This document shows, one piece after another, positions 1 to 64,000 of a stretch of DNA of 64,000 nucleotides. The position numbers were made by a program, and so were the translations under genes. Location of the stretch: contig CAWFGW010000025.1 of NCBI GenBank assembly GCA_963815495.1, forward strand, positions 7,013 through 71,012. Reading direction: 5' to 3'. Numbering within the stretch: position 1 is the stretch's first letter; each line of letters begins with the position of its first letter. The DNA is from an uncultured Cytophagales bacterium (GTDB lineage Bacteria; Bacteroidota; Bacteroidia; Cytophagales; JAAEPT01). Below the pieces are notes generated by a model. That model saw only the letters and a list, made by a program, of their open reading frames with translations, was not told the DNA's origin and did no database searches.

Positions 1-622
1 GCAACACCTTATAAATCGCTGCAAAAAGCACTGTAGTTATCCCGATTGATAGGATGAAATTTGCTACCTGTGAAAAAACAACTAACTCAGTCCCGAAATG
101 AGACGACAACCAATCGCTTATAATACTAATAATGGCACTGATCACTAAAGACATTAACAATAAAAAGCCGACAACCACCACTATTCCCAAGGAAGTAAAC
201 CGATCCTTTATGACTTCTTTTATACCCGCATCTTCTTTTTTTCTGACGTCCCAAACGTTATTTAAAGCATTTTGCAATTGAATAAACATACCTGTTGCTC
301 CGAATAATAGTGTACCAATACCTATTATACTTGAAAGTAACGATTGATCTTCAAACCGAATGCTCGAGAGTATATGTTTTATGTTTTCACGGGAATCTTC
401 TCCTAAGAATGACACCAACTCATCAGTCATTTTATTGGTGGTTGTAGCACTGTCTAAGAAAAACCCTAAAATTGATAACGTAATAAGTAATAAACCAGGC
501 AAAGAAAACACTGCATAATAGGCAACTGCTGCCGCTTTAGTAAAAGGGTCATCTTTCATCCACCCTTTAGAAGTTTCTTTTAATAAGCTTAATGAATCTC
601 GAAGTTTAAATTTGCCTTCCAT
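1..622 (-). CDS. YihY/BrkB-family inner-membrane protein; partial, start codon at 622-620, 3' end runs off the window
   Basis: Edge-truncated, so absent from the ORF track. My minus-strand translation from ATG 622 reads MEGKFKLRDSLSLLKETSKGWMKDDPFTKAAAVAYYAVFSLPGLLLI...GATGMFIQLQNALNNVWDV... The AYY.FSL.P and LQ.ALN..W motifs plus multiple TM helices are typical of YihY/BrkB. Confidence 0.75.
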   Translation of the reverse strand, partial: MEGKFKLRDSLSLLKETSKGWMKDDPFTKAAAVAYYAVFSLPGLLLITLSILGFFLDSATTTNKMTDELVSFLGEDSRENIKHILSSIRFEDQSLLSSIIGIGTLLFGATGMFIQLQNALNNVWDVRKKEDAGIKEVIKDRFTSLGIVVVVGFLLLMSLVISAIISIISDWLSSHFGTELVVFSQVANFILSIGITTVLFAAIYKVL

Positions 623-912
623 TTATTACTATTTTAAATCGTTGTTTTATAGCTATCATATTAACTAACCACCATGGTTGCTTATCAAAAATTATGCTTA
701 GTAATTTTAAGTGATTAGTGACTGCTATAATTGATAATTAGCAAAATTTTAACGAAAAAAGTGTTGACTGTTGGGGAAAAAAAGAAACACTTCAAGAGTA
801 ACAATTGGAGGTTTTTTCTGCTAATAATTTTTTTTGAGTTCGACTATTCAACTTCTCACAGTATAATATCTTATATTAATGGTTTCAACTGGTACAACAT
901 TACAACAAAACT

Positions 913-3900
913 ATGTTCGCTAAAATCTCCCCTAAACTCATTGCCATAGCAATAGGTACAATTACCCTTTTTGCCGTAGGTTTCTACTTTTTAAACAAAA
1001 CATCATCCACCGACTCTGAAGCCTATGTTGAGAAAGAAGTTAACGAAGCCTTTAATGAATATATCGCTGCGTATACTTCGGGTAATATCTCCATCAGTTC
1101 GACTATTCAAATTCGTTTTACACAACCTCAAATTGTAGAAGATAAAATAGGTTCGGCAGAAACGCGGGAGCTTTTCAACTTTTCTCCCTCCATTAAAGGT
1201 GATGTTAAATGGGTGGATATTTTCACTCTTGAATTTCAACCAACAGAATGGTTAAAACCAGACCAAGTGTATGAAGTCAAATTCCTCTTGTCTGATTTGA
1301 TGGAGACAAAAAAAGGATTAGAAAAATTTGAGTTCAACTTTCACACCCTTAAACAAGATTTTGAAGTCACAATTGGCAACTTACTAACCTCTGCCGAAAA
1401 CATGAAAAAGGTGGCTTTATCGGGTAAACTCATTACTGCGGATGTAGCACAACAAGAAAAAATTGAAGCGACCTTATCCGCTACTCAAAATAATAACACC
1501 TTAGAAATCACTTGGAATCACTTAGGCGATACCGAACATGAATTTACAATTGCCAACATCGACCGAAAAGAAACAGCCAGTGAAGTAGTTTTAAATTGGG
1601 ATGGGGCAAAGATTGGCGTTGATAAAAAAGGGGAATCCAAAACTAAAATCCCTGCCCTGGGTGACTTTCAAATTATGAGTGTCACACCTCAAGTTGGAAC
1701 CGAACAATATATACTCATTTCCTTCTCTGATCCGCTTGACCCTTCTCAGGATTTAAAAGGATTAATTACCACCAACCAAAACTGTGACCTGAAATTCATC
1801 ATTGAAAACAACTTTATTCAGGTTTACCCGAGTAAAAAAATTATTGGCTCTTTTGAATTAACCCTCCATCCAGGCATCAAAAATGTCTTAGGCTACAAGT
1901 CAAAAAAAGAACAGAAACATATTCTAGTCTTTGAACAAGTAAAACCTGCTGTACGTCTTATAGGTTCTGGGGTAATTGTCCCGGCTTCCAATGGGCTCAT
2001 CTTCCCTTTTGAAGCAGTAAGTTTAAAAGCCGTTGACATTACCATCACCGAGATTTTTGAAAACAATGCGATTCAGTTTTTCCAGCACAACAACATAGAC
2101 GGAAGTCATGATTTAAAACGTGTGGCTCGACCGATTTTTAGAAAAAGTCTAGTACTCAACAACAACAAACTACTCAAACTCAATAAGTGGAACCGTTTTT
2201 CTATTGATTTAGCCAAACTAATTCAACCCAACCCTGGTGCAATCTACCAAGTAGAAATAGGGTTCAGACAAAGTCAAAGTGTCTATAGCTGTGGTGGCGA
2301 AGCAGCGCAGGATGAATTAACACCCATCAATGATGAGGCGTGGACAGCTGAGTCGTACACCGATTATTCGTATTGGGATTATGCTGAAGGAGAATATTAT
2401 GAAGACTACGACTGGCAAGAGCGCGACAATCCGTGCCATTCAACCTATTTTCGAAGCAACGACAAAAGTTCCACAAGAAACATCATCGCCAGTAACTTAG
2501 GGATCATTTCTAAAATCGGGAAAGACGATAAAGTATTCATAGCGGTCACAGATATTAATACCACCAATCCTATTGAAAATGTAACCATCGAAGTCTACGA
2601 TTTCCAACAACAGCTCATCACCCAAGGAGCAACAGATAACAACGGGTTTTTAACGCTCAAAACTAATAGAAAATCATTTCTGATTAAGGCCACTAAAGAA
2701 AACGATATCAACTACTTAAAGGTAGATGATGGGTCTGCGCTTTCCTTAAGCAACTTTAATGTGGGTGGTACAACCATTCAAAAAGGGTTGAAAGGATTTA
2801 TCTATGGCGAACGTGGTGTTTGGCGACCAGGCGACACCTTGTATATGACCTTAATTTTGGAAGATAAAAATCATGTGTTACCCAAGAACCACCCCGTAAT
2901 TTTTGAACTCCGCAATCCTGATGGGAAACTAGAACATAAGCTCGTTAAAAAATCTAACGTGAATGGGTTTTATACCTATCAACCCATCACCAGCAACGAA
3001 GCGATGACGGGCAACTGGCGGGTATATGCAAAAATTGGGAACACCTCATTTTCTGAGCGTGTGAAGATTGAGACCATCAAACCCAACCGACTGAAAATTG
3101 ATTTAGACTATGGAAAAGAATACCTCACTGTAAATGATAAAAACCTCAAGGGTGATTTAGAAGTCAAGTGGCTGCATGGCGGTATTGCTAAAAACTTAAA
3201 AGCTGAATTTGAACTCGTTTTGACCAAAGCAAACACCACGTTCCCAAAATATGAAACGTACACCTTTGAAGATCAAACGCGACAATTTACTCCTGAGGTC
3301 TTCTCGATTTTTGAAGGTGAACTAGATAGTGAAGGAAAAGCTCAAATCCCGGCTAGCATCGAAATTGAAGGTGATGCTCCAGGTAAATTAAACGCACACT
3401 TTAAAGGGAAAGTCTATGAACAAGGCGGTGACTTTAGCATCAACCAATTTACAATCCCTTATTATCCTTATAATTCATTCGTAGGTGTTCGTTTGCCTGA
3501 AGGTGATCACCGAGGCATGTTATTGACGGACAAAGAGCAACCGGTTGACATCATTTGCCTAACTCCGGAAGGAGAACCAACTGGTAACAAATATGTGACT
3601 TGCCAAGTCTATAAGTTAGATTGGAAATGGTGGTGGGACCAATCGTCTAACAGTTCTTCCAACTACATTGGAGTTAGTTATCGAACACCTATTGCGGAAC
3701 AGCAAGTTAAAATAACGGATGGCAAAGGGACTTTTCCAATGAAAATCAACTACCCGGAATGGGGACGATATTATGTAAAAGTCACCGACAACAAGTCAGG
3801 ACACTCAGCAGGTAAAATTGTCTATTTTGATTGGCCAGGTTGGGCAGGAAAAGCCAAACGCGATTTACCCGATGCAGCTTCGATGTTAACTTTCTCGGCT

Positions 3901-6477
3901 GACAAAGAAAAATACAGCGTGGGAGAAACGATGAAACTGACCATTCCTGGAAGTGGTGAAGGAAATGCATTGATCAGTGTAGAAAATGGTACGCGTGTAA
4001 TAGAAACTTATTGGATGAAGTTGAACAAAGGAGACAACCAGTTCACAATCAACATCAACAATAAAATGACTCCGAATGTGTATGTGCATGTGACCGCATT
4101 ACAACCCCATGCACAAACAATTAATGATCACCCCATTAGAATGTACGGTGTAATTCCAATTGATGTGGCTGATGAATCAACCCATCTAAATCCAGTAATC
4201 TCGATGCCTAAGAAGTTAGCGCCTAATAAGAAAGTTCCGATTACGGTAACAGAGAAAGAAGGCAAACCGATGACCTTTACCCTCGCTGTGGTGGATGAAG
4301 GTTTGTTGAGTTTGACCAACTACACCACCCCGAATCCCTGGCCTAACTTCTACCAGCATGAAGCCTTAGGGGTAAACACCTGGGACATTTACAAATATGT
4401 ATTAGGGGCTTATGGTGGAGAAATAGAAAAGATACTATCCGTAGGTGGTGATGCTGCTATCCTTAATGAAGAAGGAGCAAAAGCCAAACGATTCAAACCT
4501 GTTGTGCGTTTCTTCGGACCTTTCCATCTGGACAAGTCGGGTAAAAAGGATATCGAATTTGTGATGCCTAACTACATTGGCGCGGTGCGTACAATGGTGG
4601 TAGCTGGTTATGAAGGTGCTTACGGTGCTGTGGAAACAGAAACTCCTGTGCGGCAAGAACTCATGGTACAGGGGACCTTACCTCGGGTGCTTTCTCCAGG
4701 TGAAAAGTTAAAATTACCCGTGAATGTGTTTGCCTATGAAAACAATATTGGCGCCACAACCATCAAAGTTAAAACAAGTGGACCCGTAAAGGCATTGGAA
4801 ACGACCAAGTCAATTACTTTGACCAAAGAAGGGGATCAAATGCTGTACTTCGAACTAGAAGTTGAAAACAAAATCGGGATTGCTAAAGTAGAAATTGAAG
4901 GCAGAGCTGGGAATAAGCTCTCTACCCATGTGATTGATATTGAGGTAAGAAACCCCAACCCGGTGGTTACTGAGACCTTTGAAAAAGTCTTGAAATCGGG
5001 TGAGTCGATTAGCTATACCTACCCTACGTTGGGCATGAAAGGTACCAATGGTTATTCATTTGAAGCTTCCACAGTTCCGCCATTAAACCTTTCCAAGCGG
5101 CTGGAATACCTGCTTCGTTATCCGCATGGTTGTGTCGAGCAAACCACTTCGGCTGCGTTCCCACAACTGTTTTTGGGTGAGTTAACGGATTTGACCAGCG
5201 AAATGAAAAGCAGAGTGGAAATCAACATCAAAAAAGCGATAGACCGTTTGTCAAGTATGCAAGTCTCGGATGGTGGTTTCAGCTACTGGCCAACACATAG
5301 CTATGCAAACACCTGGGGATCTAACTATGCAGGACATTTCTTAATCATCGCTAAGAAGAAAGGATATTATGTCAATACCGATATCATTAATAACTGGAAA
5401 CAGTACCAGAAAAAAGCGGCAGACAACTGGACTCATAATACCAATTATTATAACAGTGACTTAATGCAAGCTTACCGCTTGTACACCTTGGCTGTCGCGG
5501 GTTCACCTAACAAAGGCGCAATGAACCGCTTGAAAGAAAAGCAACTGAACAAAACTGCTCAGTACATGCTAGCCGCTGCCTATGCGTTGGATGGTCGCAG
5601 TGATGTTGCCAAAACCTTGATCGCCTCTGCCCCACCAACCATTAAAGACTATCGTGAATATGGGTACACGTATGGTTCACAAGAACGAGACGAAGCTATG
5701 TTATTATTAGCTTTAAATGCTATGAAAGATGTAGAAAACGGGATGGTTGCTGTGAAAAAAATTAGCGACCGACTCAATGCCAAACGCTGGATGAGTACGC
5801 AGGAAACGTCCTTTTCGTTATTGGCAATCAGCGATTACATGGCCGGACAACCGGTTTCTTCAACCGTAAACTTGGATATGAATTTGAACGACCAAAACGT
5901 TTCCATCTCCTCGCAATATTCCGTGTACAAACAAGAATTTCACGAGGCAGAATTGACCAATAAAACCATCAAGGTTACCAACACGAGTAATGGATTGTTG
6001 TACCTCAACACAAGCTCTTATGGCAAACCTTTGGTAGACAAAAGAGAAAGCTTCAATGAAATTATTGATATGGAAGTGAACTACCGTGACAAAGAAGGTA
6101 ACGCAATAAATGTAAACCAACTGGCTCAAAACAAAGACTTCCTCGTATCGGTAACGATCCAAAATGGTGGACTTCGAGGTGACTTAAAGGAAATGGCTTT
6201 GACCACGATCTTCCCTTCTGGCTGGGAAATTCAAAATGCACGCATGGATGTAGTTGCGGAACAATACCAGTCAGACAAACCCGACTACCAGGACTACCGC
6301 GATGACCGTGTGTACACCTATTTCGACATCAAATCAGGAGCTTCAAAGACATTTACCTTCCTGATTAATGCAAGTTATGCGGGTGAATTTACCCTACCAG
6401 CCACCCAATGTGAAGCAATGTATGATAATGCGGTGCAGGCTTATGTGAAAGGTGGGAAGACCAAGACGGTGAAGTGA
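913..6477 (+). CDS. Bacterial alpha-2-macroglobulin family protein (1854 aa), thioester-containing, N-terminal membrane anchor
   Basis: Very long ORF. It has an N-terminal TM segment (LIAIAIGTITLFAVGFYFL) and the CxEQ thioester motif in RYPHGCVEQTTSAAFPQ. A terpenoid-cyclase-like TED region follows (SDGGFSYWP). Size and layout match YfhM/ECAM-type A2M. Confidence 0.9.
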   Translation: MFAKISPKLIAIAIGTITLFAVGFYFLNKTSSTDSEAYVEKEVNEAFNEYIAAYTSGNISISSTIQIRFTQPQIVEDKIGSAETRELFNFSPSIKGDVKWVDIFTLEFQPTEWLKPDQVYEVKFLLSDLMETKKGLEKFEFNFHTLKQDFEVTIGNLLTSAENMKKVALSGKLITADVAQQEKIEATLSATQNNNTLEITWNHLGDTEHEFTIANIDRKETASEVVLNWDGAKIGVDKKGESKTKIPALGDFQIMSVTPQVGTEQYILISFSDPLDPSQDLKGLITTNQNCDLKFIIENNFIQVYPSKKIIGSFELTLHPGIKNVLGYKSKKEQKHILVFEQVKPAVRLIGSGVIVPASNGLIFPFEAVSLKAVDITITEIFENNAIQFFQHNNIDGSHDLKRVARPIFRKSLVLNNNKLLKLNKWNRFSIDLAKLIQPNPGAIYQVEIGFRQSQSVYSCGGEAAQDELTPINDEAWTAESYTDYSYWDYAEGEYYEDYDWQERDNPCHSTYFRSNDKSSTRNIIASNLGIISKIGKDDKVFIAVTDINTTNPIENVTIEVYDFQQQLITQGATDNNGFLTLKTNRKSFLIKATKENDINYLKVDDGSALSLSNFNVGGTTIQKGLKGFIYGERGVWRPGDTLYMTLILEDKNHVLPKNHPVIFELRNPDGKLEHKLVKKSNVNGFYTYQPITSNEAMTGNWRVYAKIGNTSFSERVKIETIKPNRLKIDLDYGKEYLTVNDKNLKGDLEVKWLHGGIAKNLKAEFELVLTKANTTFPKYETYTFEDQTRQFTPEVFSIFEGELDSEGKAQIPASIEIEGDAPGKLNAHFKGKVYEQGGDFSINQFTIPYYPYNSFVGVRLPEGDHRGMLLTDKEQPVDIICLTPEGEPTGNKYVTCQVYKLDWKWWWDQSSNSSSNYIGVSYRTPIAEQQVKITDGKGTFPMKINYPEWGRYYVKVTDNKSGHSAGKIVYFDWPGWAGKAKRDLPDAASMLTFSADKEKYSVGETMKLTIPGSGEGNALISVENGTRVIETYWMKLNKGDNQFTININNKMTPNVYVHVTALQPHAQTINDHPIRMYGVIPIDVADESTHLNPVISMPKKLAPNKKVPITVTEKEGKPMTFTLAVVDEGLLSLTNYTTPNPWPNFYQHEALGVNTWDIYKYVLGAYGGEIEKILSVGGDAAILNEEGAKAKRFKPVVRFFGPFHLDKSGKKDIEFVMPNYIGAVRTMVVAGYEGAYGAVETETPVRQELMVQGTLPRVLSPGEKLKLPVNVFAYENNIGATTIKVKTSGPVKALETTKSITLTKEGDQMLYFELEVENKIGIAKVEIEGRAGNKLSTHVIDIEVRNPNPVVTETFEKVLKSGESISYTYPTLGMKGTNGYSFEASTVPPLNLSKRLEYLLRYPHGCVEQTTSAAFPQLFLGELTDLTSEMKSRVEINIKKAIDRLSSMQVSDGGFSYWPTHSYANTWGSNYAGHFLIIAKKKGYYVNTDIINNWKQYQKKAADNWTHNTNYYNSDLMQAYRLYTLAVAGSPNKGAMNRLKEKQLNKTAQYMLAAAYALDGRSDVAKTLIASAPPTIKDYREYGYTYGSQERDEAMLLLALNAMKDVENGMVAVKKISDRLNAKRWMSTQETSFSLLAISDYMAGQPVSSTVNLDMNLNDQNVSISSQYSVYKQEFHEAELTNKTIKVTNTSNGLLYLNTSSYGKPLVDKRESFNEIIDMEVNYRDKEGNAINVNQLAQNKDFLVSVTIQNGGLRGDLKEMALTTIFPSGWEIQNARMDVVAEQYQSDKPDYQDYRDDRVYTYFDIKSGASKTFTFLINASYAGEFTLPATQCEAMYDNAVQAYVKGGKTKTVK

Positions 6478-6583
6478 TATGAAAGATAAAATAACTGCAA
6501 CCGAATTTTGGGAAGAGTTATTAAAAACTGGCTCGGTTAATAATAAAGAATTAACTGAGGGATTTGTTTTTAAAAAACATGCA

Positions 6584-7293
6584 CCGCTAGCGCAAGCATC
6601 CTTGCTTGTGCTAAATAAATAATGGGTAGTCCAGCGATGTAGCTTTTTTGTTTAATCTGTTAATTTTTATTAAATAGTATTTTTAAACATTATTTGAATG
6701 AGCAGGAAGTATAAATTTTTAAATAAAGAAGGCTTATATTTTGTCAGCTTTGCCACGGTCTACTGGATAGATGTTTTTACAAGGGAAGAGTATTTTGAGA
6801 AAGTTGTTGAAAGTATCAGGTTCTGCCAGAAGCAAAAAGGTTTAGAACTTTTTTCATGGTGTATAATGACCAACCATGTGCATATGATATTTAGAGCTAA
6901 AGACAATAATCCATCAGAATTAATGCGAGCATTAAAAACATTTACATCAAACGAATTACAGAAGATAATTGCTGAACATAATCAAGAGAGCAGAAAAGAA
7001 TGGATGCTTTGGTTGATGGAACGAGCAGCACAAAAATCTAGTAATGTAAAACACAGGCAATTTTGGAGGCAAGATAATAAACCAATAGAACTTTGGAGTG
7101 CAGAAGTAATAGATCAAAAATTACAATACATCCATATGAACCCAATAGTAGCAGGATTTGTCAATGAACCAGAACATTGGAGGTATAGTAGTGCAATTGA
7201 TTTTTCTGGAGGTAAAGGTTTGTTAGAATTATATGAATTGTAAATTGAGTTATGAATTAAAATTTGCACAAGCAAGGATGCTTGCGCTAGCGG
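6584..7293 (+). mobile_element. REP-RAYT-REP unit, copy 1: RAYT gene bracketed by perfect 28-nt inverted repeats (6584-6611 and 7266-7293)
   Basis: Left IR is ccgctagcgcaagcatccttgcttgtgc. Right IR is its exact reverse complement, gcacaagcaaggatgcttgcgctagcgg. Each IR folds on its own (gcgcaagca/tcct/tgcttgtgc) directly 3' of a CTAG tetranucleotide. Confidence 0.8.
6698..7243 (+). CDS. REP-associated tyrosine transposase (RAYT; IS200/IS605-like Y1/HUH TnpA family), copy 1
   Basis: 181 aa. HUH motif in MTNHVHMIF and a catalytic-Tyr region YIHMNPIVAGF (Y-x-x-x-NP), with RYSS near the C-terminus. No tnpB partner. Flanked by REP hairpins. Confidence 0.8.
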   Translation: MSRKYKFLNKEGLYFVSFATVYWIDVFTREEYFEKVVESIRFCQKQKGLELFSWCIMTNHVHMIFRAKDNNPSELMRALKTFTSNELQKIIAEHNQESRKEWMLWLMERAAQKSSNVKHRQFWRQDNKPIELWSAEVIDQKLQYIHMNPIVAGFVNEPEHWRYSSAIDFSGGKGLLELYEL

Positions 7294-7361
7294 GGAAAAT
7301 ATCCCTATGTTGGAGGTACAGTAATACCTCCAACAAAAATTATTGTTAAACGACCTTAGAT

Positions 7362-7682
7362 ATGTCTGTATTAGAAATTGATAAAATTGATGCTATTGGA
7401 ATAGATAAAGAACAAGGTAATGTTGTTTTGACTATTTCTGACCATTTAGATTGGGATGATGTAAATAGTCATCTTCATATTCTTCAAAAGAAAATCAATA
7501 ATTATTTAGAATTTATTGAGGGGGGACAGATTTATGAATCATATCCACTTGCGAATAATAAAAATATAGAGATTCATGTTAAATATCAATATGAATTACC
7601 ACATTTGGCTCTTGATTTTTATGAAAAAATAAAATCTGTTTTGATTTTAGAAAACATAACACTTCTTTATAAGAATCTTTAA
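7362..7682 (+). CDS. Hypothetical small cytoplasmic protein (106 aa) occupying variable slot 1 of the island
   Basis: Clean ORF with no signal peptide. The pattern VVLTISDHLDW..HLHILQKKINNYLEFIEGGQIY resembles a widespread ~100-aa uncharacterised family that I recall only from memory (unverified). Confidence 0.5.
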   Translation: MSVLEIDKIDAIGIDKEQGNVVLTISDHLDWDDVNSHLHILQKKINNYLEFIEGGQIYESYPLANNKNIEIHVKYQYELPHLALDFYEKIKSVLILENITLLYKNL

Positions 7683-7688
7683 CTTAAT

Positions 7689-7780
7689 CCCGCTAGGTCG
7701 CATATAACGAAGTGAAATGCGAACTGATGTTACCCCCGCTAGGTCGCATATAACGAAGTGCCATGCGAACTGATGTTTTA
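7689..7780 (+). repeat. Two tandem 46-nt REP-like hairpin units (CCCGCTAG + GTCGCAT-loop-ATGCGAAC)
   Basis: Unit 1 is 7689-7734 and unit 2 is 7735-7780. They differ by 2 nt in the loop and in the tail. Stem is tcgcat (7698-7703) with atgcga (7717-7722). They share the CCGCTAG 5' heptamer with the RAYT-flanking IRs. Confidence 0.75.
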
Positions 7781-7979
7781 TAGCATTTGTAATGCGGTTA
7801 TAAGAGATACAAATCCTATAGCGCAAGGTTAAGCAAAGCGGTCCTTGGGCTTACCCTTTATTCGACATTTGCAATGTCAAACTACAGATAAAAAAGATTT
7901 GTAATCAGCTCTGCCTTGGTTTGTGTATCCAAAACCAACGACAGTTAGTCAGTGAGGACACTGACTAAGGCGAGATGAA

Positions 7980-8066
7980 GATTTGTTTTCAAGATGAAGA
8001 GATTCCAGACAATCACTCATTCTTCGTGATTTCTGATGACGTGTTGCTCATTTTTTATCGTCATTC
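7980..8066 (+). repeat. ~88-nt multi-hairpin intergenic repeat, copy a (upstream of T9SS paralog A)
   Basis: The sequence gatttgttttcaagat..agattccagacaatcactcattcttcgtgatttctg.atgacg..ttttttatcgtcattc recurs at 9335-9423, 11596-11682 and 12952-13040. It contains IR cagacaatcac/gtgatttctg and IR (g)aatgacg/cgtcatt(c). Confidence 0.8.
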
Positions 8067-8148
8067 TAAAAAATAGTGTTTACCTATAGGTGTACACAAG
8101 TATATAAAAGCATATTAAATCTTGTAACCTAACATTACCTTTTAGACG

Positions 8149-9204
8149 ATGAAAAAACTACTACTACCCTTGATTTTAATTTCCGCAGTATTTCACGCAT
8201 ATGCCGTTGATGAAATTCAGTTTGTTGACACCGTTTATGTCGAGTACCACCCACATTGTGACACCATCGCAGCTGTTCACATTGAAGGATGGTTTCCGGC
8301 AAGTAATTATGTCATTGACAGCATAGCAAATAAACCTATTGTCCACACAGGCCCTGGTCCAATAACAATTGCTGGACCTGAAATTCAGCTTTACATATCA
8401 GAAACCGGGGGTGTTGGCACCCAATCTCCTGTTCCGTTTAAATCCGTTTATTACCTTCTTACCAAGGGTAGCAGCAACACATTCACGACACCCTATAGGT
8501 TTGTACCATTGATAGTTTACACCTACTTAAATCAGGATCTGTTGGAGGAGGTGAAACAGGCTGACTATAAATACAGAGGACAGACAGGTTGTGTAAGTGT
8601 AATCCCAGCTTGTGACAACATCACCACTTATGAAGTATCGCTTGGCTGTCCGAGTAAACCCATTACAAATTGCGATTCTTTGCAAGTTCATATCTCTACT
8701 GATTATGTTCCTTGTATGGGCTATACATTGATAGAAACCACTCAAACATTCAAAAACGACACGGTTATCATCAAACATCAATTTCTGTACGATGACAACG
8801 GCCCTATTTGCATCGACTATTTTGGACCTTCATTTCAATTCACTAAAATAAAACCTCTAGATGCCGGAGATTATGTCGCAAAGGTAGAAATGCATTTTAC
8901 AGGTGAATTGATATTTAAAGCTCCTGAATATTACTACAAAGATTTTACAGTAAATAAAGAGACGTGTCTCATCACAGGGATAAATGAATTCAATCAAAAA
9001 TCGATGGTTTATCCGTCCGTGGTAGAGGATTACCTGAATCTAACTATTTCAGCTGAAAAAGTGCAAATTTATGATATGCAAGGCAATCAAGTGATGACAG
9101 CTCAGGGGAAAACGGTGCTTTTAAATAATTTACAGCCAGGGAATTACATTATAGAAATACAAACCAAAAAGGGGTTGTTTAGAGAAAAAATCATCAAGTT
9201 ATAA
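8149..9204 (+). CDS. Secreted Cys-rich protein with T9SS C-terminal sorting domain, paralog A (351 aa)
   Basis: Signal peptide MKKLLLPLILISAVFHAYA|VDE. The C-terminal ~70 aa (VYPSVVEDYLNLTI..VQIYDMQGNQV...LQPGNYIIEIQTKKGLFREKIIKL) matches the Por/T9SS type A CTD pattern. The central part has no family I recognise. Confidence 0.75.
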   Translation: MKKLLLPLILISAVFHAYAVDEIQFVDTVYVEYHPHCDTIAAVHIEGWFPASNYVIDSIANKPIVHTGPGPITIAGPEIQLYISETGGVGTQSPVPFKSVYYLLTKGSSNTFTTPYRFVPLIVYTYLNQDLLEEVKQADYKYRGQTGCVSVIPACDNITTYEVSLGCPSKPITNCDSLQVHISTDYVPCMGYTLIETTQTFKNDTVIIKHQFLYDDNGPICIDYFGPSFQFTKIKPLDAGDYVAKVEMHFTGELIFKAPEYYYKDFTVNKETCLITGINEFNQKSMVYPSVVEDYLNLTISAEKVQIYDMQGNQVMTAQGKTVLLNNLQPGNYIIEIQTKKGLFREKIIKL

Positions 9205-9207
9205 ATT

Positions 9208-9240
9208 AAGAAGAGCCACTATAAAGTGGCTCTTCTTTTA
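9208..9240 (+). terminator. Rho-independent terminator of T9SS paralog A
   Basis: Perfect 12-bp stem aagaagagccac / gtggctcttctt with loop tataaa, followed by T-rich sequence. Confidence 0.7.
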
Positions 9241-9334
9241 ATGATTGCTTTACATTGCACTTTTTACTGGCTTAAGTTTAGCTTGCGTAACTTTAGTCAA
9301 TGATAAACTCAAGAATTCCTCATTTTAGATCTAT

Positions 9335-9423
9335 GATTCGTTTTCAAGATTGTTAGATTCCAGACAATCACTCATTCTTCGTGATTTCTGGAATGACGTA
9401 TTGTTTATTTTTTATCGTCATTC
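9335..9423 (+). repeat. ~88-nt multi-hairpin repeat, copy b (downstream of paralog A)
   Basis: About 88% identical by eye to 7980-8066, in the same orientation. Contains the perfect IR ggaatgacg...cgtcattcc. A further IR follows at 9421-9458 (attccgta...tacggaat). Confidence 0.8.
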
Positions 9424-9475
9424 CGTAAAATGTGAAGCATGAGCATTTGTACGGAATCTCTTTGTTGAAACCTCA

Positions 9476-10185
9476 CCGCTAGCGCAAGCATCCTTGCTTG
9501 TGCTAAATAAATAATGGGTAGTCCAGCGATGTAGCTTTTTTGTTTAATCTGTTAATTTTTATTAAATAGTATTTTTAAACATTATTTAAATGAGCAGGAA
9601 GTATAAATTTTTAAATAAAGAAGGCTTATATTTTGTCAGCTTTGCCACGGTCTACTGGATAGATGTTTTTACAAGGGAAGAGTATTTTGAGAAAGTTGTT
9701 GAAAGTATCAGGTTCTGCCAGAAGCAAAAAGGTTTAGAACTTTTTTCATGGTGTATAATGACCAACCATGTGCATATGATATTTAGAGCTAAAGACAATA
9801 ATCCATCAGAATTAATGCGAGCATTAAAAACATTTACATCAAACGAATTACAGAAGATAATTGCTGAAAATAATCAAGAGAGCAGAAAAGAATGGATGCT
9901 TTGGTTGATGGAACGAGCAGCACAAAAATCTAGTAATGTAAAACACAGGCAATTTTGGAGGCAAGATAATAAACCAATAGAACTTTGGAGTGCAGAAGTA
10001 ATAGATCAAAAATTACAATACATCCATATGAACCCAATAGTAGCAGGATTTGTCAATGAACCAGAACATTGGAGGTATAGTAGTGCAATTGATTTTTCTG
10101 GAGGTAAAGGTTTGTTAGAATTATATGAATTGTAAATTGAGTTATGAATTAAAATTTGCACAAGCAAGGATGCTTGCGCTAGCGG
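9476..10185 (+). mobile_element. REP-RAYT-REP unit, copy 2 (IRs 9476-9503 and 10158-10185)
   Basis: By my base-by-base comparison it is 708/710 nt identical to 6584-7293. The differences are 6696 g vs 9588 a and 6977 c vs 9869 a. The 28-nt terminal IRs are identical. Confidence 0.8.
9590..10135 (+). CDS. REP-associated tyrosine transposase (RAYT), copy 2
   Basis: 181 aa, identical to copy 1 except H94N (CAT to AAT). Confidence 0.8.
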   Translation: MSRKYKFLNKEGLYFVSFATVYWIDVFTREEYFEKVVESIRFCQKQKGLELFSWCIMTNHVHMIFRAKDNNPSELMRALKTFTSNELQKIIAENNQESRKEWMLWLMERAAQKSSNVKHRQFWRQDNKPIELWSAEVIDQKLQYIHMNPIVAGFVNEPEHWRYSSAIDFSGGKGLLELYEL

Positions 10186-10269
10186 GGGAAGTAGTATAAA
10201 TTTGATAATTGAATGATGTGTCTCAACTATATAATTAAAATGTATCGAGCGGACGCTCTACAAATAATT

Positions 10270-10301
10270 GGTCGTAGAAACGCTTCGCTAAATCTACGAC
10301 C
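10270..10301 (+). repeat. REP-like hairpin ggtcgtaga-N14-tctacgacc upstream of the 364-aa ORF
   Basis: Perfect 9-bp stem. Its 3' 21 nt (10281-10301, cgcttcgctaaatctacgacc) recur inverted at 11435-11455 (ggtcgtaggtttagcgaagcg), a 20/21 match. Confidence 0.7.
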
Positions 10302-10327
10302 AGATGGGGTTATAACTTATTAATAAA

Positions 10328-11422
10328 ATGACTCTAATAGCAGCATATATTCATAAAGGAAAAGCACATATCATAGCAGATTCTGCCGAAACAATGTCTT
10401 TCTCTACACCTTTTAAAATAAAAAATTCTCCAAGGGATAAGGATTTTTCATCATTATTTGAGCTACCATACTTTAATGAAAAAGAACAAAAAATAGTTAT
10501 GGAGGCTACAAATAAAATTTACTGTCTTAATAATGAACTTATATTAACATTTTCGGGAAGTGTCTCTGAAGGAGAAGATATAACTAAACAAATTAAATAC
10601 TCCCTAGAAAGAGATAACATTGAATCAATACCATCATTAATCTTATCAATATTAAAGAAACTTCAACCCACTAAATCACAATATATAGTAGGTGGAATGG
10701 AAAACGATTATCCATTTCTTGTTTATTATTTTGATGATAACAATCATAAAATATTAACAAAATTAGATCATTTACCATTATGTATAGCTGGTTATGGTAC
10801 ACAAATAGGATTTTCTCACTTGATAGAACAGACTATAAAGGACATCATAAAAAATCATGAACTGACATGCGAAGAATCATTAGTAATGGTTTGTTCCATT
10901 TGTCAATTTTTTTCACTGAAAGAATTAACTCTTAAAGATGGTGTGGGAGGATTTTTGAATGGCGTATTAATTTCCAAAGATGGAATCGAATGGGTAAGTG
11001 ACACTACATTTGTACAATATTCAGCAAAAAACCCTAAAGGAGATAAATATGTTTCACATAAATATAACAGGGATAATTCCGTCTTTATAATTGCTCCACA
11101 TTTTAAAAGTTGTTTTACAAACAGTTTGGAAACCTACAAAATGAATGATTTAGTGAAAAAATGGCAAGATGATATAGTTAATAAAAGTAATAATATTCCA
11201 TCCATTTATTTTGTTATGATATCTTATGATACTGCAACAATGGTAATCATCAGCAACAAGCGTAATAAAAAAAACAGAATAACCCTAAAAAATCTAAATG
11301 GGGATAAAATATTTAATTTTACATCAGAAACTATTAAGCATATGACTTCGTCTTATCATTCAGATAATATAGAAGAAATTGCACCTTATTTTTACACAAA
11401 TTTTTTAAGTTGGATTAATTAA
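10328..11422 (+). CDS. Hypothetical 364-aa protein: putative divergent proteasome-beta/HslV-like Ntn-hydrolase domain (aa ~1-225) plus unknown C-terminal domain; occupies variable slot 2
   Basis: By-eye motif match. M-T(1)LIAAYI; Asp at mature position 17 (HIIAD17S); ATNK(62)[21 protein letters not shown] vs E. coli HslV KK(33)[44 protein letters not shown] vs the beta-subunit hhhGG.D..gP.Ly.hD..G pattern; [10 protein letters not shown] at the GSG position; [19 protein letters not shown] vs D..SGG.h.h.hI.kdG. A ~29-aa insertion lies between D17 and the Lys. Not verified by any search. Confidence 0.4.
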   Translation: [364 protein letters not shown]

Positions 11423-11595
11423 GTCACTTCCACTGGTCGTAGGTTTAGCGAAGCGGTCCTTGTGGCTTACCCTCTGTTCGACATTTGCAATGTCAAACTA
11501 CAGATAAAAATGATTTGTAATCAGCTCTGCCTTGGCTTGTGTCTCCAAAACCAACGACAGTTGGTCAGTGAGGACACTGACTAAGGCGAGGTGAA

Positions 11596-11682
11596 GATTT
11601 GTTTTCAAGATGAAGAGATTACAGACAATCACTCATTCTTCGTGATTTCTGATGACGTGTTGCTCATTTTTTATCGTCATTC
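11596..11682 (+). repeat. ~88-nt multi-hairpin repeat, copy c
   Basis: Matches 7980-8066 with 1 substitution (ccagac to acagac). Confidence 0.8.
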
Positions 11683-11765
11683 TAAAAAATAGTGTTTACC
11701 TATGGGTGTACACAAGTATATAAAAGCATATTAAATCTTGTAACCTAACATTACCTTTTAAGACG

Positions 11766-12821
11766 ATGAAAAAACTACTACTACCCTTGATTTTACTTTC
11801 TGCTGTATTCCACGCTTATGCCGTTAATGAAATTCAGTTTGTTGACACCGTTTATGTCGAGTACCACCCACATTGTGACACCATCGCAGCTGTTCACATT
11901 GAAGGATGGTTTCCGGCAAGTAATTATGTCATTGACAGCATAGCAAATAAACCTATTGTCCACACAGGCCCTGGTCCAATAACAATTGCTGGACCTGAAA
12001 TTCAGCTTTACATATCAGAAACCGGGGGTGTTGGCACCCAATCTCCTGTTCCGTTTAAATCCGTTTATTACCTTCTTACCAAGGGTAGCAGCAACACATT
12101 CACGACACCCTATAGGTTTGTACCATTGATAGTTTACACCTACTTAAATCAGGATCTGTTGGAGGAGGTGAAACAGGCTGACTATAAATACAGAGGACAG
12201 ACAGGTTGTGTAAGTGTAATCCCAGCTTGTGACAACATCACCACTTTTGACGTATCGCTTGGCTGTCCAAGTAAACCCATTACAAATTGTGATTCTTTAC
12301 AAGTTCTTATCTCTACTGATTATGTTCCTTGTATGGGCTATACATTGATAGAAACCACTCAAACATTCAAAAAAGATACGGTTATCATCAAACATCAATT
12401 TCTGTACGATGACAACGGCCCTATTTGCATCGACTATTTTGGACCTTCATTTCGATTCACTAAAATAAAACCTCTAGATGCCGGAGATTATGTCGCAAAG
12501 GTAGAAATGCATTTTACAGGTGAATTGATATTTAAAGCTCCTGAATATTACTACAAAGATTTTACAGTAAATAAAGAGACGTGTCTCATCACAGGGCTAA
12601 ATGAATTCAATCAAAAATCGATGGTTTATCCGTCCGTGGTAGAGGATTACCTGAATCTAACTATTTCAGCTGAAAAAGTGCAAATTTATGATATGCAAGG
12701 CAATCAAGTGATGACAGCTCAGGGGAAAACGGTGCTTTTAAATAATTTACAGCCAGGGAATTACATTATAGAAATACAAACCAAAAAGGGGTTGTTTAGA
12801 GAAAAAATCATCAAGTTATAA
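11766..12821 (+). CDS. Secreted Cys-rich protein with T9SS C-terminal sorting domain, paralog B (351 aa)
   Basis: Differs from paralog A by 8 aa (I11L, D21N, Y/F, E/D, H/L, N/K, Q/R, I/L). Same signal peptide and CTD. Confidence 0.75.
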   Translation: MKKLLLPLILLSAVFHAYAVNEIQFVDTVYVEYHPHCDTIAAVHIEGWFPASNYVIDSIANKPIVHTGPGPITIAGPEIQLYISETGGVGTQSPVPFKSVYYLLTKGSSNTFTTPYRFVPLIVYTYLNQDLLEEVKQADYKYRGQTGCVSVIPACDNITTFDVSLGCPSKPITNCDSLQVLISTDYVPCMGYTLIETTQTFKKDTVIIKHQFLYDDNGPICIDYFGPSFRFTKIKPLDAGDYVAKVEMHFTGELIFKAPEYYYKDFTVNKETCLITGLNEFNQKSMVYPSVVEDYLNLTISAEKVQIYDMQGNQVMTAQGKTVLLNNLQPGNYIIEIQTKKGLFREKIIKL

Positions 12822-12824
12822 ATT

Positions 12825-12857
12825 AAGAAGAGCCACTATAAAGTGGCTCTTCTTTTA
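12825..12857 (+). terminator. Rho-independent terminator of T9SS paralog B
   Basis: Same 12-bp stem-loop as 9208-9240. Confidence 0.7.
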
Positions 12858-12951
12858 ATAATTGCTTTACATTGCACTTTTTACTGGCTTAAGTTTAGCT
12901 TGCGTAACTTTAGTCAATGATAAACTCAAGAATTCCTCATTTTAGATCTAT

Positions 12952-13040
12952 GATTCGTTTTCAAGATTGTTAGATTCCAGACAATCACTCATTCTTCGTG
13001 ATTTCTGGAATGACGTATTGTTTATTTTTTATCGTCATTC
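12952..13040 (+). repeat. ~88-nt multi-hairpin repeat, copy d
   Basis: Identical to 9335-9423 as far as I can read. Confidence 0.8.
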
Positions 13041-13143
13041 CGTAAAATGTGAAGCATGAGCATTTGTACGGAATCTCTTTGTTGAAACCTCCCTTAGCTC
13101 AAATTACGCTGAAAAAGCAATCGTTTAGCCAAAAATCGCAGCA

Positions 13144-13734
13144 TTAACCTTTATTATTATCTACCAAAAACCCTTCAGCCCTCAACTTCACAATGTCAAA
13201 AAACTCAGTAAAACCATCTTCCAATTCGTTGTAATGTTTCTTTAACTCAACCACAGCTGAATGCATGGTGTTTTGGTAAGGCGTTCTGCGCGACATGCTT
13301 TTCAGGATCTGATCAATACCATCAACTGTTGGGTATGACTGAATCCAATTCCGTTTTTTCATGTAATAAAAGTATTGTCCTGCTTTGTAATTAAGCCAGC
13401 TGTGATGTTGGTCAATCATTGCATAATAAATACTAGCCGCGTCTATCAGTGGGAGTTCGGAATAGGCCCTCCAGTTTTTGGCTAAAAAATGATCATATAC
13501 TACATCTATAATTACACTGGAATAATGTCGATGATTTATAAAGACACTTTTACTCGCTTTTGAAACTTCGTGATTGTCCATCAAAAAATCAATTTCGCGA
13601 TGCAAATCTATACCTTTTTGAATCCGCAAAGGTAAAGCGTCATATTCTTTTTTTGTCACAAAGTCACCTAAGAAATTTCCCGTTAAAATTTCTGAATCGT
13701 TAAACGAAAGGTAGAAGTGTGCTAAATAGTTCAA
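13144..13734 (-). CDS. acpH: Acyl carrier protein phosphodiesterase (AcpH); probable TTG start at 13734 (ORF-track ATG at 13812 likely too long)
   Basis: AcpH proteins start M-N-(F/Y)-L-A-H and are ~195 aa. Here the sequence ..TA-L-NYLAHFYLSFNDSEILTGNFLGDFV has TTG (complement of 13732-13734) exactly at that position. The ATG-initiated ORF would add 26 unrelated residues. Confidence 0.75.
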   Translation of the reverse strand: MNYLAHFYLSFNDSEILTGNFLGDFVTKKEYDALPLRIQKGIDLHREIDFLMDNHEVSKASKSVFINHRHYSSVIIDVVYDHFLAKNWRAYSELPLIDAASIYYAMIDQHHSWLNYKAGQYFYYMKKRNWIQSYPTVDGIDQILKSMSRRTPYQNTMHSAVVELKKHYNELEDGFTEFFDIVKLRAEGFLVDNNKG

Positions 13735-13886
13735 GGCCGTGAAATTGTAAATATTCTTATTACTTAAAGTTAACCTATAATTATTTTTATCATAACACGA
13801 ATTGTCTTCCATTGCGCTTTTTTTATACTAGAGTCAAACAGTTTCAATATAAAATGGTTAACTAGTGAGATAGGTAAATTACAGGC

Positions 13887-15302
13887 ATGAAAATTCTACT
13901 CACAGGTTCAACAGGTTATATCGGTAAAAGGGTCCTTTTATCGCTGGTTAAAAAAGACTACCAGATTGTTTGCTGCACGCGGGACAAAAAGCGATTTAAC
14001 CCACCAAAATCTATCGTAGATAATATTGAAGTCATTGAGGTTGATTTATTAAAAAAAGAAACCCTAGCCAATATTCCCAAAGACATTGATGCTGCCTATT
14101 ATTTAGTCCATTCGATGTCATCCTCCAAAGACTACACAAAACTAGAGTTTGAATCAGCTTGCAACTTTAGAGAAGCCATTGATCAGACTTCAGCTAAACA
14201 AGTAATCTACCTTAGTGGTATAGTCAACGAAGATGAGCTATCAGAACACCTCTCCTCTAGAAAAAATGTAGAAACAGAGCTTCAGAAAGGAAACTATCAC
14301 CTTACCACACTGCGTGCAGGAATTATTATTGGTTCCGGCAGTGCTTCCTTTGAAATTATTAGGGATCTGGTTGAAAAACTACCTGTAATGGTGACCCCAA
14401 AATGGCTATTGACCAAAAGTCAGCCGATTGCCATTACCGATGTAATTACTTATTTATCCGGGGCTTTGTTAAATGAAAAAACCTATGATCAAAGTTTTGA
14501 CATCGGTGGACCTGATGTAATGACTTATAAAGAAATGTTATTGGAATTCGCACGGGTTCGAGGATTAAAACGGTACATCATCACGATCCCTGTGATGACA
14601 CCAAAGCTTTCCTCCTACTGGCTCTACTTCGTTACTGCAACTTCATTTAAGTTAGCTACGGCACTGGTCAATAGCATGAAAGTAGAAATTGTTTGTAAAG
14701 ACAACCGAATAAAAGACTTGATAGCATCCGAAAACATCACCTATACTGATGCATTAAAAAATGCCTTTGCTCGTATTCAAAACAATGAGATCAAGTCCAG
14801 CTGGAAAGACTCCTTTATCAGCGGAGGATTAAACTTCAGCCTATCTGACTTCATAGACGTGCCTGTTCATGGCTGTTTTGTAGACAAACGAAGTGTGAAG
14901 GTTAAAAATCCTGAGAAGTGTCTCGAAAACCTATGGCAAATTGGTGGGGAAACAGGTTGGTATTACGCCACTTGGTTATGGAAAATTAGGGGCTACATGG
15001 ACAAAGTCGTAGGTGGTGTTGGCCTTCGAAGAGGAAGAACTAACCCTAATAAGATCGCCTCAGGCGATGCAGTAGATTTTTGGAGGGTATTGTTTGCTGA
15101 TAAAGAAAAGGGACGCCTGTTGTTATTTGCAGAGATGAAATTGCCTGGTGAAGCCTGGCTAGATTTTAGTATCGAAGACGGTAGGCTGTACCAAACCGCC
15201 ACATTTAGACCTATCGGGGTGATGGGTAGACTTTATTGGTATGCTGTTTTGCCCTTTCATCACCTTATTTTCAACGGAATGATTAATAACCTCAATAAAT
15301 AG
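13887..15302 (+). CDS. NAD(P)H-binding SDR/NmrA-like oxidoreductase with C-terminal DUF2867-like domain
   Basis: Rossmann motif MKILLTGSTGYIGKRV. The 471-aa two-domain layout is typical of this family. Confidence 0.65.
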   Translation: MKILLTGSTGYIGKRVLLSLVKKDYQIVCCTRDKKRFNPPKSIVDNIEVIEVDLLKKETLANIPKDIDAAYYLVHSMSSSKDYTKLEFESACNFREAIDQTSAKQVIYLSGIVNEDELSEHLSSRKNVETELQKGNYHLTTLRAGIIIGSGSASFEIIRDLVEKLPVMVTPKWLLTKSQPIAITDVITYLSGALLNEKTYDQSFDIGGPDVMTYKEMLLEFARVRGLKRYIITIPVMTPKLSSYWLYFVTATSFKLATALVNSMKVEIVCKDNRIKDLIASENITYTDALKNAFARIQNNEIKSSWKDSFISGGLNFSLSDFIDVPVHGCFVDKRSVKVKNPEKCLENLWQIGGETGWYYATWLWKIRGYMDKVVGGVGLRRGRTNPNKIASGDAVDFWRVLFADKEKGRLLLFAEMKLPGEAWLDFSIEDGRLYQTATFRPIGVMGRLYWYAVLPFHHLIFNGMINNLNK

Positions 15303-15305
15303 ACT

Positions 15306-16298
15306 TTACTTAATTAATGAGTTCGGACACGTTTTGCCCTTTACATAACAAGCAAGATTTTGAAAGGTGGTGTCGGCAATATTTTTCAAAGCAGTATGGG
15401 TCAAAAATGCTTGATGGCTAGTTATCATCACATTAGAGAAGGTTAGCAAGCGAGCAATATCATCATCTTGTAATATTTCATCGGAATGATCTTCGAAAAA
15501 CAATCCTTTTTCTTCTTCATACACATCCAGACCGAGGTAACCAATTTTACGCTTTTTTAACCCTCTAATGACTGCTTTTGTATCTATTAAAGCCCCACGA
15601 GAGGTGTTTATAATCATCACACCATCCTTCATCTGATTCACCGTGTCATCATTAATCAAATGTTTATTATCTGCTGTCAGCGGAGCATGTAATGAGATGA
15701 TGTCGGACTTGCTACACAACTCTTCTAACGTTACATAACGTATTCCTATCTGTTCAAAACTCGGGTTAACTACAGGATCTAAGGCAATTACTTCGCATCC
15801 CATACCTAACATAATATTAGCGACCTTCTTCCCTATTTTACCTACACCTATTAAACCCACTGTTTTTCCATGAAAATCAAAACCGGTAAGCCCATCCAAG
15901 GTAAAGTTTCCCTCACTCACTCTGTGATGCGCTTTAATAAGCTTTCTATTTAAAGCCATCATCAACGCAACGGTGTGTTCAGCTACGGCATAAGGTGAGT
16001 ACTCAGGCACGTTTGCCACAAACATCCCAAGTTCTTTGGCCTTGTTTAAATCTACATGATTAAAACCTGCTGAACGAAGTAAAATAGCTTTAACACCATA
16101 TTCGCTTAGCTTGACAATGACTTCTTCAGAAACAGTATCATTAACAAAAACACAAATCACTTCAGCCCCCTTAGCTAAAACAACAGTATCCATGGTTAAT
16201 AATACTGGCAACAGATTTAGAGAAAAGCCATATTCTGACGCGGCATTCTCTAGAGCGTTTTTCTCAAATTTATGCGAACTAAAAACGGTAATTTCCAT
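15306..16298 (-). CDS. ldhA: D-isomer-specific 2-hydroxyacid dehydrogenase (D-lactate dehydrogenase-like)
   Basis: GLIGVGKIGKKVA NAD-binding motif and the catalytic-region pattern INTSRGALID...ITSHQAF. 330 aa. Confidence 0.8.
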   Translation of the reverse strand: MEITVFSSHKFEKNALENAASEYGFSLNLLPVLLTMDTVVLAKGAEVICVFVNDTVSEEVIVKLSEYGVKAILLRSAGFNHVDLNKAKELGMFVANVPEYSPYAVAEHTVALMMALNRKLIKAHHRVSEGNFTLDGLTGFDFHGKTVGLIGVGKIGKKVANIMLGMGCEVIALDPVVNPSFEQIGIRYVTLEELCSKSDIISLHAPLTADNKHLINDDTVNQMKDGVMIINTSRGALIDTKAVIRGLKKRKIGYLGLDVYEEEKGLFFEDHSDEILQDDDIARLLTFSNVMITSHQAFLTHTALKNIADTTFQNLACYVKGKTCPNSLIK

Positions 16299-16324
16299 AG
16301 GTTCAAATAATTAAAAGTGAAGGG

Positions 16325-17269
16325 TTATTCCAAATTGTAAAATGATTTCCAGAAGTGAAATGCTTCATTTTCTTTTTTGACTATTAACAAGGGGATTGAA
16401 TGATTTTTTTCGACTAGTGATTCTGACACAGAGCCTAATAATACTGCACTTAAATTACTTTTACCTTTTGAACCACACACCAACAAATCGGATTTATTTC
16501 TCTTAGCTGCATCCAATAACGTTTTACCAATGTCATCGTGTTCATCCAAGGTATAATGTACTGAAGTATCTCCATTTAAATTCATCTGTGCGTGAAAACC
16601 TTCGTAGGCCTTTTGAGCATTTGATTTCATAATTGAGGCAAACTCTGTATAGGATTTCCCCGTTTTATGGTAGCCCTGAGGCACTTCATAGATGTGTTCG
16701 AACACTAATTCTGCCTTGGCTTTATTCCGTAAATAAATTGCTACTTCTGTAGCCAAGGCGGTATGATCAGAAAAATCCGTAGCCACCATCATTCGTTTAA
16801 AAGCTGGCTTAGCAGTTTCTGGCACCACAAAGACGTGACAAGGAACTTTTCGTATTAATTTTTTATGAATCACGTGTCGTGCCTTCCGTTCATCTTTTTT
16901 TCCGATAACTAATAAATCAACTTTTTCTTTCTTACAAGTCTCTAATATTTGAGGCAACACATCACCTTCCAGTGCTAAAAACTCAAGTGTGGTTTCATAC
17001 AAATTTAACGGGGTTGTTTCAGCAACCATTTCCTGCACAAATCGCTTGTTAATTTTTTCTTTAATATTGGAAAACTCTCTTGCTACATCGTTAGGTAAAT
17101 CAATTTCGGAATGAACATTTAGAAAAATTATTTTCTTTGGTTTCACAAACGTATTTAATTGCTTCACATATGCCAGGAGCGTAACATCCGTTACAGAAAA
17201 ATCTAACGCTACTAAGATAGTTTCATAACCTTTCATAAATTGCTCTTCACCAGATTGATAAGTAAACAT
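16325..17269 (-). CDS. Tandem-domain universal stress protein (UspA family)
   Basis: Two Usp-like halves (ILVALDFS... and MMVATDFS...), each ending in a G-2x-G-9x-G(S/T)-like ATP motif (VCGSKGKSNLSAVLLGSVSE). The start may instead be M12 (17236). Confidence 0.75.
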   Translation of the reverse strand: MFTYQSGEEQFMKGYETILVALDFSVTDVTLLAYVKQLNTFVKPKKIIFLNVHSEIDLPNDVAREFSNIKEKINKRFVQEMVAETTPLNLYETTLEFLALEGDVLPQILETCKKEKVDLLVIGKKDERKARHVIHKKLIRKVPCHVFVVPETAKPAFKRMMVATDFSDHTALATEVAIYLRNKAKAELVFEHIYEVPQGYHKTGKSYTEFASIMKSNAQKAYEGFHAQMNLNGDTSVHYTLDEHDDIGKTLLDAAKRNKSDLLVCGSKGKSNLSAVLLGSVSESLVEKNHSIPLLIVKKENEAFHFWKSFYNLE

Positions 17270-17366
17270 AGTTCAAAAGTACTTTTATTGTTTATAACCA
17301 AACATGAACACAATCAAAGACATGGCTGACATTTATCAGGTTTTTTCATAAGTTTAAGAGTCAAAT

Positions 17367-18626
17367 TTGAACCTAATGGGGAATACAGTTAAAGCCGATT
17401 TACTTTTTGATTATAAAGCGATATGTGAAGCGATTTTTAATCACTCCACGGAAGCGATAATTATTGCCGATGAAAAAGCAGATGTTCTTCACGCCAACCC
17501 AACTGCATTAAAATTATTTGAGTATTCGCTTAATGAATTAATCAATCAAAATGTTAGTACACTTGTTCCTCATGAGTACAAAGGGGTACATGAAAAACAT
17601 GTACATCAATATTCTGCCAATCCCCATCCCCGGTCCATGGCCGAAGGGATGGAACTATTCGGCTTAACAAAATCAGGCAAAAAAATCCCTATCAGTGCTA
17701 GTTTAAGCCCTGCAGTCGTCAATGGTAAAAAGATAACCATTGCCTTGATAATAGACATCAGTGAATTAAAAGACAGTAAGGACAAACTTAAATTGCTAAA
17801 TCTAGAGTTAGAAAAAAAAGTGCATGACAGAACTCGCGAGCTGGCGAGCATGATTAACAAACTTGAGAACGCCAACACTGAATTAGAGTCTACTCAAAAA
17901 GAATTAGAGGCTGCGTTAGAAAAAGAAAAAGAGCTCAATGAATTAAAAACACGTTTTGTTTCCATGGCATCCCATGAGTTTAGAACCCCGCTTAGCACAA
18001 TCTTATCCTCCATTTCCTTATTGAAAAAATATGGTACTGATGCGAAGTTTGATGATAAAAGAAGCAAACATTATGACCGTGTAAGCTCTAATGTAAGAAG
18101 TTTAACCAACATTCTAAATGACTTTTTATCACTCGATAAATTACAAAACGGCAACATCACCTGCTACCCAACACATTTTAATTTAAAAGAACTTTGTCTG
18201 GATAGTATTGATGAATTAGAAGAACAATTGAAAGAACAGCAAATCATTAATTTCCGTTTTTCTGGAGCCCCCATGGTATGTCTTGATGAAAACCTCTTGA
18301 AAAACAGTTTTCTAAATTTGCTTTCGAATGCAATCAAATATTCTGAAAAAGATATTCATTTCACGGTAGATGCTGTAGGAGAAGAAATCAACATCTCAGT
18401 AAAAGATCAAGGAATTGGCATTCCAGATGAAGATAAACCACATATGTTTGAACGCTTTTTCAGAGCTAAAAATGTCACTAACATTCAAGGAACAGGGCTA
18501 GGGTTAACAATCGTTAAACGCTACATCGATTTGATGGACGGATCTATAAAATTTAAAAGTGAATACGAAATAGGCACTGAGTTTATCATCATGCTTCCTC
18601 GAAAGCTTTCTGAAAACAATTATTAA
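17367..18626 (+). CDS. PAS-domain sensor histidine kinase (cytoplasmic)
   Basis: PAS region, coiled coil, H-box SHEFRTPL, N-box LLSNAIKYS, G-boxes DQGIGIP and GTGLGL. Confidence 0.85.
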   Translation: MNLMGNTVKADLLFDYKAICEAIFNHSTEAIIIADEKADVLHANPTALKLFEYSLNELINQNVSTLVPHEYKGVHEKHVHQYSANPHPRSMAEGMELFGLTKSGKKIPISASLSPAVVNGKKITIALIIDISELKDSKDKLKLLNLELEKKVHDRTRELASMINKLENANTELESTQKELEAALEKEKELNELKTRFVSMASHEFRTPLSTILSSISLLKKYGTDAKFDDKRSKHYDRVSSNVRSLTNILNDFLSLDKLQNGNITCYPTHFNLKELCLDSIDELEEQLKEQQIINFRFSGAPMVCLDENLLKNSFLNLLSNAIKYSEKDIHFTVDAVGEEINISVKDQGIGIPDEDKPHMFERFFRAKNVTNIQGTGLGLTIVKRYIDLMDGSIKFKSEYEIGTEFIIMLPRKLSENNY

Positions 18627-18631
18627 ATACT

Positions 18632-19690
18632 ATGAGTAAAAAAGTATTAATTATAGAAGATAATTTAGAAGTAAGAGAAAATACTGCTGAGATCTTAGAA
18701 TTAGCTGATTTTGAAGTGATATCAGCCGAAAATGGAAAAGTGGGTGTTGCTTTAGCGAAAGAACATCTTCCAGACATTATTCTATGTGACATCATGATGC
18801 CTGAACTCGATGGCTATGGCGTGTTGCACATACTCTCTAAAAACGAAGCTACTGCTGCTATTCCATTTATTTTTTTAACAGCAAAAGCTGAAAAAAGTGA
18901 TTTTAGAAAGGGTATGAGTTTAGGTGCTGACGATTACCTCACCAAGCCATTTGATGAAATGGAGTTAATGGAAGCCATTGAAAGTCGCTTAAAAAAAAGT
19001 ATTGCCATGAAATCGCACTTTGAGCAAACAATTGATGGCTTAAATGACTTTATTTCAGCTGCTAAACAAAGTTCAAGCATTGAACTCATTATGGCTGAAA
19101 AAAGAGTGCGGGCTTTTAAGAAAAAAGAGGTAATATATCACGAAGATGATTATTGTAACCATGTCTATTTCATTAACTCAGGAAAAGTAAAAACCTTCAA
19201 AATTAATGATGACGGTAAAGAATTCATTACTGGTTTACACCATGCTGGTGATTTTTTAGCTTTTCAAGATGTACTCAAAAACCAGGATTATTCAGAATCA
19301 GCAGCCGTGTTAGATGATGCTGAAATTTGTAGTATTGACAAAGTGGAATTTTTAGAGTTAATGTATTCCAATAAAGACGTTGCTGATAAATTCATTAAAA
19401 TACTTTCCAATAACTTAATTGAGAAAGAACGTGAACTAATCGATTTAGCATACAACACCGTTCGTAAACGCGTTGCTGATGCGTTAATTAAATTAAAAGA
19501 TAAATACCAAAATGAGGGTGACGCGTTTGAAATTAGTATCTCGCGAAGTGATTTAGCCAGTATTGTTGGTACAGCACAAGAGTCTGTCATTCGAATACTA
19601 TCAGAATTCAAGGACGAAAACTTAATTGAAGTAAAAGGTAGTTCTATTAAATTGGTACAACCTGAAAAAATTGCTGCTATTCGGTTTTAA
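18632..19690 (+). CDS. Hybrid response regulator: REC receiver + cNMP-binding (Crp/Fnr) domain + C-terminal HTH
   Basis: The receiver has DIILCDIMMPELDG and LTAK. It is followed by a beta-roll cNMP-like domain and a Crp-type HTH (SRSDLASIVGTAQESVIRILSEF). Confidence 0.8.
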   Translation: MSKKVLIIEDNLEVRENTAEILELADFEVISAENGKVGVALAKEHLPDIILCDIMMPELDGYGVLHILSKNEATAAIPFIFLTAKAEKSDFRKGMSLGADDYLTKPFDEMELMEAIESRLKKSIAMKSHFEQTIDGLNDFISAAKQSSSIELIMAEKRVRAFKKKEVIYHEDDYCNHVYFINSGKVKTFKINDDGKEFITGLHHAGDFLAFQDVLKNQDYSESAAVLDDAEICSIDKVEFLELMYSNKDVADKFIKILSNNLIEKERELIDLAYNTVRKRVADALIKLKDKYQNEGDAFEISISRSDLASIVGTAQESVIRILSEFKDENLIEVKGSSIKLVQPEKIAAIRF

Positions 19691-19696
19691 TCTTAC

Positions 19697-19730
19697 ACCT
19701 GAGAACATGTTCTCAGGTCTTTTCCTTTTT
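19697..19730 (+). terminator. Rho-independent terminator between convergent genes (can act bidirectionally)
   Basis: Hairpin acctgagaac-at-gttctcaggt (19697-19718) followed by cttttccttttt. Confidence 0.7.
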
Positions 19731-19765
19731 AAAATTTCTAGATCAGAAATATCAAAACACTTCGC

Positions 19766-21487
19766 TTATTCTTTCGACTTCGCCACACAAACATCGCAAA
19801 TACCACAATCTTCTTTGAGGTACTCATCAAAATAGGCTGCTAGCTGATAAGAACGGCATTGTTTACTTTTATTCAAATATTTTGCTATCTCATCCAGCCG
19901 GTGACTATCCTGTGCTTTGAGGCGTTGCATTACTTTAAAATTTAAAGGTAGTTTTTGTGCATCATAGCGATAATCCATAAAAGTCAATTGGGGTTTGTCT
20001 TTTTGCATTAAATAATGAACTACTCCAAGCTTACTCAACTTCATCAACTTTTTTCTTACCTCATATACATTCGTTTTTGCTTTGGTAGCAATCCGCTCTT
20101 CATCCACTTTAGTATAATGACCAAAACCTGTTGCACCATAAATCCGCAAAACGTGCTTTATAAATTCATCAAACATGGGATTAGCTACTTGAAAGCGATA
20201 TAAATCATTTCCTTCTAAGTTAAATTTCAACTTCGAAGGTTCATAAAAACCTTCAGTTAACTTCACAAAACCATGTTTTTCTAACAACTGGATTGCTCGA
20301 AAGGCTTCTGCAGACTTAAAGCTATACCGTTGAATAAATTGATCAAAGTTAAAGTCGTAACTCGCATATTGGTTTCCTCCAATTGCAACTGCAAAGAAGT
20401 TGGCCAATGCTTGGTAAATCCTTCTGAGGTATTCTTCATCTGGATAATTAGTCTCGAGGTTTTTATACTGCTTTTCTAGGTCTGACTCATCATACAGCGC
20501 CACCGCATACGCTTTCTTGCCATCACGCCCTGCTCTACCCGCTTCTTGATAATAAGCTTCAATAGCAGTTGGTACATCAAAATGAATGACCGTGCGTACA
20601 TCGGGTTTGTTAATACCCATTCCAAAAGCATTGGTGGCAACAATTACCCGTGTTTTACCTTCTTTCCAGTTCTTCTGCTTGAGTTCGCGCTCTTTGTTAT
20701 TCAGTCCAGCATGATAAATATCTACCCCTATTTTCTGAGCATGTAAATATTTGGCAACATCAACAGTGTGTTTTCGGGTAGAAACATATACCACTGAGGA
20801 TCCATGAACTTTGCTTAGTATGTGTAATGTTTTTTCGTATTTGTTTTCATCCAAAAAAACGGAATACGATAAATTCGAGCGCAAAAAGCTACCTCGAAAC
20901 ACCTTTGCATCCTCAATTTGAAGTCGCGAAAGAATGTCTTCTTTAACTTCCTTGGTAGCACTAGCAGTAAAAGCCAGCATTGGAATTTCTTCAGGTAAGT
21001 GCTGACGTATTTCCGCTATTTTCAGATATGCAGGACGAAAATCGTATCCCCATTGTGAAATACAGTGTGCTTCGTCAATCACTAAAAAATTGATTTTCAT
21101 CTTTGAAAGACGCTCTAAAAAAGCACTAGAATACAATCGTTCTGGTGAGACATATAAAAACTTCGTATCCCCATAAGAAGCATTATCTAATATAACATCA
21201 ATCTCCCGTTTGGTTAAACCCGTATAGATTGCCTCAGCTTTAATTTTTTGAGCTTTCAGGGTCTCCACTTGGTCTTTCATCAAGGAAATAAGTGGCGAAA
21301 CGACTAAACAAATTCCCTCTACGCATAAAGCAGGAACTTGAAAACAAATGGATTTACCTGCACCTGTAGGAAGAATAGCTAAAAGATTTTCACCACGTAA
21401 CGCAGCCTCTACTATTTCCTTTTGATTGGAACGAAAAGTGGTGTACCCCCAGTTTTTATGTAGTATGTCAAGTGGTGTGATTGGCAT
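19766..21487 (-). CDS. recQ: RecQ-family ATP-dependent DNA helicase
   Basis: Motifs LAILPTGAGKS, DEAHCISQWGYDFRPAY, TATA-like FTASAT, and VATNAFGMGINKPDVR. Confidence 0.85.
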   Translation of the reverse strand: MPITPLDILHKNWGYTTFRSNQKEIVEAALRGENLLAILPTGAGKSICFQVPALCVEGICLVVSPLISLMKDQVETLKAQKIKAEAIYTGLTKREIDVILDNASYGDTKFLYVSPERLYSSAFLERLSKMKINFLVIDEAHCISQWGYDFRPAYLKIAEIRQHLPEEIPMLAFTASATKEVKEDILSRLQIEDAKVFRGSFLRSNLSYSVFLDENKYEKTLHILSKVHGSSVVYVSTRKHTVDVAKYLHAQKIGVDIYHAGLNNKERELKQKNWKEGKTRVIVATNAFGMGINKPDVRTVIHFDVPTAIEAYYQEAGRAGRDGKKAYAVALYDESDLEKQYKNLETNYPDEEYLRRIYQALANFFAVAIGGNQYASYDFNFDQFIQRYSFKSAEAFRAIQLLEKHGFVKLTEGFYEPSKLKFNLEGNDLYRFQVANPMFDEFIKHVLRIYGATGFGHYTKVDEERIATKAKTNVYEVRKKLMKLSKLGVVHYLMQKDKPQLTFMDYRYDAQKLPLNFKVMQRLKAQDSHRLDEIAKYLNKSKQCRSYQLAAYFDEYLKEDCGICDVCVAKSKE

Positions 21488-21504
21488 TAGATGCGAAAAT
21501 AAGA

Positions 21505-21542
21505 ATAAAAAAATAGCAAAGAGAATGATTTCCCTTTGCTAT
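21505..21542 (-). terminator. Rho-independent terminator downstream of dcd
   Basis: On the minus strand, a 9-bp stem atagcaaag/ctttgctat is followed by a T-run (plus-strand A-run 21507-21513). Confidence 0.6.
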
Positions 21543-21577
21543 TTCATCGCCATCACTAGAATTGAAAATTGGATAAC

Positions 21578-22114
21578 TTACCACTTATTCTTCCACATCA
21601 TCGACTCTACTGGCCTAAGAGTTCTATTGGTATATTTAGCATTGCCTTTCTCATTGTACTTCACACTCACGTCACCCTCAATCTTAAAGTAAATTAATTG
21701 CCCAATCGGCATTCCATAATATACTTTCACGGGCTGAGAAACGGAGATTTCTAAAGTCCACGTGTTGCAAAAACCCACATCCCCTTTACCAGCAGTGGCA
21801 TGAATGTCAATTCCTAATCGACCGGTGCTTGACTTACCTTCTAAAAAAGGGACTTGTGCATGGGTCTCTGTATATTCTTTTGTTACTCCCAGATAAAGTT
21901 TGCCTGGCTGCAATACAAAACCTTCTTCAGTGATTTCAAAATGCTCTATTTCATTGTGCTTTTTGGCATCCAACACTTCGTCTTTATAAGTAGCGAGGTA
22001 TCGTCCTAAGTGTACATCGTACGAATTAGAACCAAGGTTTTTGGGATCGAAAGGCTCGATAAGGATATTACCCTTATCGATCTCTTCCAATATTTCTTTA
22101 TCTGTGAGTATCAT
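21578..22114 (-). CDS. dcd: dCTP deaminase
   Basis: 178 aa, MILTDKEILEEI...GSNSYDVHLG...GKSSTGRLGI. Typical Dcd. Confidence 0.85.
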   Translation of the reverse strand: MILTDKEILEEIDKGNILIEPFDPKNLGSNSYDVHLGRYLATYKDEVLDAKKHNEIEHFEITEEGFVLQPGKLYLGVTKEYTETHAQVPFLEGKSSTGRLGIDIHATAGKGDVGFCNTWTLEISVSQPVKVYYGMPIGQLIYFKIEGDVSVKYNEKGNAKYTNRTLRPVESMMWKNKW

Positions 22115-22939
22115 TTAGCCTTTCTCTATCATGTCTGATAATTCACCCGCACGTGTTTGTGCTGCCTTCACGCCTTTCATAATGCCCTCTCCCACACCAT
22201 TCTCACGCATCGTATCCAATGCTGCTATAGTTGTTCCTCCTTTTGAAGTTACAGAGTCAATTAAATCCTGGATGGACTTATCACCTTTTTCTTCAATCAT
22301 GTGGAAAGCACCTTTCATGGTGTAGTTCGCTAAGCGCTCAGCAACTTCTAATGAAAGACCTTGCTCAACACCTTGTTTTACCATTGATTGAACATAGTAA
22401 TAAAAATAAGCAGGACCACTTCCACTTATGGAAGTTACGGTGTCTATATCCTCTTCTTTGTCTACTTCGACTAGTTGTCCTGTACTTAAAAGTATTTTTC
22501 TTACATCATCTAGACTCTCACTACGCTTAGCCCCTCCCGACACATAGATTCCTGTCACACCTTCATTCAACATACAAGGTGTGTTAGGCATTGCTCTAAC
22601 AATTGCCGTGTTCATTAAGTGTTTTTCAATCACACGAGCTTTTACTCCCGCCATAATTGACACCAACACTTGACTGTTGTGAATAAACTTGCCTGCTTTT
22701 GACGACATATCAGCAAAATATTGTGGCTTTACTGCTAACACAACAATGGTAGCTTCAGAAAGAGTAGTGTTAAATTCTGTGAACGAATTCGTGAAACCTT
22801 CTTTCTTTAATGATTCTACGCGATTCTCGCTTACATCAAACAAAAGAACATCTTCCTTCTTTGCAATTCCTTTTTTTATGACTGATTGAACATAAGCATA
22901 CCCCATGTTCCCTACTCCTATTACAGCTACTTTACTCAT
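22115..22939 (-). CDS. proC: Pyrroline-5-carboxylate reductase
   Basis: VAVIGVGNMGYA Rossmann motif and the C-terminal SKGGTT motif. 274 aa. Confidence 0.85.
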   Translation of the reverse strand: MSKVAVIGVGNMGYAYVQSVIKKGIAKKEDVLLFDVSENRVESLKKEGFTNSFTEFNTTLSEATIVVLAVKPQYFADMSSKAGKFIHNSQVLVSIMAGVKARVIEKHLMNTAIVRAMPNTPCMLNEGVTGIYVSGGAKRSESLDDVRKILLSTGQLVEVDKEEDIDTVTSISGSGPAYFYYYVQSMVKQGVEQGLSLEVAERLANYTMKGAFHMIEEKGDKSIQDLIDSVTSKGGTTIAALDTMRENGVGEGIMKGVKAAQTRAGELSDMIEKG

Positions 22940-22947
22940 ATATCACT

Positions 22948-24240
22948 TTATTTAAACATTTGGGTTAAGACTTTTCGATTAGCCTCAACGATTTTATTGA
23001 TTTCTATTTCTTTGATTTCTGTTGAAACGAACAAGGTTTCAAATTGCGATGGAGGCAAATATACACCTTCATTTAACAAGCCCCTAAAATATTTACCAAA
23101 GAGCTCTAAATCACATCCTTTCGCTTCATCAAAGTTAGTCACTTTAGCTTCATTAAAAAACAAGGTGTACATAGAACCCAATCTGTTTGAAGTAAATTCC
23201 AGACCTAACTCATCTAAAACTTTTCGAATACCATTGTCTATTAAAGCCGTAGTTTCTGCTAAGTAGTCATAAATAGAAGGGTTATCCATTAGATCAGTCA
23301 ACATGGTTACGCCAGCTGCCATAGCTATTGGGTTCCCTGACAACGTTCCTGCTTGATAAACTGGACCTTGAGGGGATACATAATCCATGATTTCTGCTTT
23401 ACCACCATAAGCCCCAACAGGCATTCCACCTCCTATAATTTTGCCATAAGTCACTAAATCAGCCGTTACACCATAAACCTCTTGTGCACCACCTAAGGCC
23501 AATCGAAACCCTGTCATGACCTCATCAAAAATAAGCACAATACCCTCTTGATTACACAAGGATCTTAAACCTTCTAAAAAGCCTTCTTTAGGTAAAATGC
23601 AGCCCATATTACCCGCTACAGGTTCTAAAATTATAGCTGCAATTTGTTTTTTATTATTTTCAATTAAAACTTTTACTTCATCAAGATCATTATATTTAGC
23701 TGTAAGTGTATCATTCGCAACACCTTGGGTGACACCAGGACTATTGGGTGAACCAAACGTTACTGCTCCACTCCCTGCAGCTATTAAAAAAGAATCACCA
23801 TGGCCATGGTAACAACCTTCAAACTTGATGATTTTATCGCGTCCCGTGTATCCTCGCGCAAGTCGAACTGCTGACATGGTGGCTTCGGTACCGGAGTTGA
23901 CCATTCGCACTTTTTCGACTGAAGGTATAATTGATGTTATTAACTCTGCTATATCAACTTCACGTTTTGATGGCGCACCAAACGACAATGAATAATCACA
24001 TGCTTGCTTTACTGCTGAAATAATTTTAGGATTTGCATGCCCCGTGATCATTGGTCCCCACGAATTAATTAAGTCAACGTAATTATTCCCGTCTTCGTCA
24101 TACATGTAAGCTCCTTTTGCTTTTGTAATGAATAACGGATTACCACCAACAGCTTTAAATGCTCTTACAGGACTATTTACCCCTCCAGGTATAACCTTTT
24201 TAGCCTGTTCAAATAAGGCTTCACTTTTCTCAGTCATCAT
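22948..24240 (-). CDS. hemL: Glutamate-1-semialdehyde 2,1-aminomutase (start moved to MMTEK, 4 nt after the upstream stop)
   Basis: [12 protein letters not shown] near the N-terminus. Class-III aminotransferase with the PLP-Lys region YGKIIGGG. The ORF-track start at 24267 would overlap the upstream gene by 23 nt. Confidence 0.85.
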
Positions 24241-24244
24241 GATT

Positions 24245-26011
24245 TTATTGCTGATTTTCCCAAACAAGTTTGTATTCCTTGTCTAGCTTTAAAACAGGTA
24301 CAATAGCATTACTATATCCATTGGAATAATTCACACCAGTAAAGTTGTACCCTTTAACATATCCTTCTTTTGCCATCTCGGAAATAAACACGTTCCCATA
24401 TTTAGATAGCCACTTTCCATACTGGAGCATTAGGTCATACCCCACTGCTGCATAATCATTTGAGGGTTTTATACCCAGAACTTCCCCAATTTGTTGTCTA
24501 AATAAGAGTGGTTCTTTTCTATTGTAATCAATATAATCTGTATTGTAAAAATGAACATCTCTTCTAATAAATTGCTTGAATTGTATAATATGAATATCCA
24601 ACCACTCTACTGGAGCTATTATGGGAATATAAATTTTATCTCCTTTATAATTTTCATCTGATTCAATTGATGCAATTTTACTTTCTAAAGCACTCATAAA
24701 AGAAGTTGCAAACAAATCTTCTTTATTGAATACAGCCACATGACTTAATGAGTCAAAATTAAATCTTTTCACTATTTTATCAAGTTCAGCCGAATTTTGT
24801 CTCATAATGGATTTATAAGTTACAATTTTCTTACCTGATATCTCCATTTGTTTTTTGTAAGAATCAGCTATTAAGGAATCGCGTAAGTTTGAGTTATAAA
24901 AAATTGCTACCCATCTTTTTTTAGGCAAACTATCCGTTGCAAACTTTGCAAGTTGTACTCCAACTTCATCGTAAGCTGGTTTAAATAATTTAGCGTATTC
25001 TGTTATTAAAGAAGGGTCACCGTTTAAAGGATTGACATAATGAATCTGATTTAATTCAGCAAAGCGAGAAACCAGCTTACCCGTTTCTGATACCGATGCC
25101 CCTATGATTAAATCCATTTGACGCAACTCTGGTAGTTGTAGTACTTCAACTACTTTTGCTGAGTCTTTGCCCGTATCGTATGCATACACTTTAAATTTAG
25201 AAGTCGTCTCTTTTTCTAGCTTTCTTGCAGCTAACTTAATTCCCTCCAACATCTCCAGTTCTTTGCCAGATTTACGCCAATTAGGGGTGCCTTCTAACTC
25301 AAAAGGTAACAATACTGCAATGTTATAAATCGGTTTCTTCACTGATGTACGTTGAAGTACATTTGTATATTGCTTAGGATTTAACTCATAATCTTGAATC
25401 AAATATTGTAACAGATTACGATGATAAACAGTATTGGCAGATGTCTTTAATCGATCAGCGAGTGCTTTCGCCAACGTGAAATTCTCAGGAAATAAAACCT
25501 GCTCTTGAATAATTATATCCAAATGAGGGGTGGTTAATACTTCTTTCCTTATCAACTTGACAACATCCTCTTGAATATCTTTTTCAAAAATGATTTCAGA
25601 CAACAACTCGAATGCCCGGTGATAATTTTTTTCTGAAAGAGCGATGTTAGCCAAAAGGTATTTGATTTCATATACCCGTTTCCATTCCGGAAATTCAGTC
25701 ATCGCCTTCACCAAAATGAATTTGGCATCTAATAACTTATCGATTTTAAATGCCGCATAACCACAATAATAATGAGCTTGTTCTTGAAACTCGTTGTTCT
25801 TATGTGCTTGTGTTAATAACCTAAATCCTTCGTAAGCGTGAGTAAAATCCCCAGATTTAAACAAATCGAGTGACTCCGCATATTTACGCTGAAAGTCTCC
25901 CTTCGATTGTGAAAACCCCACAATAGAAAGAAGACTTAAGATGAAAACAACTAGTATTTTTTTATTCCCACTCAATGGTTGCTGGCGGTTTAGAGCTGAT
26001 GTCATAAACAA
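24245..26011 (-). CDS. Secreted TPR + type-1 periplasmic-binding-fold (LivK-like) protein; true start possibly TTG at 25975
   Basis: Signal peptide [20 protein letters not shown] and N-terminal TPR-like helices. The C-terminal part resembles a PBP1 fold (IAVLLPF...LIIGASVSE). The ATG at 26011 overlaps guaA by 50 nt. Confidence 0.5.
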
Positions 26012-27491
26012 CTCTGTTTACTCCTTTCACTCGGTTAATAATTTGATTTGATATTTCAGCTAGAAAATCATACGGTAAACGCGACCAATCGGCTGTCATT
26101 CCGTCTGTGCTACTCACCGCTCGCAAAGCGACCACATTTTCGTATGTTCTTTCGTCTCCCATAACTCCTACTGACTGTACTGGCAACAACATTACACCCG
26201 CCTGCCATACTTCATTATAAAGGCCTTTTTCTTTTAGCCCATTAATAAAGATATGGTCGACCTCCTGCAAGATGCGTACCTTTTCTTGTGTAATATCACT
26301 CAATATACGAATAGCTAATCCTGGACCTGGAAATGGGTGTCTACCTAAAATAGTTTGTTCTAAACCTAAAGCAGCACCTACTTCTCTTACTTCGTCTTTA
26401 AATAGGGCTTTTAATGGCTCTACAATTTTTAGCTTCATATAATCGGGTAATCCACCTACATTATGGTGTGACTTAATAGTTACAGAAGGCCCGCCCACAG
26501 ATACTGATTCTATAATATCGGGATAAATTGTTCCTTGCGCTAACCATTTCACATCTTTAATCGCATGAGACTCTTCATCGAACACATCGATAAAGACTTT
26601 ACCTATTGCTTTCCGCTTCAGTTCAGGATCTCTCAAACCTTTAAGCGCATCGTAAAATTTATTTTCTGCGCTAACTCCTTTTACATTTAACCCCATGTGT
26701 CGGTATGACTCTAACACATCTTGAAACTCATTTTTACGGAGTAATCCATTATCAACAAATATGCAGTAGAGATTTTTACCAATTGCTTGATGAATGAGCA
26801 TGGCAGCAACAGAGGAGTCTACTCCACCTGATAACCCCAACACCACCTTATCATCGCCCAGTTGTGCTTTTAATTGTGCGACCGCCTCATCAACAAAGTG
26901 TTCTGGTGTCCAATCTTGTGAACAGCCACACACATCCACAAGAAAGTTTTTGATGACAGCTTTACCATCTGTAGAATGATATACCTCAGGGTGAAACTGC
27001 AAACCGTATATCTCTTTGTTTTTAAATTTATAGGCTGCCACTTTTACTGATTCAGTACTGGCAATTAAATCTAACTCATCGGTAAGTTCTTGAATTGTAT
27101 CTCCATGCGACATCCACACTTGAGAATTCAAAGGCATATTGATGAGCAGGTCATTATCCTTTTTAACATATGTCAATAAGGCACGACCATATTCCCTTGT
27201 GCTTGAAGGTTTTACTTCCACACCTACCTTGTGCGCCATCAATTGCGCACCAAAGCAAATACCCAAAATCGGAAACTTTCCTTCAAATTGAGTAATATCT
27301 ATATCTGGAGCAGCAGCATCTCGAACAGAACAAGGACTTCCTGATAAAATCAACCCTTTTACGGATTGGTCAATTTCGGGAACTTTGTTGTATGGATGAA
27401 TTTCACAATACACATTTTGCTCACGTACTCTTCTGGCTATCAATTGAGTATACTGTGACCCAAAATCTAAAATCAAAACCTTCTCATTCAT
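25962..27491 (-). CDS. guaA: GMP synthase (glutamine-hydrolysing)
   Basis: GATase region [12 protein letters not shown]-loop [11 protein letters not shown]-terminus PPATIEWE. Confidence 0.95.
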
Positions 27492-27608
27492 GTCGGCAAA
27501 AGTAATAGATGAGGATAAGTTTTACTAGCTAGGGCTATGATTGTTTTCCACTTAAAAGGTCCACAACTACTTTTTTAAATTTTTACTGGTAGAAATACAT
27601 TTTTTTCT

Positions 27609-27616
27609 ATCTTTGC
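27609..27616 (+). promoter_or_regulatory. Bacteroidota sigma-A -7 box (TAnnTTTG) for the SRP RNA
   Basis: The sequence tatctttg matches TAnnTTTG and lies ~5 nt upstream of the predicted RNA 5' end. Confidence 0.6.
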
Positions 27617-27620
27617 AGCG

Positions 27621-27710
27621 GCAAGTCGGTACGACCAGCTCCTGCTGAATCCCCCAGGTCGTGATTGAAGCAAGGGTAAGTGGTTGAGCGGTGCGATATT
27701 CGATTTGCCT
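27621..27710 (+). ncRNA. ffs: Small (4.5S-type) signal recognition particle RNA
   Basis: CUGCUGAAUCCCCCAGGUCGUGAUUGAAGCAAGGGUAAG parallels the conserved domain-IV core ..GAAcCCCgCCAGGcCCGGAAGGgAGCAAcGGUAAG... The terminal helix pairs GGCAAGUCG (27621-29) with CGAUUUGCC (27702-10). A U-run terminator follows at 27711-16. Confidence 0.8.
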
Positions 27711-27755
27711 TTTTTATTTTACATTCCTCCTAATTAGACTTATAATAACCTTCAC

Positions 27756-28412
27756 ATGAAATTCTTTATTGATACTGCTAACTTAAATGAAATAAAAGAA
27801 GCTCAAGCATTGGGTATTCTTGATGGAGTAACAACCAATCCTTCATTGATGGCAAAAGAAGGTATTGCTGGTGAAAAAAACATCATTGACCACTATAAAG
27901 CAATTTGTGCTATTGTAGATGGTGATGTTAGTGCAGAAGTAATTGCAACTGACTATGAGGAAATGATTAAAGAAGGTGAAACCTTAGCTAAACTTGATGA
28001 TAAAATAGTTGTTAAAATTCCAATGATTAAAGATGGTATTAAAGCCATAGCTTATTTTTCAAAAAAAGGAATTAAAACAAATTGTACTTTGATTTTCAGT
28101 GCTGGTCAAGCGTTGTTAGCCGCAAAAGCAGGAGCAACTTACGTTTCTCCTTTTATTGGTCGAATCGATGATACAGGTCATGATGGAATGCGATTGATCG
28201 AAGACATTGTTACCATTTATGATAACTACGGTTTTGAAACTGAAATATTAGCTGCCTCTGTACGACATACGAGACACTTGCTAGATTGCGCAGAGTTAGG
28301 AGCTGATGTAGCTACTTGTCCATTAAGTGCAATTTTAGGTTTATTTCACCACCCACTAACTGATAGCGGACTAGCTAAGTTTTTAGCAGACCATAAAAAA
28401 GTTAACGGATAA
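27756..28412 (+). CDS. fsa: Fructose-6-phosphate aldolase / type-3B transaldolase family
   Basis: [16 protein letters not shown]...GVTTNPSL...VVKIP (Schiff-base Lys). 218 aa. Confidence 0.85.
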
Positions 28413-28470
28413 ACAATTTTATGGAACGTTAATACGTTAATCCTAAAGAGATTTCACCAATCAACAACCT

Positions 28471-29172
28471 ATGTCTTTTTCAGACGAACCAATTATAAAA
28501 GTAGAAAATACGAATATTTATCAAGAAGAAGATATCGTATTGGAAGACATCTCATTTTCTATCTATAAAGGTGAGTTTGTTTATATGCTTGGACGAACTG
28601 GTTCAGGCAAAAGTTCTTTACTTAAAACACTTTATGCTGATTTATTTTTAGATAATGGATCAGTAGAGGTTGCTGGTTATCAGATTAAAGGAATTGCTAG
28701 CAAAAACATTCCCTTGCTAAGAAGAAAATTAGGTATTGTTTTCCAAGATTTTGAGCTATTTACAGATCGATCGGTTACAGAAAACCTTGAATTTGTATTA
28801 AAGGCAACGGGCTGGACCAACTCAACTAAAATGAAACAACGTATCGTTGAAGTTTTAATGCGAGTGGGTTTGGATGGTGTTGGAAGCAAGATGCCTCATC
28901 AATTATCTGGTGGAGAACAACAACGAATTGTAATTGCACGAGCCTTATTAAATGAACCCTTGTTATTAATTGCAGATGAGCCTACAGGAAATCTGGATCC
29001 AGAAGTAGCAGAAAACATACTCAATTTGTTTATCGACATTAACAAAAGTGGTACTTCAATCTTAATGGCTACACACAACCATGGATTTTTAACCAAACAT
29101 CCAGCAAGAACATTAGTTTGCAAAGACAAAAAATTGACAGATAAAGCAAAAGGAATCATAAGTGAAGAATAA
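28471..29172 (+). CDS. ftsE: Cell-division ABC ATPase FtsE-like protein
   Basis: Walker A GRTGSGKSS, signature LSGGEQQR, Walker B LLIADEP. ~230 aa with no fused TM domain. Confidence 0.7.
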   Translation: MSFSDEPIIKVENTNIYQEEDIVLEDISFSIYKGEFVYMLGRTGSGKSSLLKTLYADLFLDNGSVEVAGYQIKGIASKNIPLLRRKLGIVFQDFELFTDRSVTENLEFVLKATGWTNSTKMKQRIVEVLMRVGLDGVGSKMPHQLSGGEQQRIVIARALLNEPLLLIADEPTGNLDPEVAENILNLFIDINKSGTSILMATHNHGFLTKHPARTLVCKDKKLTDKAKGIISEE

Positions 29173-30058
29173 GGGACTTTCAATTCTTATACCTATTTAT
29201 AATTTTTCAGTAGTTGAACTAGTAAATAACCTAGTCAATCAGGCATCATTATTAGATGTACCTTTTGAAATTCGTTGTTATGATGATTTTTCCTCTGACT
29301 ACACAAAAGAGAACAGCTCAATAGAATCATTTACAAATGTTGTTTATAAAAAGCTCCCTGCTAACCAAGGTCGATCAAAAATCAGAAATTTACTGGCTTT
29401 TGAAGCAGAATATAGCACACTCCTTTTTTTAGATTGTGACTCTAAAATAAATAATTCTAATTATCTTCAACAATACCTTAATTACATCGATAAAGATTAT
29501 GTGGTTTATGGAGGCCGCTCATATCAATCTTCCCCTCCTAATAACCCAGACAAACTTTTACATTGGAAATATGGTAATACGAGAGAAACTGGTAAAGCAG
29601 AAAAACGATCCAAATGCCCCTACTACTCTTTTATGTCCAATAATTTCATCATTTCAAGAAAGCATTTTCTTCTAGTTAAAATGGATGAAACTTTGAAAGG
29701 ATATGGTTATGAAGACACTCTATTTGGAATCAGCTTAAAAACTCATGATATTAAGATTGTTCATATCGACAACCCTTTATGTCACATAGGCCTTGAAGAC
29801 AATTATATTTTTTTAAAAAAGACCCATGAAAGCATAAAAAATCTTGTCACATTAACCTCCAACAACATAAAGTTCAATACTAAATTATATAGGTATTATA
29901 AATTTATATCGAAAACTCGGTTAACTTTTATATTTGAGTTCATTTATTCAATTTTTAAAACAGGAATAGAAAAAAACCTAAAAAGCCTTTCACCCTCTCT
30001 CATCTTTTTTGACATCTACAAACTCAATCTAATTTCAAAAGAACACAGAAGCCTATAG
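29162..30058 (+). CDS. Family-2 glycosyltransferase
   Basis: LSILIPIYN start, a DDFS acidic motif and DCD (DxD). 298 aa. Confidence 0.65.
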   Translation: MKNKGLSILIPIYNFSVVELVNNLVNQASLLDVPFEIRCYDDFSSDYTKENSSIESFTNVVYKKLPANQGRSKIRNLLAFEAEYSTLLFLDCDSKINNSNYLQQYLNYIDKDYVVYGGRSYQSSPPNNPDKLLHWKYGNTRETGKAEKRSKCPYYSFMSNNFIISRKHFLLVKMDETLKGYGYEDTLFGISLKTHDIKIVHIDNPLCHIGLEDNYIFLKKTHESIKNLVTLTSNNIKFNTKLYRYYKFISKTRLTFIFEFIYSIFKTGIEKNLKSLSPSLIFFDIYKLNLISKEHRSL

Positions 30059-30061
30059 TGA

Positions 30062-30796
30062 CTAAAGTGATTCATTCAGGTTAGTTAGTGCTTTTAAAAA
30101 GTCTTCTCGAACTTGTTGAGCATACGGGTTTTCTTTTTCAATTGTGTAAAACAAATCCAACGAATCTTTTCCCAACGTTTGTTTAATTTCCAACAAAAAC
30201 TGATAGGCTTTAGTTTTCTGTTCTACATCAGGAATATCCATCGCATTTACCGCTCTACCAATAAAATGTGTTAATGCTTGTACATAAGCCATCTGTTGAT
30301 CGTGTACCTCAGGAGTTCTTATTAAAACATTTAACTTCAATTTATCTTCAAAAAAGTGAACTAGCTTTAAATCGATATCTCTTTGAGAAGGACATATGAC
30401 CATATTTAACCCTTCAATTCCGTTTTTACCACTCATAGGCCCAAACAAAGGGTGCGTTCCAATAATTTGAACATGGTTAGGTAATATTCTTTCCATCATT
30501 TCTAATGGACGAACTTTTACAGAAGAAACATCCACTACCCAAGTACCTGGCTTTAAATTAGGAGCCATTTCCACAAGAAGATTTTCTAAAAACTGAACAG
30601 GTACACAAGGAATCACTATTTCTGCATTGCATGCTTCCGCAACAGAAACTTGTTTTACACCAAGTGAATTTGCTTCATCAGGACGAGGGGACCGGTTCCA
30701 AACCACTACTTCAAAATGCTGAACGAGGTGTTTCACCATAAACTGTCCAAAACTTCCAAATCCCAATAAGCCAAGCTTCCTCATCTCTTTTTTCAT
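30062..30796 (-). CDS. Prephenate/arogenate dehydrogenase family protein (start at MKKEMRKLG, TGATG overlap with the upstream stop)
   Basis: GLLGFGSFGQF dinucleotide fold and the HPLFGP motif. ATG at 30796-30794 shares one base with the TGA of the upstream gene. Confidence 0.7.
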   Translation of the reverse strand: MKKEMRKLGLLGFGSFGQFMVKHLVQHFEVVVWNRSPRPDEANSLGVKQVSVAEACNAEIVIPCVPVQFLENLLVEMAPNLKPGTWVVDVSSVKVRPLEMMERILPNHVQIIGTHPLFGPMSGKNGIEGLNMVICPSQRDIDLKLVHFFEDKLKLNVLIRTPEVHDQQMAYVQALTHFIGRAVNAMDIPDVEQKTKAYQFLLEIKQTLGKDSLDLFYTIEKENPYAQQVREDFLKALTNLNESL

Positions 30797-32013
30797 CAAA
30801 TATAATAATATCTCTTTGGTAAATTTGAACACCACCCATTTCTTATTCCCATAAGTGTGTTTAACATAAGCTTTCCTGCGACTGGTAATTCATATACTTT
30901 TTGTATGAGAAAATCTCTCAAAAAAGGGTATTGTTTATCACCCTGAAATATTGGAGTTATCAGCCTGGAAATGGTTTGATAATAATGTACTTGCTGTGTT
31001 CTTTTTTTTGAAAAAACAGGCAAAGCAAGAAGTAAATCTTCATATTCTTTGATACATTCACTCAACATATAAGCATCAAGAAGGGCTAAGTTAGTACCTG
31101 AACTAAGCTGAGGACTCATCGCATGAGCTACATCCCCAACAAAGGCTACTCGACCTTCATAAAAATGAGAGAGTTGAGAATCATAATAGGGAGCAAAAGT
31201 TAGTTGTTCAGGATCAACAACTCGGTCAACAATGGGTGAATCGCCATAATATACTTTTATTTTTTCTCTTAATTTTCTAAAATCTGCAGTTGATTTAATG
31301 GGGTTTTCTTGTTGATTTACACCCCAAAAAAAGTTAACTAACTTAGAATCTACATCTCCCTCAATATGCGAACCTGTGGGCATTATCCCCGTCAACACTT
31401 TATCTCCGTAATGTTGTGTAAGTGTCGTTTCATCTAATTCTCCTTTTTTATAAGTAACCGTTGTCCACAGTGCGGAATTAGGTTGCTGAATACTTTTTTT
31501 AGTAACAGAAAAATTATCCCTCAACATTGACCGCGAACCATTGGAGATGATTACAAAATCATATCCCTCAAAAACTTGTCGACCAGAATATAAAGTTACT
31601 TTTTTTTCATTTTGGTCTATGTTATCAATGGGGGTGCCTTTTAATAAGTTAACATTTGAAATATTATCTAAAGCTTTAATTAAAGTTGAAAACAGAAGCC
31701 CTCTATGCACTCCTCTACCACAAGCTTCAGGAAACAAATCTCTAAAATCGATATCAATGACCACTTCATTACTTCGATGATGCACGCCCTGAAATTTATA
31801 GATAGGAGTTGAATTCTCATCTATTAAATTTTTAAAACCTAATAGAGTCATCATTTTGTAGCCAGTAGGCTGCATCATTATTCCAGCACCAAGGGGCCGA
31901 GGATTTTCTTCCCGCTCAAAAACAGTAATATGATGTCCTTGTTTTGCTAAAAAATTTGCAGCTGCCGAACCAGCAATACCACCACCAACAATTCCAATTT
32001 TAAGTTGATTCAA
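30796..32013 (-). CDS. FAD-dependent monooxygenase (aromatic-ring hydroxylase-like)
   Basis: IGIVGGGIAGSAAANFLAKQGH (GxGxxG) and the later GDVAHAMSPQLSSG FAD motif. Confidence 0.8.
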   Translation of the reverse strand: MNQLKIGIVGGGIAGSAAANFLAKQGHHITVFEREENPRPLGAGIMMQPTGYKMMTLLGFKNLIDENSTPIYKFQGVHHRSNEVVIDIDFRDLFPEACGRGVHRGLLFSTLIKALDNISNVNLLKGTPIDNIDQNEKKVTLYSGRQVFEGYDFVIISNGSRSMLRDNFSVTKKSIQQPNSALWTTVTYKKGELDETTLTQHYGDKVLTGIMPTGSHIEGDVDSKLVNFFWGVNQQENPIKSTADFRKLREKIKVYYGDSPIVDRVVDPEQLTFAPYYDSQLSHFYEGRVAFVGDVAHAMSPQLSSGTNLALLDAYMLSECIKEYEDLLLALPVFSKKRTQQVHYYQTISRLITPIFQGDKQYPFLRDFLIQKVYELPVAGKLMLNTLMGIRNGWCSNLPKRYYYI

Positions 32014-32019
32014 AGGGAT

Positions 32020-32640
32020 TTATCTTCTGTTTAATTCATCTCTAATCCGTGCTGCTAATTCATACTTTTCATCTTGTAAAGCATCTTCAAGCATCACCTC
32101 TAGTTGTTGAACAGAAAACTCATCTAAGTTGTTTGATTGTATTTGAGTTTTTGCCTCCTCTACAGCCTTTTCCATCTCTTCCTCCTCTAGTTCCTCCTCT
32201 GCCTCACCAAACTCAGCTTTTTCTTCTTCCTCTGTCAACACTATTCCTGCTTCTGAAAGGATTTTTTCGTTGGTAAAAATGGGTACTTTAAAGCGTAAAG
32301 CAATGGCGATAGCATCAGATGGTCGAGAGTCAACTTCTACCGATTTAATTTCATCAGCACACACTATCCTGGCGTAGAAAATACCTTCCTTCAAATCAGA
32401 AATCATGATTTCCTGAATATCAAAATTAAACCCTTTCGCAAATTCTTTAAAAAGGTCATGAGTAAATGGGCGATGGGGAGTTATTTTTTCTATTTCAATT
32501 GCAATCGCTTGAGCCTCAGCCATTCCAATAATAATTGGCAATCGTCTTTTACCACCCACTTCACCCAATACTAAAGCAAACGAACCAGTCTGCGACTGGC
32601 TCGATGATAATCCCAATATTTCTAATTCAATCTTACTCAA
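32020..32640 (-). CDS. Bifunctional nuclease (DUF151) family protein with C-terminal UVR motif
   Basis: N-terminal LPIIIGMAEAQAIA...RPFTHDL pattern, a poly-Glu linker, and a terminal UVR-like EKYELAARIRDEL. Confidence 0.7.
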   Translation of the reverse strand: MSKIELEILGLSSSQSQTGSFALVLGEVGGKRRLPIIIGMAEAQAIAIEIEKITPHRPFTHDLFKEFAKGFNFDIQEIMISDLKEGIFYARIVCADEIKSVEVDSRPSDAIAIALRFKVPIFTNEKILSEAGIVLTEEEEKAEFGEAEEELEEEEMEKAVEEAKTQIQSNNLDEFSVQQLEVMLEDALQDEKYELAARIRDELNRR

Positions 32641-32657
32641 TTGTCTATCGCTATTTA

Positions 32658-33602
32658 TTAAGCATTTTTCAAGGCTTCGGTTAGTTTCGGAACTACTTCA
32701 AATGCATCTCCCACTATGCCATAATCAGCCGCTTTGAAAAAAGGTGCTTCTGGGTCAGTATTTATAACAACTATGACTTTCGAAGAACTTACCCCTGCAA
32801 GGTGTTGAATAGCCCCCGAAATTCCTATTGCAATATACAAATTAGGACTAATTTTTATACCTGTTTGACCAACATGTTCATGATGAGGCCTCCAATCAAC
32901 ATCAGAAACTGGTTTAGAACACGCTGTTGCGGCACCTAAAACTTTGGCTAAATCTTCTATTATACCCCAGTTTTCTGGACCTTTCAACCCTCTTCCTGCT
33001 GACACAACTAAATCAGCTTCAGGTAATAAGATATCACCTTCTTGTTTTTTAGTGCCAGTGATTTTTACTTTATTATCTGCTTCAGCAACTGTAATAGCAA
33101 CTGCTTCTACTACTGCAGATCCACTCCCCTCTTCCACATCAAAACTATTTTTCTTTATTGTCAACACTTTATTAGCTGTCTTAATAGCTACCGTGCTAAA
33201 AGCTTTACTGGTGTAAATACTCCTTTTTACCTTGTCACCATCAAGTAACCCTATTACATTAGTCACTGCAGTACCATCTAATTTTATAGCAATGCGGGAA
33301 GATATAGCTTCTCCCAATGATGAGTGAGCCATTAGCACGGTATCAGCGCCCTTATCTTTAGCTACATGGGCAATGGCACTTGCCAAAGGTTGCACCGCAT
33401 CAGCAGCAACACCAGTTAGTTTGTATACTTTAGCAACACCATATTTTCCAGCTGTCGTCAGTTCATCATCACTAATCACGTCACAAGCCAAACCATGGGC
33501 CTCTGTACCTAACTTTTTAGCTAATGCACTTGCATAAGTTAATGCCTCGAAAGATGATTTTTTGATGGTGTTATTATCGTTTTCTATAAATACTAATATC
33601 AT
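32658..33602 (-). CDS. etfA: Electron transfer flavoprotein, alpha subunit
   Basis: C-terminal FAD-binding region VGQTGIKISPNLYIAIGISGAIQHLAG. Confidence 0.9.
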   Translation of the reverse strand: MILVFIENDNNTIKKSSFEALTYASALAKKLGTEAHGLACDVISDDELTTAGKYGVAKVYKLTGVAADAVQPLASAIAHVAKDKGADTVLMAHSSLGEAISSRIAIKLDGTAVTNVIGLLDGDKVKRSIYTSKAFSTVAIKTANKVLTIKKNSFDVEEGSGSAVVEAVAITVAEADNKVKITGTKKQEGDILLPEADLVVSAGRGLKGPENWGIIEDLAKVLGAATACSKPVSDVDWRPHHEHVGQTGIKISPNLYIAIGISGAIQHLAGVSSSKVIVVINTDPEAPFFKAADYGIVGDAFEVVPKLTEALKNA

Positions 33603-33622
33603 GATTGTCGTGTTTAAGGTGA

Positions 33623-34360
33623 TTAAATTACTTTAGCTTCGTTTTTTAGCAGATTAACTAATTCCCCTACATTATCAGGAGAAATCATTTTACAAGCTCC
33701 CTTAGCTGGTGGCAATTCAAAAGAGACTACTTCACTGCCTTTTACATTAACTGAAGGTTCGATTACATTCAGTGGTTTTGTACGAGCAGACATAATTCCA
33801 CGCATGTTGGGGATTTTCCATTCAGCAATTGGCTCTTGACAGCCTGCTACAAATGGCGTCTCTACCTCAATGGTTTGTTTACCACCTTCAATTTCCTTCT
33901 CCATAATGGCTTTTGTTCCTTGAAGCTCTAGCTTCATAACGGGCGACACAGAAGGAATACCTAATAGCTCGCCAACCATTCCATGCACAACACCACCATT
34001 AAAATCAATGGACTCACGGCCCATTAAAATCATATCATAACCACCTTCTTTGGCTACGTTCGCTATTTCTTTCGCAACAAACAAGGAGTCTGTAGGCTCA
34101 GCATTGACACGAATTGCATCATCTGCTCCAATAGCTAATGCTTTTCTAATTGTCGGTTCTGTTTCGGCAGTCCCTACATTTAAAGCGGTAATCGTTCCAC
34201 CGCTTTGCTCTTTAAGCTCAACCGCGCGCGCTAAAGCGTAATCGTCATATGGACCTATAATATATTGAACGCCAGTTTTATCAAATTGTGTGTTGCCGTC
34301 TGTAAAAGCTATTTTTGAAGTAGTATCTGGCACATGAGTTATGCAAACTAATATTTTCAT
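33623..34360 (-). CDS. etfB: Electron transfer flavoprotein, beta subunit
   Basis: MKILVCITHVPDT... Size and adjacency to etfA fit. Confidence 0.9.
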   Translation of the reverse strand: MKILVCITHVPDTTSKIAFTDGNTQFDKTGVQYIIGPYDDYALARAVELKEQSGGTITALNVGTAETEPTIRKALAIGADDAIRVNAEPTDSLFVAKEIANVAKEGGYDMILMGRESIDFNGGVVHGMVGELLGIPSVSPVMKLELQGTKAIMEKEIEGGKQTIEVETPFVAGCQEPIAEWKIPNMRGIMSARTKPLNVIEPSVNVKGSEVVSFELPPAKGACKMISPDNVGELVNLLKNEAKVI

Positions 34361-34518
34361 GGTTAGGTTTTAAAGTTTAGAAATCAGAATTTAGAGATTT
34401 GAAAGCAGAACTTAAAATTGTGAAGTCACAATTCTTTAAATTTCCTTTTTCATCACTTATGACATATACTTAAGAAGGATGAAAAATGTTATGCAAAACG
34501 AGTAAATTTTCCTATTAA

Positions 34519-34827
34519 ATGTCAACAGAAAGACTTAAAAGCCTGATTTCCTTTTTGAAAGAAACTCCAGAAGACCCATTTTTAAAATATTGTCTTGCTT
34601 TAGAATATGTTAAAAATCAGGATAAGTTAGCTCAGAATTATTTTGAGGATCTACTAACCAATCACCCCGACTATTTAGCGACCTATTATTCCGCGGGAAA
34701 ATATTACGAATCACTGGATGACTTTGATCAAGCAGAGGAACTCTTTGAAAAAGGAATTGTTTTAGCCAAAAAAATAGGAGACACCAAAGCCGCAGGAGAG
34801 TTACAAACTGCTTTGGATTTACTGTAA
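34519..34827 (+). CDS. Small TPR-like protein
   Basis: 102 aa of helical-repeat sequence (YYSAGKYYESLDDFDQAEELFEKGI). Confidence 0.5.
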   Translation: MSTERLKSLISFLKETPEDPFLKYCLALEYVKNQDKLAQNYFEDLLTNHPDYLATYYSAGKYYESLDDFDQAEELFEKGIVLAKKIGDTKAAGELQTALDLL

Positions 34828-34841
34828 GAACCAACTAGTTA

Positions 34842-37199
34842 ATGAACACCTCCCTTTTATCACGAAAACATACAATTTTACTAGTTGTGATAGCTGTATG
34901 GGCAGTTCATTTTTATTTTTCATTACCTAACAACCTGTTTCAGGTCAGTTATAGTAAAATTCTTTTTTCAGCAGAAAAGCAAATTCTTTCAGTAAAGATA
35001 GCTGACGATGAACAATGGCGACTACCGTTAACTGATTCACTTTCTGACAAATACAAAACCTGCCTTATTCAATTCGAGGATGAGTCTTTTTACAACCACT
35101 TTGGTGTAAACCCCTTAAGTTTATTTCGAGCAACATACCAAAACCTTACAAAAGGATATGTTAAAAGTGGTGGTAGTACCATTACCATGCAAGTAATTCG
35201 GATGAGTAAAAAAAATCCTCCGCGAACTGTGTGGGAAAAGTTAAAAGAAATTTACTTAGCTACCCGATTAGAATTATCTTTCAACAAGGAAGAAATTCTT
35301 AACCTATATGCGGGACATGCACCTTTTGGAGGAAACATTGTAGGGATTACTGCTGCGGGTTGGAAATATTTTGGTCGGCCATTAAACGAACTTTCATGGG
35401 CTGAAGCTGCGACACTTGCTGTTTTACCCAATAGTCCATCCCTCATATTCCCTGGCAAAAACAATCATTTATTAAAAATCAAACGTGACTTCTTATTAGC
35501 TAAACTTCATAAAAACAACATTATAGATGCTCAAACATTATCACTTTCCAAAGAAGAACCACTTCCAACAAGGTTTTTAGATTTTCCAAGAAACGCGCCC
35601 CATGCATTAGAGCATTTAGTGCAACAAAATCCTCAACAAAACATTTTCCAAAGTACCCTCAACAAAAAACTACAACTACAATCAAATCAGCTTCTTAACC
35701 ATTACATCAGTGAATATGCCCACAATCACATTTACAATGGCGCTATATTAATTATAGATAATTATACGAACGAAGTTGTTTCGTACATAGGAAATAGTGA
35801 ACCATTAAAAGGTAACTTTCACGAAAATTATGTGGACTTAGTGCAAGCCCCACGAAGTACCGGAAGTATTTTAAAACCATTTTTACATGCGTCAGCGTTA
35901 GATGAGGGGTTAATAATGAGCCAATCATTACTACCTGATATCCCTACAATTATTCAAGGATTTGCACCTCAAAACTACACCAAAACCTACGAAGGGGCTG
36001 TGAAAGCGAATGTGGCTTTGGCGCGATCACTCAACATTCCTGCGGTGCGTTTATTGCAACAATATGGTTACCCAAAATTTCATTCAAAATTAAAACAATT
36101 GGGGTTGACTACTATAAATAACGAAGCTGACCATTATGGTTTATCTCTTATTTTAGGTGGTGCCGAAGCTACTTTATGGGATTTAGGAAAAATGTATTCA
36201 GGAATGGCTACTACCTTAAATAAATTTGAAAAAGCACCTTTAAACAAACCCTATTCGACAAGTTACTTTAATGAGCCACTTCTACTCAAAAAAAAGACAA
36301 CTACTGACCCTATTTATACTCAATATCCTATCCTCTCTGCTTCGGCAACTTTTGAAACATTTGAAGCATTACTCGAATTAAAACGTCCTACCGAAGAAGG
36401 TAGTTGGAAGCTGTTTGAGAACAGTAAAAAAATAGCCTGGAAAACGGGTACCAGCCATGGTTTTCGTGATGCGTGGGCTGTTGGGGTCACTCCTCATTAT
36501 ACAGTAGGAGTTTGGGTAGGTAATGCCACAGGTGAAGGAAGACCTAATTTGGTTGGCGTTCAAATGGCCGCACCGATTCTGTTTTCAATCTACAATTTAT
36601 TGCCAAATCAAGGTTGGTTTTCAGCTCCCAAAAGAGAAATGTATCAACAGCAAATTTGTTTAAAAAGCGGTTTAAAAGCTGGATTGGATTGTTTTGAGAT
36701 AGACACTTTACTAACTACTAATTCGAGTAAACAAGCTGGTATTTGCCCTTATTGCAAGAGGGTCTTTTTAAATGAACAAGGCTTACGGGTCAATTCTTCC
36801 TGTTATGATGTAGCTAAGATGCGGAAAAAACATTTTTTTGTATTACCTCCTGTAGAGGAATGGTATTATTTACAAAAGTCCGCTAACTATCAAAAGCTCC
36901 CTCAATTTGCTTACGAATGTGATCAGCATGAAACAGACTCTCCCATTGATTTCATCTACCCGCATCCACATGCAAAGCTTTATATTCCACGTCTTTTAGA
37001 AGGGGAACGGGGTCAGTTGATTTGCCAGGCCACTCATAAAAATAAACAAATGCAGTTATATTGGCATTTAGACGAACTGTATTTGGGTGCTACTTCGGAT
37101 ATTCATCATATGACGATTGATTACAAAAAAGGCAAACATACCATCACCATTCTTGATGAAGAAGGGAATAAAAAAAGTGTTGTTTTTAAGATTTTGTGA
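34842..37199 (+). CDS. pbpC: Penicillin-binding protein 1C (GT51 transglycosylase + transpeptidase + PbpC C-terminal domain)
   Basis: GT51 motifs FEDESFYNHFGVNP and GGSTITMQ, the SxxK motif STGSILKP, and a ~100-aa PbpC-type C-terminal extension. Confidence 0.85.
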   Translation: MNTSLLSRKHTILLVVIAVWAVHFYFSLPNNLFQVSYSKILFSAEKQILSVKIADDEQWRLPLTDSLSDKYKTCLIQFEDESFYNHFGVNPLSLFRATYQNLTKGYVKSGGSTITMQVIRMSKKNPPRTVWEKLKEIYLATRLELSFNKEEILNLYAGHAPFGGNIVGITAAGWKYFGRPLNELSWAEAATLAVLPNSPSLIFPGKNNHLLKIKRDFLLAKLHKNNIIDAQTLSLSKEEPLPTRFLDFPRNAPHALEHLVQQNPQQNIFQSTLNKKLQLQSNQLLNHYISEYAHNHIYNGAILIIDNYTNEVVSYIGNSEPLKGNFHENYVDLVQAPRSTGSILKPFLHASALDEGLIMSQSLLPDIPTIIQGFAPQNYTKTYEGAVKANVALARSLNIPAVRLLQQYGYPKFHSKLKQLGLTTINNEADHYGLSLILGGAEATLWDLGKMYSGMATTLNKFEKAPLNKPYSTSYFNEPLLLKKKTTTDPIYTQYPILSASATFETFEALLELKRPTEEGSWKLFENSKKIAWKTGTSHGFRDAWAVGVTPHYTVGVWVGNATGEGRPNLVGVQMAAPILFSIYNLLPNQGWFSAPKREMYQQQICLKSGLKAGLDCFEIDTLLTTNSSKQAGICPYCKRVFLNEQGLRVNSSCYDVAKMRKKHFFVLPPVEEWYYLQKSANYQKLPQFAYECDQHETDSPIDFIYPHPHAKLYIPRLLEGERGQLICQATHKNKQMQLYWHLDELYLGATSDIHHMTIDYKKGKHTITILDEEGNKKSVVFKIL

Positions 37200-37201
37200 T
37201 T

Positions 37202-38086
37202 TTATTCTAATACTATTTCTTTATTAAATGTTGCATAGCCAACAAACACACCTAACCCCCCTTCAATATTTGTTGCTGTTGTAGTTGGTTCTGAAAAAGG
37301 GCTTTCTTCGTAGGTATACGAGTACTTCAAAAATTCATAATAGGGTTTTGCTAGTTTTGTAATGACGACATTAATAGTATCATTCTCACCCAATCCATCA
37401 TTGGAACCATAGTTGTCATATAAATATAATTCACTATTGCTCACTCCTAACTTTCCACCATCCTTTCCTTGATCAGATACTAAAAAATTTAACCTCTCAC
37501 CTGAAACATAAAATCCCTGACAATCATATTCTAGACAGTTCACAAAAGCTAATCTATAATAATTATCCATTCCTTTTTCATCTATCCATGAAACTGAAAT
37601 ATTATAAAAGTCATTTGTCGAATGAGCATCTACCTTATCTACTTTAGTTTCTATATCTGAAAAATAACCTGTAGGAATAGTAGTTATAGCTGAAACCTCT
37701 TTACCATCTTCTGTGGTTACATTTAATGTATAGGTCTGCCCATATTCGATGGGAAACAATTTTGCATCGATAGTATATTTCCCTTTTTCCTCATCAAAAA
37801 CCAATGTTATAGCTGAAGAATTTGCTCTTGACAACAATACTTTAGCGTTTTGAATTACTTTTCCATTACTATAGTAATTATCGTAATCATAATCGCTATC
37901 CTGATCACTATCTGAAAAAAGAGGAGATGATTCTAATAAATAAACTGAAATTAATGTATCAGTGGGAGAAATATAAGCACTCACCACCACCCTGCTACCA
38001 TCTGTTGGTAAATCAACTTCGGACACTATATCTTCACAACCAAAAAGACCTATTACTGCAAATAAAACAACAAATAGAATTTTCAT
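37202..38086 (-). CDS. DUF4249-family lipoprotein (partner of the adjacent TonB-dependent receptor)
   Basis: Lipobox VIGLFGC. Size and position directly downstream of a CarboxypepD_reg-TBDR are typical for DUF4249. Confidence 0.6.
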   Translation of the reverse strand: MKILFVVLFAVIGLFGCEDIVSEVDLPTDGSRVVVSAYISPTDTLISVYLLESSPLFSDSDQDSDYDYDNYYSNGKVIQNAKVLLSRANSSAITLVFDEEKGKYTIDAKLFPIEYGQTYTLNVTTEDGKEVSAITTIPTGYFSDIETKVDKVDAHSTNDFYNISVSWIDEKGMDNYYRLAFVNCLEYDCQGFYVSGERLNFLVSDQGKDGGKLGVSNSELYLYDNYGSNDGLGENDTINVVITKLAKPYYEFLKYSYTYEESPFSEPTTTATNIEGGLGVFVGYATFNKEIVLE

Positions 38087-38089
38087 GAA

Positions 38090-40426
38090 TTAAAACTTAT
38101 AAGTGTATGAAAACGAAGGAATAATCGGAAATAAAGAGATTTGCTTCAGCACTGTTTTTCGATTCTCAACATCTACAAAATAGAAATAAGGATTTCTTCT
38201 ATTATAAACATTATAAATACTTATTTCCCACGTTCGTGATCGTTCTTTTTTTAGCTCTTTATGAAATTGAATAGATACATCCATTCGGTGATAAGGTGCC
38301 ATTCTAAAAGAATTTCGCTCTCCATAATATGAGAAATTTTCGACAAAACTATAATTATCATTTCCTGAAGGTGATACCACAGAATATTCTCCTAAAGGAA
38401 GCGTAATTGCGTTACCTGTGCCATAAACCCAAGTAGCAGAAAGAGTGATCTTTTTATCTGGCTTGTATATTCCTACTATTGAAACATCATGTCTCCGATC
38501 ATATCGTGCGGGAAAACGTTTTCCTGCATTTAACTCAGTGAATTGTTGCTCTGTTTTTGATAATGTATAACCTGCCCAACCTGTAAACTTCCCTATCTTC
38601 TTTTGAACTAAAAACTCCATTCCGTATGACCAGCCAATCCCACTAGTAACTTGACTTTCCCAATCTATTGCTTTACTATCTTCAGGTTCCTCGATAAGCA
38701 AAAAACTTGCTCCTTCTTTGTAAGACAAAATATTGTTCATTTTTTTATAGTATCCTTCTAAGGAAATTGTCAACCGTGGTTTTTCAAAATCCTTTGCCAG
38801 GCCAGTCGCAATTTGCCATGAACTTTGAGGAGATATTCGATCAGTTGCTGGAACCCATAAATCAGTTGGTAAACTGATACCTGTATTACTTATTAAATGT
38901 AAATATTGATTCATTGATGCATAAGACGCTTTCCAGGCTAAGTTTTCGTTTATTTTATATGCTAACATCACACGCGGCTCTGGTTCGAAATAAGTTTGAT
39001 CTGCATGATTAAAAGAACTTACTCGCATCCCTATATTAATTTTCAGACGATCAATTGGACTATAAGTATCTTCAAAATAAACACCTGACTCTAGTCCATA
39101 AAAAGTATCTGTAGATAATTCATCCTCAAAATCGTTTGATGATTCTACAACTATAGCACTAGGTCTAAATCTGTGTAAGGTTGAAATCAATCCAAACTTA
39201 ATGTGATGTTTAGGATTTGGGTGATAATCAAAGTCTGATTTTATTGCAAAATCACGAATACTAGATGAATAATTTAAATTGAAAGAATCGTCATCAAACT
39301 TACTGTCGGCTGATACAAAAAACTTATAATTACTAAAAATGAAAGAAGTGTTTGCAAATAACTTATCTGAAAAAAGGTGATTCCAGCGAGTAGTTGCCGT
39401 GTTGTTTTTCCAGCCAATCCCGAACTTCTCTTCGCTGTTATAATCTTTATAACCTCCATATATTTTATCTTGGCCGCTATAGGTGCTGAAATATATTTTA
39501 TCTTTTCGACTAAATTCATGATTTACTTTAGCATTAAAATCATAAAAATAATACCCTCCACTATTTCCCTCAGGTATAAAAGGCTTCGCTAGTAAATCAA
39601 TGTATGTTCTACGACCTGAAATCAAAAATGAGGACTTGCCTTTTTTAATTGGACCCTCAAGTGTAGCACGTGACGAAATTAATCCAACACCTACTTCTCC
39701 CTTTACCTCTTCCTTGTTTCCATCTTTCATATTAATATCTAAAACGGAAGATAGCCGTCCGCCATATCGTGCAGGAAAACCACCTTTAGTTAACTCAATA
39801 CTCTTTAAAGCATCTCCGTTAAAAATTGAAACGAACCCGAATAAATGCTGGGCATTATAGACAACCGCATCATCAAGAATAATTAAGTTCTGATCAGGAC
39901 CACCTCCTCTAACATATAAGCCTACGCTACCTTCACTACCTGATTGGACTCCAGGCATGAGCTGAACTGTTTTCAAGACATCTTTTTCACCCAGCAAAGC
40001 AGGGATGTCTTTTACTTGACCAACAGGAATTTCTATAACACTGCTTCGAACATCATCACTAATTTTTTCGCGATATTTATAGTCATCCATAGAAATTTCT
40101 ACTTGGTCTAACTTAACAATATCACGTTCCAAGTGTATGTCTAGTGAAATATTTTCATGCAAAGATAATTGTCGGGCTTGCTTTTGATAGCCCATCATTG
40201 AAAAAACGAGTTCTAAAGAGTCTGATTCTGGCAATGTAATGGAATAAAAACCGTAGGTATTTGCCACTGCTGTGACCTTTAATTTAGGGACAAAAACATA
40301 TGTTCCGATTAGTGTTTCGTCACTTCCCAATTCATATATATAGCCACTTACCGTATAGTTATTTTGTCCTATAACAGATAGGGAACAAGCTATAGATAGT
40401 ACTAAAGCACTAAGAAGATTTTTCAT
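38090..40426 (-). CDS. TonB-dependent receptor with N-terminal carboxypeptidase-regulatory-like domain
   Basis: Signal peptide, a CarbopepD_reg-like region (YTVSGYIYE..), plug motifs (LMPGVQSGSEGS, LYVRGGGPDQN), and a C-terminal barrel ending ..SFSYTYKF. Confidence 0.85.
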   Translation of the reverse strand: MKNLLSALVLSIACSLSVIGQNNYTVSGYIYELGSDETLIGTYVFVPKLKVTAVANTYGFYSITLPESDSLELVFSMMGYQKQARQLSLHENISLDIHLERDIVKLDQVEISMDDYKYREKISDDVRSSVIEIPVGQVKDIPALLGEKDVLKTVQLMPGVQSGSEGSVGLYVRGGGPDQNLIILDDAVVYNAQHLFGFVSIFNGDALKSIELTKGGFPARYGGRLSSVLDINMKDGNKEEVKGEVGVGLISSRATLEGPIKKGKSSFLISGRRTYIDLLAKPFIPEGNSGGYYFYDFNAKVNHEFSRKDKIYFSTYSGQDKIYGGYKDYNSEEKFGIGWKNNTATTRWNHLFSDKLFANTSFIFSNYKFFVSADSKFDDDSFNLNYSSSIRDFAIKSDFDYHPNPKHHIKFGLISTLHRFRPSAIVVESSNDFEDELSTDTFYGLESGVYFEDTYSPIDRLKINIGMRVSSFNHADQTYFEPEPRVMLAYKINENLAWKASYASMNQYLHLISNTGISLPTDLWVPATDRISPQSSWQIATGLAKDFEKPRLTISLEGYYKKMNNILSYKEGASFLLIEEPEDSKAIDWESQVTSGIGWSYGMEFLVQKKIGKFTGWAGYTLSKTEQQFTELNAGKRFPARYDRRHDVSIVGIYKPDKKITLSATWVYGTGNAITLPLGEYSVVSPSGNDNYSFVENFSYYGERNSFRMAPYHRMDVSIQFHKELKKERSRTWEISIYNVYNRRNPYFYFVDVENRKTVLKQISLFPIIPSFSYTYKF

Positions 40427-40579
40427 TATAATTATAAATAATAGCTAAAAAATAAAGCTGTCATAAAACAAGAACACAAAGATAAAGGTTTGAAGCATTA
40501 ATTAGCATCAAACCATTCATTTAAAAAGCCAGTTTTAGGGTATCTGTTTTATTAACACACCTCCTGTTTTAAATATTTT

Positions 40580-41962
40580 TTATAAAATAAACTCACTCAA
40601 ATCTCTATTCTTCAACATGTGATTTAATCGTTCTTCTACCATCTCTTTTGTAATAACAATTTTGGCATTTGCGCCAATCACATCTGGAACATCAAAAAGA
40701 ATGTCATTCAATAATTGTGACATCACTGTTTGCAAACGTCTTGCCCCAATGTTTTCAATTTCTTCATTTAAGAAAAATGCTATCTCAGCTAACTTATCTA
40801 AAGCATCATCATTAAAAGTCAACTCTACCTTTTCAGTATTCAGCAATGCCTCATATTGTTTGGTTAGTGCATGTTTAGGCTGTTTCAAAATTTTGTAGAA
40901 GTCTTCCTTTTTAAGGCTGTCTAACTCTACACGGATTGGAAAACGTCCTTGCAATTCAGGGATTAGATCGGAAGGTTTCGCGACATGAAACGCACCTGCT
41001 GCAATAAATAAGACATGATCAGTTCTCATTGCACCAAATTTAGTATTAACCACACTACCTTCTACTATAGGTAATAAATCGCGTTGCACACCTTGTCTAC
41101 TGACATCGGCACCACTGCTGTTTGAGCCACTAGAAGCTACTTTATCTATTTCATCAATAAATATAATCCCAGAATTTTCAGCTCTATGAATGGCTTCTTC
41201 TTTTACTTCGTCAAAATCAATCAACTTAGAAGCTTCTTCTTCTAATAATATTTTACGGGCTTCGGCAATAGATACTTTACGTTTTTTAGAACGCTTAGGC
41301 ATCATACCTGAAATCATTTCTTGAATATTCATCATTGATGCTTCATCCATTCCAGGGCCCATAACACCTACTCCAGGGTTAGCCGACTGTTTGACATCAA
41401 TTTCAATCTTTCGATCTTCTAATTCTCCATTTCTGATTTTTTCTCTAAAGCGGTCTCGCGTACGCAGGTTTAACTCTTCATCAGACTCTGGTACTGTGTC
41501 TCCATCTCCCACCGCTGGGACAGTCATTTTATGTGAGTTTTTTAATGGAGGGATTAAGGCATCTAAAATAATCTCTTCTACAGCTGCTTTTGCTTTTTCT
41601 TCTACAACAGCTTTTCGCTCTTTTTCAACTAAGTTAACAGACTGCTGCACCAAATCGCGCACCATGCTTTCAACATCACGACCAACGTAACCTACTTCAG
41701 TAAATTTAGAAGCTTCTACTTTAATAAAAGGAGCTGCTGCTAAGGTAGCTAATCTGCGAGCTATCTCGGTTTTACCCACACCTGTCGCTCCAATCATTAA
41801 GATATTATTAGGCATAATTTCTTTTTGAATATCCTCAGGAGAGTTCATTCTTCTCCATCGATTTCGCAAAGCAATGGCCACATTTTTCTTTGCATCTGCC
41901 TGACCTATAATATATTTATCCAGCTCTTTTACTATTTCTCGTGGAGTCAAAAATTGCTTCAT
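40580..41962 (-). CDS. hslU: HslU AAA+ unfoldase (ATP-dependent protease ATPase subunit)
   Basis: TPREIVKELDKYIIGQADAKKNVAIALRNRWRR, Walker A GATGVGKTEIARR, Walker B IIFIDEIDK, and the C-terminal tail DLSEFIL (E. coli ..DLSRFIL). Confidence 0.95.
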   Translation of the reverse strand: MKQFLTPREIVKELDKYIIGQADAKKNVAIALRNRWRRMNSPEDIQKEIMPNNILMIGATGVGKTEIARRLATLAAAPFIKVEASKFTEVGYVGRDVESMVRDLVQQSVNLVEKERKAVVEEKAKAAVEEIILDALIPPLKNSHKMTVPAVGDGDTVPESDEELNLRTRDRFREKIRNGELEDRKIEIDVKQSANPGVGVMGPGMDEASMMNIQEMISGMMPKRSKKRKVSIAEARKILLEEEASKLIDFDEVKEEAIHRAENSGIIFIDEIDKVASSGSNSSGADVSRQGVQRDLLPIVEGSVVNTKFGAMRTDHVLFIAAGAFHVAKPSDLIPELQGRFPIRVELDSLKKEDFYKILKQPKHALTKQYEALLNTEKVELTFNDDALDKLAEIAFFLNEEIENIGARRLQTVMSQLLNDILFDVPDVIGANAKIVITKEMVEERLNHMLKNRDLSEFIL

Positions 41963-41966
41963 TTGT

Positions 41967-43019
41967 TTATATCTCGGTTACTTTTACTTCTTTCTTCTTT
42001 AACAACTTACCTGTATCTAATGTTAAGGAGATAACATTAGTTCCTGTTGATATATGATAATTTACTTTTGAGTATGAAAACTCTAACCAACCCAGACGAA
42101 TCATTCCACCAAATGAAAACCCAGCTAAAGCACGTCTTTCCTCTACCCTCAATTCCTGTCTGCGCATAAAATTATAGCCTGCTCTTAAATGAAAACCTTC
42201 CATCAACATGAATTCACCCCCAAAAACAAAATGCCGCATTAATTTTTGTCCAAAGCTTTTTTGATTAGGCACTTCTTCCCCATCACTATCAAAAGAAACA
42301 TCGCGGGTGGGATCTAAATACTGAATATCCCACCGATGTAAATTATGCGCTGTCATAGAAAATCGGAATGGCATATGGTCCAATTTATAACTCCATCCTA
42401 ATTGAAGATCAAAAGGAGTGGTTTTTCGCTGATTTTCTGCATAATTTTTCAAAATAAAGCCTACATTTTTAAAAACTAACCCTGCTTGAAACCCATTATC
42501 TGGATGTTTAAAGTTTGCCCCAATATCAGATGCAATAGCAAATGCAGAATATCCTTGAATTTGTGAACCTATTAATTTCAAATTAGCCCCCATTGAAATA
42601 TTACCTTGTTGATGTGCTACTCCACCAGTGATGGCGTATTCGTTTGCAGTAAACGTACCAATATCCCTACCGGCATCGTCTGTTTCTTGAAAAGCACCAT
42701 AATTTATATATTGCACCCCAAGCCCCATTCCTTTAAAATTTTGGAAAGGCATCACGTAACTAAAATCTCCTTTTTTGATGTCAGCTTGAAAAGGTAAATA
42801 ATTCACTGAAACTTTATGAAATTGCTCTGAATTAATGTTTGCTGGATTAGTTAAAAACATATTAGGATCCCAATCACTAGACGAAACATTTTCGCCACCC
42901 AAAGCAGCAACACGGGCATTGGCGTTGAAGTTTAAAAAATCAAAGGTTGTTCTTCCGCCTATTTGAGCAACTAAGTCAAATGATAAAAAAATCAGAAGGC
43001 CAAGGAATAGCTTTTTCAT
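41967..43019 (-). CDS. porQ: Type IX secretion system protein PorQ
   Basis: Signal peptide followed by QIGGRTTFDFLNFNANARVAALGG, the characteristic PorQ N-terminus. Beta-barrel-like remainder, 350 aa. Confidence 0.75.
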   Translation of the reverse strand: MKKLFLGLLIFLSFDLVAQIGGRTTFDFLNFNANARVAALGGENVSSSDWDPNMFLTNPANINSEQFHKVSVNYLPFQADIKKGDFSYVMPFQNFKGMGLGVQYINYGAFQETDDAGRDIGTFTANEYAITGGVAHQQGNISMGANLKLIGSQIQGYSAFAIASDIGANFKHPDNGFQAGLVFKNVGFILKNYAENQRKTTPFDLQLGWSYKLDHMPFRFSMTAHNLHRWDIQYLDPTRDVSFDSDGEEVPNQKSFGQKLMRHFVFGGEFMLMEGFHLRAGYNFMRRQELRVEERRALAGFSFGGMIRLGWLEFSYSKVNYHISTGTNVISLTLDTGKLLKKKEVKVTEI

Positions 43020-43086
43020 GTATAGATTAATTAAACGTTTCGATACTTATGTAAGTCACAACTACCGAAACGTTAAATATACTTCT

Positions 43087-45591
43087 TTATTTATTCTCGG
43101 ACTCTTTTTTTTCATCTGGAACAGAAATAGGTACTGGCCGTGCTACTTTGTCTTTCAATAAAGCAATCTCAATAACCTCATCAACATGCTTAACATAATG
43201 AATTTTTAATCCTTTGGTATATACTTTTTCGATTTCATCTATGTCTTTTTTGTTTTTGTAACACATGATGATTTCATTAATACCTGCCCGCTTGGCTGCA
43301 AGAATTTTTTCTTTGATTCCACCAACTGGCAACACTTTACCACTTAAAGTAATTTCACCAGTCATGGCTATTTTTTCTTTGATTTTACGTTGAGTAAATA
43401 CCGAAGCTATAGAAGTATACATTGTAATCCCAGCTGAAGGCCCGTCTTTTGGAACTGCTCCAGCTGGAACATGAATGTGTAAATCGTAATGGTCAAAGAT
43501 TTTGTAATCGATATCTAATTTCTCGGCATTAGCACGAACATTAGAGAGAGCAGCAATCGCAGATTCTTTCATCACATCACCTAATTTACCCGATAAGGTT
43601 AACTTACCTTTCCCACGACTTATTAGTGATTCGATATTCAAAATCTCCCCTCCAACTGGCGTCCAGGCTAAACCAGTAACAATACCTGCTACTTCATTGA
43701 CTTCATACTCTTCTTTATCAAAAAACTCTGGTCCAAGAATGGAGACAATTTGCTCTGTATCGATTTTCTTTTCATACGATTCCTCCATCGCAATGGACTT
43801 AGCCACATGTCGCATGACAGATCCAATTTTCCGATCTAACCCTCGAACACCCGACTCACGGGTATATCCATCAACCAATTTTTCGATAGCGGCTTTGGTA
43901 AATGAGATATCATCTTTTGTCAATCCGTGTTCATCTAATTGTTTTGGAATCAAGTGACGTTTTGCGATTTGTACTTTTTCTTCCAGCGTATAACCATTAA
44001 TTTCAATGATTTCCATTCGGTCACGCAAGGCTGGTTGAATTGTATCTAATGAGTTGGATGTAGCAATAAATAAAACTTTGGACAAATCGTATTCTACTTC
44101 TAGATAATTGTCTACAAACGCGTTATTCTGCTCTGGGTCTAACACCTCTAACATGGCAGAAGATGGATCACCTCTGAAATCGGAAGCTATTTTATCAATT
44201 TCGTCTAATACAAAAACAGGGTTTGACTTGCCAATTTTCTTGATATTGTGAATTACTTTACCTGGCATAGCGCCAATGTATGTTTTTCGATGACCGCGAA
44301 TTTCAGCTTCATCTCGCACTCCCCCTAAAGCCATCCGCACGTACTCTCTACCTAAAGCTTTTGCAATGGACTTCCCTAAAGAAGTTTTACCAACACCAGG
44401 AGGACCATAAAGGCACAAAATCGGACCTTTCATAGTTCCATCATTATCGCCCTTAATTACATTTTTAAGCTTAATTACTGCTAAGTATTCAAGAATACGT
44501 TGTTTCACTTTATCTAATCCATAATGATCTTTATCCAAAATCGTTTTGGCACGCTTTAGATTAAAATTATCTTTTGAAACTTCACCCCAAGGCAAGTCAA
44601 CTAATAACTCTAGGTAATTGATATGAACAGGGTAATCAGCAGCAGCAGGGTTCATTCGAGATACTTTGCGTAGCTCTTTTTGAAAATGCTCCTCAACCTC
44701 TTTGGACCAAATTTTATCTGCACCACGCATGCGAAGACGGTCCACTTCTTTTTCAACACTTTCTTCTCCAAGTTCATCTTGAAGCACTTTCATTTGCTGA
44801 CGCAAAAAATAATCCCGCTGTTGTTGGTCGATATCGTGATGGACTTTTGAGTTAATTTCTTGTTTCACTTGTAATAGCTGAACTTCATTATTCATGAACT
44901 CCATTAAAGTGGTCACACGATTTTTGCCATTATCATTTTCTAACAGCCCTTGTTTACTCTCTACCGAAACACTGAGATTAGAACACAAAAAATGTGTCAT
45001 AAAACCTAACGTTTCAATATTATCAATCGCAATTTGAGCTTCAGGTGGTAATTCTGGATTCAGTTTGATAATCTTTTTGGCCGTATCTTTTAAAGAACCG
45101 ATTAAACCTGTTGCCTGTTTTTTGGATATTTTATCGAATGTCTCTTTCTTAGCCACTACTTTTGCACGCAGATAAGGATCATTAGAGACTTCTTCTAATA
45201 ATTCAAACCTTCTTTTGCCTTGAATAATAATTGTAGTATTCCCATCAGGCAGTACCACCATCTTAAGAATAGTTGCAACTGTGCCGATTTTATACAAGTC
45301 ATCATACACAGGTTCGTCAGCTTTTTGATTTTTTTGAGCTACTACACCAATAATTCTATCACCATTGTACGCCTCTTTTACCAAATCAATAGATTTTTTT
45401 CTTCCCACTGTAATGGGAATCACAACACCTGGAAATAATACAGTATTGCGAACTGGTAAAATTGGCAAAGTATCTGGCACACCTACGTTATGTATCTCTT
45501 CTTCTTCCTCCGGTGATAAAAGTGGAATCATCTCTTCTCCCTCATTCCCTATAAAGTGTACTGGTCTTAATTGATCTTTTTCTTCAGTCAT
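43087..45591 (-). CDS. lon: Lon protease (endopeptidase La)
   Basis: LON N-domain, Walker [10 protein letters not shown], and the protease active-site region [11 protein letters not shown]. Confidence 0.95.
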
Positions 45592-45758
45592 AAATATTTT
45601 TTAAAGAAACAACTGTCAGCTTGACATTAAAAATGACAAACTAACGTTCTGTTTATAGCATATTTTAGGATTGACTTATGTTGCAAGTGACGTGCCAATA
45701 CCTAAATATTTCAAAAATCAAGTATTTGATGTAAATTGCTGACGTTTTAACATAATTA

Positions 45759-47924
45759 ATGAAAAAACTAATATACATACTTCTATTTTCTATTCTATTA
45801 GTTAACACTATTACTGTTTTTTCCCAAGACACGAAAAAAGAGTATAAAGAACAATTAAAAGACGAAGAAGAAGGTTATATCGCAAAAGAAATATCTGAAG
45901 AGTTAGCTGTTAAAAGTGAAAATTCCAATGATTACCATTTTATTTTTAACAACATTAATAAAATACAAGAATATCACAGTCAAAGTGATATAGACCACAT
46001 CCAAAAGTTAGCTTATAAGGGCGATGACCTGAAAACTATTGATGCTTTAGAAAAATACATTAGCAATTTCGGGATTTTCAACTTTGCTATCGACTTAGAT
46101 TTATTTTGGCAACTAGCACAATTGTATGAAAAAAATAATATGATGCCGCAAGCACGTAGTGCTTATCGACTTATTTTAAAGCACCACTCTGCGAAAGATC
46201 AAGCAGACATTGCTCAATATCATAAGATATATGAACATTATGATTCTTTGACAGAACTTACAAAAGATTATTATGTCCCTTTAGAATATTACTACAAACT
46301 AGTCGACTACCGTAAAAACATAGATACCTTGAGACCTCCAAAGAGTGTATTAATTAACATGGGGAACTTGGTAAACAAAAAGAACACTGCGGACTACGGT
46401 CCTTCAATTAATTCCAATGACAAAGTGATGCTATTTACAAGAAAAGAGAAAGACCATCACTCGTTTGGAGTAAGAAATAAATACAATGAAGATCTATATC
46501 AAACAATCAACTATGATGGTTTTTGGGATGAGGCCACAAAGTTTCCTTATCCTGTAAATTCACGTTGTAATGAGGGTTCTGCTTGCATATCAAAAGATGG
46601 GAAAACATTAATTTTCTCACGTTGTATAGTGGAAGAATATCGACTAGACTGTAGTGACTGCATGGGAATGTGCGACTTATACATCTCTACAAAAAATGAG
46701 AAAGAAGAATGGAGTAAACCAATAAATCTCGGACCAGAAATCAACACTTCCCATTGGGAGTCACACCCTTCATTCTCACAATATGAAGACACGCTGTATT
46801 TTGCATCTGACAGAATTGGTGGATTTGGCTTGTCAGATATTTGGTTTACAGTAAGACTAAAAGGTGACAAATGGTCTAAACCCCAAAATATGGGTCCTGT
46901 TATTAATACTAGAGGAAATGAATATAGTCCATTTATTCATAAAACCACTAATGTGTTTTATTTCAGTTCGGATGGGCAAACCTTTAATTTCGGGGATTTA
47001 GAAAACAAAAAATATAACAGAACTATCGATATTTATAGAACTTGGAAAGACAACAATAATTGGGTTGAGCCCAAAAACATTGGTCCTTTGGTGAATGGCG
47101 AAGGAAGTGAATTTTATTTCTCGATAGATTCAAAAGCTGAGCAACTTTTTTATGCAAAAACTGAAGAAGGAAAAGATGATAATTTGACTACCGATTTATT
47201 TTCTTTCCCCGTGCCCATGGAGGCACAACCGAATGCTACAGTACGACTTTCAGGTACCTTGAGGGATGAAGCTACTGGAGAACAATATAATGGGATTATA
47301 TCAGTCATCGACTTGCGAAATGGCATCGAGGTTGCCCCAAAAAACACCCGTCCCGATGGTAGTTTTGATTTTGATTTAATTGATCATAATGAATACTTGT
47401 TGATTATTCAAGGGGATGAATTTTTCAGAATTGAAAAACTGTTTGAACTAGACGGAGATACGACTATTAATGTTGAAGCTAAAAACATACGAAACAAAAA
47501 GTTAAAATTTGCTTCTATTGAATTTGAAAATGGCAAATGGGACATACTCGAACCAATGGAAAAAGACTTATGGGACGTCATTAACTTTATGGTTGATAAC
47601 CCGCAATTTGATTTAGAAATTGGTGGGCATACGGATTCAGACGGTATTGCTGCTAATAACATTACCCTATCACAAAAAAGAGCGGAAGCTATTAAGCTTT
47701 TTATTGAGGCAAAAGGTTATGTAGACTCCAAACGTGTGACTGCTGTTGGTTATGGAAGCAAAAAACCTATACGCACACCTGAGGTTACAAAAGAAGACAA
47801 AGCCATCAACCGAAGGGTTGAATTTGAAATTAAGCCTAACAAAGAACGAAAAAGTGGTGAGTTTTCAGACGATGACTTCAATAATCAATTTGAATCAGAA
47901 GACTCTTCCTCAGACGATTGGTAA
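45759..47924 (+). CDS. OmpA-family outer-membrane protein with TPR-like and TolB/PD40-type beta-propeller repeats
   Basis: Signal peptide, repeated ..E..P.hS.D...lhF.S.R motifs (PD40-like), and a C-terminal OmpA domain (GHTDSDG...NRRVEFEI) with an acidic tail. Confidence 0.8.
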   Translation: MKKLIYILLFSILLVNTITVFSQDTKKEYKEQLKDEEEGYIAKEISEELAVKSENSNDYHFIFNNINKIQEYHSQSDIDHIQKLAYKGDDLKTIDALEKYISNFGIFNFAIDLDLFWQLAQLYEKNNMMPQARSAYRLILKHHSAKDQADIAQYHKIYEHYDSLTELTKDYYVPLEYYYKLVDYRKNIDTLRPPKSVLINMGNLVNKKNTADYGPSINSNDKVMLFTRKEKDHHSFGVRNKYNEDLYQTINYDGFWDEATKFPYPVNSRCNEGSACISKDGKTLIFSRCIVEEYRLDCSDCMGMCDLYISTKNEKEEWSKPINLGPEINTSHWESHPSFSQYEDTLYFASDRIGGFGLSDIWFTVRLKGDKWSKPQNMGPVINTRGNEYSPFIHKTTNVFYFSSDGQTFNFGDLENKKYNRTIDIYRTWKDNNNWVEPKNIGPLVNGEGSEFYFSIDSKAEQLFYAKTEEGKDDNLTTDLFSFPVPMEAQPNATVRLSGTLRDEATGEQYNGIISVIDLRNGIEVAPKNTRPDGSFDFDLIDHNEYLLIIQGDEFFRIEKLFELDGDTTINVEAKNIRNKKLKFASIEFENGKWDILEPMEKDLWDVINFMVDNPQFDLEIGGHTDSDGIAANNITLSQKRAEAIKLFIEAKGYVDSKRVTAVGYGSKKPIRTPEVTKEDKAINRRVEFEIKPNKERKSGEFSDDDFNNQFESEDSSSDDW

Positions 47925-47931
47925 ACTTAAC

Positions 47932-48924
47932 TTATAGTCTAATTAAGAAATTCATCGTATCTATTCCATCAGCAAAATCATCAATTTCGGGACATTGAGC
48001 ACTTCCAAAAGGAATGTACCCTTTCCCTACTATACACTGGATTGCTTCCTTTTCCTCTTCTAATCGTGCTTCCAAATCGCTTTTAGAAGTATATTCCTCA
48101 TAATAAACAACAGAAATAGGCGCTCCCCAGCTTGTTTTTTTAGTAAACAATGAAAAGCCCGTATCTAAATGAGGAACCCGATCAACTAAATAAATTGATT
48201 TATAATAATCATAATTGTTGCTATACTTGGTATGGTCAGTGATGTCAGCATAATTCTTTGACAACTCATCCAAGAAAAACTGAAAAGAATATCCTTGAGG
48301 CACAAATAGCTTGGTTACACTGCGACACCCTTTCCCAAAATAATTAGTAATATCTTCTCCTAAAGCTTTTATTTCCTCTGCTGTTTCTTCACCTGTTAAT
48401 ACGGCACAAGAAGTTCTACTCTTTCTAATAATTGTGGGAATATCTTTAAAATAAACCCCAAAATAACGAGCAGTATTATTACTTCCTGTAGCAATTACCG
48501 CATCTAGTTCCTTCAAAATCAACTTAGGCACAAATTTAATTCTGCTTTTAAGCTCCTCATCCATTAGTTCATACAGATAAGGAATCAATACCGCATCATC
48601 CGAGCTAAGTTTGACTACCGCTTTGTTTCCAGATAAAACCACCATTAATAAATCATGAAATCCTACTGCGGGGATATTACCAGCCATGACTATTCCTATA
48701 TTTTTATCTATATCTCCTTTCTCATATTTATTAAAAAAAGATTCAAGTGATTCTTGTATCAAAATGTTGGCGATGCCAGACAATGCCTTGTCTATAAATT
48801 TCACATCAAACCATGGGTTATTTTGCTTGGCCCTATAATATAGGTCATCTTTGGTCTTAGGACTTATTTGCGTGATTTTTTCCCCAAGCGAAACAAAAGA
48901 GGAGATCATTGTGTTATTATTCAT
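47932..48924 (-). CDS. Acyl-CoA reductase (LuxC-like) family protein
   Basis: 330 aa. I recall that this family sits next to a 4Fe-4S ferredoxin gene in Flavobacteriia. Assignment from memory of family sequence character only. Confidence 0.5.
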   Translation of the reverse strand: MNNNTMISSFVSLGEKITQISPKTKDDLYYRAKQNNPWFDVKFIDKALSGIANILIQESLESFFNKYEKGDIDKNIGIVMAGNIPAVGFHDLLMVVLSGNKAVVKLSSDDAVLIPYLYELMDEELKSRIKFVPKLILKELDAVIATGSNNTARYFGVYFKDIPTIIRKSRTSCAVLTGEETAEEIKALGEDITNYFGKGCRSVTKLFVPQGYSFQFFLDELSKNYADITDHTKYSNNYDYYKSIYLVDRVPHLDTGFSLFTKKTSWGAPISVVYYEEYTSKSDLEARLEEEKEAIQCIVGKGYIPFGSAQCPEIDDFADGIDTMNFLIRL

Positions 48925-48976
48925 GTTACGAAAGTACCAAAAAAGGTAAAAAATTTGTGCATAATAAGATAATACC

Positions 48977-48984
48977 TATTTTTG
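48977..48984 (+). promoter_or_regulatory. TAnnTTTG -7 box upstream of the ferredoxin gene
   Basis: The sequence tatttttg lies 38 nt upstream of ATG 49022. Confidence 0.45.
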
Positions 48985-49021
48985 CGACTGGTAGAGTGAA
49001 GTTTAGACAAATAGTAATAAG

Positions 49022-49393
49022 ATGGCTATCATAATAACTGAAGAATGTATTAACTGTGGAGCATGTGAACCAGAATGCCCTAACACTGCTATTTACGAAG
49101 GTGGTGCAGAATGGGCTTACTCTGATGGCACAAGTTTATCACAAATTGAACTAGAGGATGGTTCATCGCTTGACGCTTCTGAAAAACAAGAACCTATTAA
49201 AGAAGGTGCTTTTGGAGCTGATGGTGATCAATTTTATTATATCGTACCAACGAAATGTACGGAATGTACTGGTTTTCACGAAGAACCACAATGTGCAGCG
49301 GTTTGTCCAGTAGATTGTTGTGTGCCTGATCCTGACAATGAAGAAAGCGAAGAAGAATTATTAGCCAAAAAAGTTTGGTTACACGGAGAATAA
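49022..49393 (+). CDS. 4Fe-4S dicluster ferredoxin
   Basis: Motifs [12 protein letters not shown] and [18 protein letters not shown]. Confidence 0.85.
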
Positions 49394-49416
49394 ATTTTAG
49401 AAATTTAATAACTTGA

Positions 49417-49446
49417 AAGCCCTGACGTCTGTTAGGGCTTTTTTTA
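49417..49446 (+). terminator. Rho-independent terminator after the ferredoxin gene
   Basis: Stem aaagccct / agggcttt followed by a T-run. Confidence 0.7.
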
Positions 49447-49467
49447 TGTATTGAAACAATAAAAAAT

Positions 49468-50655
49468 ATGATAACACTTAATTCGTACAATTTTAAAGGG
49501 AAGAAAGCAATCGTAAGAGTTGACTTTAATGTACCCCTAGATGCTGATTTTAACATCACTGACTTTACTCGTATCAATGCTGTAGTACCTACAGTAAAAA
49601 AAATCTTGAGTGATGGTGGCTCTGCAATCTTGATGTCTCACTTGGGTAGACCAAAAGATGGGCCTACGGATAAGTATTCATTAAAACATATTGTGAAAGC
49701 CGTTTCAGAAAAACTAGGCGTACCTGTAGCATTTGCTGATGACTGCATTGGTGAGGAAGCCAAAAAGAAAGCTGCTGAACTTAAAGCTGGCGAAGTTTTA
49801 TTATTAGAAAATCTTCGTTTTTATAAAGAAGAAGAAAAAGGTGATGCTGATTTTGCCAAAAAATTAGCTGATTTAGGTGCTGACGTTTATGTGAACGATG
49901 CCTTTGGAACTGCACACCGAGCCCATGCTTCTACAGCTGTTATAGCTCAGTATTTCTCTGACAAAGTTTGTGGACTAGTGATGGAAGCTGAACTTGTTAA
50001 TGCTGATAAAGTATTAAAACAAGGCGTGAAACCAGTTACTGCTATTATGGGTGGTGCTAAAGTTTCTGACAAAATTTTAATTATCGAAAAATTATTGGAC
50101 GTAGCTGACAACATCATTATTGGTGGTGGTATGTCATATACTTTTGTAAAAGCTGCTGGTGGTTCAATTGGAAAATCACTTTGTCAAACCGACCAGTTGG
50201 ACTATGTGTTAGAACTTCAAAAGAAAGCAGAAGCTAAAGGAGTAAAAATGATTTTCCCTTTAGACACGGTAATTGCTGATGATTTTAGCAATGATGCAAA
50301 TATTAAAACAGTAAAAAGAGGCCACATTCCTGATGGATGGGAAGGTTTAGACATCGGTCCTGAGACTAGAGAACTTTTTGCAGATATTATCAAAAACTCA
50401 AAAACTGTTATTTGGAATGGTCCAATGGGTGTTTCTGAAATGTCTAATTTTGCCAACGGAACTATTGAGATTGCGAAAGCGGTAAGAGCTGCTACATTAA
50501 ATGGTGCTTTTTCTTTAATCGGTGGTGGTGACTCTGCTGCAGCTATCAACAACTTAGGTTTCGGAGATGATGTTTCTTACGTATCTACTGGTGGTGGTGC
50601 TTTGTTAGAATACATGGAAGGAAAAACACTTCCTGGTGTTGCTGCTTTAGATTAA
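49468..50655 (+). CDS. pgk: Phosphoglycerate kinase
   Basis: [18 protein letters not shown], and GGGDSAAA motifs. 395 aa. Confidence 0.95.
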
Positions 50656-50678
50656 GCCGTCATAATTTTAATTTATTT

Positions 50679-50717
50679 AAATGCCATCTCAAGAAATTAG
50701 GGATGGCATTTTTTTTA
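50679..50717 (+). terminator. Rho-independent terminator after pgk
   Basis: Stem atgccatc / gatggcat followed by an 8-T run. Confidence 0.75.
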
Positions 50718-50781
50718 TATCTTTTGTGGAATTTATTCTAAAATTACATCTAGGCTACTGTTAAACATAAAAACCAAATCC

Positions 50782-51477
50782 ATGAAAAAATATTTGATTC
50801 TACTACTTGTCGCGTTTTCAGTTTCTTCATTTGCACAAATGGTCATGCCAGAAGAAAAACCCTACATCGAAATAACTGGTGAGGCTGAAAAAGAAATTAC
50901 CCCTGATGAAATTTATATTTCCATAACACTTTTAGAGAACCAGGATGGAAAAGACAACCGAAGCATTGAGACACAGGAAAAAGAACTAAAGAAAGAGTTA
51001 GCACAAATTGGCGTTGATTTGAAAAACTTAACCTTATCAGATGCTAGCTCAAATTACATCAAAGTATCTTGGTTAAGAAAAGATGCGGTTGGAAGAACAG
51101 AATACCAGCTAAAAGTCACTGATGCCAGTATGGTGGGTAAAGTATTTGAAAAATTGGATGAGTTAAAAATCCAGAACGCATACATCGCAAAAGTAGACCA
51201 CTCTAAGATGGAAGAGTTCGAAAAAGAGATTCGAATAGAAGCCGTTAAAGATGCTAAATCAAAAGCTGATTATTTATTAACCGCTATTGGTGAAACAACT
51301 GGAAAGCCATTAATTATTAGAGAAAACTCTAACAATTTTTATCCACAAGTATATCGAGCACAAGAAGGCATGATGTATAAGTCTAATGCAAATATGGACG
51401 CACCCTCAGACACAAGCTTAGATTTTAAGAAAATAAAAATTAATGCTTCAGTCTATGTGAAGTTCGCGATTAAGTAA
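50782..51477 (+). CDS. SIMPL (DUF541) domain periplasmic protein
   Basis: Signal peptide, and the I.V.G.a......PD.a.h.h.h pattern (YIEITGEAEKEITPDEIYISITL) typical of SIMPL/26-kDa periplasmic proteins. Confidence 0.65.
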   Translation: MKKYLILLLVAFSVSSFAQMVMPEEKPYIEITGEAEKEITPDEIYISITLLENQDGKDNRSIETQEKELKKELAQIGVDLKNLTLSDASSNYIKVSWLRKDAVGRTEYQLKVTDASMVGKVFEKLDELKIQNAYIAKVDHSKMEEFEKEIRIEAVKDAKSKADYLLTAIGETTGKPLIIRENSNNFYPQVYRAQEGMMYKSNANMDAPSDTSLDFKKIKINASVYVKFAIK

Positions 51478-51529
51478 ATTGTTCTTTCTTAAAGCACTCT
51501 GAATTTTTAGAGTGTTTTAAGTATTTTAT

Positions 51530-52684
51530 TTAAAACAACCAGTAATATACCTCATTGAACTTAATTACTAGTTTATACAGAATCCCCTTAAAAGAAAAGC
51601 CCATTCTATAACTTTCCATATTCCACAAAAGTAAAAAAGTCAGGAAAACATAGATTTTAAGATTGACATACCTAAAATTAAACTTATAAACTTTCTCTGT
51701 TTTGTTTTTCCTGTTTAGAAATAGAGTGATTATTAATAAAATAAGAGTAAAATGGATATATAGCCACCTTCCCCAATCGACTGCTAATACAAATACAGGG
51801 ATGGTAAATAAGCAACACCCCAATATCATCACAAAAAAATATCGAATAATTTTTTGTTGAACACCCAACTCTTTTAATAAAAAAAATACATGGAGCAGTC
51901 CCAAAATAAAACTCACCCCGTAAAGCGAATAATTTTTTAAATAACTCTTGTAGTAGGAAAACGTGTCAAAGTAATTAGGCCATTCTATAATACCACCTTT
52001 AATAACCACTCCTTTTTCCACAAGTATCCTCATGGTCTCCCCTTGATTAATATCTCCTCCAAAGAGGCCAATCAACACTAAAGGAATAAATGCTGCAAAA
52101 AAATATAAGCTACATCTAATCCAATTTACGTGATTCCTAAACAATACTAATGCAACTACAAAATAAGGAACATAAAAGAATATTATTTCATGAAAAAAAC
52201 AGGAAACAAAAATCAATACCAAAACAACAGCTTCCCTATTTTTAGACAGTCTATCACTAGATAGACAATAAATAAAGTAAGAAAATAACGAAAACAGGAT
52301 TACCTCTTTTCGTCCTACTGATGTTAAGTTATTTATACAAAACATAAAAGTTAGTGGTGACAAAATGAAAAACAGATAAACCAAGCTTATCTCCCTATCT
52401 ATTAACAACTTACACCAATAAAACAGAAAAAGAAGATAAAAAGTAAATTGAGCCAAAAACACCAATAACTGGAGACGTATACCCGTTAAGTTATACAAAC
52501 AAAACAAAAGACTGCCAGAGATTCCTCTCCGTTTGAAACCACCATCCTCATAGTTAATAAGCCAATCACCTAATATCCATGCATGATTAGTAATGTCATA
52601 AATAAATATTCTATGTATTATAACAGTCAGCCATGCAAAAAAGAACAAATAAATCAGTGTTCTATAGCTTCCTAAATAGTCCAT
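51530..52684 (-). CDS. Polytopic membrane protein of unknown function (about 10 TM helices; possibly glycan polymerase or GT-C-like)
   Basis: Extremely hydrophobic, Phe/Leu/Tyr-rich, AT-rich gene. No catalytic family recognised. Confidence 0.4.
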   Translation of the reverse strand: MDYLGSYRTLIYLFFFAWLTVIIHRIFIYDITNHAWILGDWLINYEDGGFKRRGISGSLLFCLYNLTGIRLQLLVFLAQFTFYLLFLFYWCKLLIDREISLVYLFFILSPLTFMFCINNLTSVGRKEVILFSLFSYFIYCLSSDRLSKNREAVVLVLIFVSCFFHEIIFFYVPYFVVALVLFRNHVNWIRCSLYFFAAFIPLVLIGLFGGDINQGETMRILVEKGVVIKGGIIEWPNYFDTFSYYKSYLKNYSLYGVSFILGLLHVFFLLKELGVQQKIIRYFFVMILGCCLFTIPVFVLAVDWGRWLYIHFTLILLIITLFLNRKNKTEKVYKFNFRYVNLKIYVFLTFLLLWNMESYRMGFSFKGILYKLVIKFNEVYYWLF

Positions 52685-53315
52685 ATGTATTTGAGAGAAT
52701 TTAATAATAATAAAAATTAAAAATAGTTTACTTAGGTATATTCTTATATTTTTAAAAGACTAAAACCTCACTAATTTAATTGTTTAATTGGATCCAACAA
52801 AGCCAATTCCAAGTAAAAAAGTAGTTCTAGTGGGTACAGTTGTAATGCTATAAAATCTGGCTTAAACCTTACATTATCTTTAATTAAGTTCATTTTTCAC
52901 AATTTAAAAGATAAAAACAATTAACATTAACTTTATATCAATTTAATTATTGAAATGGCTAAGGTAACATGTGCTCTTTGTTTAGAATTTTTCAATTGTG
53001 GAGCACTCTGTGAAAATTGTTTGTATTTTTCATAACCCATAATTATAAGCTCTCTAATTTCTATTTGTTAGTGCGAAACTGTCTAGCGCAAAAAAGTGAA
53101 CCAACTAATAGAAAAAAATACTTTATATGTTAAAAAGAACAAATATGAACTACGCTTCAGTTTTAAGAACTCGCCTCTGTTAAAAAAATACAAGTTTGGA
53201 TTTAAAAAAATAAAAAAAATCAACGATCCGGTATATGTGGAGTTTTCAATTAAATAAAATATTTAACCCCACCATATTTTATCAAGATTGCTTCAACAAT
53301 AGCTGGAGCAATCTT

Positions 53316-54671
53316 TTATTTTTTTAACCCTTTCAGAACATCAAAAGCAAATGAAAAGTCTAACCTTATTTCTGGATAAGCAACCATTTCTCCATTAACT
53401 TGTTGAGCATGTAAACTACCATCTAATTTTATAGCTACTTCAGGTTGTGGTCGATATAGCAAACCTAAAGAAGGTTTATAAAATACTCCATCATCACTTA
53501 CTCCTACCTCATTATCTCCTCCAAATTTTTTGTTTTGAATAATTTCGGGATGCGACATGTAATCAAAAAACACATAAGGTACAAATTGTCCAACTCTAGT
53601 TTGAATATCATAACCTAGTCGTATATACCATGTTTTGGCTATATAGGAGGTGTGTTTAACAATGTCTGACTCCGTCAAGACCTCGTTAATTTTATCACTA
53701 TTTTCACTTAAAAACCTCTTTCTTTGTTGTTCAGATATTGTCGCATTTTTAACAATATCAAGTGTTTTAGTAGCATCTCTAATGGCATCATGAGGAGATA
53801 AATACACCTCACTCTGCAATAAAATATTCCCTATTTTTTTTTCTACGAACAATCCAAATACATAAAATCGATCAGTCTGCATCCAGGATAACACCCCCCC
53901 TTCAGATATTGGATTTAGATCATTAATTATTGGAGAAACATTACCTCCTGATAAAAAGCCGGAAGTTCCAACAATCAGATTATTATCATCGGATTTGAAT
54001 CGAAAATCCCAACCTAAAGGTATTACAGACTTACGGGGGCCTCCTTCACCATTTTCTGTACTTAAAAAATAACTGATTTGATTTCCTTTTATAGGCATTG
54101 CACCATGTAATGCGAAAGAGGTAGTTCGGGTTAAAAAAAGATGGTCGTAATCAAATAATTCTGGAGGTTCTATACCAATGAAGGTAGGAATCTGATCTAG
54201 TTTACTATTATAGAGACCAAAATTTCGATACATTTTTCCAATTCGAATTTGAAAAAAATCTTTTATCAAAAAATTTCCATAGGCATTTCTAATTTCCAAT
54301 ACTTCGGATCCATTATGAGCGAGATTAAAAAAAACACTGATTCTATTCGATAAGTTTTGACTCCCGTATATGTGAAAGTTCTGTATAGGTGACCAATTAA
54401 TTGGCCCATTTTCAAAAATTCTATTTCCTTCTTCCGTAATTTGGGGAGCATCGAAAACTTGTTCAACATTGGCATTGATAAATCCATAACAGGCAAATAC
54501 CTTGTCGGTATTTTCGATATTCAATTGTAACAACTCATCGAGAGTCATATCAAAAAGATTATCTAGTTCAAGATTCTCAGCGCTTGTATTGATATCAGAT
54601 TTGTTATTTTGACCATATAAAAAAAATGAAGTTAAAAATATCGTGACCATGGTTAGAATATTTTCTCTCAT
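53316..54671 (-). CDS. Secreted protein, probable outer-membrane beta-barrel (porin-like), unknown family
   Basis: Signal peptide MVTIFLTSFFLYGQ. Alternating amphipathic beta-strand character with aromatic girdle residues. No motif recognised. Confidence 0.35.
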   Translation of the reverse strand: MRENILTMVTIFLTSFFLYGQNNKSDINTSAENLELDNLFDMTLDELLQLNIENTDKVFACYGFINANVEQVFDAPQITEEGNRIFENGPINWSPIQNFHIYGSQNLSNRISVFFNLAHNGSEVLEIRNAYGNFLIKDFFQIRIGKMYRNFGLYNSKLDQIPTFIGIEPPELFDYDHLFLTRTTSFALHGAMPIKGNQISYFLSTENGEGGPRKSVIPLGWDFRFKSDDNNLIVGTSGFLSGGNVSPIINDLNPISEGGVLSWMQTDRFYVFGLFVEKKIGNILLQSEVYLSPHDAIRDATKTLDIVKNATISEQQRKRFLSENSDKINEVLTESDIVKHTSYIAKTWYIRLGYDIQTRVGQFVPYVFFDYMSHPEIIQNKKFGGDNEVGVSDDGVFYKPSLGLLYRPQPEVAIKLDGSLHAQQVNGEMVAYPEIRLDFSFAFDVLKGLKK

Positions 54672-54745
54672 AGCCGCTTAGTTATGTTCGCTTTTATAAT
54701 CAACAAAAAATTCACATTTGACCTCATTAACTTCATATTTGTAAA

Positions 54746-55090
54746 ATGAACAACTGCATTATCTGCCAACAAAATTTTGAGTGTGAAGTAAATAATAAAA
54801 ATTGCTGGTGTCTATCATTACCTCGTATTTTAGAAATTTACACTATTTCATGTTTATGTAAAAATTGTTTAGATAAAAATATTCAAAATAAAATCGCTAC
54901 TATACTTCAAAAGTTCAAACAAACAAATTGTAATGAAGCCGTTACATTTAAAGATTTACCTGTACTCCAGCATTATGACTACACAATAGAAAATGGTCTT
55001 TGGGTCTTTACTTCCTGGTATCATTTGCGAAGAGGTTATTGCTGTGGCAACGGGTGTCGAAATTGTCCTTATGAAAAGAGCATTGAGTAA
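54746..55090 (+). CDS. Cysteine-rich CWC-family domain fused to a DUF5522-like domain
   Basis: N-terminal C.IC....C.......CWC pattern. C-terminal YHLRRGYCCGNGCRNCPY, which I recall as the DUF5522 signature. Confidence 0.55.
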   Translation: MNNCIICQQNFECEVNNKNCWCLSLPRILEIYTISCLCKNCLDKNIQNKIATILQKFKQTNCNEAVTFKDLPVLQHYDYTIENGLWVFTSWYHLRRGYCCGNGCRNCPYEKSIE

Positions 55091-55218
55091 AGAGATTTTA
55101 GTAATGAGAAAAGTAAAACCAAGACAAAAAGTATAAGGAATAAAGTACAATGAATAATTTAAAAAAGTCTTATGACATTGTACTTTGTACTTAATACTCT
55201 GTACTCAATACTAAAAGC

Positions 55219-55956
55219 ATGCATAAATCACTATTTAACTGGAGCGGAGGAAAAGACTCTTCTTTAGCACTATATCACCTTTTAAAAGACCCCTCCTATT
55301 CCGTTGAAAAATTATTAACGACTATTAACAGTAATTACAAGCGAATATCCATGCATGGAGTTCGGGAAGAATTACTCAATGAACAAGCCAAACAGATAAA
55401 TCTTCCACTTCATAAACTTTATTTACCCGATCAACCGAGTATGGCAGACTATGAAATACTCATGTCAAATACTCTGGACAATCTTAAGAATGAAGGTTTT
55501 ACTCACAGCATTTTTGGAGATATTTTCTTAGAAGATTTAAAAAAATACCGAGAAGATAAATTACACGCGAAAGGCTTTCAAGCACACTTCCCTATTTGGA
55601 AACGAAATACAAAAGAACTGATTCATGAATTTATTGACCTTGGTTTTAAAACAGTTTTAGTATGCATAAAATCTAATGTACTTCCAAAAGAGTTTGCAGG
55701 AAGAATTATTGACAAAGAATTTCTAAAAGATCTACCTAAAAATGTAGATCCTTGCGGTGAAAATGGCGAGTTTCATACCTTTGTGTTTGATGGACCAATT
55801 TTCAAAAACCCAATTCCGATTGAAATTGGAGAAACTGTTTTCAAAACCTATGATGCTCCTAAATCCTCGGAAGATACCTGCGATAGTAGCACTCCCAAAG
55901 ATATGGGGTTTTGGTTTACTGAATTAACTCATTCTAAATTAAATACATCCAAATAA
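55219..55956 (+). CDS. Dph6/MJ0570-related PP-loop ATP pyrophosphatase (adenine nucleotide alpha-hydrolase)
   Basis: PP-loop WSGGKDSS at the N-terminus and a later GENGEFHTFV motif. Confidence 0.7.
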   Translation: MHKSLFNWSGGKDSSLALYHLLKDPSYSVEKLLTTINSNYKRISMHGVREELLNEQAKQINLPLHKLYLPDQPSMADYEILMSNTLDNLKNEGFTHSIFGDIFLEDLKKYREDKLHAKGFQAHFPIWKRNTKELIHEFIDLGFKTVLVCIKSNVLPKEFAGRIIDKEFLKDLPKNVDPCGENGEFHTFVFDGPIFKNPIPIEIGETVFKTYDAPKSSEDTCDSSTPKDMGFWFTELTHSKLNTSK

Positions 55957-56275
55957 TTCTGGCTTTTCTATAGTTAAATGTAGACATCAGTACAATTAAG
56001 CCTACTAACAAATAGATCACATATTCCAATTGTATTTTTATCAATAAACTCAAAACTAAGACTATTGCCATTTCAGCAACACCAAGTCCATAACTTACAT
56101 ACATAGCTCCAATAAAATAGCCTGGTTCTTTTTCAAACTTATACCCACATTGAGCACATACCGTATTCATGACTGGTGTTTTAAATAAAAAAGCATTTCC
56201 TTTAGATTGGAACACTTCTCCATTTCCACATTCAGGACATTTTTCATGAATTACGCTTTTTATTAATGTTGCCAT
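55934..56275 (-). CDS. DUF983-family small membrane protein with N-terminal zinc ribbon
   Basis: CPECGNG...CAQCG zinc ribbon followed by two TM helices. Its 3' end overlaps the convergent gene by 23 nt. Confidence 0.6.
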   Translation of the reverse strand: MATLIKSVIHEKCPECGNGEVFQSKGNAFLFKTPVMNTVCAQCGYKFEKEPGYFIGAMYVSYGLGVAEMAIVLVLSLLIKIQLEYVIYLLVGLIVLMSTFNYRKARIIWMYLI

Positions 56276-56372
56276 TTTATCCCTGTTTATTTATACAAAT
56301 ATGGTATTTTGACTTACATTTTCTTTTATAATAAAGTTTCTAATATTTGTATTATTCAGACATAATTGACAA

Positions 56373-57266
56373 ATGAAAAAAATAGAGGTTTTAAAAATAA
56401 ATCAGTTTAAAGATGTTACTAAAACTGAAGGTTTTTATTTTAACAACTTTAAAGATCATTTTCACATCCATCAAAAAGCTATTTCAATTCCTCATAAGCA
56501 TGACTTTTTCTTAACCGTGTTATTTACCAAAGGATCAGGAATTCATGAAATCGATTTTAATAGTTATGAAATAAAGCCTGGAAGCATATTTCTACTTAAC
56601 CCTGGACAAACCCATTATTGGGAACCTTCAGAAGATACTGAAGGGTTTGTGTTTTTTCATTCAAAAGACTTTTTTGATATCGGCTTTAATAAGCATTCTG
56701 TTTTTGATTTCCCTTTTTTTTCCTCTTTACTTAACCCTTCGGTTTTGTATCTACCCCCTTCAAATGACGAAAGGATCAAATCTTATTTTCAAGAACTACA
56801 AATTGAATATGCCCATGAAAACAGCTTTAAAAAAGAAAAAATAATTGCTTTATTAGACTTAATCTATATTGAGTTAAGTCGAGTTTACCCTCATACACTA
56901 AACAACTATGTTTTAAAATCAAACACCATTACTCAGCACTTAAGGCAATTAGAACAACTCGTTGAAGAAAAGTACAAAACAGATAAATCTCCCGCTTCTT
57001 ATGCTGACATGTTAAACATTTCTGCCAGGCACCTCAATAGACTTACACGTGAATCGCTTGGCAAAACGACTACCCAACTCATCACTGAACGTGTTATTTT
57101 AGAAGCAAAACGTATACTGGTACACAACAACGATTCTTTAGCCAATATTGCTTATACACTCGGTTATGAGGATTATGCTTATTTTTCACACCTTTTTAAA
57201 AAATGGACGGGGTTTACTCCTTCTGAATTTACTCGTAAGTACAAGTCTTCTAAAACTCTATCGTAA
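56373..57266 (+). CDS. AraC-family transcriptional regulator (cupin-like N-domain)
   Basis: C-terminal double HTH (ARHLNRLTRESLGKTTTQLI...IAYTLGYEDYAYFSHLFKKWTGFTPSEF). Confidence 0.85.
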   Translation: MKKIEVLKINQFKDVTKTEGFYFNNFKDHFHIHQKAISIPHKHDFFLTVLFTKGSGIHEIDFNSYEIKPGSIFLLNPGQTHYWEPSEDTEGFVFFHSKDFFDIGFNKHSVFDFPFFSSLLNPSVLYLPPSNDERIKSYFQELQIEYAHENSFKKEKIIALLDLIYIELSRVYPHTLNNYVLKSNTITQHLRQLEQLVEEKYKTDKSPASYADMLNISARHLNRLTRESLGKTTTQLITERVILEAKRILVHNNDSLANIAYTLGYEDYAYFSHLFKKWTGFTPSEFTRKYKSSKTLS

Positions 57267-57347
57267 CACGAAATTCGAACCTAATATTTAATAACAAAGA
57301 CACCTCTCCAATCCTGAAGAGGCGCCTTTTAGTTCACAGCAAAAAAA

Positions 57348-59537
57348 TTAATTCTTTACAATTCTGATTGTTTGAACATTACTTGAAGTATATACTTTTA
57401 TAAAATAAACTCCTCCCGAATAATCATCAAGCATTAATTGACTGGTATCGCTATTTTTAGTGAATACAATTACTCCATTTGCTGTTAGCAATTCTAGTTT
57501 TACAATATCTTCTTTAGATTGTAGATTCAATTGATTGGAACATGGATTCGGATAAAAAGAAACTCTTTCCTCATCAAACGAATAAGTATAGGTTCCTGTA
57601 ATGGTTTCATCTACATCTATTTCATTAAATGTGGCTTCATCTAGTCCGCTTCTATAAACTAAAGTTGGACCAGTTGCTAATCCCTGAGCGCCACTTTTGA
57701 AGGTCATAAATGTAGGATCATACAGCCCTAAATTATTAACATCATGACCCCATGTAAGTCCACCATCTAGCGAATGAAAAACTTTCTCGTTGCTTCCTCT
57801 TCCATCGGCATCCATTATAAAGATTTCGTTTTCATTTTTAGCTGTCAACATATCCCAATGTTGCATTCTGATACTAGGAATAGCTGTGGATTGATTGGTC
57901 CATGATGCACCAGCATCAGCAGTTCTGTATAAAAAACCATTGCTTCCATATAAAAAGCCTAGGTTTTTGTTAAAAAAAAATAGTTTTGTTCCGTTATCTC
58001 TATTCGCAGGTAAATTAGTAGTAACATCCAGAAAAGATGTTGCTGTATCGCCACTAAACAGCACCTTATTGTTCCCTAATATGTAAATAGCGTCTATACT
58101 TACTGCAGATATAGCTAATGGTGTGGTAATTCCTGTCACTTTTGAAGTCCAAGTAAGTCCTCCATCAGTCGAATACCTCATTTGACCATTACCCACAAGT
58201 AGTAGATTGTTTCCACCTACATGTTTAAAATAATAATACTGTGGATTAAACTCTGGAAATATATGTGTTAAGGAAAAAGTTTGACCTCCATTTTTACTTA
58301 AATAAAAACGTGTATTACTAATTACAAAGATACTATCTAACCCTTTTGTAGCATAAGAGTCATAATTTACTTTACCAATATCAATTATTTGATTTGTTTT
58401 TGTCCAAGTTACCCCACCATTGATTGATTTATAAAAATAATTTTCAAATGGAGCTAACAAAATTGTGTCATTCAAAAGTGATGCTTTAGCAAGATTATTT
58501 GGAATATAATTTTGTGGTGTTGAAACAGCAGTAGACAGATCAATAAGGTAGGTAGTGGAATAATCCGTCATAAACAATTTACCATTAACCTGATGTAAAT
58601 GTTTAATTACACTTGGACCTAGAAATTCTCCTTCATTCTGTATTTTTTTCCAAGTTACTCCACCATCACCAGTATATTGTACGGTATTACCACTTACAGT
58701 AATAAATCCTTCTGTAGGAGAAATGAAAAACATGTCATAAACAAAGTTACTCCCAGGGTAATCTATTCCTGTAAAATTAAGCCCTCCATTGGTAGTTTTA
58801 TAAAAAATACGATCATTCACATTGATGAAAAAGTTTTGTGCATTGATAAAACTGATATTTTCATATCCCTTTTTATTTACATTATTAAAATTATTTCCTG
58901 CTAAACCCGCTGGCGGAAATGCTATAGTATCATAGGTTTCACCCATATTGGTACTTCTTAAAATAGCAAGGGCTTTGGTAAATCCATAGGGGGGTACTGG
59001 AAGGTGATCTAGTCCTATTAAGGTGTCGTTTACCTGAAACAAACTCTTCGGTTGTTTGTATTTATAATAAGACCAGCTAAGGCCATTATCAGTAGTATAA
59101 AATGTTTTAGCATTTGCTTCAACCGTTTTCACGAAAGCTTCTGTTTCAGACAAAATGACTATTTCTGTAAGGGAAAATATTTTGTTCCCTAATGAGTCTT
59201 TTAAAATATTTACAGACCACGTTTCACCGGCATCACTACTAAGTACAACTTCTGAATTTGAATTAATACCTATGAAGTGTGTATTTGAAAAAGCTTTAAG
59301 GCTAGTTACACCACTTTTACTTCCTAAGTTTTTTTCTTTCCAGCTTATCCCTCCATCAGTTGATTTTCGAATCACACCATCCTGCGTTGATACTAAGATC
59401 ATGTTAGGATTTGTAGGAGCATAAGCTACCGAATAGATTGACCCATTAACTATTCTCCATTGTTCTGGTGTTTGAGCTAAAAGCTGAATAACCATCATTA
59501 AGATACAAATTGAGAGTACTGTTTTTTTCATGTGCAA
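57348..59537 (-). CDS. BNR/sortilin-Vps10-type repeat protein with T9SS C-terminal sorting domain
   Basis: Signal peptide, at least 8 copies of S.DGG.(T/S)W, and a C-terminal FYPNPCSNQLNL...GGVYFIKV...IRIVKN CTD. Confidence 0.8.
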   Translation of the reverse strand: MHMKKTVLSICILMMVIQLLAQTPEQWRIVNGSIYSVAYAPTNPNMILVSTQDGVIRKSTDGGISWKEKNLGSKSGVTSLKAFSNTHFIGINSNSEVVLSSDAGETWSVNILKDSLGNKIFSLTEIVILSETEAFVKTVEANAKTFYTTDNGLSWSYYKYKQPKSLFQVNDTLIGLDHLPVPPYGFTKALAILRSTNMGETYDTIAFPPAGLAGNNFNNVNKKGYENISFINAQNFFINVNDRIFYKTTNGGLNFTGIDYPGSNFVYDMFFISPTEGFITVSGNTVQYTGDGGVTWKKIQNEGEFLGPSVIKHLHQVNGKLFMTDYSTTYLIDLSTAVSTPQNYIPNNLAKASLLNDTILLAPFENYFYKSINGGVTWTKTNQIIDIGKVNYDSYATKGLDSIFVISNTRFYLSKNGGQTFSLTHIFPEFNPQYYYFKHVGGNNLLLVGNGQMRYSTDGGLTWTSKVTGITTPLAISAVSIDAIYILGNNKVLFSGDTATSFLDVTTNLPANRDNGTKLFFFNKNLGFLYGSNGFLYRTADAGASWTNQSTAIPSIRMQHWDMLTAKNENEIFIMDADGRGSNEKVFHSLDGGLTWGHDVNNLGLYDPTFMTFKSGAQGLATGPTLVYRSGLDEATFNEIDVDETITGTYTYSFDEERVSFYPNPCSNQLNLQSKEDIVKLELLTANGVIVFTKNSDTSQLMLDDYSGGVYFIKVYTSSNVQTIRIVKN

Positions 59538-59630
59538 ATTGTTTTAAAGTTTCGCACAACATTAGCCATTCACACGCTTAAATGTGTCGCAGCTTAGAAA
59601 GTGAGACACATTAAACAAGCTTAAAAGAAG

Positions 59631-60764
59631 CTATTTAGAAGTATTTATAAATTGCTGAGGAGTTTCTCCTGTATATTTTTTAAATGCCCTATAAAAAGAT
59701 GAACGACTATTGAACCCTGTATCATAAGCGACACCTTCAATTGTTTCATGGGGTAACATCTCAAGCAATCTGATTTTTGCAGCTTCGATTCTACGTGCAT
59801 TAATTAAATCAAAAAATGACTTTTTATAATAATAATTAATAGACTGTGACACTACATAGTCAAGTTCGCCTAACCGGTTGGATATAGTTTTCACAGATAA
59901 ATCTGACTCACAATAGATGTGTTCTTTATCTAGTAATATTGATAATGCCTCGTATACTGATTGATGTTTATCTGTCGGAACAAAAACTTTTTCCTCCGAA
60001 TCAGGTATTGATTCATTCCTATTTATTTCATCGTTTACTTCGTTCAATTTTTCGAAAGTTACAGCAGTAAATACTGCATTATGATGATAGCTAAAGTAGA
60101 GAAGAAAAAAGTATAATACATTCACTACAATTGGCATTAACAAGTAATCAACAAGATACAAAGGCAATAATATATATAGAACCACTAATAAGGTGTTGAA
60201 AAACCATAGAAAAAAAACAAACCGAACCAGAAAAAAAAACTTAACCCGATCCATGTTTGAAAAAGTAGCCTCTAACCTATGTTTATACTTTATTATTTTC
60301 CACGTGATCACTGAAAAGTATACCGATTGCCACACGTAGAAGAATACGGTATATAGAAAAAGATCCAGCGGATAGTCCTCTGTGGATAGGTTGGATATAT
60401 ATTCTGATTTCTCTGATTTGGATGAAAAATAAAACCGAATAGCCAAAGCAATGATATATAAGAGCAAAACTCCTGAACCTATAAACAATGTTTTATGTGC
60501 TCTAAATCCTTTTCCTAACAAAAGATTAAAATAATAATACACCATTACAGGAAAAAAAACGGCTATCATTTGCACGAAAAACAATGAAACAGGAATCCAT
60601 TTTTCAAACCCTGCTAGAATGAATATGGTATTGATTAAATATAAACCTGGAATTAAAAAAGCAACTGCTAAAATCTTATTAGGTAATGCATTTTCTTTTC
60701 TGAAAAAAAGTAAGATGAATATGATGAAAATATTAGTTAACACTAATATATTGACAATTAACAT
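59631..60764 (-). CDS. Membrane-anchored AraC-type HTH regulator (about 7 TM helices + C-terminal AraC DNA-binding domain)
   Basis: Polytopic N-terminal half. C-terminal IEGVAYDTGFNSRSSFYRAFKKYTGETPQQF. Confidence 0.75.
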   Translation of the reverse strand: MLIVNILVLTNIFIIFILLFFRKENALPNKILAVAFLIPGLYLINTIFILAGFEKWIPVSLFFVQMIAVFFPVMVYYYFNLLLGKGFRAHKTLFIGSGVLLLYIIALAIRFYFSSKSEKSEYISNLSTEDYPLDLFLYTVFFYVWQSVYFSVITWKIIKYKHRLEATFSNMDRVKFFFLVRFVFFLWFFNTLLVVLYILLPLYLVDYLLMPIVVNVLYFFLLYFSYHHNAVFTAVTFEKLNEVNDEINRNESIPDSEEKVFVPTDKHQSVYEALSILLDKEHIYCESDLSVKTISNRLGELDYVVSQSINYYYKKSFFDLINARRIEAAKIRLLEMLPHETIEGVAYDTGFNSRSSFYRAFKKYTGETPQQFINTSK

Positions 60765-60870
60765 TCTTAGATAGCGGGCTTTGAGAGGTTTTAACGAGGA
60801 ACAAAATTAAAAGTTATCGGATAAGAACTTATTCCTTTAAGAATAAAATAAAGGTTTCCCTAAATATACC

Positions 60871-60922
60871 TACCCTTAATAGGGTAAATCAATATACCCT
60901 TCAAAAGCTACCTTTTTACCCT
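60871..60922 (+). promoter_or_regulatory. Cluster of TACCCT motifs (palindrome TACCCTtaatAGGGTA plus two direct copies) upstream of the TonB-receptor promoter
   Basis: TACCCT occurs at 60871, inverted at 60881-86, at 60895 and at 60917. Spacings are 24 and 22 nt. The cluster lies 35-85 nt upstream of the -7 box. Confidence 0.4.
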
Positions 60923-60955
60923 GTTTAGGTGATTGTTCACCGTACCATGCTCTTC

Positions 60956-60963
60956 TACTTTTG
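60956..60963 (+). promoter_or_regulatory. TAnnTTTG -7 box for the TonB-dependent receptor gene
   Basis: The sequence tacttttg lies 25 nt upstream of ATG 60988. Confidence 0.5.
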
Positions 60964-60987
60964 CAGTGTTTAAAACATTTCTGAAGA

Positions 60988-63348
60988 ATGGTAGTGGAAA
61001 AAATACTTCAAAAAGTATTCGTGGCGTTTTTATTAGTAGTAAGCACAGTGTCAAATGCGCAATCTATTTTAGGTATCGTGAAAGATAATTCCGGGGAACC
61101 AATTCCCTTTGCTCTAGTCACACTGGATAGTACTCAAAAAACTACTACAACTGTTACTGGAGAGTTTGAATTCAATAAAGTACCTCCAGGCAAACATAAA
61201 GTAAAAGTTCAGTCCATGGGGCTTGTGACTCAAACGCAAGAAGTAACTGTTACCACTGTTCCGACCAACCTTACTTTCTCACTGAAAGAAAATATTAATG
61301 AGCTGGAAACGGTCATAATTAATGTTCAAACAGCAGCTGAAAAAGTAACTGAACAGAGCTATACTGTAACTGTAATAGACACAAAAGAAATTGCTAATCA
61401 GTCATCGGATATTAACAAAGTATTAAGCACTTCTCCAGGTGTACGCATACGTGAAGAAGGTGGCGTAGGCTCAAGATTTGACTTCTCCCTGAATGGATTC
61501 AACGGCAACCAAGTTCGCTTTTTTTTAGATGGTATTCCGATGGAAAATTTTGGCTCATCGCTTACACTCAACAACATCCCCGTGAATGTTGCTGATCGAA
61601 TAGAGATTTATAAAGGGGTGGTACCTGTGTGGCTAGGTTCAGATGCCTTAGGGGGAGCTGTGAACATTGTGACAAACCAACACAAAAAAAACTACCTGGA
61701 TTTGTCTTACTCCTATGGTTCATTCAACACCCATCGCACTTCGCTTAACACAGCTTATACGAATAAAAAATCGGGCTTTAGTGTACGAACAAACCTCTTT
61801 CAAAATTATTCGGATAACAGTTATTGGGTTGAGGTAAACAAAAAAGAAGGCTCTAAGATATTATCAGAAAAAACAAGGGTAAGGCGATTTCATGATGACT
61901 ATGATTCCAAAACGGCTATTGTAGATGTGGGCTTTGTAGACAAAAAATTTGCCAATCAACTTTTGGTGGGTCTGGTGCTTTCAGGTAATGATAAAGCCAT
62001 ACAAACAGGAGCTACCATGGAAAAAGCATACGGACAGAGACGACAAAAGAGCACGACTTTGATGCCGACCTTAAAGTACAAAAAAACAGATCTTTTTGTA
62101 AAAGGATTATCCCTCAACACCTATGCTTCTTATAACTTAGGTTATACTCAAATCATAGACACAGCTTCTAGAACCTACTTTTGGGATGGCACTTATAATG
62201 AAAAAGCGGACCCTACGGATGGGGAATTAAATAAAACACTTTACAAGTACAACGATAACTTAGCTCTTGTCAATGCCAACCTCAGTTATGTATTATCCAA
62301 GAATCACTCGTTTGTGGTGAATTACTCACTCAATAGTTTCAATCGAAAAGGATTTGATGAAGCCAATCCGCTAAACATTTCCAATCGAGAACCTAAACGA
62401 CTCAATAAAACGGTGATTGGTCTCGGTTATAAGTTTGACTGGAAAGAAAAACTTTCAGCCAGCATTTTTGCAAAACAATACATTTTAACGGGCGCAACTT
62501 ATTTCACAGAAAATATTTATACCGACCGAACACGAAGAAAACGAAGTCTCAATAAAGATTATACAGGTATTGGTTCGGCTGTCTCATATCGGTTATTAAA
62601 AAACCTGCAATTAAAAGCTTCCTATGAACATACCTACCGCATGCCTGAGGGGAATGAATTATTTGGTGACGGGGCGAACTTAAGTGAAAACGCTCAACTG
62701 AACCCCGAAGAAAGTCATAATTATAACATCGGGGCAATTCATCAATTTACTATCAAAAAGAACCACGATATCACTACTGAAGCTTCTTATTTGTTTAGAA
62801 ATGCCAATAATTTCATAAGAGCTACGGTATCAGACCCAACGTCTAAATTTACTAACGAACCCGCTGTACAAGCTTCTGGAATAGAAGGTAGCATCAAATA
62901 CACCTATAAGACTTTATTTAAAATCTCTGCCAACGGTACATATCAGGTTTTAAAAAACATGGCTCAATACAATGAACAAGGGAAAGTTAATTACACTTAT
63001 CTCAATCAAGTACCCAACATCCCCTACCTGTTTGCTAACCTTAATACAAGCATTCATTTTCAAAATGTACAATATAAAGACGATCATTTAACCATTGGAT
63101 ACGCGGCAAATTTTGTAGAAGAATACTTTTTGAAGTGGGCAATTTATGGGAATGCTGATGAAAAACTCACTATCCCTCGTCAGTTATCTCACGACTTAAA
63201 TATTGGCTATTCATTGAAAAAAGGGACATACAACATCTCTCTTGAATGCAGAAATATTTTTGATGCACAGCTATTTGACAATTTCTTACTTCAAAAACCA
63301 GGACGAGCATTTTATGTAAAACTCCGCTATTTCTTCAGAAAATACTAA
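60988..63348 (+). CDS. TonB-dependent receptor (CarboxypepD_reg-like + plug + 22-strand barrel), likely siderophore or metal uptake
   Basis: CarbopepD_reg region (ILGIVKDNSGEPIPFALV), plug motifs (SPGVRIREEGG, FFLDGIP), and a C-terminal aromatic terminus ..KLRYFFRKY. Confidence 0.85.
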   Translation: MVVEKILQKVFVAFLLVVSTVSNAQSILGIVKDNSGEPIPFALVTLDSTQKTTTTVTGEFEFNKVPPGKHKVKVQSMGLVTQTQEVTVTTVPTNLTFSLKENINELETVIINVQTAAEKVTEQSYTVTVIDTKEIANQSSDINKVLSTSPGVRIREEGGVGSRFDFSLNGFNGNQVRFFLDGIPMENFGSSLTLNNIPVNVADRIEIYKGVVPVWLGSDALGGAVNIVTNQHKKNYLDLSYSYGSFNTHRTSLNTAYTNKKSGFSVRTNLFQNYSDNSYWVEVNKKEGSKILSEKTRVRRFHDDYDSKTAIVDVGFVDKKFANQLLVGLVLSGNDKAIQTGATMEKAYGQRRQKSTTLMPTLKYKKTDLFVKGLSLNTYASYNLGYTQIIDTASRTYFWDGTYNEKADPTDGELNKTLYKYNDNLALVNANLSYVLSKNHSFVVNYSLNSFNRKGFDEANPLNISNREPKRLNKTVIGLGYKFDWKEKLSASIFAKQYILTGATYFTENIYTDRTRRKRSLNKDYTGIGSAVSYRLLKNLQLKASYEHTYRMPEGNELFGDGANLSENAQLNPEESHNYNIGAIHQFTIKKNHDITTEASYLFRNANNFIRATVSDPTSKFTNEPAVQASGIEGSIKYTYKTLFKISANGTYQVLKNMAQYNEQGKVNYTYLNQVPNIPYLFANLNTSIHFQNVQYKDDHLTIGYAANFVEEYFLKWAIYGNADEKLTIPRQLSHDLNIGYSLKKGTYNISLECRNIFDAQLFDNFLLQKPGRAFYVKLRYFFRKY

Positions 63349-63372
63349 AACAACTTATATAAACTAAACACA

Positions 63373-64000
63373 ATGAAAAAACATCTAACTAAATGGATTT
63401 TAGGAGCATGTGCTGCTTCGATAATTATAACTACAAGCTCATGTAAAAAAGACAATGAGACAGTAAAAAAAGAACAAACAAAAGGTAATTATGTACTAGC
63501 TGTACAAGCTGAGGGAGATGCTGAAGTTTCAACCGATTATTTAGTAACAACGGATAACCTGACCGAAGGACAAGTCTCCATTATTGGAAATGGTATTGAA
63601 CAATCGGCATATCACTTTTATCAGCAAACGGGTAAATACTTAACGACTGTCACCTACACGGATGCAAACACCGCTACTGTTTACGCATTAAATGATAAAG
63701 GATCACTTGAAGAGAAAACAAAATTTTCCATCGGAAGAACCCACTTATTTTATCCTTTAAACGGTACTGAATTTATTGCAATGAACATTCCTCGAGGTGG
63801 ATCGGAAAACGCAACATTTTACCAAGTAAATGTGGTCGCAGGTAGTGTGATGGAAACAGCTACAAGTGTTTATACTCCTACAAACGGTTCAAGTGAACAG
63901 GCTTACTTTTCTGGTATGACCCTTAGAGGAGATAAATTATTTGTCCCTTTCTTCCAAATCGCTAGTAGTGCTTTTGATTCTGAATTTACTGATACGGCTT
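63373..64000 (+). CDS. DUF4374-like lipoprotein (partial; 3' end beyond the window)
   Basis: Not in the ORF track. ATG at 63373, lipobox IITTSSC. The sequence (GNYVLAV....STDYLVT.D.L..G.hS..GNG.E) and its position after a TBDR match my recollection of DUF4374. Confidence 0.55.
   Translation, partial: MKKHLTKWILGACAASIIITTSSCKKDNETVKKEQTKGNYVLAVQAEGDAEVSTDYLVTTDNLTEGQVSIIGNGIEQSAYHFYQQTGKYLTTVTYTDANTATVYALNDKGSLEEKTKFSIGRTHLFYPLNGTEFIAMNIPRGGSENATFYQVNVVAGSVMETATSVYTPTNGSSEQAYFSGMTLRGDKLFVPFFQIASSAFDSEFTDTA

Follow-up and report, generated by a model that had tools for sequence, protein, structure and literature searches.

A REPtron-centred, hairpin-rich locus between A2M and acpH of an uncultured Cytophagales bacterium, in a possibly merodiploid-like doubled state

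Two abutting units, each with a RAYT gene between inverted REPs and a gene for a T9SS protein, lie between the genes for a bacterial alpha-2-macroglobulin (A2M) and an ACP phosphodiesterase (acpH) in a 64-kb stretch of DNA from an uncultured Cytophagales bacterium (the whole stretch analysed, referred to here as the window). The outer parts of the two units are near-identical and their middle parts are unrelated, which raises the question of how such a structure is formed. An earlier note, made from the sequence letters, had proposed either cassette replacement between conserved flanks or repeated insertion of related composite elements. The reading preferred here, with a probability of about 50%, is that the A2M–acpH interval is a hypervariable accessory locus, a REPtron-centred, hairpin-rich replacement hot spot in a merodiploid-like doubled state carrying two slot alleles.

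Layout of the locus

The interval and its flanks were found to contain the following features (R, REPtron; T, T9SS-protein gene with its repeats):

913–6477, plus strand: A2M, 1854 aa, left core flank (Pfam bMG3, MG2, bMG5, bMG6, A2M_BRD, A2M, TED and bMG10)
6582–7295, plus strand: R1, REPtron copy 1 (left REP 6584–6614; RAYT CDS 6698–7243, 181 aa; right inverted REP 7263–7293)
7296–7825, plus strand: slot 1, DUF6572 ORF and 46-nt hairpin units
7826–9474, plus strand: T1, T9SS-protein gene with flanking repeats, copy 1 (CDS 8149–9204, 351 aa)
7906–7975: double-hairpin unit in T1
7980–8074: 88-nt repeat in T1
9208–9237: terminator hairpin in T1
9264–9298: small hairpin in T1
9335–9474: 140-nt long hairpin element, the tail of T1 (fold −22.4 kcal/mol, z −4.5)
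9474–9476: novel T1–R2 joint, where the tail of T1 meets the REP 5' terminus
9474–10187, plus strand: R2, REPtron copy 2 (left REP 9476–9506; RAYT CDS 9590–10135; right REP 10155–10185)
10188–11440, plus strand: slot 2 (ORF364 10328–11422; hairpin 10270–10301)
11441–13091, plus strand: T2, T9SS gene module, copy 2 (CDS 11766–12821; terminator 12825–12854; 140-nt hairpin element 12952–13091)
13092–13143: spacer with a degenerate small hairpin, ahead of the acpH stop codon
13144–13734, minus strand: acpH, ~196 aa, right core flank (Pfam ACP_PD, 7e-58)

Pfam agrees with the earlier identification of A2M and acpH as the flanking core genes. A2M is syntenic in the relatives L081, L088, L095 and L082, and the acpH orthologue of L081 is called at 196 aa. 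The region at 12918–13123, which includes the spacer, is without a match in L081, L088 and L095.

By BLAST and global alignment R1 and R2 are identical at 712 of 714 nt (708 of 710 in the earlier note), the mismatches at 6696 and 6977 being derived changes unique to R1 and R2, respectively. T1 and T2 share 98.2% identity with 28 mismatches and two one-base indels, and their differences are indeed few and clustered (7831–8209 and 8630–8980, with none in 8210–8629 and 9244–9474), with the homology starting at 7826 and 11441 rather than at 7821 and 11436. The homology of T1 and T2 has the same end (9474 and 13091), R1 and R2 have the same start, and base 9475 is the sole nucleotide between the two units, as had been noticed before. 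No similarity at all was found by the same methods between slot 1 (7296–7825) and slot 2 (10188–11440), as the earlier note had also seen. Colinear copies with a single new joint, at 9475, are thus present as for a tandem duplication. However, simple tandem duplication of the whole segment fails as an explanation, as the note had concluded, since the copies are not homologous along their full length. All four repeat-borne ORFs (two RAYT and two T9SS) are intact, and each R and T copy carries derived changes of its own.

The REPtron

A REPtron consists of a tnpA-REP/RAYT gene flanked by inverted REPs (Ton-Hoang et al., 2012; PMC3333891), and the RAYTs of Bacteroidetes form TnpA-Y1 subclass 2.6, or Bertels Group 5 (PMC6006769; PMC5581495). 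The 181-aa RAYT protein of R scored 88.9 bits against NCBIfam NF047646 (REP_Tyr_transpos, cutoff 80) and 34.7 against the IS200 model, under its threshold of 55. The motifs NHVH, YIHMNP and WRYSS were read directly from the protein; those published for subclass 2.6 are NH[LIV]H, YIH[QN]NP and a C-terminal SS in a protein of near 179 aa, so that an M takes the place of the published Q or N here (PMC6006769). On the basis of these motifs, rather than of the original authors' HMMs, the protein was assigned to subclass 2.6, and R is an ordinary REPtron, a Bacteroidota subclass 2.6/Group 5 RAYT between 31-nt inverted REPs.

The inverted repeat that the earlier note had placed around the RAYT gene encloses both copies, with arms of 31 nt (97% complementarity, 648 nt apart) instead of 28 nt, and folds as a hairpin at −11.2 kcal/mol (z −2.4). 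A search for further copies returned the REP 28-mer four times in the island, against 0 expected by chance in the 64-kb window, and none in the window's other 57 kb even with six errors tolerated. Solo REP copies are present within the locus in L081 and L088, and two more were found in a different metagenome, where their surroundings are unrelated. The architecture of RAYT and inverted REPs was also found in L081, L088, L091, L092 and L097; in the distant homologues it is kept with hairpin stems that vary at paired positions yet stay complementary, and the distant family members of L091 and L092 occupy quite different gene neighbourhoods.

The boundaries of R are base-exact in four of four copies, with unrelated sequence on either side, and all left ends read CA/CCGCTAG (the slash marks the boundary). 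Across lineages R is 98.2–98.7% identical, compared with 83–96% for the flanks; L095 and L082 have no R. The L088 copy is 98.5% identical to that of the window, against 83–88% for the flanks there, with codon differences limited to five synonymous and three non-synonymous. An older RAYT remnant in the same orientation lies upstream of R in L081 and L088. In the unrelated genome L097/L098, three same-orientation tandem REPtrons (97.4–98.5% identical) are separated by unrelated DNA and small ORFs; no non-R segment is duplicated in this array, which indicates that R can multiply without segmental duplication. R appears to be the only discrete movable part of the locus, being the sole part with sharp conserved ends and with an identity out of step with the flanks.

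RAYTs are usually viewed as domesticated transposases, single-copy and vertically inherited, which mobilise REPs only. According to reviews, nothing indicates that the REPtron itself moves. The expectation of a single, immobile and vertically inherited copy does not describe what was found, namely a pair of REPtrons with 99.7% identity here and three with 97–98% in L097.

The T9SS-protein gene

The T9SS protein scored 37.8 bits against TIGR04183 (cutoff 23) and 29.7 against PF18962 (cutoff 27), and its N-terminus, MKKLLLPLILISAVFHAYA, was read directly as a signal peptide. The predicted product thereby has both the Por_Secre_tail sorting domain and the N-terminal signal peptide of a T9SS type A cargo protein. 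The T1 and T2 proteins differ at eight residues, and homologues were found in only two clusters among 5.8e9 proteins. The repeat of 88–89 nt reported earlier has four copies, one on either side of each T9SS gene.

T is orthologous in L081, L088, L095 and L082, and in all relatives found its place is downstream of A2M. Alignment to relatives, which the earlier note had advised as a way to find one-unit sites, did reveal them: the order in L081 is A2M, R, slot, T and acpH, with a single R, and L088 is likewise. R-less loci were also found, with the order A2M, 1.3 kb containing neither RAYT nor REP, T and acpH in L095, and A2M, M23-like, orf97, T, orf97 and PBP1C, without RAYT, in L082-85. The identity of T follows that of the flanks (97% vs. 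94–96% in L081 and 86.8% vs. 83–88% in L088). Because T is present in lineages without RAYT (L095 and L082-85) and diverges in step with its flanks, it is, judging by these comparisons, a resident, genus-specific gene of the locus and not cargo, and its description as a T9SS-cargo module is therefore not supported. That an apparent cargo module turned out to be a resident gene calls for caution in interpreting composite repeats.

The slots

Four R-adjacent slots were compared, two in the window and one each in L081 and L088. All four start directly after the right REP, i.e., after GCGCTAGCGGGG, and their contents are mutually unrelated: DUF6572, ORF364, ORF72 with ORF157, and ORF143. No homology was found between slot 1 and slot 2 or the slots of L081 and L088, and neither window allele was found in a single-unit context in any relative examined. 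From these comparisons, the stretch that runs from the right REP to the T9SS gene therefore appears to be a replacement hot spot holding different AT-rich ORFs in each lineage, which fits the earlier suggestion of cassette replacement between conserved flanks.

Slot 1 contains, as described before, a 106-aa ORF with tandem hairpins. The latter are ~1.9 tandem copies of a 46-nt unit (7684–7777; TRF period 46) bearing the same 5' tag as the REP, CCGCTAG, and a degenerate REP left arm lies close to the far end of the slot (7811–7824). In slot 2 the 364-aa ORF does lie inside an inverted repeat, although the arms (10276–10303 and 11433–11460) measure 28 nt at 89% complementarity and not 21 nt.

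The T1–R2 joint

At the joint the 140-nt hairpin element, ending in ..GAAACCTC, runs into the REP 5' terminus, (C)A/CCGCTAG. This same terminus marks the limit of the R copies and, in L081 and L088, of the solo REPs. Microhomology is weak (CC..TAGC). A joint exactly at the REP terminus is explained at least as well by the action of the RAYT as by generic illegitimate recombination.

The T1–R2 joint is known from the assembled contig sequence. Both slot-2 junctions were recovered at 100% identity (1348 nt identical) in the Logan unitig L096, which belongs to a separate assembly of run ERR12040027 and ends where R and T turn repetitive, as expected. In public gene calls both RAYT and both T9SS variants are located on one 110,149-bp contig. 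An assembly artefact, in which the strain alleles R-S1-T and R-S2-T (S, slot) were laid end to end in a metagenome contig, is quite unlikely. The relatives do come from metagenome assemblies with several co-occurring lineages, and the read set behind L096 holds both T variants. However, it is hard to see why a spurious duplication should have its limits exactly at the REP terminus and where T homology stops, the k-mers of the joint cannot be invented by a de Bruijn assembler, and the copies have their own derived changes and intact ORFs.

Origin of the doubled structure

In the merodiploid-like reading, a second allele of the locus would have been joined to the resident one, either by in-situ duplication followed by allelic exchange or, equally well, by integration of another strain's DNA, anchored through homology in A2M/R on one side and joined at the REP terminus on the other. 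Patchy gene conversion afterwards could have left R near-identical and T a mosaic. T1 and T2 differ by 1.7%, compared with 0.28% for R1 and R2, and about seven of the T1/T2 differences are common to L081 or L088, which makes them polymorphisms shared across lineages. From these SNP patterns we infer that two alleles are present and not a recent duplicate. With R and T both present as direct repeats, RecA-mediated recombination within either pair would leave one or the other allele on its own, offering a route for slot switching.

A real but lesser possibility is that R2 is a locally hopped REPtron which inserted after the 140-nt element of T1, the joint being a transposon end, and that S2-T2 came later by double crossover, in R and acpH, with a strain carrying R-S2-T2-acpH. 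The joint does coincide with the terminus bounding all R and solo REP copies, and the excess identity of R over its flanks, its patchy presence, the triple array of L097/L098 and the same-orientation remnants of L081 and L088 are all in favour of such a hop. It has also been shown that purified RAYTs cleave at CT or CA beside REPs and transfer strands (PMC8266576), which may be compared with the CA at the left ends here. Against this, neither a clean empty site nor a target duplication was found among the relatives compared, Group 5 RAYTs are reported to evolve slowly (PMC5581495), and the interval holding R is constant across the three lineages, a pattern that vertical descent with REP-anchored conversion would fit too. 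Two insertions of a composite element [REP-RAYT-REP, slot and T9SS module], the other proposal of the earlier note, are by comparison largely refuted for the whole unit, the idea surviving for R alone. The two abutting units do share outer limits and the long hairpin at the tail of T could mimic a transposon end, but two lineages have T and no R, the divergence of T tracks that of the flanks, RAYT homologues elsewhere (L091, L092 and L097) are without T, and the T9SS protein was found nowhere but at this locus. In addition, the 140-nt tail stands beside acpH in L094 although no unit is visible there, and L081, L088 and L095 do not have it.

It is also conceivable, though improbable, that the RAYT catalyses an integron-like exchange of slot DNA between inward-facing REP tags, i.e., the right REP and, ahead of T, a REP that is solo or degenerate. 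The REP tag at the start of every slot agrees with this, as do a REP-type element on the far side in three of the four slots (the solo REP of L081 at 9567–9628, the tagged 46-nt hairpins of slot 1, and a degenerate CCTATAGCGCAAGG arm in window slot 1 and L088) and the alternation of REPtrons with small ORFs in L097. Such an exchange is without known biochemical precedent, however, and the right boundaries of the slots are non-uniform, the far side of slot 2 has no recognisable REP, no slot gene was found at two different REP-bounded places, and L097 and L098 differ by a fragment of a DDE insertion sequence and not by a cassette swap. The features of an integron are not seen either, as no integrase was found among the tested ORFs and neighbouring genes and the slots differ from one another at their far boundaries.

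Comparison with known systems

R resembles the subclass 2.6 REPtron in its RAYT motifs and NCBIfam match, in a gene between inverted hairpin repeats without GT[AG]G and in a REP sequence kept in distant homologues. It differs in that its copies within one genome are near-identical (published mean for the subclass ~41%), that the other 57 kb of the window hold no REP and that cross-lineage nucleotide identity is far above that of the flanks. R shares with IS200/IS605 elements a Y1 HUH enzyme, a hairpin at each end and copies that all face the same way; it departs from them in that both ends are formed by one REP in inverted orientation instead of by distinct left and right sequences, in that tnpB is missing, and in that the IS200 model stays below threshold.

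Shyamala, Schneider and Ames reportedly described, in 1990, tandem chromosomal duplications of Salmonella with join points at REP sequences. The structure here is likewise a direct tandem of a few kb with a single join point at a REP, but the REP is on one side of the joint only, the other side being the end of the unrelated 140-nt element, and the inner segments differ. The structure also resembles the merodiploids of allelic exchange (Campbell-type or homology-facilitated illegitimate recombination), with tandem alleles, one non-homologous joint and resolution to either allele by direct-repeat recombination; the present case differs in being natural, not vector-borne, and in having its joint at a transposase recognition element. 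Unrelated small AT-rich genes at one position beside a recombinase-type gene recall replacement-type flexible genomic islands and integron or rAID-like arrays. Unlike such arrays, the locus has no IntI or tyrosine recombinase, no uniform attC-like site and no long array, and its enzyme is an HUH-Y1 nuclease.

The REPtron described here has base-exact ends, near-identical tandem copies in two unrelated lineages and a joint at the REP terminus. If confirmed, it would provide a concrete, testable case of REPtron mobility and would tie RAYT/REP elements to local gene turnover. We would tentatively extend this, as a generalisation which is itself rather doubtful, to the suggestion that subclass 2.6 REPtrons of Bacteroidota may, instead of being immobile domesticated genes, move as units within and between related genomes, stack at one locus in same-orientation arrays and make REP-adjacent DNA a site of capture and exchange for unrelated small genes. 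The locus would then be a gene-cassette hot spot defined by RAYT and REP, with the window showing its doubled, two-allele state.

Base composition and predicted slot products

The average G+C content of the window is 35.7%, with 30.6% in slot 1, 28.7% in slot 2 and 33% in R. The AT-richness earlier ascribed to the island as a whole applies to these parts but not to T, which at 37% is above the window mean, and A2M is unusually high at 41% and so overstates the contrast in composition with the island.

The slot proteins gave only marginal PADLOC matches to defence families (E 2.5e-4 or weaker), and the locus does not qualify as a defence island. The 106-aa product of slot 1 (7362–7682) matches DUF6572 (Pfam PF20212, 1.5e-34), which has been linked to immunity proteins (PMC12558993). 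ORF364 (364 aa) is predicted to be a stand-alone proteasome-beta-like Ntn hydrolase with a C-terminal domain. T2, D18 and K63 (residues of the protein) are invariant in its alignment, and its AlphaFold2 model (pLDDT 91) gave 20S beta subunits as top Foldseek matches (E 8e-11).

Organization of the doubled locus

The doubled repeat locus is real and is located between the core genes A2M on the left and acpH on the right. It comprises two copies of a REPtron, a RAYT gene between inverted REPs (R1 and R2), and two copies of a module carrying a T9SS-protein gene (T1 and T2), with a segment referred to here as a slot between each R and T.

Features of the doubled locus (window coordinates)
6582-7295, R1
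7296-7825, slot 1
7362-7682, gene for a stand-alone DUF6572 protein, in slot 1
7826-9474, T1
7906-7975, double-hairpin unit
8149-9204, T9SS CDS
9335-9474, 140-nt hairpin element
9474-10187, R2
10188-11440, slot 2
10328-11422, ORF364 (364 aa), in slot 2
11441-13091, T2
11522-11590, double-hairpin unit
11766-12821, T9SS CDS
12952-13091, 140-nt hairpin element
13144-13734, acpH

The near identity of the two RAYT modules described in an earlier note was confirmed, with R1 and R2 differing at 2 of 714 positions. T1 and T2 share 98.2% identity (28 mismatches and two 1-nt indels; a divergence of about 1.7%), and their differences are clustered as the same note had described, being grouped at 7831-8209 and 8630-8980 with none in 8210-8629 or 9244-9474. 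The two slots have no mutual similarity, also as previously noted. T1 and T2 stop at exactly the same point, as R1 and R2 begin at exactly the same point, and the doubled structure therefore has only one novel joint, at 9475. Four copies of the 28-mer REP are present in the 64-kb window, each flanking a RAYT gene (chance expectation 0), and a search of the window for further copies of this 28-nt inverted repeat found none, even with 6 errors allowed. Of the AT-richness attributed to the whole island, only that of the slots is clear (28.7-30.6% G+C), with R at 33% and T at 37% against a window mean of 35.7%. No tRNA was found within 20 kb, and a tRNA- or integrase-type island was rejected. No Rfam match above threshold was obtained over 6300-13400, and promoter and terminator scans performed no better than on shuffled sequence.

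RAYT and REP identity

The RAYT ORF of 181 aa scored 88.9 bits against the NCBIfam RAYT model (cutoff 80) and failed the IS200 model. Its length and the motifs NHVH, YIHMNP, and WRYSS agree with those of TnpA-Y1 subclass 2.6 (Bertels Group 5), a Bacteroidetes-specific class with REPs lacking GT[AG]G (PMC6006769). The REPs around the gene are inverted, 31 nt in length with 97% complementarity, and spaced by 648 nt. RAYTs of 71-75% amino acid identity with the same REP architecture were identified at L091, L092 (Pontibacter), and L097, where CAC(C)GCTRGCGCRAGC-loop-GCTYGTGC is kept and the stems vary at paired positions yet remain complementary. Because these distant RAYTs share the REP architecture in otherwise unrelated gene contexts, R is an ordinary REPtron. 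Viral contigs did not contain the REP pattern. Solo REPs were observed at L081 (9567-9628) and L088 (9394-9468), both related loci, where the hairpin is accompanied by ~30 nt more of the R left end, and in unrelated intergenic contexts on two contigs from another metagenome (L089, 91-121; L090, 3458-3491).

A RAYT of 71% identity, present on many contigs, led to L097 and L098, which carry the same stretch with three co-oriented REPtrons (1395-2064, 3919-4591, and 6236-6898 in L097) at a mutual identity of 97.4-98.5%, with unrelated ORFs between them and no other duplicated segment. These ORFs include one for a GerE-type regulator and several small ones without family, and the first RAYT is shortened to 156 aa. 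The divergence between the two loci lies within the third copy's right REP, at a DDE_5 insertion-sequence fragment; a clean slot swap was rejected as the explanation, as this fragment truncates the REP.

Related loci

Five related loci were recovered via homologous proteins.

Gene order at related loci (percentages are identities to the window)
L081, flanks 94-96%: A2M, degenerate REP, old RAYT remnant, ORF129, R, ORF72 + ORF157, solo 62-nt REP, T, acpH
L088, flanks 83-88%: A2M, solo REP, old RAYT remnant, ORF87, R, ORF143, T, acpH
L095, 85-87%: A2M, 1.3 kb without RAYT or REP, T, acpH
L082-85, A2M 73%, T 84%: A2M, M23-like, orf97, T, orf97, PBP1C; no RAYT; ~100-nt double-hairpin unit between genes
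L094, 78-86%: contig stops 225 nt past acpH, with the 140-nt hairpin element there

The alignment to close relatives that had been recommended thus revealed a single R-slot-T unit in L081 and L088, and no RAYT in L095 or L082-85. An acpH search of genome contigs returned relatives at 40-46% identity only, none of them syntenic.

Upstream of R, and in the same orientation, lies the remnant of an older, different RAYT (L081 7386-7508; L088 9565-9702), with 59-62% amino acid identity across the C-terminal 41-47 residues and a stop codon in L088; RAYTs have therefore occupied the locus on at least two occasions. Together with these remnants, the arrays of L097 and L098 show a tendency of subclass 2.6 REPtrons to multiply at one locus.

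A2M and pbpC are usually paired, and in L082 the A2M neighborhood is closed by PBP1C (12134-14491; Transgly, Transpeptidase, BiPBP_C), as in the other L082-85 loci. The window lineage has acpH in this place, and the locus has therefore been rearranged. In the RAYT-free region 8150-12200 of L082, the ~100-nt double-hairpin unit is found between all genes from A2M to PBP1C (5 copies). The T9SS gene lies there between two orf97-containing segments (98% identical, 2139 nt apart), and a second copy of the final 62 nt of A2M occurs 200 nt downstream. The L088 and L095 contigs, like L081, derive from sample ERZ25039505, in which several congeneric lineages occur together; both contigs contain many frameshifted genes, which points to low-coverage long-read assembly.

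Resident and discrete parts

The earlier note had proposed a composite unit with T9SS cargo. This was not borne out, as the divergence of the T9SS gene follows that of the flanks; T as mobile cargo was rejected, and the gene is resident at the locus. R is the discrete part, its boundaries being base-exact in all four copies (on the left between ..CA and CCGCTAG, on the right GCGCTAGCGGGG) with unrelated DNA on either side. R shares 98.5% identity with its L088 counterpart; the 11 differences are spread evenly, and only 5 of them are synonymous codon changes (in 181 codons). The flanks, by comparison, have 77-92% identity per 300 nt. This means that R has a recent shared ancestry across lineages, which could have come about because the unit moved horizontally or through conversion anchored at the REPs. 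Unusually slow evolution has been noted for Group 5 RAYTs by Bertels et al. (PMC5581495). Protein-level selection alone was rejected as the cause, because synonymous and non-coding sites are also conserved and the number of synonymous changes is far below that expected from the 83-88% flank identity.

The site that follows the right REP is a replacement hot spot, as four slots were seen there with four unrelated contents, which supports the earlier idea of cassette replacement. That mobile REPtrons themselves create slots for gene exchange is considered unlikely.

Origin of the doubled state

L096, a 1348-nt unitig assembled separately from sequencing run ERR12040027, matches window 10159-11506 at 100% identity and breaks exactly at the points where R and T turn repeated, and the slot 2 junctions are therefore real. 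Both T1 and T2 variants are present in the read set of this run, and gene cluster tables assign the two RAYT variants and the two T9SS variants to a single public contig of 110,149 bp. No ORF of at least 30 aa crosses the T1-R2 joint. A layout produced by strain chimerism during assembly is unlikely, being countered by the position of this joint exactly at a REP terminus and by private mutations in each copy together with intact ORFs.

R1 and R2 have one private derived change each, and T1 has about ten changes of its own and T2 five. About seven further T1/T2 differences are common to L081 or L088, and are therefore polymorphisms shared across lineages. This pattern fits two locus alleles having been joined, or a duplication patched by allele exchange, and then partial homogenization. 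The joint has on one side the exact REP terminus, as at the solo REPs of L081 and L088, and on the other the end of the 140-nt long hairpin. On the basis of the pattern of changes and the position of the joint, the structure is read as a merodiploid-like tandem with two slot alleles, which recombination between direct R copies or direct T copies would collapse to either allele. The joint may be a product of recombination at the REP end, either illegitimate or homology-facilitated, or may have been made by the RAYT; purified RAYTs have been reported to cut next to REPs at CT or CA and to carry out strand transfer (PMC8266576). It is conceivable, if rather less than likely, that R2 is instead a transposed REPtron copy and that slot 2 and T2 were brought in by ordinary homologous exchange, for which the triple REPtrons of L097/L098 and the RAYT remnants of L081 and L088 provide support. 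A REPtron inside a hypervariable locus is of an already known kind; what is new is that the tandem REPtron copies are nearly identical, that a joint coincides with the REP terminus, that the conservation of R is out of line, and that genes turn over next to the REP.

Slot genes

The slot 1 protein was assigned to DUF6572 by a Pfam match (1.5e-34). In Streptococcus suis, T7SS immunity proteins have DUF6572 as their C-terminal region, and the domain binds EssC there (PMC12558993), which by analogy hints at effector-immunity biology for the Bacteroidota slot. The gene is followed by a 46-nt hairpin unit in ~1.9 tandem copies, with the CCGCTAG 5′ tag found in the REP.

ORF364 belongs to a rare uncharacterized family (135 clusters at 50% identity) in which T2, D18, and K63 are invariant. 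An AlphaFold model reached a pLDDT of 91 with the alignment as input (36 in a single-sequence run), and its first ~240 residues adopt a proteasome beta-subunit fold (Foldseek E 8e-11), followed by a C-terminal domain of ~120 aa. Thr2/Asp18/Lys63 are placed like the proteasome Thr1/Asp17/Lys33 triad, and ORF364 appears to be a stand-alone Ntn hydrolase as predicted from the model. For the L081 and L088 slot ORFs, PADLOC and Pfam returned nothing.

T9SS gene and hairpin elements

The T9SS gene product (351 aa) has a T9SS type A sorting domain, and its N-terminal ~280 residues gave no family match. Only 2 homologue clusters were found among 5.8e9 proteins, and the protein is confined to a genus-level group. 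Eight residues distinguish the products of the two CDS copies; at the codon level, 8 differences are synonymous and 8 non-synonymous.

The 140-nt element forms a long imperfect hairpin (-22.4 kcal/mol, z -4.5), and its left half is an 88-nt repeat also present upstream of each T9SS gene. The tail segment containing it (window 12918-13123) had no match in L081, L088, or L095. In the distant relative L094 the element adjoins acpH (66-205, reverse strand). The double-hairpin unit preceding each T9SS gene in the window is of the kind seen between the L082 genes.

Follow-up and report, generated by a model that had tools for sequence, protein, structure and literature searches.

RAYTs are textbook examples of domesticated bacterial transposases. 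To our knowledge, the standard view holds that a RAYT gene with its flanking repeats is not mobile as a unit, and we know of no established role for RAYTs in vivo. The window analysed here, a 64-kb stretch of DNA from an uncultured Cytophagales bacterium, carries a hairpin-flanked RAYT gene twice in near-identical form, which raises the question of whether such a unit has transposed, has been amplified where it stands, or has been duplicated passively along with its surroundings.

Unit 1 occupies 6582..7297 on the forward strand, with its left hairpin and foot at 6584-6614, the RAYT coding sequence at 6698-7243 and the right hairpin and foot at 7263-7293; in unit 2 (9474..10189, forward strand) the corresponding features lie at 9476-9506, 9590-10135 and 10155-10185. 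In an ungapped comparison at an offset of 2892, the 710 nt of 6584-7293 and 9476-10185 differ at two positions only: G/A at 6696, 2 nt before the RAYT ATG, and C/A at 6977, which turns H94 of the 181-aa protein of unit 1 into N94 in unit 2. Identity runs on for 2 nt (CA) on the left and for 3-4 nt (GGG, then A/G, then AA) on the right, the flanks further out being unrelated on both sides, and each unit ends in a terminal inverted repeat that is perfect over 28 nt, or 97% identical over 31 nt. An earlier sequence-only reading had described exactly this pair of 710-nt units, their perfect 28-nt repeats and the stop in similarity a few nucleotides beyond them, and the flank comparison supports its view of hairpin-gene-hairpin as the unit of similarity. 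The duplication far exceeds chance. The same reading had set the two copies against a single-copy rule for RAYTs; the rule is indeed broken here, but near-identical duplicates, although rare, have already been recorded, at 0.8-6.3% of members depending on the group (PMC5581495).

That the gene is a RAYT, as had been proposed, is well supported. Pfam PF01797 (Y1_Tnp) matches the protein with E 6e-11, and NCBIfam scores carry the RAYT-specific signature and not that of IS200 TnpA (NF047646, REP_Tyr_transpos, 88.9 bits, above the cut-off of 80; NF033573, transpos_IS200, 34.7, below the cut-off of 55). It has the Y1 HUH core, an HUH motif with a single catalytic tyrosine in a Y1_Tnp domain: H60, H62, Y144, N148 and P149 are invariant among 28 homologues and kept in both window copies, and position 94 is H or N across the same homologues. 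The best PDB profile match is TnpAREP (4er8, E 1.7e-6), which the profile search alone recovered, a phmmer search of the PDB with the single RAYT protein giving no match. Foldseek likewise ranks 4er8 first, starting from a poor AlphaFold model (pLDDT 53; 25 close homologues), and would lend the assignment weak support.

Judged by its sequence traits, the protein would probably belong to Bacteroidetes subclass 2.6 (Bertels Group 5). Quentin et al. 2018 describe this subclass as proteins of about 179 aa on average with an NH[LIV]H motif, a YIH[QN]NP motif, a median HUH-to-tyrosine spacing of about 82 aa, and hairpins without GT[AG]G (PMC6006769). The window RAYT has 181 aa, an NHVH motif, a spacing of 84 aa, a Bacteroidota host and Bacteroidota relatives, and has atypical hairpins without GT[AG]G on both sides; its CCGCTAG foot matches as well, and some relatives, such as Pontibacter actiniarum, keep the gene in single copy at a fixed locus. 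It differs in that its tyrosine motif, of the form YIHxNP, is YIHMNP, in that the window holds two 99.7%-identical copies, and in that no dispersed copies of its hairpin turned up in the window or in the related MAG described below.

As single-stranded DNA, each arm of the unit folds into a hairpin of 9-11 bp (-10 and -8.8 kcal/mol, z -3.2 and -3.9), and the gene lies between these cognate palindromes in inverted orientation. The sequence-only reading had placed CCGCTAG in front of the unit hairpins and of a set of tandem hairpins, and had likened it to the GTAG of REP elements. The motif occurs six times in 64 kb against 1.6 expected, and all six occurrences are at these places, four at the unit ends and two in a pair of 46-nt tandem repeats (7684-7775), which amounts to only about three independent occurrences. 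The likeness to GTAG gains from relatives: the foot CCGCT(A/G)G is kept in the genomes L006, L007 and L008 while the hairpin sequence differs or covaries, which is consistent with a GTAG-like role in recognition or cleavage. The hairpin itself is probably under constraint, given this covariation behind a kept foot and 31/31 identity of the hairpin region in a Cyclobacteriaceae MAG, against just 74% nucleotide identity in the RAYT. Dispersal of the hairpin found no support. Within the window the 22-nt hairpin, at up to three mismatches, occurs at the four unit ends only (0 expected). The genome collection contains a single close relative, the nearest in GTDB; in its MAG an exact-match pattern, which misses diverged copies, found only the two copies flanking the RAYT, and the same pattern had 0 matches in JGI metagenomes. 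Across the 64-kb window and this one related MAG there is no dispersed cognate REP or REPIN population. An Rfam scan of 6000-13600 returned nothing close to a gathering score.

The units are embedded in a larger repeat, which the sequence-only reading had missed. Self-BLAST aligns 7826-9474 with 11441-13091 (1651 nt, 98.2%), and this second duplication ends exactly at the start of RAYT copy 2; the locus is laid out as [RAYT1-cargo X-block][RAYT2-cargo Y-block], a tandem repeat with differing cargo. Cargo X (7294..7825, forward strand) holds a DUF6572 gene (7362-7682) followed by the two 46-nt repeats, each a CCGCTAG with a weak hairpin. Cargo Y (10186..11440, forward strand) holds a gene for 364 aa (10328-11422), with inverted copies of a second hairpin family on either side (10276-10303 and 11433-11460). 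Self-BLAST finds no homology between the two cargoes, so at least one further event is needed; PADLOC and Pfam give no convincing function for the cargo genes, and a role as toxin/immunity or defence cassettes is speculative for the window. Block A (7826..9474, forward strand) comprises a gene for a T9SS-sorted protein of 351 aa (8149-9204) and, at 9297-9474, a truncated MITE-like element, and the end of the block, ...GAAACCTC, adjoins the left foot of unit 2. Block B (11441..13091, forward strand) has its T9SS gene at 11766-12821 and a complete 210-nt MITE-like insertion at 12914-13123, flanked by TTTAG and absent from the related genomes L001 and L002; since the block ends inside this insertion, the duplication is younger than the divergence from L002. 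Between the blocks, 30 of 1651 sites differ, distributed as a mosaic of 19, 0, 10 and 1 differences per segment. Divergence is therefore patchy, at 0.28% in the RAYT and 5%, 0%, 2.9% and 0.2% along the block, which rules out a single duplication event of uniform age. Gene conversion between repeats could alone keep the RAYT copies alike, so their two substitutions do not date the event.

The breakpoints of this repeat coincide with a foot and a foot-like sequence. The window junction reads ...GAAACCTC|ACCGCTAG, against ...GAAACCTC|CCTTAGC at the distal end, where the foot-like CCTTAGC (13092..13098, forward strand) lies directly 3' of the breakpoint and compares with CCGCTAGC at the real left end. 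The pattern CC[CT]TAGC has 5 matches in 64 kb, one of them exactly at 13092-13098; aligning the distal motif with the real foot takes one indel, and the motif was noticed post hoc. Like its closest relatives L001 and L002, the window is metagenome-assembled, so that the tandem junction rests on assembly. Across three related genomes, every one of six left junctions is C|ACCGCTAG, at the same nucleotide, and the four right junctions are CTAGCGGGG; C ends 6/7 left flanks, too short to be informative as a target, and junction microhomology is 0-1 nt. In the Fulvivirgaceae genome L007, a 769-nt copy of downstream DNA adjoins the left foot of a unit. The source of this copy breaks within an aquaporin gene, at ATAGCGGGGC|; nowhere else in 20.5 kb does the right-foot motif [CT]AGCGGGG occur outside a unit. 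RAYT unit ends act as recombination points despite the lack of dispersal.

Every copy of the unit with at least 90% identity is at this locus, in three related MAGs, and the 90%-identity RAYT protein cluster has four members, all here; neither that cluster nor the related MAG yielded a unit at an unrelated locus. The unit has six different left and four different right junctions, all within one locus. The outcome that the sequence-only reading had named as its refutation, a larger segmental duplication with a replaced interior, is half realised, in a tandem repeat of [RAYT-cargo-1.65 kb block] x2 whose cargo has been replaced. In related strains the same conserved arms enclose other cargo, and in the sample from which both L001 and L002 come (ERZ25039505) different cargo co-occurs at the locus. 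At third codon positions the window and L001 diverge by 2.7% in the RAYT against 26-42% in nine flanking genes, a roughly tenfold contrast that would indicate recent movement or exchange. Together with the many junctions, this contrast upholds part of the earlier claim of a recently mobilised unit, the missing part being a copy at an unrelated locus. Bertels et al. (PMC5581495) describe Group 5 as evolving slowly and congruently with vertical descent, with a duplication rate that is not high, whereas the window locus has two copies and evidence of recent lateral exchange, in place of the typical single, vertically inherited copy per hairpin type. Plasmid and phage collections contain relatives at no more than 48% identity or none, and yielded no vehicle for the exchange.

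Comparable arrays occur elsewhere. Two or three near-identical units stand together in Pedobacter alpinus, in Fulvivirgaceae LMO-SS25 and in a third genome; identities are 96.1% between the two units of L006, which also has older copies, 95.3% between the two of L007, and 97.4-98.5% among the three of L008, which lack co-duplicated flanks. The parts of the RAYT literature available to us contain no description of local arrays in Bacteroidota. A 7.3-Mb contig whose RAYT protein appears in 58 indexed blocks of the collection shares the architecture.

We lean towards RAYT-mediated local amplification, with later cargo exchange by homologous recombination, as the explanation of the locus. The starting unit would be a RAYT, as a Y1 HUH enzyme, between inverted foot-plus-hairpin sites, each reading (C)ACCGCTAG and then an imperfect palindrome. 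Its second copy would have arisen by amplification in place, with no jump to a new locus, when the unit and about 2.2-2.9 kb of downstream DNA were duplicated in tandem, one breakpoint falling exactly 5' of the left foot and the other 5' of the foot-like C|CCTTAGC downstream. Bound to its hairpin on single-stranded DNA, the RAYT may have cut both the real foot and the nearby look-alike, the ends being joined either by strand transfer or via a circle that re-enters at the foot. Homologous recombination with DNA of related strains would afterwards have swapped cargo X and cargo Y beside the right foot and introduced patches into the block, the conserved RAYT and block serving as homology arms. 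The same process might be the source of the arrays in other Bacteroidota. What the sequences establish is the anatomy of the locus, where its junctions fall, the missing dispersal, the contrasts in divergence and the recurrence in other genomes; a catalytic part of the RAYT, the sequence of steps and the kind of intermediate are inferences. E. coli TnpAREP performs REP-dependent cleavage in vitro at sites of loose specificity over 400 nt away, as well as strand transfer, activities that match the window junctions, and Ton-Hoang et al. 2012 proposed a tandem-amplification model for BIMEs (PMC3333891). The wider proposal, that subclass-2.6 RAYT units are still active on themselves, homing to their own foot or its look-alikes, building local arrays and duplicating or capturing adjoining genes, is tentative and may well prove wrong.

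A tandem segmental duplication of the ordinary kind, arising through host recombination or template-switching during replication, would dispense with RAYT catalysis; the hairpins would be structural hotspots, with gene conversion and cargo swap added. The [RAYT-cargo-block] x2 layout, a mosaic divergence that marks active recombination or conversion, the absence of copies from any other locus and the alternative cargo between conserved arms are all to be expected under it. Yet one breakpoint lies within 1-2 nt of a unit end while a foot-like motif marks the other, an independent genome behaves likewise at a motif unique in 20 kb, microhomology is just 0-1 nt, six distinct left junctions fall at one nucleotide and the three units of L008 have no co-duplicated flanks, and we regard this explanation as rather unlikely. 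The confinement of all copies to one locus is also explained by ordinary tandem duplication.

If instead the 710-714-nt unit were an autonomous IS200/IS605-like element that had excised or copied itself and entered a second target 3' of C without target duplication, then the exactly unit-sized similarity between unrelated flanks, the C at 6/7 left flanks, the lack of a target-site duplication, the two or three near-identical units between different genes in L008 and L006, and a unit far younger than the surrounding L001 genome would all follow. Such an element is improbable, however, given copies that are local only, with none at other loci or in plasmid or phage collections, ends that are inverted repeats and not same-strand subterminal hairpins, and an IS200 NCBIfam score under the cut-off; moreover, as the copy at 13092 shows, the sequence right of unit 2 does not continue that on its left, which rules out one simple insertion event of the unit by itself. 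An assembly artefact, in which long-read metagenome assembly joined the haplotypes RAYT-X-block and RAYT-Y-block, could draw on the origin of the window in a MAG, on the co-occurrence of different cargo in ERZ25039505 and on a block divergence of 1.8%, the level of a strain difference. We consider it very improbable, as it requires a specific novel junction from block end to left foot, which is present, and as the architecture recurs in P. alpinus, Fulvivirgaceae LMO-SS25 and the 7.3-Mb contig. Local amplification by the RAYT, and not IS-like dispersal, is accordingly our verdict, with a chance of being right that we put a little above even.

In architecture the window unit is of the 'TIRtron' type. 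As TIRtrons are defined in the portion of Di Nocera et al. 2013 accessible to us (PMC3733652), a RAYT-like gene (TIRYT) lies within terminal inverted repeats that are unrelated to GTAG REPs and present in few or moderate numbers, in a genome without an abundant REP family, and this is what the window shows; the TIRtrons of that portion are single loci, however, and near-identical unit arrays interleaved with variable genes are not described in it. E. coli REPtrons likewise have a Y1 HUH enzyme, an imperfect hairpin with a foot motif on its 5' side, and flanking copies that are inverted (PMC3333891; PDB 4er8), but the window foot is CCGCT(A/G)G and not GTAG, the hundreds of dispersed REPs or BIMEs are missing, and here the RAYT gene itself has been amplified with neighbouring genes. 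With IS200/IS605 elements (IS608, ISDra2) the unit has in common a Y1 HUH transposase, hairpin ends, the lack of a target-site duplication and a possible single-stranded circle intermediate. Those elements have same-strand subterminal hairpins, no terminal inverted repeats and multiple dispersed copies 3' of a short target, whereas the window unit ends in a 28-31-nt inverted repeat, scores below the IS200 model's cut-off and shows no genome-wide dispersal, all copies being at one locus.

The window locus and three independent Bacteroidota arrays provide natural junctions that resemble RAYT products on the enzyme's own gene and neighbouring DNA, and suggest that the activity of some RAYT lineages leads to local amplification of genes and turnover of cargo, and not to dispersal of REPINs. 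With breakpoints that pair a real foot with a foot-like site, the long-standing question of what RAYTs do in vivo becomes testable on defined substrates, namely ACCGCTAG with its hairpin and the look-alikes CCTTAGC and TAGCGGGG, and a named species, P. alpinus, is among the array-bearing genomes. If the wider proposal of self-active units is true, amplification and exchange of gene cassettes would be driven by a single-strand Y1 HUH enzyme, giving 'domesticated' RAYTs a visible activity in vivo. The variable small genes would be its outcome, standing in co-oriented arrays that in two genomes lie directly downstream of RHS-type toxin genes.

The two hairpin–RAYT gene–hairpin units at 6584-7293 and 9476-10185 each span 710 nt and, by direct reading and self-comparison, differ at two positions: 6696 (G/A), 2 nt 5' of the ATG, and 6977 (C/A), which produces H94N. 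Identity extends beyond the 710 nt by 2 nt on the left (CA) and 3-4 nt on the right (GGG, then A/G, then AA), and past these few shared nucleotides the flanks of the two units are unrelated. The two ends of each unit are inverted copies of each other, perfect over 28 nt and 97% identical over 31 nt. Folded separately as ssDNA, each arm is predicted to give a hairpin of 9-11 bp that contains a single G/T mismatch, with energies of -10 and -8.8 kcal/mol and z-scores of -3.2 and -3.9. The motif CCGCTAG, here called the foot, sits 5' of all four unit hairpins and also of both 46-nt tandem repeats at 7684-7775. The sequence-only reading had described the units accurately in their length, the two differences including H94N, the 28-nt inverted repeats and CCGCTAG.

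The encoded protein (181 aa) scores 88.9 bits with the NCBIfam equivalog model of REP-associated tyrosine transposases, above its cut-off of 80, falls below the cut-off of the NCBIfam IS200 model (34.7 versus 55) and matches Pfam Y1_Tnp. E. coli TnpAREP (4er8) is the best PDB match of the family profile (E 1.7e-6) and nonetheless the top Foldseek match of a poor structure model (pLDDT 53). H60 and H62 of the HUH motif (NHVH), Y144, N148 and P149 show no variation across 28 aligned homologues and are retained in both window copies; since residue 94 is either H or N among these homologues, H94N looks neutral. Based on its length, motifs, HUH-to-Y spacing of 84 aa, Bacteroidota hosts and hairpins without GT[AG]G, the RAYT fits subclass 2.6 of Quentin et al. 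(PMC6006769), which equals Group 5 of Bertels et al. (PMC5581495). The unit has the architecture named TIRtron by Di Nocera et al. (PMC3733652). The protein appears to be an ordinary member of an already described RAYT subclass, and its inverted-repeat architecture has likewise been described.

Allowing up to 3 mismatches, the unit hairpin occurs nowhere in the 64-kb window besides the four unit ends. An exact-pattern scan of one genome per species (185,579 species) recovered the foot plus hairpin in two genomes only: the MAG holding L002, a related version of the window locus, with two copies genome-wide that both flank its RAYT, and a Cyclobacteriaceae MAG, where a single unit is present. 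No match came from the JGI metagenomes. Clustering of the RAYT protein at 90% identity groups four sequences, namely P0001, P0122 and both window copies, all of which lie at one locus, downstream of an A2M gene. On these results, neither a REP/REPIN population nor a unit copy at an unrelated locus exists in the window, the exact scan, the JGI metagenomes or the 90% cluster.

Self-BLAST of the window revealed a second duplication, absent from that reading: 7826-9474 (block A) matches 11441-13091 (block B) over 1651 nt at 98.2%, and the block encodes a 351-aa protein with a T9SS sorting domain. From left to right, the order is the A2M gene, unit 1, cargo X (a DUF6572 gene and the 46-nt repeats), block A, unit 2, cargo Y (a 364-aa gene, 10328-11422), block B and the remaining genome; the layout is a tandem repeat of RAYT, cargo and block in which the cargo differs between copies. 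Block A ends in ...GAAACCTC, directly adjoining ACCGCTAG of unit 2, and block B shares this end and then runs on into CCTTAGCTC.... The distal breakpoint in the window lies directly 5' of CCTTAGC, a look-alike of CCGCTAGC, one indel apart, which occurs five times in 64 kb; this is a weaker match than the breakpoint motif in the Fulvivirgaceae strain discussed below, and was spotted after the fact. The final 178 nt of the block are part of a MITE-like insertion of 210 nt, which is complete at 12914-13123, with TTTAG at both sides, and truncated at 9297-9474. As this insertion is absent from both related genomes (L001 and L002), the duplication is younger than the divergence from the closest relative. 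The insertion contains a long, imperfect hairpin, with a folding energy of -21 kcal/mol (z -4.9) for 9335-9465. Related 87-89-nt MITE cores lie at 7980-8066, 9335-9423, 11596-11682 and 12952-13040, and each T9SS gene copy has a shortened core upstream.

Differences between the copies are unevenly spread, with two in the RAYT units (710 nt), 19 at 7831-8209, none at 8210-8629, ten at 8630-8980 and one at 8981-9474, so that a single duplication followed by clock-like divergence was rejected. Recombination or gene conversion has acted after the duplication.

L001 and L002 come from one sample (ERZ25039505), and their flanks are 83-88% and 95-97% identical to the window, respectively. Each carries one intact unit at the same locus, with differing DNA on either side, and a left-end remnant of 62-67 nt (L001 9402-9468; L002 11349-11410). 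Across the window, L001 and L002, all six left junctions start at the identical nucleotide, between C and ACCGCTAG, and all four right ends read CTAGCGGGG. The hairpin region is identical at 31/31 positions in the Cyclobacteriaceae MAG, where the RAYT gene is only 74% identical, and more distant relatives retain the foot as CCGCT(A/G)G with the hairpin sequence altered on both arms. By this conservation pattern the foot-hairpin site is under selection, as a recognition site would be. At third codon positions, the window and L001 diverge by 2.7% in the RAYT versus 26-42% in nine flanking genes, and the high identity is confined to the unit, ceasing at its ends, which points to recent exchange of the unit between the two lineages. 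The internal ends of the two remnants, after GAT(A/G)TAGC, coincide to about 3 nt. An older degraded RAYT, whose C-terminal part is ~77% identical to the present one, separates the A2M gene from the intact unit (L001 9471-9771; L002 8978-9360), with a decayed hairpin ACATAGCGCAAGCATCCGCTTGTGC beside it.

Local arrays in other genomes are built by the same RAYT clade (protein ~70% identical). Pedobacter alpinus carries two units that share 96.1% identity and are separated by 580 nt, together with a third divergent unit and remnants (L006, 1191-13300, directly downstream of an RHS/SpvB gene); its units are all on the same strand, with small genes of no assigned function between them. The Fulvivirgaceae strain has two units, 95.3% identical, within an array of RHS C-terminal cassettes (L007, 1-12950) directly downstream of an RHS/SpvB-type toxin gene. 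The small genes between the units of these two genomes match no Pfam family. In a 7.3-Mb genome (L008), three units lie within 5.5 kb, 97.4-98.5% identical and each between different genes. Pontibacter actiniarum has one RAYT copy at a fixed locus, and arrays are therefore a minority state. An independent clue to mechanism comes from the Fulvivirgaceae strain, where a 769-nt copy (5471-6239) of DNA downstream of the array (12176-12954) adjoins a unit's left foot. The source of this copy breaks within an aquaporin gene, between ATAGCGGGGC and GCATC, and the 20.5-kb locus has four occurrences of the right-foot motif [CT]AGCGGGG: at the two unit ends, the aquaporin breakpoint and its copy.

E. 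coli TnpAREP performs REP-dependent ssDNA cleavage, at loosely specified sites up to >400 nt away, and strand transfer, and a model for tandem amplification has been put forward (PMC3333891); the window and Fulvivirgaceae junctions are consistent with such activities. We propose that the RAYT would cut at two places, 5' of the true left foot and at a look-alike site close by, and that joining of the cut ends would duplicate the unit along with downstream DNA, possibly through direct transfer from one sister strand to the other or through a circle re-entering at the foot. Cargo would have been swapped later via homologous recombination with related-strain DNA, which is the simplest account of the differences. 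Four different cargos occupy the right foot across three genomes; the 5%-diverged patch at 7831-8209 is directly beside cargo X, as expected if both were imported together.

These steps, RAYT catalysis among them, are inferred, and the main rival is host-mediated tandem duplication with gene conversion, which accounts for the tandem layout and the absence of dispersal but fails on the nucleotide-precise, motif-associated breakpoints in two genomes and on the coincidence of all six left junctions. For arrays of the L008 type, the bare unit may have jumped in the classical manner; in the window such a jump is contradicted, since the right flank of unit 2 is not the continuation of its left flank. 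An assembly artefact is unlikely. The view of the unit as a recently mobilised element thus holds insofar as it was recently copied and exchanged, but the copying was local and took adjacent DNA along, unlike that of an insertion sequence that disperses. The competing idea of a larger segmental duplication is partly borne out by the tandem repeat of RAYT, cargo and block, in which the cargo has been replaced.

Near-identical RAYT duplicates have been recorded for 0.8-6.3% of members, varying by group, and the same study reports that Group 5 is not prone to duplication (PMC5581495). The literature searched on RAYTs describes neither local near-identical hairpin-RAYT-hairpin arrays interleaved with variable genes, nor complete absence of a dispersed hairpin family, nor duplication breakpoints at foot or foot-like sites.

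A second, locus-specific hairpin family (stem, ACGC..GCTAAA, stem, CCAG, often then (A/T)TGGGG) occurs in the window at 10281-10303(+), 11433-11455(-), 9267-9287(-) and 12884-12904(-), and in L002 at 9344-9369(+), 11416-11436(-) and 12901-12921(-). Its stems vary on both sides (GGTCGTAGA/TCTACGACC versus CTTAAGTT/AAACTTAAG). Copies lie at cargo borders, an inverted pair encloses the 364-aa gene, and one L002 copy adjoins the truncated RAYT left end. Directly after the DUF6572 gene, the tandem repeats of 46 nt (91% identical) share the foot CC(C)GCTAG with the RAYT ends, with a different, weaker hairpin (-6 kcal/mol, z about -2), and were not found in L001 or L002. The cargo Y protein begins MTLIAAY... 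and is a possible Ntn-hydrolase or HslV-like protein whose N-terminal residue would be threonine; its match to Pfam Proteasome is sub-threshold (21.1 bits, cut-off 22.4), and PADLOC gave weak matches only. In the Fulvivirgaceae array, RHS core pieces recur ahead of downstream ORFs, resembling orphan toxin/immunity cassette arrays. A DDE_5 insertion sequence (L008, 8875-10741) with inverted ends CTGGACTTTGGCT... splits the right hairpin of the third unit in that genome. The single Pontibacter actiniarum RAYT adjoins a reverse transcriptase gene and an STM3845-family gene (L009, 3679-6546), surroundings that resemble a retron or defence locus.
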